From Callorhinchus milii (Eukaryota), in contig NW_024704768.1 in NCBI RefSeq assembly GCF_018977255.1, forward strand, positions 2,790,001 to 2,854,000: a stretch of DNA of 64,000 bases. The letters are read 5' to 3'. The position numbers and the translations under genes are program-made. Positions 1 to 64,000 of the stretch are shown here, piece after piece. The notes beneath the pieces were generated by a model. It did not search any database and had not been told where the DNA came from. It worked only from the letters and a program-made list of their open reading frames with translations. Each line of letters starts with the position of its first letter. Positions within the stretch are counted from its first letter, which is position 1.

Positions 1-687
1 GGAGATCCTGTCCACCCATCTTCCCAAGTTCCTCGAGCTCCCTGTCTCTCTGGGAATCATTATCGTGATCGAATTGCCCTTTTCGAATCCCTCCATAGCT
101 TCCCTTCACCTCAGCTCCAACCTCCTCCATCTCTGCAACCCATGTAGCATTTCCTGCTCCTTTGACTCCAAGTTGGAGTTTGAGCCTTCAGCCTTCAGGC
201 CCCAGTTCCCCAGGATCTAATGTTTTCTCCTGCAATTATGTTGCCTCGCTCCCTCTCCCTGCTTTCAAGATTTTCCTCAAGACCTACCTCTCTTGGGACG
301 TCCTCCCCACCTGAAAGGCACTTTACAAATGTAATTTGTTTTTCTGTTGTGTGTCTTCAATAGCTTTTCCGAACGCTTCCACCTTCTTGCTTCCCTGTCC
401 ACTGGATCCCTCGTCCCCCTTCAGGTCCTATTTCCGGGCATATTCTGTCATGTATTTACTTGTGTTTCATGCAATAACTAATAAATGGCTTCTGGGCAAA
501 AATGAGTCAGTTTCTCAATGATACAAACACCCGAAATTGAGGGGAGGAAGAGTGGGCATTTCTTCCAGCCTTCTCCATGTCAGAGGGGCAATGCTCACAG
601 TAAATCCTGTGAAGAAAGGGTTCTAAACAACGTGATGAGGTGCTATGTCAAACACAAAGATTATTATTTCTTTTATTAGTAATCATG

Positions 688-1060
688 TGGCTTTGAGCTC
701 ACAGTCCAGGCTGACTCTCCAGTGCATTACTGGGGGTGGGGGGTGAGCTCAGCATTGTTGGAAGGTGCCATGGTTTGGATAAACTGAGGTCCCCTCTATG
801 CCTAACGTCTCGGTGGTCGTTAAAGATCCCATGTACCTTTTGAAAAGAGCAGAGAGTTTCACTCTCCTGATGTCCTTGGCCAACAATTACCCCCGAATAA
901 AATTGGTCGTTCGCTTAATGGCTGTTTGTGGGACAAATGTGTGCAAACTGACGGCGTTCGCCTACAAAACACCACAGTCACTACACTCTTTACAGCAAAT
1001 CCTGTAAAGCGTTTTGAGACGTCCTCCCAACACTGTATCAAACGTAAGGATTATTGCCGT
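688..1060 (+). mobile_element. Old Deu-domain SINE remnant (SacSINE1/AmnSINE1-like)
   Basis: gctgactctccagtgca...ggtgcc...taaagatcccatg...gtccttggccaaca...gctgtttgtggga...gtaaagcgttttgagacgtcc matches the DeuSINE core and tail as recalled; not aligned. Confidence 0.6.
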
Positions 1061-3009
1061 AATTATTGTTATTGACTACGCCTTTGACCACTTCCTGTCA
1101 ACTCCTTCCTTGATCCTCGCACACCCTCCCTTCCCCAAATCTCCCACCCTGCTCAGGCTCTGCACGACCTTGTTCCTCCCTACCTCTGTGACCTGCCGAC
1201 CGATCCCTTGTCAACCCGTCCGCGCTCTCTGGCTCCAGCCTGCTCCGCACCCCCCTCCCACCCGCCTGGCCCTCCAACCATTGGTGGTTGGGTCTTCAGC
1301 CTCTCTGCCCTCACCCTTTAGCACTCCATCCCACCGCCCCTTCTCCTCGCTCCCTACAAGTGCAAGTTGCGGTCGTGATCCTTACCCTTCAGATAACGGC
1401 CGCACCAAACAGCGGTCGAATTCCGCGTCGCCCTGCACCGTCGCCCGGGGTAGCTCTTTCCACGCCCTCAGGCCTTCCGCACGGTGGCCGATCAGAAGGA
1501 GTAACGGTGGCCGGAGGCGAGTGCTGTTCGGAACGTCAGGCTTTCCCGCCACGCACGACTTGAAACAAGATAAGCAAGGTTTGAGATTCCGTGCCTCGGC
1601 CACGGCATTTGATCTGCCTGCGATAGCAACAGAATTGCCCCGTGGCGCTGTCTGGAACACGAGAGGGATTCGCTCAGTGAGCGTTTCTTTTTTTTTTACG
1701 CTGCTTCGCCGGTTGCCCTGGCGGTCGTTGTTCCTGCTCGTTTCCAAGTCGCACGCAGGACGGGCCGCAGGGCGAGGCGATTAACGAGAGCGCTGTCTGA
1801 GGCGTGCCTCGGTTTTCAAAGGATTTCTCCAACTTGCTGGGTGGTCATGAGCTTGAAGCACCGGGAAGCCAGAAGGTCGCAGGTTCGAACCCCCTCCCAT
1901 GTTGGGGACTTTGAGCTCACAGTCCAGGCTGATGCTCTGCACTGGGGAGGGGGGTGGGTGGGGCGGGGGGGGGGGCGGGGTGGAGAGTGCCACATTTTCA
2001 GAGGCGTGGAAAACTCAGTTGGGTTTGGAAACGCTTAAGCAAACAGTCGTGGATTGAGCGACAACATTATTCTTCTAATTTTATTTTTACTTCCCCCTCC
2101 CCATGTACACACATCTCAAGACCTATCTTTTTGACTGCACGTCTCCCCGCCCGCCCCCACCTCCCCACCCACGTCCCCCTTCATGACAACCGGTTGTGTG
2201 TGTGTAGTGCGTTGAGATGCCCCAATAATATAAGAATTCTTATAAATGATATAACCCGTTTCACCTTAGGAGGATGGATGGAAGCTCTTCACGTAGGAGA
2301 TTTGGTAGGCAAACATGGCAGCCAAATCGCGCACATAAATGTCCCAGGAAATGAACGGCCAAGCTAATCTCGCCTCAATCAAGTCCCGTCTCAAGTCCCT
2401 CCTCGTCGACCGCGCCTTTGGTCAGCCTCCTACCCCTTACCCTCCCCGCCCTCCACCCCCTCCTGATCCCAACCAACAGCTCAGGTGCGGATCCCTGACT
2501 GTCCAGTGCCTTGGGATGTCCTTCTGACGTGAAAGGTGCTGCGTAAGTGCAATGTGTTGTTGTTGTTGTTTGCCTGGACTGTGAGCTCAAAGCCCTGATG
2601 TGGCCACCAAGTGAAGAGTCCTGGGACTGCAGGTGTGTCTCTCGGCCTCACGTTCCACTCAACCTCCGCGATTCAGCTAATGGGACCACCAAATTCCACC
2701 CGGTCTTAGCCCTTGAGGCCGTCTCGTTTTAAAACTTAAAATTGTGGCAAATCGCAAGATGGGTTTGAAGATTGAATGAGACGCTGTGTTTCTCGACCTT
2801 CCAAAATACCCGCCCCGTGTTCCTGCCATCACGGTATCGAACTGTTTCTGAACTGAGTCCCAACTCTAGATATTGTAGACCAGCGTTTATAACACGGTGG
2901 AGCTGAGCCGATGTAAGTCGATCGTGATGTAATACAATACCGCCTTCGCCCACAAAACACAATCGCTGCACCTTACCATCTACCCTGCGAAGCGCTTTGA
3001 AACGTCCAC

Positions 3010-3340
3010 CTGACCTGATGTCTCAAAGCGCTTCACAGGATACACTGGAAGGTGAATGGACCGTATATTTTGTGGGCGAAACGTGGCAGCCCAATTGCGC
3101 ACGGCAGCGTCCCACAAACAGTGGTGGATTGAGCGTCCAAATTATTTGTTTAAATTTATTTTGAAGGGATTATTAATTGATAATTAATTGATTAACAACC
3201 GGGTTCCTACGTACTGCTAAGTAAGTGTGTGTGTGTGGAGCAAGGAAACTTGCCCAAAGTTTTGCCCTGCCCGGGAATCAAACCCAGGTCCTCTCGCTTG
3301 TGAGGTGAGTGTCTGACCATTGAGCTTCAGCACTCCAGGT
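3010..3340 (-). mobile_element. tRNA-derived SINE, long subfamily
   Basis: Head, central and tail segments homologous to the copy at 44572. Confidence 0.7.
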
Positions 3341-4269
3341 GGCAGTCTTAAACAATATTTGGGCATGAATCATGCAAGATCGCACCCTCCACATACTAGC
3401 TTCTTGCGTGTGTGTGTGTGTGAGAAACACTCCCTGTAATTTTCTCTCCCTTGAAGCTGCCGACACATATTTGGAAGTGGTTCCTCCACCTTTTTCGCCT
3501 CGAGTGTCCCATTCATCATGTCTAGACAGCAGGGGGTGGAGGAGGAGAGCGAAGGGGGTAGATGGAACCAGCTTCAATGTTGAAGCCACTCAACAGCAAG
3601 GAGGGTGGGTGGTGTTGGAAGGAAGGGGAGTGTGGGGGTGGAGGGGGTGCGAGGTGGGGGCGGGGTGTGGGGTGGGGTTGGTGGCTACTGCACCTTTTGT
3701 GTAGCGGTAGCTTTAATATAAAGAACTATAAACAGTGCCCTTGAGTCAGAGCAAAATACACAAGAGATTCACAAAGAGTAACATGGACTTCGGAACTCAC
3801 TGACTCATTTTTGTGTCGAAAACCCCCCTCCACTTTTTTTTCGTTTGCTATTTTTTGGGCTATTCATTTACAAAGAAAGCCTGTACTGACTTGTTATCCC
3901 TCTCTCTCTCTCTCTCTCTGCCTCTTCTCTTCCCTCCCTCAACCACCACCACCCCACCGCCCACTCCTGCCCCCTCGCCTACCCGCTTGCCCCAATTCCT
4001 GAAAGGCCATTTTAATGAAGGAATTTGGAAACCAGTGGGGGGGTGGGGTGTTTTCGTTCCATCAGACCCTTCCCTTGGCTGGAAAAGGACGGTATTTTTT
4101 TGCTCAACACCAGGTGGTTGCTAAGATACTGTTTGCAAATTGACTTTGCACTGTCCTTGCATGCAAATATTGAACCGGGGCCACAAATGCTGACTGTACT
4201 CGCAAACTACTCTTCGTTTGTCAGCCTGGCTCAGAGCAGTTGTGCTCTTGCCTCTGAGTCAGATGGTTG

Positions 4270-4880
4270 CCTTCAGCTTCTCTGTCCCCACCCTCTGGAA
4301 ATCTGTCCTGCAGTCCCTCTGCCTCGCCCCCTTCCTCGCCTCCTTCAAGACCCGTCTCAAGACCCTTCTCTTCGACCGTGCCTTCGGTCACCCTCCTACC
4401 TCTGCCCTCCCCACCCTTCACCATCTCCTGATCCCAACCCCCAGCTCCGATGTTGGGGGACCTGAGCTGGGAGTTGGGGTCAGGAGGGGTGGAGCGCAGG
4501 GTGTGGGGTGGGGGTTGAAGAGTGGCCGAAGGCATGGTCGAAGAGGAAGGTCTTTAAACAGGATTTGAAGGAGGCAAGAGAGAGGGAGTGAGGCAGAGGG
4601 ATTGCGGGATAGAGTTCCAGAGTGTGAGGACAGAGATGCTGAATGCCTGACCGCCAATAGTGGGGCGGGCAAAGCAGGGGACGTGAAGCAGGCCGGAGCC
4701 CGCTGAGCGTAGGGAGCGGGCAAGTTGGTAGGGAGTTAGGAGGTCACAGATGTATGGAGGAGCGAGGCCGTGAAGGACTTGGAAGCTGAGGACCGGGATC
4801 TTGAACTGTATCCTCTGAGTGATGGGGAGCCAGTGGAGCCGGGCGAGGATTGGGCGTGATAGGGTCACGGAGCTCTCCTC
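4270..4880. mobile_element. Two L2 LINE 3' fragments, tail-to-tail (about 4270-4460 + and 4462-4880 -)
   Basis: Translations FKTRLKTLLFDRAF and [17 protein letters not shown]...LHGLAPPY are typical of the L2 ORF2 C-terminus. Confidence 0.75.
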
Positions 4881-7029
4881 CCACCCGACCCCGTCCATAC
4901 GTGTTCAGGCTAACTCCATGTTACGGGTTCCCGGTTGCTCACAAATGTTTGGTCCCCGAGTGGATCCGGCCAACGCAAAGCTGTTATTGACAAAGTTGAT
5001 CAAATACGAGGTTCCATCTCGAGTCCACTGGACGATAAGTCTATTCCCGTTGGTTAGTCTAACCTGGTGCGCACCAGCACTAAGTCATCGCGTCTGCATT
5101 ATTAAGCCATACTCTGAAGGTCTTCCTCTTCGACCGCGCCTCCAGTCACTTCCCCCCCCCCACCCCCCCCACTCCCCCACCCCAATTCGGCATCATGCTC
5201 TGACACTGCGAAGTGTTCTGGTGGAGGTGTTCAAAACTGTGAGGGGTTTTGATTGAGGAGACAGGGGAGGAACTGTTTCCTCTGGCGGGCGGGCGGGCGG
5301 GCGAGTAAGCAGAGGACGCAGATTTGAGATAATTGGCGAAAGAACCAGAGGGGAGACCGGACGAGGAGCTCGCAAAACGTGTGACTCAGTGGCGAGAGCG
5401 CTAGCCCACCGAGAGCCCAGGCTGACACCCGATAAGCAGCTTCGCAAGGCGAGTATGTGACTGCTGCCAAGGTTACACCCTGCATTTCAATGTAGTGACT
5501 CTATAGAACGAGCTACCTCTTCTCCTCTGAGCCGATGCGTTTCTATAAGTCCCTGGGTGCGGTCGGAGCCTTCAGAAACCTTACGTTTGCAGGTGTGACA
5601 ACAAAGCTGAACAAACATTAGCCTCGACTCCCGCCCCCCAAGGGATGTACTTCAGACTTCTTTAAGCAGCAACTTTCTCAGGCATCGACTGATTAAACGT
5701 GACAGCTTTTAAGGAGAGGCGACTGATCCATTGTTAGAGTGTACCGCGTTCCAGTGTTTACGTGGATTGTAGGGTTTGAGATGTTAAGCTCATTTCGAGC
5801 TGTGGTGCGAGTAATAATAATCCTCTTCATAATAATAATAATAATAATAAATTTGGTAGAGCACCTTACCACGTCAGGAGGGTGTCTCACGGTGCTTCAT
5901 AGGTTTGGCTGTAAAGTGACCTTCCCACCACCCTCCTGGTCACCCTCCGGCTCCTTACCCTCCCTGTCCTCCACCCTTTCTGATCCTAACCCCCAACATC
6001 GGATCCCTGACTGTCCAGCACCTTGGGACGTCCTCCTGACACGAAAGGGCGCGATACAAATGTAATTCGTTGCCGCTGTTGTTGCTAGAGTTGACCGGCA
6101 AACGTTCCTGGACACTACCCCGTGTGAAGGGCGCTAAATACATACAAGTTGTTGTTGTTGTTGTTGTATCTGTCATCTCGCTCGTAAAATAAAGCCAATG
6201 GGTAAAAACTGACTGGATTGCTCTGAAGTATGGCTCAGGCCAGGACACTGGGGGCAGGATGTTTCCCACTCAGCTGCTCCTGTCAACCCTGCAAGCCAAA
6301 GCCTTATTGACAAGGTCCGAGCTGGACAAACAAGAGGGAATCATTGCTCTCCCAACGGTAAGTAAGATGGTTAAACTCCAGCAGTGACCTGACACATACT
6401 CTGGGGTTACCCAAGCCTCGGCTCTTGCCAACATGCACCAGATTAGTCTTTGGAATCAGGTAAGCAGGGAGGGAGAGTGCTCATGGAGTTACAGACACAG
6501 GGACATTTCCATGCGTGGGTGGGTGCGCGGAACTCAGTCTGGTTTGGATACTCTTAACATGGTGACAGGTTTCCGCGTGTGTGTGCCCAAAGCAACCAGG
6601 ACTCATTTAAAAAGCAGCTTGATAATAATAATAATAATAATAATAATTCTTGCATTTGATACAACGCTTTTCATGCCTTCGAGACGTCTCAAAGCACTTC
6701 ACAGAATATGCTATAAAGTGAATTGACCGTATATTTGTGGGTGAAACGCGGCAGCCAGTTGCGCACAGCAGCGTCCCACAAACGGTCGTGGATTAAAAAT
6801 GACCAATTTATCATTGTTTGTGTTTTTTTTGATGCGATGGGAGGCTGGTCAGGTGGGTGCAAGTAGCACAGAATGTCAAGGGCAAGGTCATCTAATTTTC
6901 GACAGCGTTTCCTCACGATTGCTATACTTAACACGTTGTTCCTAATCCTTTCGATTTGATATCATGCTATTAACCACAAACTGTCTCAGGAAATTGCTGC
7001 CAGCTGGAGTGACTGTTTGTTTGTAGTTG

Positions 7030-7270
7030 AACGCAGCAGCCAATGTTGCCTACAAGCAATCTCCCACCAACAGACATCGAGCAAAGTGAACTGGGACAGC
7101 AAGAGCGAGTGACTCCATTCTCTTTTCAAAGTAGCGCCACGGGATCTTTAATGTCCACCAGATCGGGGCACAGACGAGGAGCTCAGTTCAACATCTCAAC
7201 CCGAAAGGATGGTGCGCCCCCGCCCCCAAGCACTGCACTGGAGTGTCATCCTGGACTGTGAGCTCAAATT
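7030..7270 (-). mobile_element. Deu-domain SINE remnant
   Basis: Reverse complement of the core seen at 688-900 (gggatcttta, tgcactggagtgtca, ctgtgagctcaa). Confidence 0.55.
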
Positions 7271-7289
7271 CCCAATATAGGGAGTTGTA

Positions 7290-7625
7290 GGGTGTTGGGT
7301 ACAGGGAGTACAATCTCCAAGTTTGCAGAAGATACTAAGGTAGGAAAAGTAGTCAGCGGTGAGGAGGATGGTCGCAGACTGCAAACGGACATAGACAGAC
7401 TGGTGACACGGGCAGACACGTGGCAGATGGAGTTTAATGTGGAGAAATGCGACGTGATGCATTTCGGGAGGAAGAATGAGGAGAGGCGATATAAGCTGAT
7501 GGTACGATCATAAAGTGAGTGAAGAGACCTGGGGGTTCATGTAAGTAAATGTTTCAAGGTGGCCGGACAGGCAGATAAAGCTGTTTAAAAAAGCGTATGG
7601 GATATTAGGCTTTATATATAGGGGT
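7290..7625 (+). mobile_element. CR1 LINE reverse transcriptase fragment
   Basis: ISKFAEDTKVG...LQTDIDRLVTRADTWQMEFNVEKCDVMHFGRKN (KFADD motif). Confidence 0.85.
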
Positions 7626-7669
7626 CTCAGAGCGTTTCGCAACAACGGATCCCGGGGCCGAGCCGGGGG

Positions 7670-8421
7670 ACGAACCCGGATGTCTCGTTCGACCCTCAAC
7701 TGTCTTTTCTTCCCCACATCCAAGCCATGACCCGCTCTGCCTCCCCTCACCTCCGTAACATCGCCCGACTCCGCCACTACCTCACCCCTCAGGCGCTGAA
7801 ACTCTTGTTCATACCTTCATCACCTCCAGACTCGACTATGCAAACGCCCTGCGTGTCGGCCTTCCCAACTCCTCCCTCCACAGCTGCAGGTAATCCAGAA
7901 CTCTGCAGCCCGTGTCCTCTCCCGCACCAAACTCCGTGACCCCGTCTCCCCCACTCTCGCCCGACTCCATTGGCTCCCTATCCTTCAGAGGATCCAGTTC
8001 CAGATCCTGGTACTCACCTACAAAGCCTTCCATGGCCTCGCCCCACCCTACCTCTGTGACCTCCTAACCCCCTACCAACCCACCCGTTCCCTCCGCTCAG
8101 CCGGCTCTGGCCTGCTCCACGTCCCCCGACCCCCCCCACCCCACCACTGGTGGGAGAGCCTTCAGCCACTCTGCCCCCAACCTCTGGAATTCCATCCCCC
8201 AATCACTCCGCCTCACCCCCTCCTTAACCTCCTTCAAGTCCCGCCTCAAGACCCTTCTTTTCGCCCATGCCATTGGCCCTCCTTTTTGACCTTCCCCTCC
8301 CCTCCCTTCTCCCCCCCTGACCCCAGTTCAGGTCTGAAATGCTGTACACTGTCCAGCGCCTTAGGACGTCCTCCCAACATGAAAGGCCCTATACAAATGT
8401 AATCTTGTTGTTGTTGTTGTT
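7670..8421 (+). mobile_element. L2 LINE 3' fragment with (TTG)n tail
   Basis: LRNIARLRHYLTP, SRLDYANA and [11 protein letters not shown] motifs; ends ggacgtcctccc...atacaaatgtaatc(ttg)n. Confidence 0.85.
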
Positions 8422-8424
8422 GAG

Positions 8425-8815
8425 GGGGAGGAAGGTGACCAAAGGTGCGGTCGAAAAGAAAAGTCTTCCGCAGAGACCTGAAAATAGGAAGAGAGGGGAC
8501 GAGGCGAAGGGAGTGAGGAAGGGAGTTCCAGAACCTCGGGGCATAGTGGCTGAAGGCACGACCGCCGATGGTGGAGCGGAGGATTCGGGGGACGAGGAGG
8601 AGGCCAGACCCAGTGGATCAAAGGCAATGGGCACTGTTGTGAGGAGAGAGGTCGGGGGGTGCAGAGGAGTGGAGGGATTTGAAGACAGTAGTGAGGATGT
8701 TGAAGTGGATCTTTTCTGGGAGAGGCAGCCAGTGCGGTCTGGCAAGGACGGGGGTAATCGGGGAGTGGAGTTTGGTGCGGATAAGAATGCGAGCAGCAGA
8801 GTTCTGGATGGTTAG
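8425..8815 (-). mobile_element. L2 LINE 3' fragment, different subfamily
   Basis: IQNSAARIL, LHWLP-like and FKILT motifs on the minus strand. Confidence 0.75.
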
Positions 8816-8819
8816 GCCT

Positions 8820-9722
8820 CAGCGAGAGATGGCGTTCAGTTCTGGGCACCACACGTTATAAGGATGTCAAGGCATTGGAGAGGGTGCAAAGGAGATTGAC
8901 CAGGATGGTACCAGGACTGAGGGACTTCAGTGATCAGGAGCGGCGAGAGAGGCGAGGATTACTCTCCTTGGGGCAGAGAAGGTTAAGAGGAGACTAAATA
9001 GAAGTTGTCAAAATTATGAGGGGATTCGATCGGGTGAACAGGAGAAACTATTCCCACTGGCGGGCGGGCGGGTGGGCCGGTACCCCGAGGGCACCGATTT
9101 AAAATAGTTGTTAAAAGAAACAGAGGGGAGGGCAGGAGAAATTATTTCACACAGCGAGTTGTTGGGATCTGGAATGCGATGCCTGAAAGGCCGGTGGGAA
9201 CCGATTCGATAACAACTTTTAAGAGAGAAGTAGATCATTATTTGGGGAGGACAAGTTTGCAGCACTATGGAGAGAGGCGGGGGAGTGGGGTTGATTTTGA
9301 TATAATAATAATAATAATCCTCGCATTTGATATAGCGCTTTTCACGTCGGGAGGACGTCCCAAAGCGCTTCACAGAACACACTGTAAAGTGAATTGACTG
9401 TATATTTGTGGGCGAACGCAGCAGCCAATTGCGCACAGCAATGTCCCACAAACAGTCGTGGATTGAAAATGACCAATTTATTATTGTTTTTGGTTTTGGA
9501 GGGATTATCATTAGGCTCTGTGTGGAGTAAGGAAACTTGCCCAAGGTTTGGCCCTCTGCCTGGAATTGAACTCAGGTCTCTCACTTGCAAAGCGAGTGCT
9601 CTAACCACTGAGCTACAGGACTCCTCAATAGCTCAATAGCTGATAGCTCTTTTCAAAGAGCGGCACAGACATGATGGGCCGAATGGCCTCCTTCTGTGCT
9701 GTATAATTCTATGATTCTATGA
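8820..9722 (+). mobile_element. CR1 LINE 3' end interrupted by a SINE
   Basis: QFWAP..KDVKALERVQRRLTRMVPGL, then RLRGD; resumes after the SINE with gggccgaatggcctccttctgtgctgt and the (attctatg)n CR1 terminal repeat. Confidence 0.85.
9303..9624 (-). mobile_element. Full-length tRNA-derived SINE, short subfamily
   Basis: A box TAGCTCAGTGG, B box GTTCAATTCC, (TTA)n tail; closely similar to the copies at 34709 and 43543. Confidence 0.85.
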
Positions 9723-9904
9723 ACATTATATTTGAACCCATAACTTTGAGCGAGAGGTATAACTTCAAGAGCCATAACTTCAAGAGATCTGAGACCTACC
9801 CTGAACGGAGGGCGCTAAATAAGTGCAAGTTGTTGTTGTTGTTGATGAGAGACACCTCTGCTCTTGATGTTATAGCAGGAAAAGTGCAGGTGGTGAATAA
9901 AATC

Positions 9905-10245
9905 CCATAGAGTAGTGGTTAGAGCCCTTGCCTCGCAAGTGAGAGGACCTGGGTTTGATTCCTTACTCCACACGCCTCTATTTACTCAGCAGTAAGTAGG
10001 AACCCGGTCGTTAGTTGATTAGAGGATTGATTTATGTGGGTAATAATCCTTCCCCCAAAAATTGGTCACTCGTTCCACGACTGTTTGTGGGACTATGTAC
10101 AATTGGACAACATGTTTGGCTCACAAAATACACAGTCAATTTATCCCGTGAAGCGCTTTGAGATGTCTTGAAGATGTGATAAGACACTATATCAAATGCA
10201 AGGATAATTATTATTCTATTCTTCTTCTTATTATTATTATTCTAA
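9905..10245 (+). mobile_element. tRNA-derived SINE, long subfamily, degraded
   Basis: gtggttagagccc...gggtttgatt head and (TTA)n tail. Confidence 0.7.
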
Positions 10246-10499
10246 TTATATTCACAATCCCAACGCGGTAGACTGTGTCTCTCGAGGGTTGTCATGTTTT
10301 AGTTTTTGTTGTTTGGTTGTTACAGTATGGGGTGTTTCATCGACAGAGGTTCTGTTATGCAGACAAACCCAGAGGCAGGTGGGCCTGATCTCGAAGATCA
10401 GTGAGAGGGGAAAACAAAAACACAGCTTGAATCACATGCAATGGAGTCACACCCTCTCATTCAAACACATTCCTAAACGCATTCCGTCCCTTAATTGAG

Positions 10500-11285
10500 A
10501 AACAGGTCATCAACTGGACTTACTTTGCCTTTTATGGCCTCACCTGTCAAACCCTCTTCCCTCACCTCCATCATTTAAAATTTGAAGCCCACCACCTGCT
10601 CCCTCGACCCCATCCCTACCCCTCTCCTCACCTCCCAGCTCCACCTACTGACCCCTCTTTTTAACTGACATTATCAACCTCTCCTTATCCACTGGTACTG
10701 TTCCTCCCGACGTGAAAAGCGCTGTATCAAATGCAAGGATTATTATTATTTTATTATTAAGCCCCCCCCCGCCCGGTCCACTCCACAATCGGGGGTCGGG
10801 CTTTCAGCCACCCGGCCCTCACCCTCTGGAACTCCATCCACAATCACTCCGTTGCCTCTTTCAAGACCTGTCTCAAGACCCTCCTCTTCGACCGTGCTTC
10901 CTGTCGCACTCCTTAACCCACCCCAACCTGCCCTCTACCCTCCCCGATCTCGACCGCCAGCTCAGCACCAAAACACCGATTGTCCAGGGCCTTGGGACGT
11001 CCTCCCGATGTGAAAGATGCTGTACAAATAGAATTTTGTTCTTGTTGTTGTCACCTTTCCTGACTATGGCTCAATGGGGTGAAGGGCCGGGAGCGTGACC
11101 AAAGGCCCGATTGGAGAGGAGGGTCTTGAGACGGGCCTCGAAGGAGGCGAGGGAGGGAGCAAGCAGAAGGGACTGTGGGATGGAGTTCCAGAGGGTGGGG
11201 GCTGAAGGCCCAACCACCAATTGTGGAGTGGGCCGGGCGGGGGACGTAGAGCAGGCCGGAGGCTGCTGAGCAGAGGGAGCGGACA
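10500..11285. mobile_element. Cluster of L2 fragments
   Basis: KPTTCSLDPIPT..LLTDIINLSLSTGTVP (+, 10585-10710); 3' end with TTG tail (+, about 10770-11050); 3' fragment (-, about 11085-11285). Confidence 0.75.
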
Positions 11286-11846
11286 ATTGATGTGGCGTTG
11301 ATTTCAACTGAAGAAGATCGAGTCAGAGTGGCTATTAGTGGCGACTCTGGGAGCGCTCAGCAGTTTATCAAGCGCACGTGGTATGTGATTCTGTTCTGTG
11401 ATTAAATTGAGGATCAGAGAGAAATTTTAGCAAACTTTGCCCAGGTCACGCGTCACGCGTGTCAGATATGAACAGTTGACTGCCCGGATCATGTACTGTG
11501 ATGATAATAACAATAATAATCCGTGCATTTGATATAGCGCCTTATCACGTCTTCCAGACGTCTCAAAGCGCTTCACAGGATAGACTGTGAAGTGAATTGA
11601 CTGTACCTTTGTGGGCGAAACCTGGCAGCCAATTGCGCACAGCAGCGTTCCCCCCACAAACAGTCGTGGATTGAAGTCACCAAATTGTTATTTAGATAAT
11701 AATAACACTTACATTTGATATAGATCCTTTGGGATTGTACTGTAAAGTAGAATGACTGTGTGTGTGTGTGTGTGTTTGTGCAAAAGTGTGTTCTGCGTCA
11801 AGTTTATCAACATAGTCACAAACAATTGTCTTCGAGCGAATGAAAG

Positions 11847-11852
11847 TTTATT
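11847..11852 (-). terminator. Polyadenylation signal of copy A
   Basis: AATAAA on the minus strand about 450 nt past the stop codon. Confidence 0.65.
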
Positions 11853-12297
11853 GATTGCAAGATGAAATGTGAAGAAAGTTTTCTCTCCGCCCGCACCCGT
11901 TACAAAGGACACAGAATCAAGAACACCAAACAACAGCGGCAAATGTCCCACCGTCGTTGAAGAGGAAACAGCAAATAGAGAGATTCTAAAGCTTGCCCAT
12001 CACACCCAGAACATGTCTTTGCAGTGCCCCGAACTTTCCAACCTTTCCATTTCAGATCGACCCAACACTCAACACCAGCAAGGAGATATCAGATGATTCA
12101 CGTGAATGAATCAATCCCCAATGAGAACTCCTGCACACCCTTTAATCTGACCCACTGCTGAACATGAGACATGGACATTCATTGTTACTCAGAACCAGGA
12201 GACGAAAGTCTCACTCAGACAGACCCTTCAGTGAGCTTTCCGAGAATCAACACCAGCGTAACAGATCGTCGCACGACAGAGCCCTTAAAGCAACCGC

Positions 12298-15200
12298 TTA
12301 ATAAGTGGTTGTTTTGACGTCGGTGGTTTTAATGAGCAAACTCCCCTGTGTGCCTCGGGAGCTTTCCAAGCCACCAATACTACCACTGCTACCGTATTGA
12401 ACGCTGTATCCACCGCTGCTCAAACCACTGCCGCCGCCGCCGCCGCCGCCACCGGACATGAAAGCTAAACTTCCTCCTCCTAGTCCTCCTAAACTGGAGC
12501 CGCCAGCCATTGAACTAAATTGCGACTGTTGTTGGCCTGAAAAGAGAATTAATTCGATGAAATGAATGACGACGATTATGATAATAATAATAATAACAAT
12601 CCCGGCATTTGACACAGCCGCTATGTATCGCGTCTTCGAGACGTCTCAAAGAGCTTCGCAGAACATAGGACATGCCGTAAACCAGACTGACTGCGTCGCT
12701 TGTCGCTAGTCTGTCTGAGAACAATTTAAGAATTTAATAGGAATTGATGGTTTTCTTACCCATTCCTTGGGATGTGTGGATGTTGAGGGTCTGGATGCCG
12801 GTGATAAGCCTGGACATAAAGTAGACATTTATATTAAGACAAGTCCCGAAATGAAGACCAGCGATTGTGCTGTGTTTACCCCCAGAGTCTGGGGATTAAT
12901 GCTGTCGTCCTCCTGTTATAATACAGTCCTTGCGTTCTTAAAATCAACAGTAACGGCACAACACTGCCAGGTCATTAGTCATCACGGATATCATTCCTGT
13001 GTGGTGGCCGCTATGCGCAGGAAGTAACTCCGATGCCAGTTCCTGTGCTGGTGTGCTATGCGCAGCAAGTGTTAAGAATGCCACTTCCTCTTCACTGCTC
13101 ATGTGCCAAATACTGACCAGACAGTGGCACAAGTGCCACAGATCTCTGGGTTCACGATATAGTGCTCCAAGACCCTAACCCGCCGCGAGGGCGCCATATA
13201 AATGCACGTTGTTGTTGTTGCTATAGAGTGACCCACGCCGTATGTTCCAACGACTGTCGTCAGTCTGACTGTTGGTAATTTAGCCACAGGCTTGAGTCGT
13301 GTCTTACCTGTTTTCCTCTCCCTCCAGGAGTTTCCTGTAGGTGGCAATTTCGATGTCCAGAGCCAACTTGACGTTCATCAGTTCCTGGTATTCACGCAAT
13401 TGGCGAGCCATGTCCTGCTTGGCCTTGACAATAGCGGCCTCCAGCTCTGTGATCCGCACCTTGACGTCACGGAGACTTATCTCACCGCGCTCCTCGGCTT
13501 CTGTAATCTCAGCCTCCAGCTTGGCACGCTGGGTGGAATCAAAGAGCAACTTTCAGCCGTCTGACAACAAGGGTCTGAAACCAACAGGGATTTACCCCAT
13601 AATGACAACCGATCCCGCAATAGACTTGTGTTCAGGCTTCACCTACCTGCGCTCTAAGCGCCTCGATATCAGAAGTCAGTCTCTGGATCATCCTGGTCAG
13701 GTCGGTGATCTCAGTCTTTGTTGAGCGAAGATCATCACCGAATTGTCCGGAGCTTGAGGACAGTTCCACCATCTGGAATGTGCAGTAAGTCCGTCAGTTA
13801 CCCTGCGTTTCAGCAGCAGCTGAACAGACCTCAGTATTTGTGGGTTCAGTTTTGTACTTTGTATTCTCCGGTGTCAGTGAGAGAGCCTTCAGCCATTAAT
13901 AGCCCTGTTCTCTGGAACCCCATCCTGGAGTCCCTCGGCCCCCCTTCCCCTCTGTCCCTTTAAAGTCCGCCTGAAGACTTCTCTTCTCAACCATGCTTTT
14001 TGGCCCCTTTCTTGCCCAACTCCCCCCTACCATCCCCGGCTCCATGAAACGCTTTGGGACCCATGTCCTCTCGCTTGGGAGGCGAGTGCTGTGATGGTGA
14101 GCTATGTGCCGGGAGCTCTGCGATGTCACTCCCTGTGATGGAGGGCTGTATATAAATGTACGGTTGTGGGCGTGTGGGTGTACCTTGGCGTTTCTCCACT
14201 CCTCGCACTGCTGTTTGGATCGTTGTGCTTGACGGTCATACTCGGCCTTGACCTCGGCGATAATCTGGTCAACATCCAGGTTGCGGTTGTTGTCTATTTC
14301 CACGGTAACAGATGTATCCTGGATCTGAGCCTGCAGCTCACGGATTTCCTGGAGATTGAAACGGGAAGAGACGTGGGATCAGGAATATTCGAAACACCCG
14401 GTTTAGAAAAAAATCTAACCTTAACTCGGGCCTTTCTGTTCATTTATTAGGTCGGGGAATTAAGGGATATGGGACAAGGGCGGGTGGTTGGAGTTGAGGT
14501 GCAGACCAGCCGTGATCTTATAGAATGGCAGAACAGGCTCAAGGGGCTGAATGTCCGACTCCTGTTTCTACTGTCAGGTGGTAAATCACAGGACACAAGC
14601 AATCATGTCATTAGTACCTCATCAAAGATGTTTCGCAGGAAGTTGATCTCATCGGTGAGACCTTCCAGTTTAGCTTCCAGCTCCACCTTGTTCATGTAAG
14701 ACTCGTCGACATCCTAGCGGAGGACAGAGAGACAGAGGACGTTCTTCAAGAAAAGTTTCAACAAGTTTGTATTTAAAACAGTTAAAACTTGAAAAAAAAA
14801 CCTGATAAAGTTCGGATAAATGGGGCCAACGCTTTACCTTCTTGATCAGGACAAACTCGTTTTCCACCTCGGTACGCTTGTTGATTTCATCTTCATACCT
14901 GTGATGAAACGCAGCATCTTAGTGACTTTACAGGTGGCGCTACAGAGAGCTGTGGTTAATACGATTGATCTGATCTGGATTCCCTGATCCCCGCCTGACC
15001 AGTTGGAACAATTGCTGCGCAGCTCGAGGTGGTGAGAAGTCTTTTGAACCCTGAACTGCAATCGCAAACGTATAACAATCCATGCGTTTGACACGGTGCC
15101 CGATCGCGTCATTGTTTGCGGGGAAAGGAATTGACGGGCAATACAAGGTTTAAAGTTGCCACTCCTACCCCTCCCTGATCCCAACCACCAGATCTGTTAC

Positions 15201-16618
15201 TGTCCAGCGCCTTGGGATAGTCCTCCCCACCCCCGCACACCCCCCCCCCACACGCACACGCACACACACACACACACACACACAGGCACTTACTTGTTCT
15301 TGAAATCCTCAACCAAAGCTTGCATCTGCAGGAGACTGCCCTCTAGGTTCACCTTCTCCTGTCCCAGAGTTTCCAGCTGCCTCTTGAGGTTCTCAATGTA
15401 AGCCTGGAACATGGAGTCGATGTTGGAGGCATAGGTGCCCTGGTTCTGGAGGAATTCCAACTTGGTCTCCAGCATTTTATTGGTCTGTTCCAGCATACGG
15501 ACCTGGGGATTGCAAGGTGGCTTTGTTAACGGGGGCCAGAAAAACAGGGGTCAACAACAACAACTTGCATTTACACAGCGCCCTTCACGCCGGGCGGGGT
15601 CTCGGAGCGCTTAGGAGGTGTCACGGGAAGGAGTGAGATGTGCAGAAAACGAGCTGGGCGGGGGAATGGAGAGATATTGGAATGGGGAAAGGGGAGAGGA
15701 AATTGGGATGAGTTCTCGGCATAGTATATCGAAAATAAGGACAAAATGCAACGTAAGGCAATTCATAAATAAATAGTTACATGACCCCCAAGGGATGGTC
15801 TATTAAGTGCGGCGATGAGAACAGAGTAGAGAGAGAAAGACGAGAATAATAATCCTTGCATTTGATGTATCTCCTTATCATGTCTTTGCTTGCGAGGCGA
15901 GCTCTCTGACCGCTACTCTACGGGAAAATTTTGTCTGCGCTCTCTCCTGAGTCATGTTTCTCCCCTGTTCGAAACTCTATTTGGCGTGTGGGGTGAGGAA
16001 ACGTGCCTAAGGCAAGTAGACAAGATTTGGACATACAGGCAGAGAGTGGGGGGTGTTGTGGGTGGGGTGTCATCAAAAGTGGTTTAAGATGCCATCTGAT
16101 CGATGTGCAGATAAATACCTTATCGATGAAGCTGGCGAAGCGGTTGTTCAGCCCGAGGATCTGGTTCTTCTCCTGCTGCCTTTGGGCTTGGAGAGCGGGG
16201 TCCACTGGGGCGACGGTGGCATTGAGATCCAGGTTGACAGATGACCCAATTCCGATGCCAGTTCCGAAGCTGCCTCCCAAACCTCCATAACCACCTGCGA
16301 AATTACCTCCCGCACTGCTTCCATACATTCCCATCATCCTGCCACCACCGCCACCAGCCATGGAGGAGGAATAGGACATTCGGGATCTCGGCATACTGCC
16401 ACTCATGGACATCGCGCGTCTCCCTCCGCTCACTACTCTTGCTGAGGATCTCCTCATACCACCGCCCAACGCCACGCTGCCGATATTCAGACCACCACCA
16501 TAGTGGAGCAACCACCACCGTAGTTGGAGCTACTACTACCACCGTAGCCACCACCACCACCGTAGCTGGAGCCACTGCTGGTGATCTTGGTGGTCGTGTA
16601 GCTTTTCCTCGTCGACAT
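12298..16618 (-). CDS. Type II keratin (K8-like), copy A; 9 exons; frameshift in exon 1 in this sequence
   Basis: Exons with GT/AG sites: 16618-16119, 15502-15294 (209), 14898-14838 (61), 14713-14618 (96), 14348-14184 (165), 13772-13647 (126), 13528-13308 (221), 12809-12760 (50), 12536-12298. Rod exon sizes are canonical for type II keratins. Motifs [16 protein letters not shown] and [16 protein letters not shown]; Gly/Ser-rich head and tail. Exon 1 is 500 nt (20-nt insertion versus copy C), giving TGA at 16489-16487: pseudogene or 1-bp sequence error. Confidence 0.92.
14452..14572 (+). mobile_element. CR1 3' end fragment in intron 4 (also in B about 22854-22974 and C about 39540-39660)
   Basis: aagggatatggg...gatcttatagaatggcagaacaggctcaaggggctgaatg...ctcctg, a CR1-type 3' UTR. 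Confidence 0.6.
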
Positions 16619-16885
16619 CCTGCAATCTGGGTTTTTTGCTCGAGGAGCGACAGGCGAGAGGAGAGTTAGAAGCAGAAGGTGTCTGTGAGGAGTTGAGCAG
16701 GTGAGGCGCTGCTTTTATCCGCTCTCTCTCCCAGCGCTGGGGCTGGGCCGGGTGTCAGGTAACAAGCGTCTCAATGGAGCAGAGCAGCCAAGGGAGGAGC
16801 CAATGGCCTGACATTGGGATAAGTTCTAACCTGCCCCACACCTGGCCCCGGCCTGTACCCTCAGGGCAGTTTGCAGTCCAAGTCG
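16619..16885 (-). promoter_or_regulatory. 5' UTR and proximal promoter of copy A (shared with B and C)
   Basis: GATAAAA TATA variant (ttttatc 16713-16719), CCAAT near 16800 and GC/GT-box-like runs; block nearly identical upstream of B and C. Confidence 0.55.
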
Positions 16886-17719
16886 ACAGAGTGTATCTAA
16901 GGGATACAAGTCTCCAAACCGGCTCAGCCTCTCAGCACAATTTAAAAAAAAATGTTTTGAACATTGTCTACGCAGCATTTCCAGAGCGCACAGCTTTTCT
17001 TTGGTCAATTCTTTGAGTACGAGGGTTCGTTTCGAAGGCATTTTTGTCTTTTTTCCTGTCTGTAAAGTTTCTTCTAAGAGTTGCAGAGAGAGAAGGAGAG
17101 GGAGAGGGAGAGAGAGAGAGAAAAAAGATGGAAAGTCAAGGCTGAATTCAGCAATTAGCCAAATTCTGGATCTTCTGAGTTGCTATATAACTAGAAAAAG
17201 AATACAATATCTCCCTTAAGAAACATTTATGCAGTAATCGACTTTGAAAAATGTTTTCTCCTCGTAACAAGTATTTAAGTTTCTTATGTCCAACACAGAG
17301 GGGGAAGTTATTCATTTGTAGTTGGCTGTAGCTTTTTTTTTTCCGACAACACTTTCCCCCTCCACATCGAGATGCAACCGTTCACCCACTTCGGGGCTGT
17401 TTGTGGGACGTTGTTGCTTTGCACAGATTTTCGTGGCCGCCTTTGCCCACAAAATACACAGTCACTGTACAGAACCATAGAAGTTGACAGTACAGAAGGA
17501 GGCCATTTGGCCCATCGCACAGGTTCTCAGACCGAGCTGTCGGTTCCATCCCAAGTCGTGTGAAACCTCACCAGACAGCAATAGCGAAGTTAGAAGCAGA
17601 ACTCCATCCACAATCCCTCTGCACCACCCCCTCCGTTGCCTCTTTCAAGACCTGTCTCAAGACCCTCCTCTTCGACCGTGCTTCCTGTCGCACTCCTTAA
17701 CCCACCCCAACCCGCCCTC

Positions 17720-18646
17720 GCCCACCCCAACCACGTCCCTCGCCCCAACCCAGCGGTTGGGGCGAGGGATGTGGTGGGAGGTGTAGCCGGGTGGTGTGGC
17801 CTCTGTGAGGGGGAAGGTGTCGCCGGGGGTGGGCCAGGTTTCCGTTAAGGCCATGATGTCAACGTTCTCATCAAGGATGAGATCGTTGATGACCAGGGCC
17901 TTGTTACAGAGGGAGCAGACGTTTTGTAGTCCAACGTGGAGGGAGCGGTTAACAGAAGGGTGTGTGGGGAGGGAGGGTGTCCAGGTTGTGGGGCAGGGGT
18001 GGGGGGAATGGGGATGAGGGAGGAGAGGTTGGCTCCCCGGGTCTGTGTCCGGGGTGGCTGGCGAGTGTGGTGGGGAATGGGGCGGTCGGGTTGGCTGCTG
18101 CTGGACAGCCAACGCCGAGTGCCACGGTGAGCCCGGCCGGAGGAGGATTCCCCGACTGGAACAGAGGGAGGTTGTGGGAGGGTCAAGTGGGGATAGAAGG
18201 CGAGAGGGACGGAGAGAGAGGAGGACAGAGCGGGAGAGATGCAGAGGGGGGAGGATTTGGGGGGAGAGAGGAGGGATGAGGGAGGGAGGGGGAGAGGGGG
18301 CTCGGTTCAGAGCGGCAGCCATAGTGCGCACGCGGGGACCGGGAGCGAGCGGTCAGGTGGATGGAAACATTATCCCATCGGCCGGGGCAGCCAACCCAAC
18401 AGGACCATGGTGGGCTCTGATGTGAGCCCTGGTGGGGGGGGGGACGCAGATGATTTTTTTTTTTTGTCCGCGCACACTACTGAAAACTAAACTATGACGT
18501 CAGCGGTTCCCCCGTTCTGCCCCCACCCGTTCCCTCCTCAGCCCCAGACCCCCGTGTGGCTGGACTCCCTGCCGCGTCGAGTTTAAATACCTGGGTAGGT
18601 ACGCCCAGGCTCCTCCCCGCGCTGTCCTGCCGCCGCTCCCCGCTAG
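17720..18646 (-). mobile_element. L2 LINE 5' portion (5' region plus start of the APE endonuclease) inserted into an L2 3' remnant
   Basis: LQNVCSLCNKALVINDLILDENVDIMALTETW...EATPPGYTSHHIPRPNR is an APE N-terminus; flanked by a 60-bp direct duplication. Confidence 0.8.
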
Positions 18647-20251
18647 AGACCCTCCTCTTCGACCGTGTTTCCTGTCACACTCCTTAACCCACCCCAACCC
18701 GCCCTCCACCCTCCCCGAACCCGACCGCCAGCTCAGCTCCAAAACACAGATTGTCCAGGGCCTTGGGACGTCCTCCCGATGTGAAAGATGCTGTACAAAG
18801 GGAATGTTGTTGTTGTTGTTGTCACCTTTCCCGACTTTGGCTCAATAGCTTGGTCTGACATCTCTTTTCAGAATCATTTGCCACCCTCCATCATGTAATA
18901 ATATAATACATTAATGATAATATTAAAAGATAATTTAGTCGCTGAATCCACGGCTGTCTGTGGGGACGCTGCTGTGCGCAATTGGCTGCCGCGTTTCGCC
19001 CACAAAGTACAAAGTCAATTCGCTTTACAGTGTAGAGTGTGAAGCGCTTTGAGACGTCTCGAAGACATGATAAGGCGGGGTATCGAACGCAAGGATTGTT
19101 ATTACTTTTAAGAGATCACTGACACGATTGAGAGGGGACCTGGTGCCGCTACATTTCTGAAAGGTGGAAATTGATGTTTGGATTAAGGTGGACGTTGATG
19201 AGCATAGGCACAGTCAAAGAGGTAGGTCATCAAGTTCGATTAAAAGAGAAAGAGGGGATGTGGCGGAGGAGGGATTGAGGCAGGAAGTTCCAGAGGTTAG
19301 GAGCATCGTGGAAATATAAATCGAGCTAAATTAAAATGGCCAGACTGACTGAGTCTTGGAAGATAACATGCATCAACAATAATAAGTTACATTTACACAG
19401 CGACTTCCAGGCTTGGAGGACATTCCAAGGCACTGGAAAGTCAGGGGTTCAGACCGGAGCAGCAGGAGGGTTGGAATCAGGTGCGGTCAAGGGCAGGGAG
19501 AGTGACCAAAGGCCCGATTGAAGAGGACGGTCTTGAGACGGGCCTCGAAGGAGGCGAGGGAGGGAGCAAGCAGAAGGGACTGTGGGATGGAGTTCCAGAG
19601 GGTGGGGCCTGAAGGCCCAACCACCAATTGTGGAGTGGGCCGGGCGGGGGACGTGGAGCAGGCCGGAGGCTGCTGAGCAGAGGGAGCGGACAATTGATGT
19701 GGCGTTGATTTCAACTGAAGAAGATCGAGTCAGAGTGGCTATTAGTGGCGACTCTGGGAGTGCTCAGCAGTTTATTAAGCGCACGTGGTATGTGATTCTG
19801 TTCTGTGATTAAATTGAGGATCAGAGAGAAATTTCAGCAAACTTTGCCCAGGTCACGCGTCACGCGTGTCAGATATGAACAGTTGACTGCACGGATCATG
19901 TACTGTGATGATAATAACAATAATAAACCTTGCATTTGATATAGCGCCTTATCACGTCTTCCAGACGTCTCAAAGCGCTTCACAGGATACACTGTGAAGT
20001 GAATTGACTATACCTTTGTGGGCGAAACCTGGCAGCCAATTGCGCACAGCAGCGTTCCCCCCACAAACAGTCGTGGATTCAAGTCACCAAATTGTTATTT
20101 AGATAATAATAACTTACATTTGATATAGATCCTTTGGGATTGTACTGTAAAGTAGAATGACTGTGTGTGTGTGTGTGTGTTTGTGCAAAAGTGTGTTCTG
20201 CGTCAAGTTTATCAACATAGTCACAAACAATTGTCTTCGAGCGAATGAAAG

Positions 20252-20257
20252 TTTATT
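20252..20257 (-). terminator. Polyadenylation signal of copy B
   Basis: Homologous AATAAA on the minus strand. Confidence 0.62.
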
Positions 20258-20702
20258 GATTGCAAGATGAAATGTGAAGAAAGTTTTCTCTCCGCCCGCA
20301 CCCGTTACAAAGGACACAGAATCAAGAACACCAAACAACAGCGGCAAATGTCCCACCGTCGTTGAAGAGGAAACAGCAAATAGAGAGATTCTAAAGCTTG
20401 CCCATCACACCCAGAACATGTCTTTGCAGTGCCCCGAACTTTCCAACCTTTCCATTTCAGATCGACCCAACACTCAACACCAGCAAGGAGATATCAGATG
20501 ATTCACGTGAATGAATCAATCCCCAATGAGAACTCCTGCACACCCTTTAATCTGACCCACTGCTGAACATGAGACATGGACATTCATTGTTACTCAGAAC
20601 CAGGAGACGAAAGTCTCACTCAGACAGACCCTTCAGTGAGCTTTCCGAGAATCAACACCAGCGTAACAGATCGTCGCACGACAGAGCCCTTAAAGCAACC
20701 GC

Positions 20703-23700
20703 TTAATAAGTGGTTGTTTTGACGTCGGTGGTTTTAATGAGCAAACTCCCCTGTGTGCCTCGGGAGCTTTCCAAGCCACCAATACTACCACTGCTACCGT
20801 ATTGAACGCTGTATCCACCGCTGCTCAAACCACTGCCGCCGCCGCCGCCGCCGCCACCGGACATGAAAGCTAAACTTCCTCCTCCTAGTCCTCCTAAACT
20901 GGAGCCGCCAGCCATTGAACTAAATTGCGACTGTTGTTGGCCTGAAAAGAGAATTAATTCGATGAAATGAATGACGACGATTATGATAATAATAATAATA
21001 ACAATCCCGGCATTTGACACAGCCGCTATGTATCGCGTCTTCGAGACGTCTCAAAGAGCTTCGCAGAACATAGGACATGCCGTAAACCAGACTGACTGCG
21101 TCGCTTGTCGCTAGTCTGTCTGAGAACAATTTAAGAATTTAATAGGAATTGATGGTTTTCTTACCCATTCCTTGGGATGTGTGGATGTTGAGGGTCTGGA
21201 TGCCGGTGATAAGCCTGGACATAAAGTAGACATTTATATTAAGACAAGTCCCGAAATGAAGACCAGCGATTGTGCTGTGTTTACCCCCAGAGTCTGGGGA
21301 TTAATGCTGTCGTCCTCCTGTTATAATACAGTCCTTGCGTTCTTAAAATCAACAGTAACGGCACAACACTGCCAGGTCATTAGTCATCACGGATATCATT
21401 CCTGTGTGGTGGCCGCTATGCGCAGGAAGTAACTCCGATGCCAGTTCCTGTGCTGGTGTGCTATGCGCAGCAAGTGTTAAGAATGCCACTTCCTCTTCAC
21501 TGCTCATGTGCCAAATACTGACCAGACAGTGGCACAAGTGCCACAGATCTCTGGGTTCACGATATAGTGCTCCAAGACCCTAACCCGCCGCGAGGGCGCC
21601 ATATAAATGCACGTTGTTGTTGTTGCTATAGAGTGACCCACGCCGTATGTTCCAACGACTGTCGTCAGTCTGACTGTTGGTAATTTAGCCACAGGCTTGA
21701 GTCGTGTCTTACCTGTTTCCTCTCCCTCCAGGAGTTTCCTGTAGGTGGCAATTTCGATGTCCAGAGCCAACTTGACGTTCATCAGTTCCTGGTATTCACG
21801 CAATTGGCGAGCCATGTCCTGCTTGGCCTTGACAATAGCGGCCTCCAGCTCTGTGATCCGCACCTTGACGTCACGGAGACTTATCTCACCGCGCTCCTCG
21901 GCTTCTGTAATCTCAGCCTCCAGCTTGGCACGCTGGGTGGAATCAAAGAGCAACTTTCAGCCGTCTGACAACAAGGGTCTGAAACCAACAGGGATTTACC
22001 CCATAATGACAACCGATCCCGCAATAGACTTGTGTTCAGGCTTCACCTACCTGCGCTCTAAGCGCCTCGATATCAGAAGTCAGTCTCTGGATCATCCTGG
22101 TCAGGTCGGTGATCTCAGTCTTTGTTGAGCGAAGATCATCACCGAATTGTCCGGAGCTTGAGGACAGTTCCACCATCTGGAATGTGCAGGAAGTCCGTCA
22201 GTTACCCTGCGTTTCAGCAGCAGCTGAACAGACCTCAGTATTTGTGGGTTCAGTTTTGTACTTTGTATTCTCCGGTGTCAGTGAGAGAGCCTTCAGCCAT
22301 TAATAGCCCTGTTCTCTGGAACCCCATCCTGGAGTCCCTCGGCCCCCCTTCCCCTCTGTCCCTTTAAAGTCCGCCTGAAGACTTCTCTTCTCAACCATGC
22401 TTTTTGGCCCCTTTCTTGCCCAACTCCCCCTACCATCCCCGGCTCCATGAAACGCTTTGGGACCCATGTCCTCTCGCTTGGGAGGCGAGTGCTGTGATGG
22501 TGAGCTATGTGCCGGGAGCTCTGCGATGTCACTCCCTGTGATGGAGGGCTGTATATAAATGTACGGTTGTGGGCGTGTGGGTGTACCTTGGCGTTTCTCC
22601 ACTCCTCGCACTGCTGTTTGGATCGTTGTGCTTGACGGTCATACTCGGCCTTGACCTCGGCGATAATCTGGTCAACATCCAGGTTGCGGTTGTTGTCTAT
22701 TTCCACGGTAACAGATGTATCCTGGATCTGAGCCTGCAGCTCACGGATTTCCTGGAGATTGAAACGGGAAGAGACGTGGGATCAGGAATATTCGAAACAC
22801 CCGTTTAGAAAAAAATCTAACCTTAACTCGGGCCTTTCTGTTCATTTATTAGGTCGGGGAATTAAGGGATATGGGACAAGGGCGGGTGGTTGGAGTTGAG
22901 GTGCAGACCAGCCGTGATCTTATAGAATGGCAGAACAGGCTCAAGGGGCTGAATGTCCGACTCCTGTTTCTACTGTCAGGTGGTAAATCACAGGACACAA
23001 GCAATCATGTCATTAGTACCTCATCAAAGATGTTTCGCAGGAAGTTGATCTCATCGGTGAGACCTTCCAGTTTAGCTTCCAGCTCCACCTTGTTCATGTA
23101 AGACTCGTCGACATCCTAGCGGAGGACAGAGAGACAGAGGACGTTCTTCAAGAAAAGTTTCAACAAGTTTGTATTTAAAACAGTTAAAACTTGAAAAAAA
23201 AACCTGATAAAGTTCGGATAAATGGGGCCAACGCTTTACCTTCTTGATCAGGACAAACTCGTTTTCCACCTCGGTACGCTTGTTGATTTCATCTTCATAC
23301 CTGTGATGAAACGCAGCATCTTAGTGACTTTACAGGTGGCGCTACAGAGAGCTGTGGTTAATACGATTGATCTGATCTGGATTCCCTGATCCCCGCCTGA
23401 CCAGTTGGAACAATTGCTGCGCAGCTCGAGGTGGTGAGAAGTCTTTTGAACCCTGAACTGCAATCGCAAACGTATAACAATCCATGCGTTTGCACGGTGC
23501 CCGATCGCGTCATTGTTTGCGGGGAAAGGAATTGACGGGCAATACAAGGTTTAAAGTTGCCACTCCTACCCCTCCCTGATCCCAACCACCAGATCTGTTA
23601 CTGTCCAGCGCCTTGGGATAGTCCTCCCCACCCCCGCACACCCCCCGCCCACACGCACACGCACACACACACACACACACACACAGGCACTTACTTGTTC

Positions 23701-24999
23701 TTGAAATCCTCAACCAAAGCTTGCATCTGCAGGAGACTGCCCTCTAGGTTCACCTTCTCCTGTCCCAGAGTTTCCAGCTGCCTCTTGAGGTTCTCAATGT
23801 AAGCCTGGAACATGGAGTCGATGTTGGAGGCATAGGTGCCCTGGTTCTGGAGGAATTCCAACTTGGTCTCCAGCATTTTATTGGTCTGTTCCAGCATACG
23901 GACCTGGGGATTGCAAGGTGGCTTTGTTAACGGGGGCCAGAAAAACAGGGGTCAACAACAACAACTTGCATTTACACAGCGCCCTTCACGCCGGGCGGGG
24001 TCTCGGAGCGCTTAGGAGGTGTCACGGGAAGGAGTGAGATGTGCAGAAAACGAGCTGGGCGGGGGGAATGGAGAGATATTGGAATGGGGAAAGGGGAGAG
24101 GAAATTGGGATGAGTTCTCGGCATAGTATATCGAAAATAAGGACAAAATGCAACGTAAGGCAATTCATAAATAAATAGTTACATGACCCCCAAGGGATGG
24201 TCTATTAAGTGCGGCGATGAGAACAGAGTAGAGAGAGAAAGACGAGAATAATAATCCTTGCATTTGATGTATCTCCTTATCATGTCTTTGCTTGCGAGGC
24301 GAGCTCTCTGACCGCTACTCTACGGGAAAATTTTGTCTGCGCTCTCTCCTGAGTCATGTTTCTCCCCTGTTCGAAACTCTATTTGGCGTGTGGGGTGAGG
24401 AAACGTGCCTAAGGCAAGTAGACAAGATTTGGACATACAGGCAGAGAGTGGGGGGTGTTGTGGGTGGGGTGTCATCAAAAGTGGTTTAAGATGCCATCTG
24501 ATCGATGTGCAGATAAATACCTTATCGATGAAGCTGGCGAAGCGGTTGTTCAGCCCGAGGATCTGGTTCTTCTCCTGCTGCCTTTGGGCTTGGAGAGCGG
24601 GGTCCACTGGGGCGACGGTGGCATTGAGATCCAGGTTGACAGATGACCCAATTCCGATGCCAGTTCCGAAGCTGCCTCCCAAACCTCCATAACCACCTGC
24701 GAAATTACCTCCCGCACTGCTTCCATACATTCCCATCATCCTGCCACCACCGCCACCAGCCATGGAGGAGGAATAGGACATTCGGGATCTCGGCATACTG
24801 CCACTCATGGACATCGCGCGTCTCCCTCCGCTCACTACTCTTGCTGAGGATCTCCTCATACCACCGCCCAACGCCACGCTGCCGATATTCAGACCACCAC
24901 CGTAGTTGGAGCTACTACTACCACCGTAGCTACCACCACCACCGTAGCTGGAGCCACTGCTGGTGATCTTGGTGGTCGTGTAGCTTTCCTCGTCGACAT
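20703..24999 (-). CDS. Type II keratin (K8-like), copy B, tandem duplicate of A; two 1-bp deletions in coding exons
   Basis: Exons: 24999-24521 (479), 23903-23695, 23300-23240, 23115-23020, 22751-22587, 22176-22051, 21932-21713 (220), 21214-21165, 20941-20703. Almost base-identical to A at an offset of about 8.4 kb. Exons 1 and 7 are each 1 nt short of frame: pseudogene or consensus error. Confidence 0.88.
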
Positions 25000-25266
25000 C
25001 CTGCAATCTGGGTTTTTTGCTCGAGGAGCGACAGGCGAGAGGAGAGTTAGAAGCAGAAGGTGTCTGTGAGGAGTTGAGCAGGTGAGGCGCTGCTTTTATC
25101 CGCTCTCTCTCCCAGCGCTGGGGCTGGGCCGGGTGTCAGGTAACAAGCGTCTCAATGGAGCAGAGCAGCCAAGGGAGGAGCCAATGGCCTGACATTGGGA
25201 TAAGTTCTAACCTGCCCCACACCTGGCCCCGGCCTGTACCCTCAGGGCAGTTTGCAGTCCAAGTCG
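25000..25266 (-). promoter_or_regulatory. 5' UTR and proximal promoter of copy B
   Basis: Same block as copy A; GATAAAA at 25100-25094. Confidence 0.5.
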
Positions 25267-27509
25267 ACAGAGTGTATCTAAGGGATACAAGTCTCCAAAC
25301 CGGCTCAGCCTCTCAGCACAATTTTTAAAAAAATGTTTTGAACATTGTCTACGCAGCATTTCCAGAGCGCACAGCTTTTCTTTGGTCAATTCTTTGAGTA
25401 CGAGGGTTCGTTTCGAAGGCATTTTTGCCTTTTTTCCTGTCTGTAAAGTTTCTTCTAAGAGTTGCAGAGAGAGAAGGAGAGGGAGAGGGAGAGAGAGAGA
25501 GAAAAAAGATGGAAAGTCAAGGCTGAATTCAGCAATTAGCTCTTGATCGAAACCCAGAACCCTCTTTCAATCACCTTCCTTTGCGCAGAGCATTCCAAGT
25601 CCCTCCAACTCTCTTTGAGTGAAAACATTTCTCCCCTTAAACTCTCCTTTTGCTCTTCTTGTGACCGTCTCTGTTTCCCCAACCAGTGGAAATAGCTTCT
25701 CCCTATTTCCACTGTCAACACCCCTCATCATTGTGTTCCCCAACCCCCCCCCACCCCCTCTAGGGGGTCACCCCTCGTTCTTCTCTGCTTCAGTGAGAAA
25801 CACAACAGCCGGCTTCTCCTCAACACTATTGGTTTTGAGAGGTTTTGGACAGTGCGATAAGGTTTGCTGTATCACATGCAGGGTTTGTTATCAGCTCTGC
25901 AGCACGCAAGGGGTTAAACCCCCCCCCCCCCCGACACCTTTTGGGATCCCATTTTGGGCGCGGCCTTTTTTTTTTGCGCCAAGTTGCATTTTTTTGTTGC
26001 GTCTTCAAACCGGGAGCTGAGTGGGGGGGAAAAAAAAACTCTTTCTTGTCGTGTTTGCAGTCGGAGAGTTTTCAAACTCAAAAGTGCTGAGCAGAGGGTG
26101 TGGGTAAGAGAGACTTTGCATCATGTCCACTCTTGCAAAATGTCTTCCCACCGCCCACCTTCTGTTCTCTCCTCGTTCATACACCACATCGACTTCCTCC
26201 GTTTACCCGGCAGTCAGTCGGAAGCCGGTGGTTAGTCGATTGGCGGATCGCTTTTCCGGGGGTAATAATCCCCTCCAAAAAAAAAATGGTTAAAGGAATT
26301 TGTGGTCATTCAATCCACGACTGTTTGTGGGGGACGCTGCTGTGCGCAATTGGCTGCCGCGTTGATGACCGGTGAATGATCAATTCTATATTTGGGGAAC
26401 TGTTGGCCGAAACACCGGGAGAAAACTAGGAGAAAGGCAGACGGGATCTCCCATAAAATATTTCACCCACAGAATATGCAGTCAATTCGCTTTACAGTAT
26501 ATTCTGTGAAGCGCTTTGAGATGACTCGAAGATGTGATAAGGCGCTGTATCAAACGCAAGGATTGTTATTATTATTTATTATTACTATTCCTTCAGCCAT
26601 CGGATCTGTGTTGATTGGCGAGGACGCAGTGCGCGCGAATGCCCTGTCGCTAAAATCCCCGAAAGCACATCGTACATGTGGTTCGCTCTGCCTCAGATAG
26701 CAGAGAGCGAGTCTGTTGTCTTGAGGTGGTGTGGTGGGGGGGGGCGCGTGGCGTGGGGGTCGGGATGGGGGGGGGGTCGGAAGGAGAGGCACACCACCTT
26801 GACGACGGGAGAGACTTCACGGGTGCGAAGGGAAAGACTTTTACTTTTGAGAAGAAAAAGTTTGTCAAAAGTTCCTATTGAAAAACTACATTCGCTGAAG
26901 AAGCGGAGAGGGAGTGGGTGGGTGGGTGGTGGTGGGGTGCGGGCAGGGCAGGGGGGAGAGGGGGAGTACGGGGGGTGGGGGGGAGGGGGGGGAGAGAGCG
27001 AGGGGTGTGGGAGAGCGAGTCCCAGGGAAGCGTTTGCTGACTCTGGTCAGAATTCTTCTCCGAGGCTTAAACGCCACGCCTATGGAGCGTGGGCGCGGTT
27101 CGAATACCTTGCAGACTGGTTGGTTGCACAGCAGATCTGCTTGCCTTGTAGTTTTGTGAAGGTGAGAAGTGTCTGGTTCTGGGAGGGGCGGTGAGATGCT
27201 GTGATTGCACCCGCCTGGAATGCACCATTACCTCACCCCACCTTGGCCCGGTCTGGTCTGGCCTCCGGCACTCCACCCACCTCCTCCCCCTCTTCACTCC
27301 GCTGTGCGAAAAATCCGGCTGCCGAGTTCGCCCACAAGACACACACTTTCGCTGCACTTTACAGCAGCGACAGCACATTGCATCCGGGTAGCGCCTCTTA
27401 CGCCTTGTAGCGCCCCTCAGTCCCTAATCGCTACCCCCCCCCCCACCCCCACCCCACCCCCCCACCCCGCAACTTATCAGATCTATTCACCCAGTGAGTC
27501 TGTTATAGG

Positions 27510-27950
27510 TTGGGCTCCCCATCACTCAGAGGATACGGTTCAATCCTCGTCCTCACCTTCAAAACCCTTCACGGTCTTGCTCCTCCCTACCTCTGTGACC
27601 TCCGAACCCCCTACCAACCTGTCCGCTCTCTCCTCTCAGTGGGCTCCAGCCTCCTTCACGTCCCCCGCCTCGCCTGCCCCACCATTGGCGGTCGGGCCTT
27701 CAGCCTCTCTGCCCCTACCCTCTGGAACTCCATCTCACGTCAAGTCTCCGTCTCGCCCCCTCCCCTCGCCTCCTTCAAGACCCATCTTAAGAGCCTCCTC
27801 TTCGATCGCTCCTTCGGTCGCCCTCCTACCCCTTACCCTCCCCGCCCTCCACCCCCTCCTGATCCCAACACCAGCTGGGTGCAGATTCCTGACTGTCCAG
27901 CGCCTTGGGACGTCCTCCGGACGTGAAAGGTGCTGCGTAAATGTAATTTG
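27510..27950 (+). mobile_element. L2 LINE 3' fragment
   Basis: ILVLTFKTLHGLAPPYL...GGRAFSLSAPTLWNSI...FKTHLKSLLF. Confidence 0.85.
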
Positions 27951-29609
27951 CCCAAGCGATACCTCTGTATACCTGTTTTCCTGCGGGTGATTACAGGCCT
28001 TAACGTAAGTTAATGTCACACAAAAAACAGGCACTGTTAATCCGAGTTATCCGTAACCGTGCCCTGATTCAGATGATCTGAGTCAAGCAAACGTGTTTCG
28101 ATTCGGGTCACAACCCAACAATCCAACGAGTGCAGAACTTATTCAGTGGTAACTAACGCTGCAAGTATTTTTTAACGAAGACTAACAATTGAGTAATCTG
28201 TGGATTGCTATGAGGTTAGCAACTTGGAGTTTGCTCACTAATCTGGATCTAATCTAATTGATGGGAAACATGCACCAGGAAAAGGGTGTGGATCGAGGGT
28301 GTGGATGGACAAACTCGACCCTTCGAATGAATAAGTCCTCCTTCTTCGAATTTATTCTCGACCACAGCGTCGCTGCCTCTCCTTGGCCTGGCCCAGCCTG
28401 TAGCGCAAAATTTGTGGGTTCGCGCCTCCAAGTTGAGCACTGCTGGGGTGGGGGTGGTGGGGGGGGGGTTGGAGAGCGCTACTTTGATACAGTGCCTTAT
28501 CACGCCATTGGAACATCTCGAATCACTTCATCTGGATTTTTGCTGTGAAATACGATAACTGCATTGGCAGGCAAATTGATTTTTAATCTCTTTTACTGTT
28601 TATTCTCATTCACAAGGAGGAATATTGGCCTGGATCCAGGGAGAAACACCCTGCTCTTATTTGAAGCGATTTATCCCATGCACCGCCCCATGTACCCTCA
28701 GGAGACAGAGTAGGGTTGGGTCGCTGTAGAAACCGGGGTAGGATTTTGCTGAGCTCTGAACAGAATAGACTTGATGGACTGATTGAGATCTCACGCCCCA
28801 TATTCTATCACGTTATCACATCGTCAAACTGTCTCAAAATACACTAGCGGGTACTAAGCCCATATAAAAAAATTGTTTAAACATAATTCGGTCACTTCAA
28901 TCCACGGCTGTTTGTGGGACACTGCTGTGCGCAATCGACTGCTGCGTTTTGCCCACACAATATACAGTTACTCCATTTTACAGTATATTCTGTGAAGCAA
29001 TTTGAGGCATCTAGAAGGGAACCACCCAACAAATGCCCTTTGGAATTCAATCCCTGATTGGCTCCACCTTGGCTTCCTCTCCATGAAACATCCTCCTGAA
29101 AACTGTCCTCTTCGACCACACCCATTGCCCTCGCCCTGTCCGCTGGCACCGTCTCTCTACAAAAAAAATTCGAGACATAATCCTTCATAAACGATCTCGG
29201 TTTGGAAGTCACTTTTCCACAGTTGGTACAAAAAATGGCTTCCAAACCGAAGAATGGTCAACATGATCTATCCTCTGGGAGATGGGGAGCCAGTGAAGCC
29301 GGCCGAGGGTGATGGGGTCAGGGAGCCATGGTGCGGGAGATGACACGATTTGCAGACTCCTGAATCATCTGTAGCTTGTGGAGAGAAGAGTTGGGACAAT
29401 GTGGCACTTTCCCACCATTGCACTGGTGTCTGATGCTGAAAAGAGTTGGATATTAGCATCAACAGCATTAGGTTAAAAGCATTAATGTCTTAAGAGGACA
29501 CAAAAGCACACATGAGGGAGAAGGGAATTGGAGAGTTAGGGATCTTGTGTAGAGTACAAACACCGGCATGGACTAGTTGGGCCAGATTGAGCTCGGCTGG
29601 TGTTTTGTG

Positions 29610-30090
29610 CTAGGAACATAGGAACAGGAGTAGGCCGTTCAGCCCCTCCAGCCCCTGTTCCGCCATTCTAGTAGATGGTGGCTGATCTGTACCTCAAATC
29701 CAATTAACCAGCGCTTGCCCCGTATCCCTTGATACCCTGATCTAAGAATATATCCACACCTCAGTCTTGAATATGTGAATGGATATAGTGTCCACAGCCT
29801 TTTGGGGGAGAGAGTTCCAGATTCCCCGTTACCATTTGTGTGAAAAACTGCCTCTTGATCTCACTCGTAAATGCCTGAGCACTAATTTTAAGACAATGCC
29901 CACCCTTGTTCTGGATTCCCCCCCCTCCACCCACCAGAGGATATAGTTTCTGTGCATCTACCCTATCGAATGGCTTTCTCATTTCAAAAAACCTCAATCA
30001 GGTCGCACCCCTCAACCCTCTAAATTCAAGCGAAGAGAGGAGCAAGTTTACGCAACCCGACCTGGTAATTGAGCCCTTTAAGTATCATTC
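29610..30090 (-). mobile_element. CR1 LINE 3' fragment
   Basis: Starts with ggaacataggaacaggagtaggcc (reverse of the CR1 terminal repeat); FDRVDAQKLYPL...FFTQ. Confidence 0.75.
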
Positions 30091-31244
30091 TGCTGATTCT
30101 GTCCTACGCCCAATCTATTTTACCTGAGTCGGTCAGTGCTTGTCATAGTTGCCATATTTGCAAAGAGCTGGCTCTGCGATTATCTGGGATCAGATGTGTT
30201 TCAAGTCGTCCCCACCTCAGAAACATGTCTGTTTTGTTAGTGAGTAACTGGGTGTTAGGGTTACACAGTCGGTGATTGGATCTGAAAAATCTGCAACAGT
30301 GAAATGTCACCCACAAGCGAAACTAGTCTGGCCGGTTTGATACAGGGACGTTGATGTGAAAGACGCTCACCTTGTCTCGCAGCTGAAGTGCCCTGAATGA
30401 ATTCGATTAATCCCTCGCCCTACAAGTGGGCGTCCAGAAAAGCATGCTGATGCCAGGGGTCTGTGAGGCATAGCGGGTACAACTGCAACTTTGGATCTCC
30501 CCCTGGCCATGTGTAATCTGCTTGAGCTGTTTAATTACCCCCCCCCCACCTATTTAATCACCGCTCAGAAGGTGGGGTGGGCGGGGGGTGGTGGGGGCGG
30601 GAGGGTGGGGTGCAGGGATTTTTCCCACTCAGCTCCCGTTGACCTTTTGCGAGCCCAAGCCCTGAAACGGGGAAGGGCGGTCCAAAACGGACCAACAGCG
30701 GGAAAGCTCTCAAACCAACGGCATGCTACGTGGGCTTAGCCGGTTAGTCTACAGCAACGCACACCGTGGGGTCCCTCAATCCGTTGCTCTCACCAACCTT
30801 GCGCCTAATACCATGAGTAATTAGGTAAGTGGGGGGGTGCAATAGGGAAAGAGTGCAAGGATTATTATTACTTTGACCAGTTGGAGTCAACGAAAGGAAT
30901 CGGATCAGTTTGGACTGAGCCACGCCATCACGCCGGTCCTGGCCAGGCTCCACTGGCGCCCGAACAGCGAACGGATCGACTTCAAGATCCTCGCACTCGT
31001 TTTCAAATCACTTCACGCCCTGGCACCTCCCTACCTCTCCGACCTGCTTACCCCACCCCCCCCCTCCGCCCCCGCACCCTCCGGTCTCCTGCACATCCCT
31101 CGTGCCCTCCGTTCCACCAAGCGCTCTGAGATCCGCTACCCTGCGTGAGGGGGAGCCGTGTAATCCATGACCGTTTTGTGGGGGGACGCTGCCGTGCACA
31201 ATTGGCTGCCGCGTTTCGCCCACAAAACGTACAGCCAGTTCACT

Positions 31245-33350
31245 TAGAATCATTGAATCGTACAGCACAAAAAGAGGCCATTCGGCCCATCAAGTCTGTG
31301 CCGGCTCTTTGAATAGAGCAATTAATGTCAGTCCCACACCCCGGCCCTTTCCCCATAACCCTGCAAACCCGTCCTCCACAAATACCCGTCCACCGCGTTT
31401 TTAAAAATGGTTATTGATTCGGCCTCGACCGCCCTTTCAGGCAATGGGTTCCAGATTCGAACAACTCGCTGCGTGAAAAAATTCCTTCTCCCCTCCCCTC
31501 GGCTTCTTTTGGAGACGATTTTGAATCTGTGACCTCGAGTCACCAACACACCCACCAGTGGAAACAGTTTTTCCCTTTCTAACCTATCAAATCCCCTCAT
31601 GATTTTGAAGACCTCCATTAGATCTCCTCGTAACCTTCTCTGCTCCAATGAGAATAATCCTAACCTCTCCAGCCTTTCCTCATCATCACGGCCCCTCATT
31701 CCTGGTACCATCCTCGTAAATCTCCTCTGTACCCTTTCCAATGCCTTAACATCCTTCCTATAGTGCGGTGCCCAGAACTGGGCGCAGTATTCTAACTGAG
31801 GCCTAACCAGTGTTTATATGGGTTAATCATAACCTCCTGACTCTTGTACTCTATGTCCCTATTTATAAAGCCTAGTATCCCATATGCCCTTTTTACAGCC
31901 TTATCTACCTGTCCTGCCACCTTCAAGGATTCATTTACCTGCACCCCCAGGTCACTCTGTTCTTTCACCCCCTTAAGATTGTATTACCAGCCTATATTGC
32001 CTCCCCTCATTCTACCAAAATGCATTACCTCACATTTCTCCACATTGAAACTCATCTGCCATGTGTCGCCCATTTTACCATTCTGTCTCTGTCTTCCTGC
32101 AGTCGGCTGCTATCCTTCTCACTGTTTACCCCCTACCTAACTTTGTGTCGTCCGCAAACTTGGCAATGGTACTTGCTATACCCAAGTCCAGATCATTTAT
32201 GTATATTAAGAAGAGCAGTGGTCCTAATACCGATCCCTGGGGGACACCACTGTACACTTCCCTCCAGTCAGAAAAGCAGCCGTTCACCACAACTCTCTGC
32301 TCTCTGTCTCCCAGTGAGTTCTGGATCCGCTGCCACTGTCCCTTTTATACCATGGGCTTCTATCTTTCTTACAAGTCTTTCATGTGGCACTTTGTCAAAT
32401 GCCTTTTGAAAGTCCATATAAACTACATCAACTGCACTACCTTTATCCATCCTCTCCGTTACCTCATCGAAAAATTCTATTAGATTTGTTGGACAAGATT
32501 TGCCTTTAACAAATCCGTGCGGCTGTCCGTAATTAACCCATATTCTTCCAGGTGAAGATTTATTCTATCCCGGATTATAGTCTCCAGGAGTTTCCCCACT
32601 ACTGATGTAGGGCTGACTGGCCTGGAGTTCCCAGGTTTGTCCTTCTGTCCCTTTTTGTTCAGGGGAGTCACATTGGCCACTCTCAAGTCCTCTGGCAACA
32701 CCTCTGTGTCCAACAAAGATTGAAAAATGGTAGCTAAAGCCTCCGCTGTTTGTACCCGTGCCTCCCATAGTAACCTTGGCTGCATCTCGCCCAGACCGGG
32801 CGACTTATCTACCTTTTCAGTACTTCAACTCTGTTTATACTTATCCTATCCATTTTCGCTACCCTCTCCTCCAATACTGTTACAGAAACGTCGGTCTATA
32901 CCTCTCACTGTTGTATCCCCTATAACAACAGCATTGCTCCTGTTACCTATGTCCCCCTGTTCCACCAATCGGTTTTCACTGTCCTCCCTGGAGATATCAG
33001 CACTCTCCATGTTCAGTACAGAGTACTGATTTGAGAGAGCTACACTATTGGGGAGATTCTGCCCAGCCCGTCCCCTCTTCCTACCGTGCCGGACAGTCAC
33101 CCAGTCATTTTCCGTCTGAACCCTCAGTGTGTGGGATGGGGTGACCACCTCTTGAGGTGTCTGGTCCATCAAATACTCACATCCGTTGATCAAGTTTGAA
33201 GCCCAAGGCTCCATCACCCCTCTCTCAGGGTTCCCATTATCTGCAGGACTGATGAAACCATCCTGTCCCTGAGCATTAACCAGATGCAAGCATCTCCCGA
33301 GCCTCAGGGGAGTGATGGTTTCCTCCGACATACTGTCCAGGAAACCTCTC
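31245..33350 (-). mobile_element. Internally deleted CR1 LINE (ORF1 esterase piece, ORF2 RT, 3' UTR)
   Basis: ORF1 WVTVR...LSNQYSVL...VVIGDTTVRGIDRRFC; ORF2 [60 protein letters not shown]. Confidence 0.9.
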
Positions 33351-33634
33351 ACTGTCCCTGTACAGTGTGTCCTGAGAAGTGCCTTGAGACGTGATAAGGG
33401 GCTGTACGAATGCAAGGTTTATTATTATTATTTACCGCAATTTTAACGTTAACGTTTATATTATGAATTCCAGATGCTCTGCGTCTGCCTTGGTTTGCAC
33501 TTTGACCCGACAACGGCCCAGATCCGTTCTTCTTCCTCTCGTCTCTTTGATCGTGGGCAACATCGCCATCTAATGGCTGATGATAATAATAATAATAATA
33601 ATAAAAATAATCCTTACATTTGATATACAATACA

Positions 33635-34470
33635 AAATTACATTTACACGGGGTCTGTCATGTTTGGAGGACGTCCCAAGGCGCTGGGCAATCAGGGATT
33701 TGGACCTGAGCTGGGGGTCGGATTCGGGGAGGATGGAGGATGGGGAGGGTACGTGTTGGAGGGTGGCTGAAGGCACCTTGAAAGAGGCGATTGAGAGAGC
33801 GACGTGAAGGGAGCGTCGGATAGATTTCCAGAGGTTGGGGGCAGAAAGGCTGAAGGCCCGACCGCCAATGGTGGGGCGGGCCAGATGGCTGAACAGAGGG
33901 AGCGGATTTTGACTCTATCCTCTGGGGAATGGGGAGGCAGTGGAGTCGGGCGAGGGTGGGGGTGATGGGGTGCAGGAGAGGACACGGGCTGCAGAGTTCT
34001 GGATGATCTGCAGCTTGTGGAGCAAAGAGTTGGGAAGGCCGACAAGCAGGAGTTGGTGTAGTTGCGTCTGGATGTGATGAATTTGTGGATGAGGGTTTCA
34101 TCGGCCTGAGGGGTGAGACAGTGGCGGAGCCGGGCGATGTTGCGGAGGTGGGGGGAAGGCAGAGCGGATCATGACATGGATGTGGGGTAGGAAGGACAGT
34201 TGAAGGTCAAACAAGACGCAAAGATTCTGGACTGACTCAATGAGGTGGAGTGTGCATCTGTGGATGCTGATGCTGCCAATGCCTCAAGTGTGGAGGCGCT
34301 GATGGAAGACAATCAGGAGAGCCTCGGTCTTGTTGGCATTCAACTGTAGAAAGTTAGCTCTCATCCAGGACTTGATGCCTGATACACATTCAATCAGGAC
34401 AGCAGTGGTCCTGGAGTCGAGGGTGGAGGCAGAGAGGTACAGTTGGGTGTCATCCGCATACATGCGGAGG
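33635..34470 (-). mobile_element. L2 LINE RT and 3' fragment
   Basis: MYADDTQLYLS...IKSWMRANFLQLNANKTEALL through to the L2 tail. Confidence 0.85.
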
Positions 34471-34474
34471 TTGA

Positions 34475-35033
34475 CCTGTCTTCGAGACGTTTCAAAGTGT
34501 TTCACAGAATATACTGTAAATTGAATTGACTGCATAATTTGTGGGCAAAACAGGGCAGTCAATTGCGCACAGCGGTGTCCCATGAACTTAAACAGTGGTT
34601 GATTGAGTAAGCAAATTAGTTTTATTTGCCTTGAAGGATTTATTACCCCCTGGAAAAGCGATCCGCCATTCGACTAAAAACCGGGTTCCTAATTACTGCT
34701 GGGTAAACAATAATAATAATAATAATCCTTGCATTTGATATAGCATTTTTCACGTCGGGAGGACGTCCCAAAACGCTTCACAGAACACACTGTAAAGTGA
34801 ATTGACTGTATATTTGTGGGCGAACGCGGCGGCCAATTGCGCACAGCGATGTCCCACAAACAGTCGTGGATTGAAAATGACCAATTTATTATTGTTTTTG
34901 GTTTTGGAGCGATTATTATTAGGCTCTGTGTGGAGTAAGGAAACTTGCCCAAGGTTTCGCCCTCTGCCTGGGACTCGAACCCAGGTCCTCTCACTTGCGA
35001 GGCGAGTGCTCTCACCAATGAGCTACAAGACTC
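34475..35033 (-). mobile_element. Adjacent SINEs: truncated long subfamily (about 34475-34708) and full short subfamily (34709-35033)
   Basis: Direct similarity to other SINE copies in the window. Confidence 0.8.
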
Positions 35034-36455
35034 ACTGCCAATGATAGGTTGGACACCTCTGATCCAGTGCAGTGTTGGGGGGGGGGGAACGTTGCATTGT
35101 ATTGTCGGAGGGGAACTGGTGATGGGGGGGAGGGGGCAGAAATATGTTACACCCCAAACCCCCTCTAACTCCGAGTTGCTGATATTTCAGCTTCACCGTT
35201 AAACTATAAGATGGATTCTGCGCGGCAGAAACTGTCGATCGCACCAGAGACGCTCTTACTGCTGACTGGCAATGGGAAGTGCTGTAATTCTCCATTGGTC
35301 GTCGCCTTCCGTCAATCATCGTCCTCCATCAGGTCCGCCCCCCCCCACACCTCCCTCCACCCCCTCCACCCAGCCCCCTCCACCCTCCCCCCCCCCTCCC
35401 ACAATCCGACCATTGGCTGGAACTGTTGTACTTTCCACAAAATGTTGATGGTAATTTGGTCGCTCAATCCATGTCTGGTTGTGCCCAATTGGCTGCCGCG
35501 TTTCGCCCCCAAAATCCCGCTTTACGGTATACCCCGTGAAGCGCTTTGAGACGTCTCGAAGACGTGATAAGGAGGGGCCGTATCGAATGCAAGGATTGTT
35601 GTGGTTAAAAGTTAAACCAATGTCCCGTTTGCCCGCTCAGGTGGGTATGAAAGATCTCGTGGCGCTATTTCTGGAATGGAATGCGCACCCTCGCTGTGAA
35701 TGGGCACATCCTGTTTACCTCAATCTGGAGAGTGGGTATTGGGCACAGGTTGGCAAGACCCAAGGCTTTGGGACCTTGGAGTGTGTGCATTGGGGATGGA
35801 GTAACTGCTGAAACTTTAGCAGCTAAAACCATATAGCTTGCCAGATAGCTTGACTGGCTCCGGCCTCCTCCTTGTCCCCTGGACCCGCCCCCCCCTCCCT
35901 CACTCCACCACCGGTGACTGCGCTTTCAGTCACTACGCCCCGAAGCTGTGGAACTCCCTCCCTGAATCCCTTCGCCTTGCCCCCTCTTCTCCCCATTATC
36001 AGGTCGCGCTTGAAGACCTTCCTATTTGACCGTGCCTTGTGTCACCTTCCCCCCTCCCCCCAGCTCCGCCACCGTTAAGCGCTCCGAGACGCCGTCAGGC
36101 GCGAAGGGCGCTGTATAAACACAAGTTGCTGTTGCTTGTCCTGTTAGGACCACCCTACCCCTTTAGGGCTTTGGGTTTCAGGGCGCATAAGAGCTTGGTT
36201 GGGAAGAGCCCATACTGCTTCACTGAATGGTGATTTACCGTGAGGGGCTTCGAAACATTTCGGGATTACACGCGGCGCATCGAATACAACGATTGTGATC
36301 TCTTGCGAGGCGTTATTTGGTACGTGTGCTTCCGTAATTTCTTAGTCAAAAAGTGCTTAAAAGCTTGACTTCACTCCAAAGTCACTCTCTTCTCCAGAGC
36401 GTTACTAAATAGGCACTGAAACACAATGAGCACAAATGAGCAGGTGAAGCAAAAG

Positions 36456-36461
36456 TTTATT
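36456..36461 (-). terminator. Polyadenylation signal of copy C
   Basis: AATAAA on the minus strand about 510 nt past the stop codon. Confidence 0.65.
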
Positions 36462-36967
36462 GTAGCACGGAATGGAACAGAAAACCAACCCCTGCCGCGA
36501 GAAGGGTAAAGAATACAATGTTGGGACTAAACATCTTGCGTTAGCTCTCTTCAGTCGGAAGTGAAACATTTCCTCTCTAGTTTTGCTCAGATCTCGATAG
36601 ACATTGCTCACTAAAGTGTGGCAAAGCGACAGCCACTGGATAGGAGAGTTCCCTGGGATAATTCTAAGCCTTTTATCAAAGCTACCTCACCGTGTAGGTG
36701 TGGTGCATCAGCCCCAATCGGGGGTTATGAGAGAGGGGAATAGGAAGGGCAGGGGACCCTCATGTGGCATGTAAACACCAGCTGAATAGTCTGAGTTAGT
36801 GCTGAGCCACTTGACGTGACTGTCTATCTGAATTAATGTAAGAGTATCTAAACCAGGCTGAGAGTTCAGCATATGCACGCTCTGTTCTACGTTCTACGTC
36901 ATTGAGATAGCTCTGGTGAAAGGTGACTGATAGCGGGACTGGCAAGAGGCAGGGAGTTAATCAGGTC

Positions 36968-39900
36968 TTAGGACCTCAGCTCTGTCATGGTCTCGGATGT
37001 CTTGATTCCGTCCTGTGATTCAATGGTCTTGACGATCACCTTCTTGCTGGTCGACACACCGTAGCCTCCGGACATCATCCCCCCGTAGCCTCCGGATGAG
37101 CCGGACGTCAATGAGGAGCTCTCCATCTGGAAGGCACCTCCTCCATAGCCGCCTCCCAGGCTGGAGCCGTTGGCCATTCCACCAAAGTGTGACTGCTGCT
37201 GGCCTGGAAACGGAGAACGCAGCAAAAGGGAATTGTTTCAAACCTCCATCTCTTTCTTTTGGGGTCAGCCGGATGCCGGACACATGCAAGAAACCCATCC
37301 CAGTGCTTAAGAGTTTCCAAACCAAACTGAGAATTCCACACATAGAAACAGGAGGAGGCCATTCAGCCCCTCGTACCTGTTCCGCCAGTCATGACTGATC
37401 TGTGCCTCAAGTCCAATTACCCGCCCTTGCCCCTTATCCCATAATACCCTGACCCAACAAATATCTATCCACCTCCGTCTTGAAGATGTGAATGGATCCA
37501 GACACAATCCACAGCCTTTTGGGGGAGAGAGTTCTACACATGGAAATGATTCCAGAGATAGGCTGTTGGAATGGATTGTAGTCTCGCTCTCTCTCACTGG
37601 AGGGACACATCCTGCTTACCTAATTCTGGAAAGTATTAGGCACAGGTTGGCAAGAGCCAACGCTTTTCCTTGCAGGGTTAACAGGAGCCGAGTGGGAAGA
37701 ATCCCCGGCCCCAGTCATTATTGACCCACAAAATAAGTAAAATAATAAGTGGTTGATCGATGCAAAGAAGCCTAAACATCCTTTTCTCCTGATCACGAGA
37801 GAGTCTGAGATCTTAATAGGAATTGACGGTTTTCTTACCCATTCCTTGGGATGTGTGGATGTTGAGGGTCTGGATGCCGGTGATAAGCCTGGACATAAAG
37901 TAGACATTTATATTAAGAAAGTCCCGAAATGAAGACCAGCGATTGTGCTGTGTTTACCCCCAGAGTCTGGTGATTAATGCTGTCGTCCTCCTGTTATAAT
38001 ACAGTCCTTGCGTTCTTAAAATCAACAGTAACGGCACAACACTGCCAGGTCATTAGTCATCACGGATATCATTCCTGTGTGGTGGCCGCTATGCGCAGGA
38101 AGTAACTCCGATGCCAGTTCCTGTGCTGGTGTGCTATGCGCAGCAAGTGTTAAGAATGCCGCTTCCTCTTCACTGCTCATGTGCCAAATACTGACCAGAC
38201 AGTGGCACAAGTGCCACAGATCTCTGGTATACAATGGGTTCACGATATAGTGCTCCAAGACCCTAACCCGCCGCGAGGGCGCCATATAAATGCACGTTGT
38301 TGTTGTTGCTATAGAGTGACCCACGCTGTATGTTCCAACGACTGTCGTCAGTCTGACTGTTGGTAATTTAGCCACAGGCTTGAGTCGTGTCTTACCTGTC
38401 TTCCTCTCCCTCCAGGAGTTTCCTGTAGGTGGCAATTTCGATGTCCAGAGCCAACTTGACGTTCATCAGTTCCTGGTATTCACGCAATTGGCGAGCCATG
38501 TCCTGCTTGGCCTTGACAATAGCGGCCTCCAGCTCTGTGATCCGCACCTTGACGTCACGGAGACTTATCTCACCGCGCTCCTCGGCTTCTGTAATCTCAG
38601 CCTCCAGCTTGGCACGCTGGGTGGAATCAAAGAGCAACTTTCAGCCGTCTGACAACAAGGGTCTGAAACCAACAGGGATTTACCCCATAATGACAACCGA
38701 TCCCGCAATAGACTTGTGTTCAGGCTTCACCTACCTGCGCTCTAAGCGCCTCGATATCAGAAGTCAGTCTCTGGATCATCCTGGTCAGGTCGGTGATCTC
38801 AGTCTTTGTTGAGCGAAGATCATCACCGAATTGTCCGGAGCTTGAGGACAGTTCCACCATCTGGAATGTGCAGGAAGTCCGTCAGTTACCCTGCGTTTCA
38901 GCAGCAGCTGAACAGACCTCAGTATTTGTGGGTTCAGTTTTGTACTTTGTATTCTCCGGTGTCAGTGAGAGAGCCTTCAGCCATTAATAGCCCTGTTCTC
39001 TGGAACCCCATCCTGGAGTCCCTCGGCCCCCCTTCCCCTCTGTCCCTTTAAAGTCCGCCTGAAGACTTCTCTTCTCAACCATGCTTTTTGGCCCCTTTCT
39101 TGCCCAACTCCCCCCCACCATCCCCGGCTCCATGAAACGCTTTGGGACCCATGTCCTCTCGCTTGGGAGGCGAGTGCTGTGATGGTGAGCTATGTGCCGG
39201 GAGCTCTGCGATGTCACTCCCTGTGATGGAGGGCTGTATATAAATGTACGGTTGTGGGCGTGTGGGTGTACCTTGGCGTTTCTCCACTCCTCGCACTGCT
39301 GTTTGGATCGTTGTGCTTGACGGTCATACTCGGCCTTGACCTCGGCGATAATCTGGTCAACATCCAGGTTGCGGTTGTTGTCCATTTCCACGGTAACAGA
39401 TGTATCCTGGATCTGAGCCTGCAGCTCACGGATTTCCTGGAGATTGAAACGGGAAGAGACGTGGGATCAGGAATATTCGAAACACCCGCTTTAGNAAAAA
39501 ATCTAACCTTAACTCGGGCCTTTCTGTTCATTTATTAGGTCGGGGAATTAAGGGATATGGGACAAGGGCGGGTGGTTGGAGTTGAGGTGCAGACCAGCCG
39601 CGATCTTATAGAATGGCAGAACAGGCTCAAGGGGCTGAATGTCCGACTCCTGTTTCTACTGTCAGGTGGTAAATCACAGGACACAAGCAATCATGTCATT
39701 AGTACCTCATCAAAGATGTTTCGCAGGAAGTTGATCTCATCGGTGAGACCTTCCAGTTTAGCTTCCAGCTCCACCTTGTTCATGTAAGACTCGTCGACAT
39801 CCTAGCGGAGGACAGAGAGACAGAGGACGTTCTTCAAGAAAAGTTTTTAACAAGTTTATATTTAAAGTAGTTCAGATAAATGGACCTCACGATTTACCTT

Positions 39901-41411
39901 CTTGATCAGGACAAACTCGTTTTCCATTTCGGTACGCTTGTTGATTTCATCTTCATACCTGTGACCAAACGAGCATTTTATTGACAGTGGCTTTATAGAA
40001 ACACGTCGTCAATATGATTGATCTATTCATAATTGTTATTAACCCCACGTCTGTGTAGCGGGGGTGGGCGGGGGGGAAGTTTAACCAGTTTACTTACTTG
40101 TTCTTGAAATCCTCAACCATAGATTGCATCTGCAGGAGACTGCCCTCTAGGTTCACCTTCTCCTGTCCCAGAGTTTCCAGCTGCCTCTTGAGGTTCTCAA
40201 TGTAAGCCTGGAACATGGAGTCGATGTTGGAGGCGTAGGTGCCCTGGTTCTGGAGGAATTCCAACTTGGTCTCCAGCATTTTATTGGTCTGTTCCAGCAT
40301 ACGGACCTGGGGATTGCAAGGTGGCTTTGTTAACGGGGGCCAGAAAAACAGGGGTCAACAACAACAACTTGCATTTACACAGCGCCCTTCACGCCGGGCG
40401 GGGTCTCGGAGCGCTTAGGAGGTGTCACGGGAAGGAGTGAGATGTGCAGAAAACGAGCTGGGCGGGGGGAATGGAGAGATATTGGAATGGGGAAAGGGGA
40501 GAGGAAATTGGGATGAGTTCTCGGCATAGTATATCGAAAATAAGGACAAAATGCAACGTAAGGCAATTCATAAATAAATAGTTACATGACCCCCAAGGGA
40601 TGGTCTATTAAGTGCGGCGATGAGAACAGAGTAGAGAGAGAAAGACGAGAATAATAATCCTTGCATTTGATGTATCTCCTTATCATGTCTTTGCTTGCGA
40701 GGCGAGCTCTCTGACCGCTACTCTACGGGAAAATTTTGTCTGCGCTCTCTCCTGAGTCATGTTTCTCCCCTGTTTCGAAACTCTATTTGGCGTGTGGGGT
40801 GAGGAAACTTGCTTAAGGTTTCACCCAAGTAGACAAGGTTTGGACGTACAGGCAGAGAGTGGGGGGTGTTGTGGGTGGGGTGTCATCAAAAGTGGTTTAA
40901 GATGCCATCTGATCGATGTGCAGATAAATACCTTATCGATGAAGCTGGCGAAGCGGTTGTTCAGCCCGAGGATCTGGTTCTTCTCCTGCTGCCTTTGGGC
41001 TTGGAGAGCGGGGTCCACTGGGGCGACGGTGGCATTGAGATCCAGGTTGACAGATGACCCAATTCCGATGCCAGTTCCGAAGCTGCCTCCCAAACCTCCA
41101 TAACCACCTGCGAAATTACCTCCCGCACTGCTTCCATACATTCCCATCATCCTGCCACCACCGCCACCAGCCATGGAGGAGGAATAGGACATTCGGCTTC
41201 TCGATGGACTGCCAATCAGGGACATCGCGCGTCTCCCTCCGCTCACTACTCTTGCTGAGGATCTCCTCATACCACCGCCCAACGCCACGCTGCCGATATT
41301 CAGACCACCACCGTAGTTGGAGCTACTACTACCACCGTAGCTACCACCACCACCGTAGCTGGAGCCACTGCTGGTGATCTTGGTGGTCGTGTAGCCTTTC
41401 CTCGTCGACAT
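36968..41411 (-). CDS. Type II keratin (K8-like), copy C; intact, 547 aa
   Basis: Exons: 41411-40932 (480), 40306-40098 (209), 39958-39898 (61), 39801-39706 (96), 39436-39272 (165), 38860-38735 (126), 38616-38396 (221), 37888-37839 (50), 37203-36968 (236); total 1644 nt in frame. Starts MSTRKGY. Tail ends [25 protein letters not shown], resembling the K8 VVKKIETRDGK motif. Confidence 0.95.
37341..37535 (-). mobile_element. CR1 3' fragment in intron 8 of copy C
   Basis: catagaaacaggaggaggccattcagcccctcg...cagccttttgggggagagagttc; homologous to 29610-29820. Confidence 0.7.
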
Positions 41412-41677
41412 CCTGCAATCTGGATTTTTTGCTCGAGGAGCGACAGGCGAGAGGAGAGTTAGAAGCAGAAGGTGTCTGTGAGGAGTTGAGCAGGTGCGGC
41501 GCTGCTTTTATCCGCTCTCTCTCCCAGCGCTGGGGCTGGGCCGGGTGTCAGGTAACAAGCGTCTCAATGGAGCAGAGCAGCCAAGGGAGGAGCCAATGGC
41601 CTGACATTGGGATAAGTTCTCACCTGCCCCACACCTGGCCCCGGCCTGTATCCTCAGGGCAGTTTGCAGTCCAAGTC
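41412..41677 (-). promoter_or_regulatory. 5' UTR and proximal promoter of copy C
   Basis: Same block as A/B; GATAAAA at 41512-41506; homology ends at ...gcagtccaagtc. Confidence 0.55.
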
Positions 41678-43542
41678 ACTCACTTAACTAAGCTTCCCAA
41701 CTGCACTCACATTACTTCAAACCTAATCGTAAAAGACCAGGACAAACCAACAAAGCAGAAGCACAAGGAAAAGCCATTTTTTTAAATATTCTGAAGTGGG
41801 TAAATTTGACCAATGACCCTGACAATCTGTGGCATTGCCCACAAAGGACCAGGCAATCTTTTCTTTTCATTATTGTTATTATTATTATTTAGGGCAAAAT
41901 TGTGCTCCAAAAATCATTTGGCATCGACAGACGGAAAACCCTTCAGCATCGTTGCTGATTGCTTCCAAATACAACTTGACTCGATGTTTTGCTAAAAGTC
42001 TCAACAGCAACAACAACAACAACAACAAGATTACATGTGTACAGCGCTTTCACGTCGGGAGGACATCCCAAGGCGCTGGACGGTGTACAGCATTTTAGAC
42101 CCGAGGCTGGGGTCAGGGGGGAGAAGGGAGGGGAGGGGAAGGGGGGGGGTGACCGATGGCACGGTCGAAGAGGAGGGTTTTGAGGCGGGACTTGAAGGAG
42201 GTTTTCCTCAAAGTGCTTCACAGGGTTTGCACCTTATAATAATAATATTAATAATCCTTGCACTTGACGTAGCGCCTTATCACCTCTTTGAGGCATCTCA
42301 AAGCCAGCCTCGTGCTTTGAGGGTGAAGACAGCAGCCAGTTTGCAAGCAAACATCCCACAAACAGCCATGGATTGAATGACCAATTTTACTGGGGCGGCT
42401 GGCGGGATTATTAGCCAGAGCCCCGGGGAGAGGAAAAAGCTCCCAAGCACGAGAAACATCACTTATCTATTTATTTTCCCTTCTGCCTTTTCACGCAGCA
42501 TTCGGGTCTGAGCGCATGAGGCTGCAGGGTATAAGGGGTTAACCCCAGCTGCTCAGCCGCACCCTTTGCTGTAGTCAGCAGAGCCAACGATTCACTGGGC
42601 AAAAATGCAATTTTTTTTTTCATACGCACTGGAACAAGCAAAAAAACTGAGGCAGAAAATGCCTTTTATTCTTTTTCACAAAAAAAAGAGACGAAAAAAT
42701 AAGTTCAAATCACCGTTTTTTCACATTTTCCCAAAAGAAACTGCTGTCGGGGAAACTTTTTTTTTCGCTTTGCAAAACTCCAGACGGTAATATTTATGCC
42801 CGGTATTATTTATTTACCCCCACACCCACCCATACACACACACACACACACACACACACTCATCTCTTTCCCCCCCCAACCCTAAAAAAGTCCCCTGTTG
42901 ACTTTCACCCACTCGTTCCTCTTTAAATTCACGGTCACTACACTTTACAGTTAAAAAAAAATGATCCCGCGTGATGTTTCGACTGCGAGTGGTGAGGGGG
43001 TGTCAAGTGGAAGGGTTATTATTTATCATGAATGCGTTCGGTTTGATTTAATCGGCGAAAAAAAACAAAAAACAGTGCTCCAAAGATCTTTCGGCTTCAA
43101 TAGGGTTCTCTTTCAATCATTGAGAGGGAGAGGGGTGAGAGGGGTGAGAGGGAGACGGTGGGGGAAGAGGAGCAGCTGCTGATTTTTAGTGGGTGTCTTT
43201 GCCCCGTTCCCACCACCCGGAGGATTGTATTGACACATCTCTCCGCTCTAAGGGGAAGGTATCGCTGAGACGCTTGTTGGTTTTGGATTGTCTGTCACTG
43301 CTGATCGATGCAAAGACCCGCCCGGCTTCTGCTTATGCAAAGCAGGGAGCCGCGGCTCTGAGGGAGCGGCCGAAAAGGTTACCACACTCGCAAAGAATGT
43401 GTCTCGCAGTCTGCCTGAAAGTGGTTCATCCGAGACCCACATAGAAGAAGTGTGTTTGCTTCCCAGCCGCTCGGCTCTGTGCGCTTGTTTGTTTGCCCGG
43501 CCGGGGTGTCCGACCCACTGGGAAACCCATCACCGTCGCTGT

Positions 43543-43867
43543 GGGGTCCTGTAGCTCAGTGGTCGGAGCGCTCGCTTTGCAAGCGAGAGACCTGGGTTCA
43601 ATTCCAGGCAGAGGGCGAAACCTCGGGCAAGTTTCCTTACTCCACACAGAGCCTAATAATAATCCCTCCAAAACCAAAAACAATAATAAATTGGTCATTT
43701 TCAATCCACGACTGTTTGTGGGACATCGCTGTGCGCAATCGGCCGCTGCGTTCGCCCACAAATATACAGTCGATTCACTTTACAGTGTGTTCTGTGAAGC
43801 GCTTTGGGACGTCCTCCCGACGTGAAAAGCGCTATATCAAATGCACAAATTATTATTATTATTATTA
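43543..43867 (+). mobile_element. Full-length tRNA(Ala-like)-derived SINE, short subfamily
   Basis: ggggtcctgtagctcagtggtcggagcgctcgctttgcaagcg...gggttcaattcc; L2-like tail and (TTA)n. Confidence 0.88.
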
Positions 43868-44250
43868 AGAGTCTCCGAACCCAACTGAGAATTCCATGCA
43901 TCCCACCCTCACATGGAAATCCCCGAGATAGGTCGTCGGAGTGGAATGCCCTCTCTCTCTCTCTCTCTCTCTGTGGAAGGACACACCCTGCTGATCTAAT
44001 CCTGGAGAGCATTAGGCGCAGGTTGGCGAGAGCTAAGGCTTGGCGGGGGGTGGCGGGGGGAGCCCAGAGTGTGCTTTGGGGGTAACCTGCTGGAGTCTAA
44101 CCGGCTAAAACCACACAGCTCGGCCATTGAGAGGGCTGTCTGGCAAGCTTTCCCGCTGCGTGTCCAACTAGGAACACCCAGCCTGTTAGGGCTTTGACTT
44201 GCAGGGTTAACAGGAGCTGAGTGGGATGATTCCTTGCGTCCAGTGACTGA
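43868..44250 (+). repeat. Unclassified interspersed repeat (best-preserved copy)
   Basis: Homologous segments at about 6240-6600 (-), 30620-30720 (-), 35670-35850, 37290-37720, 47240-47420 (-), 48000-48260 and 55760-56040. Confidence 0.75.
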
Positions 44251-44571
44251 TCTGCTGTTTTTTCCTGGTCCTTTTTTTTGTGTGTGTGTGTGTGTGTGTG
44301 TATGATTAATCTGCTTTTAGGTCATTTGTCCTTCCAAGTAACTTATGATAGCTATCTTGCCGACGAAAAAAAGATACACCCAGCCAGGAATAATACCTTG
44401 CAGAATTGGAACGCTCTGTGGCGTTCTGCTCAGTCAACGCCACACCTTCGTTCTTTCTGTGGTTCAGCAAATTCGTAGCATTTCAGCCCACCTTGTTGAA
44501 TTCAGCCTTAAGTTGTTTATTTCTCTCTCCCTTTCCCTTGCCCCCCCTCTCCGCCCTTTAATAAAGATTCC

Positions 44572-44912
44572 GGAGTCCTGTAGCTCAGTGGTTCGAGCCC
44601 TCGCCTCGCAAGCGAGTGGACCTGGGTTCGATTCCCAGGGCAGGTTTCCTTACTCCGCGCACGCGCCCCTGTTTACTCAGCAGTGATTAGGAAGCCGGTT
44701 GTCAGTCGATTGTCGGATCGCTTTTTCTGGGGCCCTAATAATCCATTGAACGAGAAAGCGGTCACGTCAATCCACGACTGTTTGCGGCGGACGCCGCCGC
44801 GCGCAATCGGCTGCCGCGGTTCGCCCGCAAAATACGCAGCCAATTGACTTTACGGCATGTGCTGTGAAGCGCTTTGAGACGTCTCGAAGACGCGATGAGG
44901 CACCGTGTCAAA

Positions 44913-44965
<53 letters not shown>

Positions 44966-44993
44966 CTATTATTATTATTATTATTATTATTAT
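44572..44993 (+). mobile_element. tRNA-derived SINE, long subfamily, with expanded (TTA/TCA)n tail
   Basis: ggagtcctgtagctcagtggttcgagccc...gggttcgattccc; trinucleotide tail of about 80 nt at 44913-44993. Confidence 0.85.
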
Positions 44994-45544
44994 TCTCCCA
45001 ACAAACCCGCGGCAAAAAAGAACAGCCTCAAAAATTGGGGGCTATGTTTGGCTAAAGCCGTCGGCGACTGCAGTTGTAGGCAAAACGTAACAGGTTATTT
45101 TGCAGACAGCAGCAACATGTCCAAGTAGCCGTTGAAGCGAGTGAATGATTTCTCGCCTGGGGTTTGTCAGCCAGAACACCTGGAGAGAGAGAGAGAGAGA
45201 AACGCCCTTCAATTTTGCAATACTGCCTCAAGATCTTTCAGCTCCACCCGAACAGGCGCAGACGTGACACAACAGCACCTCGAGCATTCCAGCTCTTGTC
45301 GTCCCAAGGCCCCCAACGCCCATCCCGCCCCTACCTCCGGCGCTGCCTTGGGGCATCGGGCCTCGACTTTGTTATGGTTGGCGTGGGAGTGGGGTGGGAG
45401 TGGGGTGGGAGTGGGGTGGGAGTGGGGCTTGAAGCTTGGGCTTCGGAGACGGGAGTGTGAGCCAAGCAGACGGAGGATTTTTAGATCGATCTCTGTGGTT
45501 TGTAATAATAATGATGCTAATGATCCTTGCGTTTGACACAACCA

Positions 45545-46090
45545 CAACGACAACAACAAGATGACATGGGTATAGCGCCTTTCACGTTGGGAGGACGTCC
45601 CAAGGCGCTGGACAGTGTATAGCATTTCAGACCCGAGCTGGGGTCAGGGGGTTGAAGGGAGGGGAGGGGAAGGGGGGGTGACCGATGGCATGGTCGAAGA
45701 GGAGGGTTTTGAGGTGAGACTTGAAGGAGGCTAAGGAGGGGGTGAGGCGGAGTGACTGGGGGATGGAGTTCCAGAGGTTGGGGGCAGAGTGGCTGAAGGC
45801 TCTCCCGCCAATGGTGGGGCGGGTGGGGCGGGGGTCGTGGAGCAGCCAGAGCCGGCTGAGCGGAGGGAGCGGGTGGGTTGGTAGGGGCTTAGGAGGTGGC
45901 AAAGGTAGAGTGGGGTGAGGCCATGGAGGGCTTTGTAGGTGAGGACCAGGATCTTGAACTGGATCCTCTGAAGGATAGGGAGCCAATGGAGTCGGGCGAG
46001 AGTGGGGGAGACGGGGTCACGGAGCTTGGTGCGGGAGAGGACACGGGCTGCAGAGTGCCTGTGGAGGGAGGAGTTGGGAAGGCCGACAAG
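45545..46090 (-). mobile_element. L2 LINE 3' fragment
   Basis: Reverse-complement homolog of 7850-8420 (GGRAFSHSAPNLWNSIPQSLR). Confidence 0.85.
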
Positions 46091-47798
46091 TAGGTCTCAA
46101 AGCGCTTCGCAGGATACACTGTAACGTGAAGCGCTCTGAGACGCCGTCCGGCGTGCAGGGCGCGATATAAATCCAAGTTGCTGTTGTTGTTAACGTGACT
46201 TGACTGTGTATTTTGCGGGCGAAACGCGGCAGCCAATTGCGCACGGCAGCCCTCCGCGCACAAACAGCCGTGGATTGAAGTGACTGATTGTATTGCTTTG
46301 CATGAAAAACAAAGGCTCTGAATCCATTTCGATTGGGAGCCTTTGATGAAATGTCCGAGGGCGTATAATATCTGTCTGTTTGAGTTGAGGCCGGCAGTGA
46401 GTTGCTAGGGCATGAGCTGCGATCGCATCAGCAGTTTCTGTAACCTGAAGCTTCGTGTGATGAATGGAAACTGGTTTGGTGAGCTTTAAAACATGGGGCG
46501 TTGGGGGCGGGGAGCGGAGGAGGGAGAGGGATGCGTTAAAAAGCTCATTTTCTACCCAAACTAATGTGTCCTGACTTGGGTTCAGTCACTGACCACTGTG
46601 CAGTCGTCAAAAATAACCACAAAAGGTACACGTGAAGCACCAAATGTTTGTTGGTTCTATGGAGCAGCGTTTTGCCATAAAAGCCCTGTCCTCAGTCCTC
46701 GTTCAAATGCGTCCAAACACACCCTCTTCCCCCACCTACTGAATCACCTGGCAAAGTTAATACGCAAACATATCCTGATCCTCAAAAGACACAAGACTAT
46801 AAAAATCTCTTACGCCCAGCTGAACAGGGCACAGACGGGGGGGAGCTCGGTTTTAACGTCTCCTCCAAAAGACATCGAGAGTTCCAAGTCCCAATGTCGG
46901 GGACTTGAACCCACACTTTTCTGATTCAGAGGCAAGAGTGCGACCAACTGAGCCAGGCTGACTTGTTGAATTGTTGTATGAAATCTTTGAGATAGGTTCC
47001 CCAGCCCGAAGGACCTGCATCAAATCCGAAGCTTTTTTATTATTAATATAATGTGGTGTTGCCCACAGCGTTGCATAGGTCTGTCAGCCTGGCCCGTGAG
47101 CTCCACGTGTCAGGTTTGGACTCGTAATGGTCTGTCCCAGACAAAGGCAAGTCAGCCTTCTCTGCGACGGTCTCTAGTCCCGGATCCTGAGCCAGGTGGG
47201 TCCGCAGTATTCCAGGGCGCTCACGGGTAGGGTGGTCTTAACCGGACAAGCTGCGGGAAAGCTTGCCAGACAATGTGTGGCTTTAGCTGGTTAGATTCCG
47301 GCAGTTACCCCCAACGCGCACGCTGGGCTCCCCCCAAGCCTTGGCTCTCGCCAACCTGGGTCTAATACTCTGGGGAATGAGCTAAGTAGGGTTCATCCCT
47401 CCAGGAGCGAGAGAGAGAGAGAGCATGCATTCTGCATCAAATGCAAGGATTAATATGATCATTCACCCCTCCACCGACGCTGGTTTGAACTCGTCAAGGT
47501 TAGAAAGGAATGAACTCATAGTCATATCGCTGACTTCAAGCCAAAAGCTTGTAAGATCCTTTGTGCAGTTTGCTTTTGGCTCGGCCTACAAAAACGAGAT
47601 CAGAACAGTAGAGTGGGAGGGGGAGAGGGAGGGTTGGGGAACGTAGTGACACATTAATTGTAAACCGATTCCATTTCCGAGCATCGCCAACTGGAGATTT
47701 AAAAACAAAAAAAATCCAGCAATTTTCCCACCTCCCTCCCACATCCACACACACAACACTCTGCATTGTTCACGGAGCGCAGTTAGTTACCTATCTGT

Positions 47799-47831
<33 letters not shown>

Positions 47832-49963
47832 CGCACACATTTTAAATGCTGAAATGTCCGTCAGTTGTCTTTGGTCCGGATCTCTTGCCTCAAAAAGCTT
47901 CCATGTCCGTGCAATTGTTCCTATTTATTCCCAAGTTGAACCTCTTACAATCCCGAAGATCAGTCAAAGGGATTTTGGTTCGTCAGTCATTGGGAGCATT
48001 AGGAAACCCATGACCGTTGCTTAAGAGTCTCCGAACCCAACTGAAATGCTCTCTCTGTCTCTTTCTCTCTCCTGGGAGGGACGCCCCCTGCTTTACCTAA
48101 TTCCAATGAGTATGAGGCACAGGTTGACAAGAGCCAAGGCTTGGGGGGAGCCCAGGGTATGCGTTGGGGGTGGGGGGAGTGGGGGGGGGGGTAACTGCTG
48201 GAGTAACTGCTAAAACCGCATGACTTGCCATTGAGAGCGCGGTCTGGTAAGCTATCCCGAGAGTCTGGACTGATCGTTAATCAGTCGTGCCCCGGAGTGT
48301 GGCTGCCATACATTGAGGGACATTCACCATTTCCTCCCTTGACTCATCTCGTTCTACAATGGCACCTGCTCCCCACCCAGCATTGTGTCTTTTTTCCCCC
48401 TATTCTTGTACACCTTGGCTCCCACTTCTGAACCAGGAGACAATGTTCAAGGATGAAAGGAACAATGAGGGTGAAGCGGATTTCACAATGAGGTCTTTAC
48501 TTCACCAGGTGTCGGCCCGGCTCAACAGCCGGCGCTCTCGCCTCGTGAGTCAGAAGGTTGTGGGCTCGATCGAGGACACCAAGAACCCAACTGTAGGAGA
48601 GAGGGAGAGTCACACTCGGAAAACAAAACTTGAGCAGTAGTTTGGACAAAAAAAAAGAAATTTATTTCAACCAAGAAACTACCTCTTTACGTCCGTCTTC
48701 TCTACGCTCTCCCCTCGTACTCCCAAGCCCCCATCTTTATATTGGAGACGCTCTGGGACCCACGTGAGTGGAGTCAGATAAGTACAAGTTGTTGTTGCTT
48801 CTGTTGGGGCTCAATTATGCCTGAGTTCTGATGGATGGATGGATCTCGCCTCATCCTGTGGCATTCCTTTTGAAAACTGCGGACTTATAAAGTCTCGCAG
48901 AGTGTCAGGATGAGTTCCCGGGACTGGTGCATGTTGATTGCACAGTACAGTACGATACAGATTTATACCGACATGGCACCTTTCACGTCAGGAGGACTAA
49001 CAGACGTGGCGATTAATAGTCCTAAATGGTCGCCCGAGCTGGGGGTGGGAACGGGGAGGGGACAGATGACCGGAAGAGGTGTTTCTTGAGACCGACGTTG
49101 AATTTGGTGAGGGAACAAGTCTGACCATTAAGCTACAGGACTCCATAGTTTTTCCGGATGTAATAACCCCTTCAAAACGACAACCAACATTTTTTAGACG
49201 TGGTCACTCAATCAATCCACGGCTGTTTGCGCGGGGTGGGGGGACGCTGCTGTGCGCAATTGGCTGCCGCGTTTCGCCCACAAAATACGCGGTCAATTCA
49301 CTTTGCGGTGTATCCTGCGAAGCGCTTCGAGACATCTCGAAGACCTGATGAGGCGACGTTTCAAATGTAAGGTCTCCCCCTTCCCGGGAATCGAATCCGG
49401 GTCTCTTCATTGGAGAGGCGAACTCTAGACGTTACTGGGATTAATGGATAATAATATTAATAATATAAAATAAACCTTACATTTAATACAGCGCCTTTCA
49501 CGTCAGGAGGGCCTCTCAAAGTACTTAACAGGTAATACTGTAAAAAGGGTGACTTCTCTGCGGCTGAACCCGGCGGCCAATTTGCTCACCGCACAAGTCT
49601 CACAAGTAAGCCGTGAATTAACACGTTCTGTTGAATAAAATGGAGGTTCGATGGGCTGATGGGTCTCCTCCTGTCCTTGCTTTTCCGTGTTCCTAAAACA
49701 GACACAAGTCCGCCCTTGAGGCAAGGGAAATCGCAAAGGGGCAAAGGGTAGCGGCTCTGTAGCCTAACCACCAGGTGTCAGTGCTGCTCGAGAAGATGGA
49801 GCTAATCTGTGACCTCACCCTCAATCCCTGTTCCTGTGTGATACAAATCCTTAGGCCGTCAGGAGAACATCCCAAATAATGCCCTGGAGCTCATATAGTC
49901 TACAGGGACTTTCCAATGTCGTGCTGGGGGAAGTGATGCTCTATGGAACGCCACTCTGACTCG

Positions 49964-50398
49964 AGTCCTGTAGCTCAGTGGTTAGAGCTCTCGCCTCGCA
50001 AGCGAGAGGACCCGGGTTCGGTTCCCGGGCGGGTCGGGTCGGGTCAGGGCGAAACATTGGGCTAAATTTCCTCACTCCACGCACACACACGCGCACACAC
50101 ACGCACACACACGCACACACACAAATGCCTCTGTTTGTCCAACAGTAAGTGGGAACCCGGGTTGTTAGTCGATTGGCGGAACGCTTTTCCTGGGGTAATT
50201 AATCCCTTCCAAATAAAAATAATAATCAATTGGTCGCTTGGCTCCACGACTGTTTGCGGGGACCCTGCTGTGCGCAATTGGCTGCCGCGTTTCACCCACA
50301 AACTACACAGTCACTGCACTTTACCGTATATCCTGTGAAGCGCTTTGAGACGTCTCGAAGACGTCTTAAGACGCTGTATCAAATGCAAAGATTATTAT
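49964..50398 (+). mobile_element. tRNA-derived SINE, long subfamily
   Basis: gagtcctgtagctcagtggttagagc head; internal (CA)n; tail tcaaatgcaaagattatta. Confidence 0.85.
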
Positions 50399-50839
50399 AT
50401 GACTTGCTCGCTCCCTCCCCCAAGAGAGGCCTCGAAACTCACCTCTTTTGACTGCACTTTCAGCGGTCCTCGCCCCCTCCACTCCACCATCGGCGGCCAT
50501 GCTATCAGCCACTACGCCCCAAAGCTCCCTCCTTCAATCCTTTCACCTTGCTGCTTCCCCTCGTCCATCCTTCTTCAGAGCACGCCCTGAAGCCCTTCCT
50601 CTTCGACCGCGCCTCGGGTCACCTCCCCTCTCTCCCAGGCTCAGAGTTGTGCTCCAACAACAACAACTTGCACTTAATACAGCGCCCTTCACGTGGAGTA
50701 GCGTCCTGGAGCGCTTAACGGTGGCCGAGTCTGACAACAGCAGTGTTGAGCGCTCTGAGATGCTATCCAGTGTGAAGAACGCTACATAAGTGCAAGGCGG
50801 TGTTGAGCAGTTTGCATTGTATTGAAGACCCGGTGGGAA

Positions 50840-51215
50840 TAACGTCTTCGAGACGTCTCAAAGCGCTTCGCAGGATACGCCGTAAAGCGAATTGACTGTA
50901 TATTTTGTGGGCGAAAGCCGGCAGCCGATTGCGCACAGCGGCGTCCCCCGCAAACAGCCGCGGATGGATGGAAGTGACCAAATTATTATTATTTTCTTCA
51001 TTTATTTTTGATTGGAAGGGATTATTACCACCCCTCTCCCAGAAAGTGAGACACCATTCGACTAACAACCGGGTTCCTACTCACTGCTGGACAAACGGAG
51101 GCGCGTGTGTGGAGTAAGGAAACTTGCCCAACGATTCGCCCCGACCTGACCCACCTGGGAATCGAACCCAGGTCCTCTCGCTCGCGAGGCGATTGCTCTG
51201 ACCCGCTGAGCTGCA
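50840..51215 (-). mobile_element. tRNA-derived SINE, long subfamily
   Basis: Reverse complement of the 49964 element. Confidence 0.8.
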
Positions 51216-51269
51216 ATAAACCACGGAGCCACACAATGGAGAGGAAACCCACTGAATTGTCTATAGACC

Positions 51270-51275
51270 TTTATT
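51270..51275 (-). terminator. Polyadenylation signal of copy D
   Basis: AATAAA on the minus strand about 200 nt past the stop codon. Confidence 0.6.
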
Positions 51276-51472
51276 TCAGTTGCACAGTGTGGGCCGTAGG
51301 GGAGGGAAAAGTGGTGGAGAAATCAGCGTTGATCTATCAGTACTCCGAATCATTCCTTCGTATTCCTTCTTCAGGATTCCTTCATGTGATTTTTGTTTTA
51401 ATAATTGAGGTAAAATATCATTGAAATGCATGGACGCCGTAAAAATAAACACATCCCAGCTCTTAATTTCTC

Positions 51473-54400
51473 TCAGTATTCCCCGAGCCTTATGCCGTCC
51501 TGGCTTTCAATGGTCTTGATGATGACAGACTTGGAGCTGCTTCCGCCCATCCTGGCTTCCATCCTGCTGCCCATATCGAATTGTCCACCTGAAACATCGG
51601 CCAACACAATTCCCAATTAGAGAGATCACAAGAGGTCTCACAACAGATCTCACGAGAGGTCCACCCAACAGCTCACCCAACTTACAAGATGTCTCAGATC
51701 TGACCAGATCACATGAGATCACTCAACAGATCACAAAACCTTCTGAGAGACTTCTTTTTCCTCCGCCACCCCCCCACTCCACTCCCCTCACTCCTCCTTC
51801 CCTTAAATTCTGCCATAACATCTTTTTTTTTTTAACCACGCTCGTAATCACCTCCCCCCCCCACCACCTCCTCTCAACGTTCCTCAGCTGCCCCACACGC
51901 ACGCACGCTAATATAACGCCTTATCACGCCTTCGAGACGTCTCAAAGCCACTGAGGAATCTCGCCCGATCTTTTGCCCTGGCCGGGAATCGAACCCAGGT
52001 CCTCTCGCTTGCGAGGCGAGTCCAGGACTCAATTAGCGGCTAGCTAGCAGGTCACTGAGCCTCGGTTTGCAACCTCCCTAGCACGGGGCAACCTGGCTTT
52101 GTCGTTGACGCTAGTGGAACAGTTTTTCTTACTTCTTATTGATTGGTGGACCACGTGCACAGGGTTTCCGAGTCTGAAAGAAAGAGATAAAAGTGAACGA
52201 CTAACTGGAATTTGCGACATCAAGTCGTCAACTGTTTTAGTAAACCGTAGAGCGCACACACGGGTTTATCCCTCTCCCCTTCTCCCTCCGCACCTCTCGT
52301 CACCTGCCCCGGAAATATCTTAAACCAATTTTACAGGCAATTGTTACCCAGCAACTGTGGTGACTGTACTTTGTAGGTGCGTATGTAACATCCCTTTGCA
52401 AACTCCCTGCTCGTCGGCCTCCCCAACTCCTCCCTACCACGGGCTGCAGATCATCCAGAACTCTGCAGCCCGTGTCCTCTCCCGCACCGGGCTCCGTGAC
52501 CCTAAACCCCCCCCATCCCCGCCCGACTCCACTGGCTTCCCATCACACAGAGGATACAGTTCAAGATCTTGGTCCTCACCTTCAAAGCCCTCCATGACCT
52601 TGTCCCCCCCTACCTCTGTGCCCTCCTAACCCTCTACCAACCCGCCCGCTCCCTCCGCTTGTTCCACTCGCGGGTTGTTAATGCCCAACTGAACAGGGCA
52701 GGGATGGGGAGCTCAGATTATAATAATAATAATAATCCTTGCATTTGACCCAACGTCTTCGAGACGTCTCAAAGCGCTTCCCGGGATACGCTGTGAAGTG
52801 AATTGAGTGTACATTTTGTGGGCGAAACACGCGACCGATTTATCATTCATTTTATTATCATTTTTTTTCCCCGAAGGTATATCAGCAGCTCTAATTAATT
52901 GAGGGTTACCTGCTCTCCTCGCCCTCCAGGAGCTTTTTGTACGTGGCAATTTCGATGTCCAGGGCCAGTTTGATGTTCATCAATTCCTGATATTCTTTAA
53001 TCTTCTTCATCATCTCCTTCTTGAGCTTCTCCAGGGCTTCAATAATTAGGCTGATGCGTTTTTTGGCTTCTGCGACAGCCATATCTCCGCGCTCTTCGGC
53101 CTCTACAATCGCAGACTCCATCTTCTGTTTCTGTGGCAAAGAGGACGGAACGGAGAGGGTCAGCACCAAACAAAACCCGTGAGTCTTTGCGGCCGTGTCA
53201 CTTTGACGCTTACTCCGACATTCGCGCGTTTCTGTCATCGGTGACAATCTTTGCATTTGATGACAGCGCCTCATCGCGCCTCAAAGAGCTAAAGTGAAGT
53301 GACCGTGAAGTGTTTCGTGGGGGAAACGCGGCAGCCAATTGCTCACAGCAGTCGTGGATTGAGCGACCAAATTAGTATCATTTGGATTTAGTTTTTCGGA
53401 GGGATTATTACCCCCGGAAAAGCCATCCGCCAATTGACTAACAACCGGGTTCCTACTTACTGCCGGGTAAACAGAGGCGAGTGTGCGCGCGTGTGTGCGG
53501 AGTAAGGAAACTTGCCCAACGTGTCACCCTGACCCCAGAATCGAAACCAGGTCCTCTCGCTTGCGAGGCGAGAGGCTCTAACCACTGAGCTACCGGATAC
53601 CGTTAAGCACTCACGGCAAGAGGCCAAGAGAAAAATAAAAGAGAGCGAGTGGCGTCTAAAGAGGCTTGAGGCCTTTCTCGTGACTAGAGTGACTCTCACC
53701 TGTTGTTTCAAAAGATCTATCTCCGAGTTCAATCTTAAGGTGTGTCTTCCCATGTCCGTTATGTCGATTTTCATGATCCTCAGTTCATCCGTGTAATTCC
53801 CGGCATCTTTCTTGATGCTCTCCACCTGAAACGGAAATTCTTTACTTAAGCGTTGCCGGTCGATAAGCCCGAACCATCCGAGGGCAAATAGAAAGTGATC
53901 GAGGAGGAAATCTTTGGGCGTTTGTGGTTATTTGTGGCCAGTTTCATGTCCTCTGCCCTCCTCATCTCACCATCGGTTGGGCTTCCAGCCTATCTGCCCC
54001 TTACCCTTTACTACTACTATACTAATAAATAATAATAATCTATGTATTTGATATAGTGCCTTATCACACCAGTGAGACGTCTCAAAGCTCTTCCCAGGGT
54101 ACACTGTAAAGTGAATTGAGGGTATATTTTATGGACGAAACTCGGCAGCTCCTACCCTCAGCCCAGCCAGGAACGTCAAGCGCTTTGAGATGTCCTCCAG
54201 GCGTGAAAGGATTTTAACGTGAAGTGCAATGGCTGTGATACAGTTCAAGATCCTGGTCCTCGCCTTCAAAGCCCTCCACCACCTTGCTCCTCCCTACCCC
54301 GGTGACCTCCTAACCCACTAACAGCCTGTCCGTTCCCTCTGCTCAGCGGGCCCCGGCCTGCTTCACGTCCGCTGCCTTGCCCTCCGCTGACGGGCCGTCA

Positions 54401-57400
54401 GCCTCTCTGCCCTTACCCTCTAGAACTCCATCCCACAGTCCCTCTGCCTCGCCTCCTCCCCTCGCCTCCTACAAGACCCATCTCAAGTACCTCCTCCTCG
54501 ATGGCACCTTCGGTCGCCCTCCTACCCTTTACCCTGCCCGCCCTCCACCCCCCTCCTGATCCCAACCACCAGCTCGAGTACAGACCCTCGACTGTCCAGA
54601 GCCTTGGGACGTCCTCCTGACGTGAAAGGCGCTGTGTAAATGTCACGTGTTGTTGTGTTTTGTAGGTGAGCGTGAGAGCCAATTTGTGCACCGCAACGTC
54701 TGACAAACAGCCATGTGGTGTGTGCGTGTGTCTCACCTTCATCTCATTATCCAAGGAAACCTCAGTTTTCATCTTGCCGATCATCACGTCATACTGACCA
54801 CGGACCTCGCCGATGATGCTGGTCAGGTCAAGCTTACGGTTGTTGTCGACCTCAATAAGTACGTTCGTGCTATTGATCTGCTCGGACAGCTCATTGAGCT
54901 CCTGCCAGAGGCGTCCGCAGAGAGAGAGAGAGAGAGAGAGAGCGGGAGAGGGAGAGGAGAGAGGGAGAGTAAGAGAGTGGGGAAAGGGGGAAAAAATATT
55001 AAACATGCTGCATCTTAACCAACCGGACATGCGAGTTTCAACCTCCCAGTTTCTGTCGAAAGCCGAGCACAGCCATTTCCTCCAACGCCTCTCCTCCCAC
55101 CTCAACCTTCAAGGTTCTGTCCTTGACTGGTTCAGGTCCTGCCTTTCACGCCGCCTCTACTTCATCGCGGCAAACGGCTTCTCCTCCACCCCCCCGGCAC
55201 TGTCTCGTGCGGTGTTCCTCAGGGCTCTGTCCTCGGTCCCCTCCTCTTCACCCTCTACATGCCCCCCCTTTGGTGACGTCATCCGCGGACATGGGATCTC
55301 CAACTTGCACCAGAACAAGGCACAGACCGGATAAACGTTTCAGCCGAAGGCTCGGGTCGGTATTTACCGTGGTAAAGCTAACTTTCAGGTATTCCAGCTC
55401 CTCGGAAAGGGCTTCGCGTTTGGCCTCCAGTCTGATCCTGTTGAGCTGGCTCTCATCGCAGTCCTGCACGGCAACGGGAGGGTTAAACAACGACGATTTT
55501 ACATTTACATAGCGGCGGAAAGGATGTCTCGAAAGCGCTTCGCTTTGGGAGCTGAGGGAGGTAGTGTGTTGGGGGGGGGGGGTTTGAGGGGGCTTGTAGG
55601 GTGGGTGGGTGGGTGGGGGGGGGGGAAGGTGACAAAGAATACAGTCGAAAATCCAGATGTTTGAACGTAAGGAGTCCATGATGGAATTAATAGCGAGGCG
55701 GGGGTCACGAGGTGGATTTAAGATGGATTTTAAAAGCTTCTTTGGGGCAGTCGGGGGCATCCGTGGAAACCCATCACCGTTGCTTAAGAGTATCCAAACC
55801 GAGCTGACGCATGGAAATCCCAGAGATATTTATTGGAATGGAATGTGCGCACTCTCTCTCTCTCTCTCTCTCTCTCCCTCCCTCTCCCTGGAGGGATGCG
55901 CCCCGCTTGCCTAATTCCGGAGAGCATGAGGCGCAGGCTGGCGAGTTGGGATAACTGCTGGAGTCTAACCAGCTCAGACCGCACAGCTCGCCATCGATAG
56001 CGCCGTCCGGCTAAGCTTTCCCGCTGGTTGTCCCGTTAGGATTTTAAGAGTGAGGGGTTGCATGACTCGGGCACGAGGGAGGGGAACAATAAGATAGGCA
56101 ATGGGGGAATTTACTGCTTAGCAGCCCTCACTTGATTTCCCCCCCTCTCCCAATCCCTCCTCGAACCCACCTTCTTGATGAGGACAAATTCATTCTCCCT
56201 GTCGGTGCGAAGGTTGATTTCGTCTTCGTACCTTTGAAGTTGAAACGGGAAACGATTTTATTGAACAATGCTAATAATAATCCCGGCATCTGACACGGCG
56301 CCTTATCACGTCTTCGAGGCGCCTCAAAGCGCTTCACAGATTAGGCTGCAAAGTGTAGTGACGGTGTATTTGGTGGGCGAAACCTGGCAGCCAATGGCGC
56401 ACAGCATCGGCCCCACAAACATTGAGCGACCAAATTATTATTGGTTAGGTTTTTTGATATAGATCCACTTCCCGTCGTTTAAAGTCCAGGTTTGTTTCAA
56501 AACCCCATAGATTGGGGCGTTGTCTTTTTGGTGGTTCAAAAATCTATTGCGTCAATTGAAATAGTCTTATTGCCCCCGAGTCAATAATTGATGGAGTTCG
56601 TCTTTGCCTTCACTTCCCGATCACTGCCTTTGTCTCTCTATCTAACTGATCTCAAAGCCCTCAGATTCCATCTGGTCGTAACTTGTGGTCATAAAACATT
56701 TAGGATCAGGTGAGGAGCTCGCTGGTTTGAATTTACCAGGACGTTACCAGGAATGAGGGGCTTCAGTTATGAGGAGAGGCGAGAGAAGCGAGGATGATTC
56801 TCCTGGGAGCAGAGAAGGTTAAGGGGAGATTTAATAGAGCTGTTCAAAATTACGAAGGGATTCGATGGGGTCAACACGGAGAAACTTTCCACTGGCGGGT
56901 GGGTGGGTAACCTGAGGACACCAATTTAAACGGTTGCCAAAAGAACCAGAGGTGGAGGTGAAGAGACGTTTTTTCCACCCAGCGAGTTGTTGGGATCAGG
57001 AACGCATTGCCTGAAAGGGCGGTGGAAGCCGATTCGATAAGAGCTTTCCAAGCGAGAAGTAGATGGACATTTGGGGAGGACAAGTTTGCAGGGAATTTGG
57101 GTCTTTAAAAGGACATTAGTCCTGACGTGATAAGGCGTTGCATCAAATCCTTGGATTTAATAAAACCCCTTATCACTTCAGGAGGAACTTCCAATCCGCT
57201 TTACATTATATACCATAAAGTTTAGTGACTGAGTGGATAAAACGTGGCAGTCAATTGCACACGGCAGCACCCCACAAACAGCCGGGGATTGAGTGACCAC
57301 ACTTTGTCCCTGATTATTACCCCTTGAAGGCCATCCATCAATCGATTAACAACCGGGTTCCTTCTTAGTGCAAGTTAAACAAGAGGCACGTGTGCGTAGA

Positions 57401-58059
57401 GTAAGGAAACTTGCCCAAGTTTTTGCCCTGCCTACCCAGGAACCGAAGCTGGGTCCTCTCGCTTGCGAGGCGAGTGCTCTAACCACTATGTTACGGGGCT
57501 CCATATTTGGGAGATTGTTGGCCAGGACTCGTATTTGATAATATATATTAATCTATAATTATATATTGTGTATATATATATATATAGAGAGAGAGAGAGC
57601 TTTCAAGGTACCTGTTCTTGCAGTCTTCCACCAGTGCTTGGGCGCCCTCCAAGTTGAGAGTCAAACTGAGTTTCTCGTTAGTTAAGGAGTCGATCTTCTG
57701 TTTGAGATACTGACAGTAATTGTGGAACAAGACATCCACATCGTTGCCACCAGATTTTCTCTTTTGCAGTTCTTTCAGCTTTTTATCCAACAGCACGTTC
57801 TGCTGCTCGAGGAAGCACACCTGAGAGACAAAAAAAAGAGAGTCGCGAGAGCGTTAACACGCACGAGGAGCTTTTTCTTTTTCGGGGGAGGTGGGGTGGG
57901 GTGGGGCAAAAAATAAAGTCAGATTTGACGGGATCGGTTAATAATCTGTCTGCGTGTTTTGCCGGCACTCGCGGAAGCCAATGTGCGTCCGTGCAAACCG
58001 CTGTGAGCTGAACGGATCTCAGGGGATTGTCGGCTCGGAGACCGAGAGAGAGAGAGACC

Positions 58060-58101
<42 letters not shown>

Positions 58102-58824
58102 CATTCCCTTCTCTTTTCCAACAGTGTCGCGGGATTTTTAAAGCCCACGGATTAGGAATTTTTTCAGGCGGGACTTGAAAAGGGGAGAGAGTGGGGGTGG
58201 GGGGCAAGACGGTCGGATTGAGGGAGAGTGTTCCAGAGTTTCGGGGCGCGACCTCCGACGGTGGAGCGAGGGAGTGAGGAGGTTGGAGAGGTAGGGAGGT
58301 GCCAGGGAGTGAAGGGACGGCACCTCTGACCAGGTAGCAGTCACTCTGCCACACGGTAATAACAGTAATAAGAATAATAATTATACTCGCATTCGACACA
58401 GCGCCTGATCACGTCTTCGAGACGTCTCGAAGCGCTTCACGGGACACACACGCGCGCGCGCGGTCAAGGGAATCGTACTGCGGATCTTGCGAGCGAAACG
58501 AAAGCCACTTAACGAGAATTTGCCGGCGGTTCGGAAAAAGGTCAAATCAAACGAGCGGCCGACCTTTTGGATGAAGGATGCGAATTGGTTGTTCAAGCCT
58601 TTAATCTGCTCCTTCTCCTGGACGCGGGAGTCCTGGAACGCCGAGAAGGACAGGTGGGGCTCGTAGCTCACGCTGACACCCATCGACGGCCTGACGGCCA
58701 AGAGGTTCGCACCCCCTCGGGAGAAACCCGACGACTGGGAGGAGAAACTCAACCGCTTGTTGCCCGAGGTGGGCACGAGAGAACGGCTGCTGCTGGACAT
58801 GTAGCTGGTGCTGCGTCTTGACAT
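51473..58824 (-). CDS. Divergent type II keratin, copy D; intact, 431 aa
   Basis: Exons: 58824-58564 (261), 57820-57612 (209), 56231-56171 (61), 55463-55368 (96), 54901-54737 (165), 53825-53700 (126), 53130-52910 (221), 52173-52133 (41), 51588-51473 (116); total 1296 nt in frame. Motifs [58 protein letters not shown]; tail [11 protein letters not shown]. Confidence 0.93.
51620..51735. repeat. Degenerate ~12-bp minisatellite (agatcacaa/agatctcac units) in the last intron of copy D
   Basis: Repeated AGATC-ACA/TCAC units are visible directly. Confidence 0.5.
53245..53598 (-). mobile_element. tRNA-derived SINE in intron 6 of copy D
   Basis: accactgagctac head; central gggttcctacttactgc; tail tgcatttga. 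Confidence 0.8.
54240..54655 (+). mobile_element. L2 3' fragment in intron 5 of copy D
   Basis: [19 protein letters not shown]; L2 tail with TTG repeats. Confidence 0.8.
55060..55300 (+). mobile_element. L2 RT fragment in intron 4 of copy D
   Basis: [25 protein letters not shown]; [13 protein letters not shown]. Confidence 0.8.
56730..57092 (+). mobile_element. CR1 3' fragment in intron 2 of copy D
   Basis: Homologous to 8900-9265 ([15 protein letters not shown]). Confidence 0.75.
57125..57502 (-). mobile_element. tRNA-derived SINE in intron 2 of copy D
   Basis: Homologous to the long subfamily. Confidence 0.75.
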
Positions 58825-59072
58825 GGTTTTTTTTTTTCCTTTCTCTTCCCCTAAAAGAAACACACGAACCTGACCCAAAAAAAAACCTCAAAAGCTCTTC
58901 CCCCGAAAGAAATATTTCCAGGAAACGATCCAACAAAGTTTTTGTTCCGAAAGAAATCAAACAACACAACACAAAACAAAAGTTGGTCCAAGTCGGGTGG
59001 TGGTGGGGGGGGGAGGGTTTTGCGTGTGTGCCCCGAAGCTACTGAGGTTGGCAAGGGTTGGCGTGTGAGCTG

Positions 59073-59186
59073 TTTATACCTGTTCTTATCACCTCCAATT
59101 GGCCTCAGGGGGTGTCAGATTGCCTTTCAAGCCATATTATTGGTCTCTACTGTTCGACCAATGGATGTTCTCTGGAGGCTATAAAA
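59073..59186. promoter_or_regulatory. Candidate bidirectional core promoter between copy D and the type I keratin
   Basis: Minus-strand TATAAA (tttata 59073-59078) and plus-strand TATAAAA (59180-59186). Palindromic CCAATTGG 59095-59102, ATTGG 59139-59143, CCAAT 59158-59162, GATA site cttatc 59085-59090. Inr-like TCAGT on each side (59206-59210 +, 59045-59041 -). Confidence 0.65.
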
Positions 59187-59361
59187 TTACAGCCTTTCCT
59201 TCCTCTCAGTTTCACTTGTGTTCAAAGTCAGCAGAAGGTTTGCGACTTGTCCAAAACTCTTTCCCCCCCAGAGCTATCTGTCGAGGTTTAGATCCAAGTC
59301 CTCTCTCTAGTCAACCAACTCAACCCTCCTCCCAAACCCTCGACCAGACCATCCTCTAACG

Positions 59362-60723
59362 ATGAGTTTCGAAGTGAGGAACTTCTCAAGCGTGAGCTCT
59401 CGGAATCCCAGGCAGTTAGGTAGTGTGTGGCGCTCAGCCCCTTTGTACGCTGCCAGTGTCCATGGAGGGGGCTTTGGCAATAGGATCTCGGTGTCCCGGG
59501 GCTTTGGGGCTGGTGCCCTAGGCGCGAGTGGGGGTGTGGGAGCCTCTAGGATCCTGAGCAACGAGAAGGAGACCATGCAAGACCTGAACGAGCGTCTGTC
59601 CGCCTACCTGGAGAAGGTCCGCCAGCTGGAGGCTGCCAACAACCACCTGGAAATCGAGATCAAGAAGATCCTCGAGGTCAAGGGTAGCTGCGATCGGAAC
59701 TGGAATGAACAGGAGGACATTCTCAGCAAACTTCGCCAACAGGTCATTTTTTGTTGTTGTTGCAAGCTCTTGCCTTTCCCCCTTTCCCCCAACCCTCTCT
59801 ACACCCCCCCCCACACCCCCCAAAAAAAACTTCTCACTTCCCCCAAATCCCTGAACCCCTTTCTCTCTCTCTCTCTCTCTCTCTCAACTTCCATTACCTT
59901 CACAGTTTGGCTTCTCAGTAATTGTTGACAGTAATTATTATTATTCTTGTTGCTATGAATATAATATTTGCATTTTAATCCCTTCGGACATAATTATTGA
60001 TAATGATAAATGCAGTCGCGCTCTCTCCCACGGCTGCTTTGAGGTTGGCCGCCCGCGTTTCGCCCACGGCGCGCACGCACGCACGCACGGCTTAATCCGC
60101 TTTACGGTGTATCCTGCGCCGTTGAGGCGTTCCGAAGCCGTGATAAGGCGCCGCATCAAATGCGGTGATTATTATTATTTAATATCGCTGCGGCACGGGC
60201 AGCCTTCTCGCGAACGCGGGCCGTCGAGCGGAAGGAGAACTCACAGAGGCAGCGGAAGAGGCTGAGAGGTTTGGCCCGATCTGTCTCACCCCCCCCCGCG
60301 CCCCCCCCCCACCCCCGCCGCCATCACCCCGACTCCCATCCCATCTCTCCCCTTCCCAATCCCACTGAGCAAATCCAACCACTCGTCTGCCCACTCTCTC
60401 CCCCCCCCCCCCGGCAGGCGCCAGGCACCGCGAGATAGCTCTGTGGGGTTTCTCTCCCCCTCCCCACTACCTGCAAAACACTGAGTGTCTGTTGTTTCCG
60501 TCGATTGGGACAGGTTTTTGAGATGATAGTGGAGAACGCCAACCTGGACCTGCAGATCGATAATGCTCAACTGGCTGCTAACGACTTCAAAATCAAGTGA
60601 GTATTTACTTGTCCTTTCACTCGCCTCTCTCTCTCTCTCGCTCTCCCTCCCTCTCCTCTCATATTTCTCCCCTCTTTCAATCTCTCTCTCTCTCTCTCTC
60701 TCGCTCTCTCTCCCTTTTTGTTC

Positions 60724-60755
<32 letters not shown>

Positions 60756-63700
60756 TTGTATCTCACCTCCACACCTGATAGACCAGCAGGTTAACTTATC
60801 CACCCGGGTACGCTGCTGTTATTAGAACACGCTGGTGGATTTAATCCAGTTCAATTGCAACGCTTCAAAACTCTTTGATCGCTGTTGCAATCGCGTTCCT
60901 ACTCGGACTGTATCCTGCACAGCCGGACGCAGTCAGTCTGGGGTTGGCGGTGGCGGCGGCGGTGGTGGTGGAGAGGGGGCCGGGGAGGTGCGGGGGTATC
61001 TGAAGCTGGGGATAATGGGGGTGGGACCGACCGAGCGAGCTTGTGATCAGGGTGCTGTTTGCACAGGTGGGACGCTGAGCTGAGCATCAGACAGTCGGTG
61101 GAGATGGACATCAACGCTCTCCGCAAACAAATCGACGACAACAACATAGGGCGCCTGCACCTGGAGAGCGAGATCGAGTCACTGAAAGAGGAACTCATTT
61201 ACATCCGCAAGAACCACGATGAGGTAAAGGCAACGCGGTAATGGCGGGCGGTGGAGGGCGCGCGGTGACAGACAGCCGACACCTCTCCATTTGTTCCCCG
61301 CTCTAAACAAACAGTTTGGGAACTTAATGACTGAAATCTGACACCGAGTCCCCTGACAGGTTCCTCAGACCAGGATCCGTCCTTTCCCGCTGTGCTTTAA
61401 TTACCTGCCTGTTAGCACGGTAACTAAGGCAAGGCACAGTCACTACACTCGGCTAGAATCCCAGCGCTCCGCGACATAGCTCCGCCAAACCCTGGGCTAT
61501 GTCACGCTTTCTCACCCCCCCCCCCCCACCACCAATCTTTCTTGTGTCCTTGGACGTGTTCCTATGTAAACACAGGCGGAAAAGTGTGGATGCAATACGC
61601 ATTTCCATTTGCACGGCCCCCCCCCCCCCCCCTTCACACTGGGAGGGTGTCAAACAGGGTGGGCTGGGTGCCCAAGCTGAGGGGTGGGAGCCGAGAGGGA
61701 TGGGGAATAACAGATGACCAAAACGTGGTCAATCCGATGGACAGTCACAGGAGACGAACGCGCGCGTGCGTGTGTTTCAATCCTACAGGAAGTGAGAGCT
61801 CTCCAGGCGCAGATCGGAAGCTCCAGTGTGCAGGTGGAAGTGGATGCCGTGAAGGGAGTCGATCTTTCCAAGATGTTGGCCGATATCCGGGCGGAGTACG
61901 AGGGTCTGGCTCAGAAGAACAAGGACGATGCCGAGAACTGGTACAAGAAGAAGGTGAGCACGAGAGCGCGTGGGCTGAGGGCACATCTCATTTAAGATGA
62001 TGTGTTTATATATAAGAGGGCGACTACAACAACGACTTGCATTTATATAGCGATATAGCTCCCCTCACGCAGGGTAGCGGCCCAGAGCTCTTAGGTGGTG
62101 GGCGAGGGTGGGGTGGGGGGTGTTGCACGCGGAACAAATGGGACGTGCGGCCAAAAATGGTCACCAAGGCAGAATAATCTGCGTTCTGCTTTTAACGGGG
62201 AACCGGAGAGCTGTTCGTAAAGCAAAAGGCATCCAATTTCCTTTGGATGAGACGTCAAACCTCACGGCTGTCGGCGCGCAAATCGGCTGCCCCCGCTTGC
62301 CCACAAGGTACGCAGTCGCCGGCCTTCGCGGTGCGTCCGGTCGAGCACTTGGAGACGTCTCGACGACGTGATGAGGGGCTGATGAAAAGGGAAGGTGCTG
62401 GTAATCATCTCGAATCGTACGGGTTTTTATTGTTCCATCCAGGAATCGGAGAGGGGGGACTGATCGTTGGTCTTGGCGAGATTTTCCCTCCCCCCACACC
62501 CCCACCCCCCACCCCACCCTACCCCGCGATTTAATCGGTCTCTCTTGCCTTCGTGCTGCAGATGGAATCCCACACGATTGAAATGACCCAGAATGAGAAG
62601 GCAGTCGATGGGTTCAAGATCCAGATAACTGAACTACGCCGACAGGCTCAGGGCTTGGAGATTGAGTTGGAATCGCTGAGAAGCATGGTGAGCTTATTGA
62701 AAGCCCGAAATCCGCCCCGTCCCCCCCTCCGCCCGCCCGCCACCCCCGAAATTCCTCGTGATCTGAGCCTCCAGATCATTCCGCCTGCAAATTGAAGAGC
62801 ATCTCACGTTAACTCACTGTTAACTCGGACGCCATGTTGTCGCCATACGCGAAGCTGAGAGCTCCTCGTGGCTCTTCATGATCTTGAGGGTCAAGAGGAA
62901 CGAGTGGATGGTTTGTGAGGAGTAAACCCCTTAATCCCCCACTCCCCCCACCCCAAGCTATCAACTTGTCAGACTGAGCAAATTCATCATTTTTTCTTTC
63001 TTTCTTTCTTTTGTTTTTCTCAATTCCATCCAGAAAAACTCGCTGGAGAACAATCTGGAAGACACGGAGTTGAGATACCAAATAGAGCTGGATAAGTTAA
63101 ACGGCCAGTACGCCATGTATCAGCTCGAAATGGATAAGGTCAACCAAGAGATGCAACGCAAAGCCAACGAGTTCAACGCCCTGCTCAACGTCAAGATGAA
63201 GCTGGAGGTCGAGATCGCAACCTACAGACGTCTGCTTGGAGGGGAAGAGGAGTAAGTGAGACACTTTAGCTTAACGCCTCCGAAAAGGGCCCATTGCGAA
63301 ACAGAGGCCACTTACACGCTCCGCTGTTTGAGGAGAGACTCTCTCCTCTCTCCTCTCCCTTTCCCCCCTCGTGGCTGTTTGAAGGACGTCGCCGTTCGCG
63401 AATTGCCCGGTGGTCCTCCACTTCACTTGGAAACATCCTCCCGAGTGAAATGTCTTAACACTGGGATTGTTTTTCTTTTCCAGGAGGATCATGGAGACGA
63501 TCAAAGGTAAGATGAGTAAATCATTATAATGCTAATGCTAATAATAATTCATTGAAATGGTAATTGCTTTGAAAGTTTGGAGACCCCGTAGCGTTGTGGT
63601 GAGAGCGCTCTCCCCTCACAAGCGAGAGGACTTGGGTTCGATTCCCGGGCGGGACAGGACAGGGCGAAACCTTAGGCAAGTTTCCTTACTCCACGCACGC

Positions 63701-64000
63701 ACACCTCTCTTTACCAAGCAGTAAGTGGGAACCCGGTTGTTAGTCGATTGGCGGATGACTCCCCCACGATAGCAATCTCTCCAAAAAATTGGTTGCCGCT
63801 TTTCGTCCTCAAAGTCCGCGTTCGATCGCTTTAGGTGTACCCCGCGAAGTGCTTTGAGACGTCTCGAGGATGAGCTTCTCTTGCGATGCAAAGTGAGGGC
63901 TCGATTTGCTCACAGTTCGAATGTCCCTTTTTACAGAACCCGTAACTCAAACCATCGTAAAGACCATTGAGATCACCCAGCAGTTAGTCGACGGCAAAGT
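59362..64000 (+). CDS. Type I keratin (K18-like), truncated by window end
   Basis: Exons: 59362-59742 (381), 60514-60596 (83), 61067-61223 (157), 61789-61953 (165), 62562-62687 (126), 63034-63251 (218), 63484-63506 (23), 63937-end. Motifs [52 protein letters not shown], tail LVDGKV. The 165-nt exon 4 and the position next to type II genes are K18-like. Confidence 0.93.
63580..63892 (+). mobile_element. tRNA-derived SINE in intron 7 of the type I keratin
   Basis: gggttcgattcccggg...ggcaagtttccttactccac...gctttgagacgtctcga. Confidence 0.8.

Follow-up and report, generated by a model that had tools for sequence, protein, structure and literature searches.

The type II keratin genes of the window

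The window, the whole 64,000-nt stretch of Callorhinchus milii (elephant shark) DNA that was analysed, contains three type II (krt8-like) keratin genes, A, B and C, all on the minus strand. It also holds gene D, a type II keratin less closely related to them, and one type I keratin gene. The features needed to follow the comparison, in window coordinates, are:

11075–17159: the A copy of a 6.1-kb A/B block, whose counterpart, the B copy, lies at 19482-25540
12298–16618, minus strand: keratin gene A (CDS 16618-12298), nine exons with GT-AG introns and a frame-shifting 20-nt insertion in exon 1
17160–19481: the A-B spacer, with remnants at 17631-17728 and 18647-18846 that are colinear with the A 3' flank (10847-11075) at 93-96% identity
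20703–24999, minus strand: keratin gene B (CDS 24999-20703), nine exons with GT-AG introns and two 1-nt frameshifts, near 24984 and 21716
36968–41411, minus strand: keratin gene C (CDS 41411-36968), nine exons with GT-AG introns and one terminal stop
About 51.4–58.8 kb, minus strand: gene D, a more distant type II keratin upstream of C, with roughly 30-80% identity to C by exon
59.3–63.3 kb, plus strand: a type I keratin, head-to-head with D

One more type II keratin gene lies just outside the start of the window (L001).

Gene C has an intact reading frame, and its 547-aa product is identical to a C. milii database protein named krt8 (listed as P0003). The protein carries the Pfam Filament domain at residues 142-453 (362 bits), an intermediate-filament rod framed by a glycine/serine-rich head and tail. 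Nine exons are the norm for type II keratin genes, and the nearest relatives of C are type II keratins: a search with the full-length protein returned 117 matches, of which the named ones were mostly type II keratins, krt8 or ON3. When exon 1 of C was used as a genome query, it retrieved three copies only, namely those of A, B and C. The layout of the window fits elephant shark keratin cluster 2, for which the relevant passages of 10.1101/2020.05.06.063123 describe several type II genes and one type I gene, krt18, positioned head-to-head with krt8; the comparable pair in the window is formed by gene D and the type I gene. The words 'conversion' and 'concerted' do not occur in the main text of that report, supplements aside.

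Shared tracts and diverged segments of gene C

Compared with A and B, gene C resolves into two near-identical tracts with diverged DNA between and beyond them, and two short islands of difference lie inside the first tract:

40092–41677, minus strand: shared tract 1, comprising 266 nt of promoter/5' UTR, exon 1, intron 1 and exon 2; it matches B 23689-25265 and A 15288-16884
41197–41219, minus strand: exon 1 island, with 8 differences in 23 nt
40809–40846, minus strand: intron 1 island, with 4 substitutions and a 7-nt indel
39847–40091, minus strand: diverged middle segment, comprising intron 2, exon 3 and the donor half of intron 3
37813–39846, minus strand: shared tract 2, which opens with the acceptor half of intron 3 and ends 26 nt into intron 8; its counterparts are B 21139-23160 and the equivalent part of A 12734-14971, and the assembly has one N in it
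36968–37812, minus strand: private 3' end of C, comprising the rest of intron 8 and exon 9 (the tail)

Within tract 1, identity between C and A/B was 98.5% for the 266 nt of promoter, 97.9-98.3% for exon 1, 99.4% for intron 1 and 98.6% for exon 2; with the islands and the edge of exon 2 set aside, 1491 sites contained 6 differences. For tract 2, a pairwise alignment of 2021 columns contained 7 substitutions and 5 indels, with exons 4-8 at 99.4-100% and introns 4-7 at 99.3-100%. Outside the islands, the two tracts are equally diverged, at 0.40% each. The middle segment, by comparison, is at least 15% diverged, the exact count varying with the aligner (36 substitutions and 18 gaps in 243 columns pairwise, exon 3 included; 64 of 244 with MAFFT). 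Here, intron 2 measures 139 nt in C versus 394-395 nt in A/B, intron 3 measures 96 versus 124 nt with its differences confined to the donor half, and exon 3 is identical at 59 of 61 positions. At the 3' end, intron 8 (635 nt in C versus 223 nt in A/B) reached a local score of 23, where the best of 200 shuffles reached 31, and exon 9 aligned over its first 67 nt only (78%; score 59 versus 32, above all 200 shuffles). For the flanks, compared over 1 kb on each side, the scores likewise stayed below the best of 50 shuffles, with 23 versus 31 at the 3' and 30 versus 34 at the 5' side; a 47-nt likeness upstream of C and B was rejected, as its score fell within the shuffle range. The earlier note, made from the sequence alone, had described this pattern correctly. 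It had placed near-identity over the promoter, exon 1, most of intron 1 and exon 2 (now 41677-40092, with features at 97.9-99.4%), divergence in intron 2 and the donor half of intron 3, renewed identity from about 39845 down to about 37812 (now bordered at 39846 and 37813, and including the intron 3 acceptor half and exon 4), a loss of alignment in intron 8 and the 3' UTR, and divergence in most of exon 9.

The differences between C and A/B are clustered, and the identity tracts exceed chance, also at non-coding sites. In the MAFFT alignment, 14 of 2252 non-coding sites differ within the tracts versus 62 of 183 between them (Fisher p = 1e-60), and the longest identical run, at 507 nt, was matched in none of 10000 permutations. 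Such likeness could in principle be kept by purifying selection, and the constraint on the rod domain, which to our knowledge holds in all keratins, would favour this explanation. But coding sites show no greater likeness than introns and synonymous sites, and exon 3, for all its constraint, has a lower identity than the introns of the adjoining tracts. Moreover, the tract introns include dispersed-repeat fragments (28, 6, 15 and 5 matches for introns 1, 4, 5 and 7, respectively), and selection is therefore unlikely to hold them at 99% likeness. Accordingly, we give purifying selection next to no credence as the cause of the tracts.

Neither of the two islands in tract 1 had been mentioned in the earlier note. 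The clustering of differences in the exon 1 island was matched in 0 of 10000 permutations; the island changes head-domain residues 65, 66, 69 and 70, adds one two-base synonymous serine change and gives C a serine-proline motif that is absent from A/B. As the intron 1 island demonstrates, such islands can also survive in non-coding DNA. Both forms of each island occur in contigs of independent sequencing runs, described below. Local template switching was considered as an origin and dropped, as a search within 400 nt gave no repeat of at least 8 nt at the exon 1 island and one 8-mer each at the intron 1 island.

The tract boundaries, which the earlier note had called sharp, are of two kinds. 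Those in the promoter and in intron 8 are indeed sharp, whereas those around exon 2, intron 2 and intron 3 are graded, with exon 3 at 97% and the 3' end of intron 2 at 77%, above all 200 shuffles. The graded borders suggest that the tracts are of several ages. Two sharp outer borders with unrelated flanks are also what one would expect if C were a chimera of unequal crossing-over, that is, a recent copy of A/B running from its promoter through exon 8 and fused to an older paralog's tail, with more crossovers to account for the middle segment. The equal divergence of tracts 1 and 2 would fit a single event of this kind, and the A/B block shows that copy gain occurs in the cluster. However, one crossover makes one border, so the borders, at least four in number, and the two islands rule out a single crossover; at least four crossovers within 4 kb would be required, with the islands of 23 and 38 nt still to be added, and double crossovers at such close spacing are conversion in effect. 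A genome search also found no parent gene with the private intron 2 or exon 9 of C. Overall, we consider a crossing-over chimera unlikely.

The private segments of C could, alternatively, have come from elsewhere, with C being a recent full duplicate of A/B that took up its diverged segments from a third gene. The last part of C exon 9 is similar to the D tail (77% across 64 nt, scoring 50 against 28 for the best shuffle), and B exon 9 is without this likeness (18 versus 34). Yet the stretch in question encodes a tail motif that is also found in frog and fish K8-type matches, so conservation explains the resemblance, and the searches made gave no donor for intron 2, intron 8 or either flank. 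The best genome match of the middle segment is A/B itself (82%), and the C exon 9 region is single in the genome apart from repeat matches of 35-42 nt. In genome searches that scored the best candidates only, no third donor for the private segments was found, and traces of old homology to A/B persist in the private segments at the 3' end of intron 2 and the 5' end of exon 9. On this evidence, the diverged segments of C and A/B probably descend from one old duplication. Import from a third gene thus appears highly improbable.

Searches for a close ortholog pair in other species, run with full-length C, the A-type tail and B exon 9, found none. Among the 117 matches to full-length C, one came from the own cluster of C. 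milii and the rest had about 70% identity or less, one of them a named shark protein. The tail of this shark protein gave similar weak scores against both tails, and it therefore cannot date or polarise the divergence. The A-type tail protein matched only the own cluster of C. milii, and the one weak match of B exon 9 in a representative library came without a matched stretch and was set aside.

Independent sequencing runs, copy number and the A/B block

We compared C, and the spacer plus B, with Logan contigs of four DNA runs (X1-X4; four samples of one study) and of one run from another study (X5), which was treated as RNA since introns are skipped in it. Contigs of up to 1.25 kb followed the tract introns with few differences (0-4 other letters in the long contigs), at 2.4-2.6 times single-copy depth in three DNA runs and 2.9 times in X4. 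The upstream border of C was bridged by contigs of X1 and X2 (41591-41995), and its exon 2/intron 2 border by a contig of X2 (39935-40153, 0 other letters); these are the two of four C borders bridged by at least 31 letters among the contigs listed. In the same set, no contig bridged the C-side borders 39846 and 37813 by at least 31 letters and none spanned a whole tract. In X5, the shared exon 8 was spliced to the own exon 9 of C. The mosaic is hence present in the organism, as seen in contigs of the four DNA runs and the RNA-like run.

These contigs bear directly on the possibility that the tracts are an assembly artefact, caused by mis-mapped reads, polishing or misjoins. Signs of a mixed-read consensus do exist: B is a base short at three positions that distinguish A from C, the frameshifts of A and B are absent from the run contigs, and tract 2 has the N noted above. 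Against an artefact stand the depth and accuracy with which long contigs follow the tract introns, the bridged upstream and exon 2/intron 2 borders and the splice junction in X5. Furthermore, polishing would be unable to make 99% matches from unalignable introns, and among the 12 database proteins of C. milii that were considered, others join the shared rod to each tail. We consequently judge an assembly artefact to be very unlikely for the tracts of C. Homogenisation by polishing is possible chiefly between A and B, where the faults at A/C difference sites are such as a mixed-read consensus would cause, so that the 99.9% identity inside the A/B block may be slightly inflated. Some of the 12 database proteins combine heads, rods and tails in mixed ways; this is compatible with conversion, but such proteins could be assembly chimeras, and we left them out of the evidence for recombinants.

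The frameshifts in B look like assembly errors, given that the single bases missing near 24984 and 21716 were present at both places in contigs of all four DNA runs. Similarly, exon 1 of A probably has an in-frame insertion of 21 nt that the assembly renders wrongly as 20 nt; the 21-nt form was seen in one of the four runs (X4). The gene models of A and B are accordingly flagged as damaged by assembly errors.

Mean contig depth, which is not strictly copy number, stood at 0.39 : 0.66 : 1 for single-copy, A+B and A+B+C segments (13, 11 and 21 contigs, respectively). This tally used 45 of 56 DNA-run rows among the longest contigs listed, the other 11 rows being repeated contigs. An initial two-copy reading, based on a tract depth about twice that of C-specific DNA, was dropped, as the A-B spacer has single-copy depth and A+B segments are intermediate. 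Three copies, A, B and C, are likely present, although the A+B depth ratio in X2 was only 1.34.

The A/B block is itself layered. A and B share 93-97% identity at the 3' edge of the block and 99.9% inside, with 17 substitutions in the first 633 nt versus 6 across the other 5.4 kb (Fisher p = 1e-12). Together with the 93-96% colinear remnants beyond the block, this layering suggests an older duplication that was overwritten later, and because of the contrast between edge and interior, the exchange process proposed for A/B with C has probably acted between A and B as well. The border between spacer and B block was bridged by contigs of X1, X3 and X4 (19048-19531).

Probable gene conversion between old tandem paralogs

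We consider it probable that A/B and C arose long ago by tandem duplication and that interlocus gene conversion continues to transfer DNA between them. The proposal of the earlier note, that old paralogs were repeatedly homogenised by ectopic conversion, is supported by the mosaic, the identical introns with their repeat fragments, the unique flanks, the run contigs and the searches that found no third donor. The A/B-C duplication would be old because intron 8 and the flanks are unalignable. According to this model, a break in one copy would be repaired on a neighbour copy 8-25 kb away, where long homology remains, and such non-reciprocal recombination could continue wherever long homology persists. 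The large indels in introns 2 and 8, together with the unrelated flanks, would stop pairing and set the borders, and exon 3, located between two diverged intron ends, would rarely be converted. The outcome would be two proteins with a shared promoter, head and rod and with different tails. The borders do adjoin the large length differences of introns 2, 3 and 8 given above, which seems in line with large indels ending pairing, as discussed for other genes in the relevant part of PMC3924837.

The exchange between A/B and C is likely recent. In single-copy DNA, the run contigs differed from the window at 17 of 6058 nt (0.28%; 13 contigs), and the tract divergence of 0.40% is near this allelic level of about 0.3%, which points to recent last exchanges. 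The window's B and C were also compared at 16 sites or blocks that tell them apart; of 61 run-by-site cells, 33 showed the C form in the main contig, which is unphased and collapses copies. For fixed 2:1 differences, the C form would be expected in 4-10% of cells. The excess hints at variants shared between copies, on the assumption that the assembler keeps the deeper path; two copies at 1:1 would give the same result. Sites at tract edges (B 21153, 23717, 23720, 25209 and 25239), the repeat site 22915, the B-only gap 22426 and one ambiguous cell were left out of this tally, in which the sites scored 0 of 3 have data without X4.

Interlocus gene conversion is a textbook process. In keratins, concerted evolution has been described for the mammalian K6a/b/c, K81/83/86 and K31/33a/33b/34 groups (PMC4195889, PMC5540548), where, as here, tandem paralogs are more alike than their age predicts and conversion or unequal crossing-over is invoked. 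The mammalian cases were inferred from species trees, and the passages concerned give no intron-level tract map, whereas the elephant shark genes provide base-level tracts and no species tree. A comparable model is the 'peak of divergence' of the red/green opsins (PMC3924837), in which introns are homogenised, narrow diverged segments are kept and large indels end pairing; it also expects shared polymorphism. The diverged opsin exon has proven functional sites, whereas in the elephant shark keratins mainly two introns and the tail exon are diverged. Discrete conversion zones in old tandem duplicates of cartilaginous fish are likewise reported in the relevant passages on shark scpp/sparc-L (PMC9122587), but there with trees of converted and unconverted segments over several species, and for a gene family and lineage different from the Callorhinchus keratins. 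Near-identical introns or abrupt borders are further shared with the long-lasting segmental conversion of BMP8A/B, DDX19A/B and TUBG1/2 (PMC2720389) and with KRTAP1 (10.1101/282418). The former have ages of over 100 million years, obtained from orthologs, and in KRTAP1 the borders coincide with the start and stop codons, in contrast to the promoter and intron borders of the Callorhinchus genes.

Conversion is thus known as a process and in mammalian keratins. Our literature search, with subscription papers and bioRxiv supplements outside its scope, found no report of conversion among elephant shark keratins. The passages concerned in PMC2764143 report little conversion in the elephant shark protocadherin cluster, and the keratin genes add a base-level example of conversion tracts in this lineage. 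For comparative work, trees built on the rod make the A/B-C split look very recent, which affects gene counts and ages of keratins in cartilaginous fishes. As a tentative extension, which we hold to be possible though on balance doubtful, conversion may be ongoing while selection blocks it at the tail exon and at the 23-nt head island, such that one promoter and rod would be combined with head and tail modules that differ between the genes. Candidates for functional study are the exon 1 island and the private tails.

Stepped homology between genes A and B

When window positions 10847-11707 are compared with 17631-20112, the homology between the copies that carry the krt8-like type II keratin genes A and B rises stepwise: a part at 93-96%, interrupted by two large insertions, gives way to one at 97% and finally to one at 99.9%. 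This pattern suggests that A and B have a second, layered history of conversion. Within the A-B spacer, an insert of about 0.9 kb (17729-18646) has a short repeat segment on either side (17660-17732 and 18647-18721), the two copies being 92% identical.

Reading-frame faults and database proteins

The frameshifts and 1-nt gaps of gene B, at window positions 24984, 21716, 22803 and 22426, were absent from the short-read (Logan) run contigs, as was the frame fault in gene A (16511-16530). These errors seem to have given rise to two database models, P0002 (437 aa, with an altered C-terminus) and P0004 (501 aa, with a short N-terminus). Two further database keratins, P0001 and P0010, carry a head variant at residues 24-32 that is found in none of the window copies A, B and C, and which would represent either another allele or an unassembled copy.

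Neighbouring keratin genes and a dispersed repeat

The following features accompany these genes.

L001 (DNA just before the window) 3402-7636, plus strand: additional type II keratin gene, directly before the window and oriented towards A
Window 51.4-58.8 kb, minus strand: type II keratin gene D, head-to-head with the type I gene
Window 59.3-63.3 kb, plus strand: type I keratin gene, head-to-head with D
Window 9302-9627, 34709-35033 and 43540-43866: 325-nt repeat, present three times

The gene before the window shares 42-65% identity with C, depending on the exon, and the tail end of D resembles that of C. D and its type I partner have the same layout as the krt8/krt18 pair described for elephant shark cluster 2 (10.1101/2020.05.06.063123). 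The copies of the 325-nt repeat are 93-94% identical, and this repeat is apparently younger than the window's other dispersed repeats.
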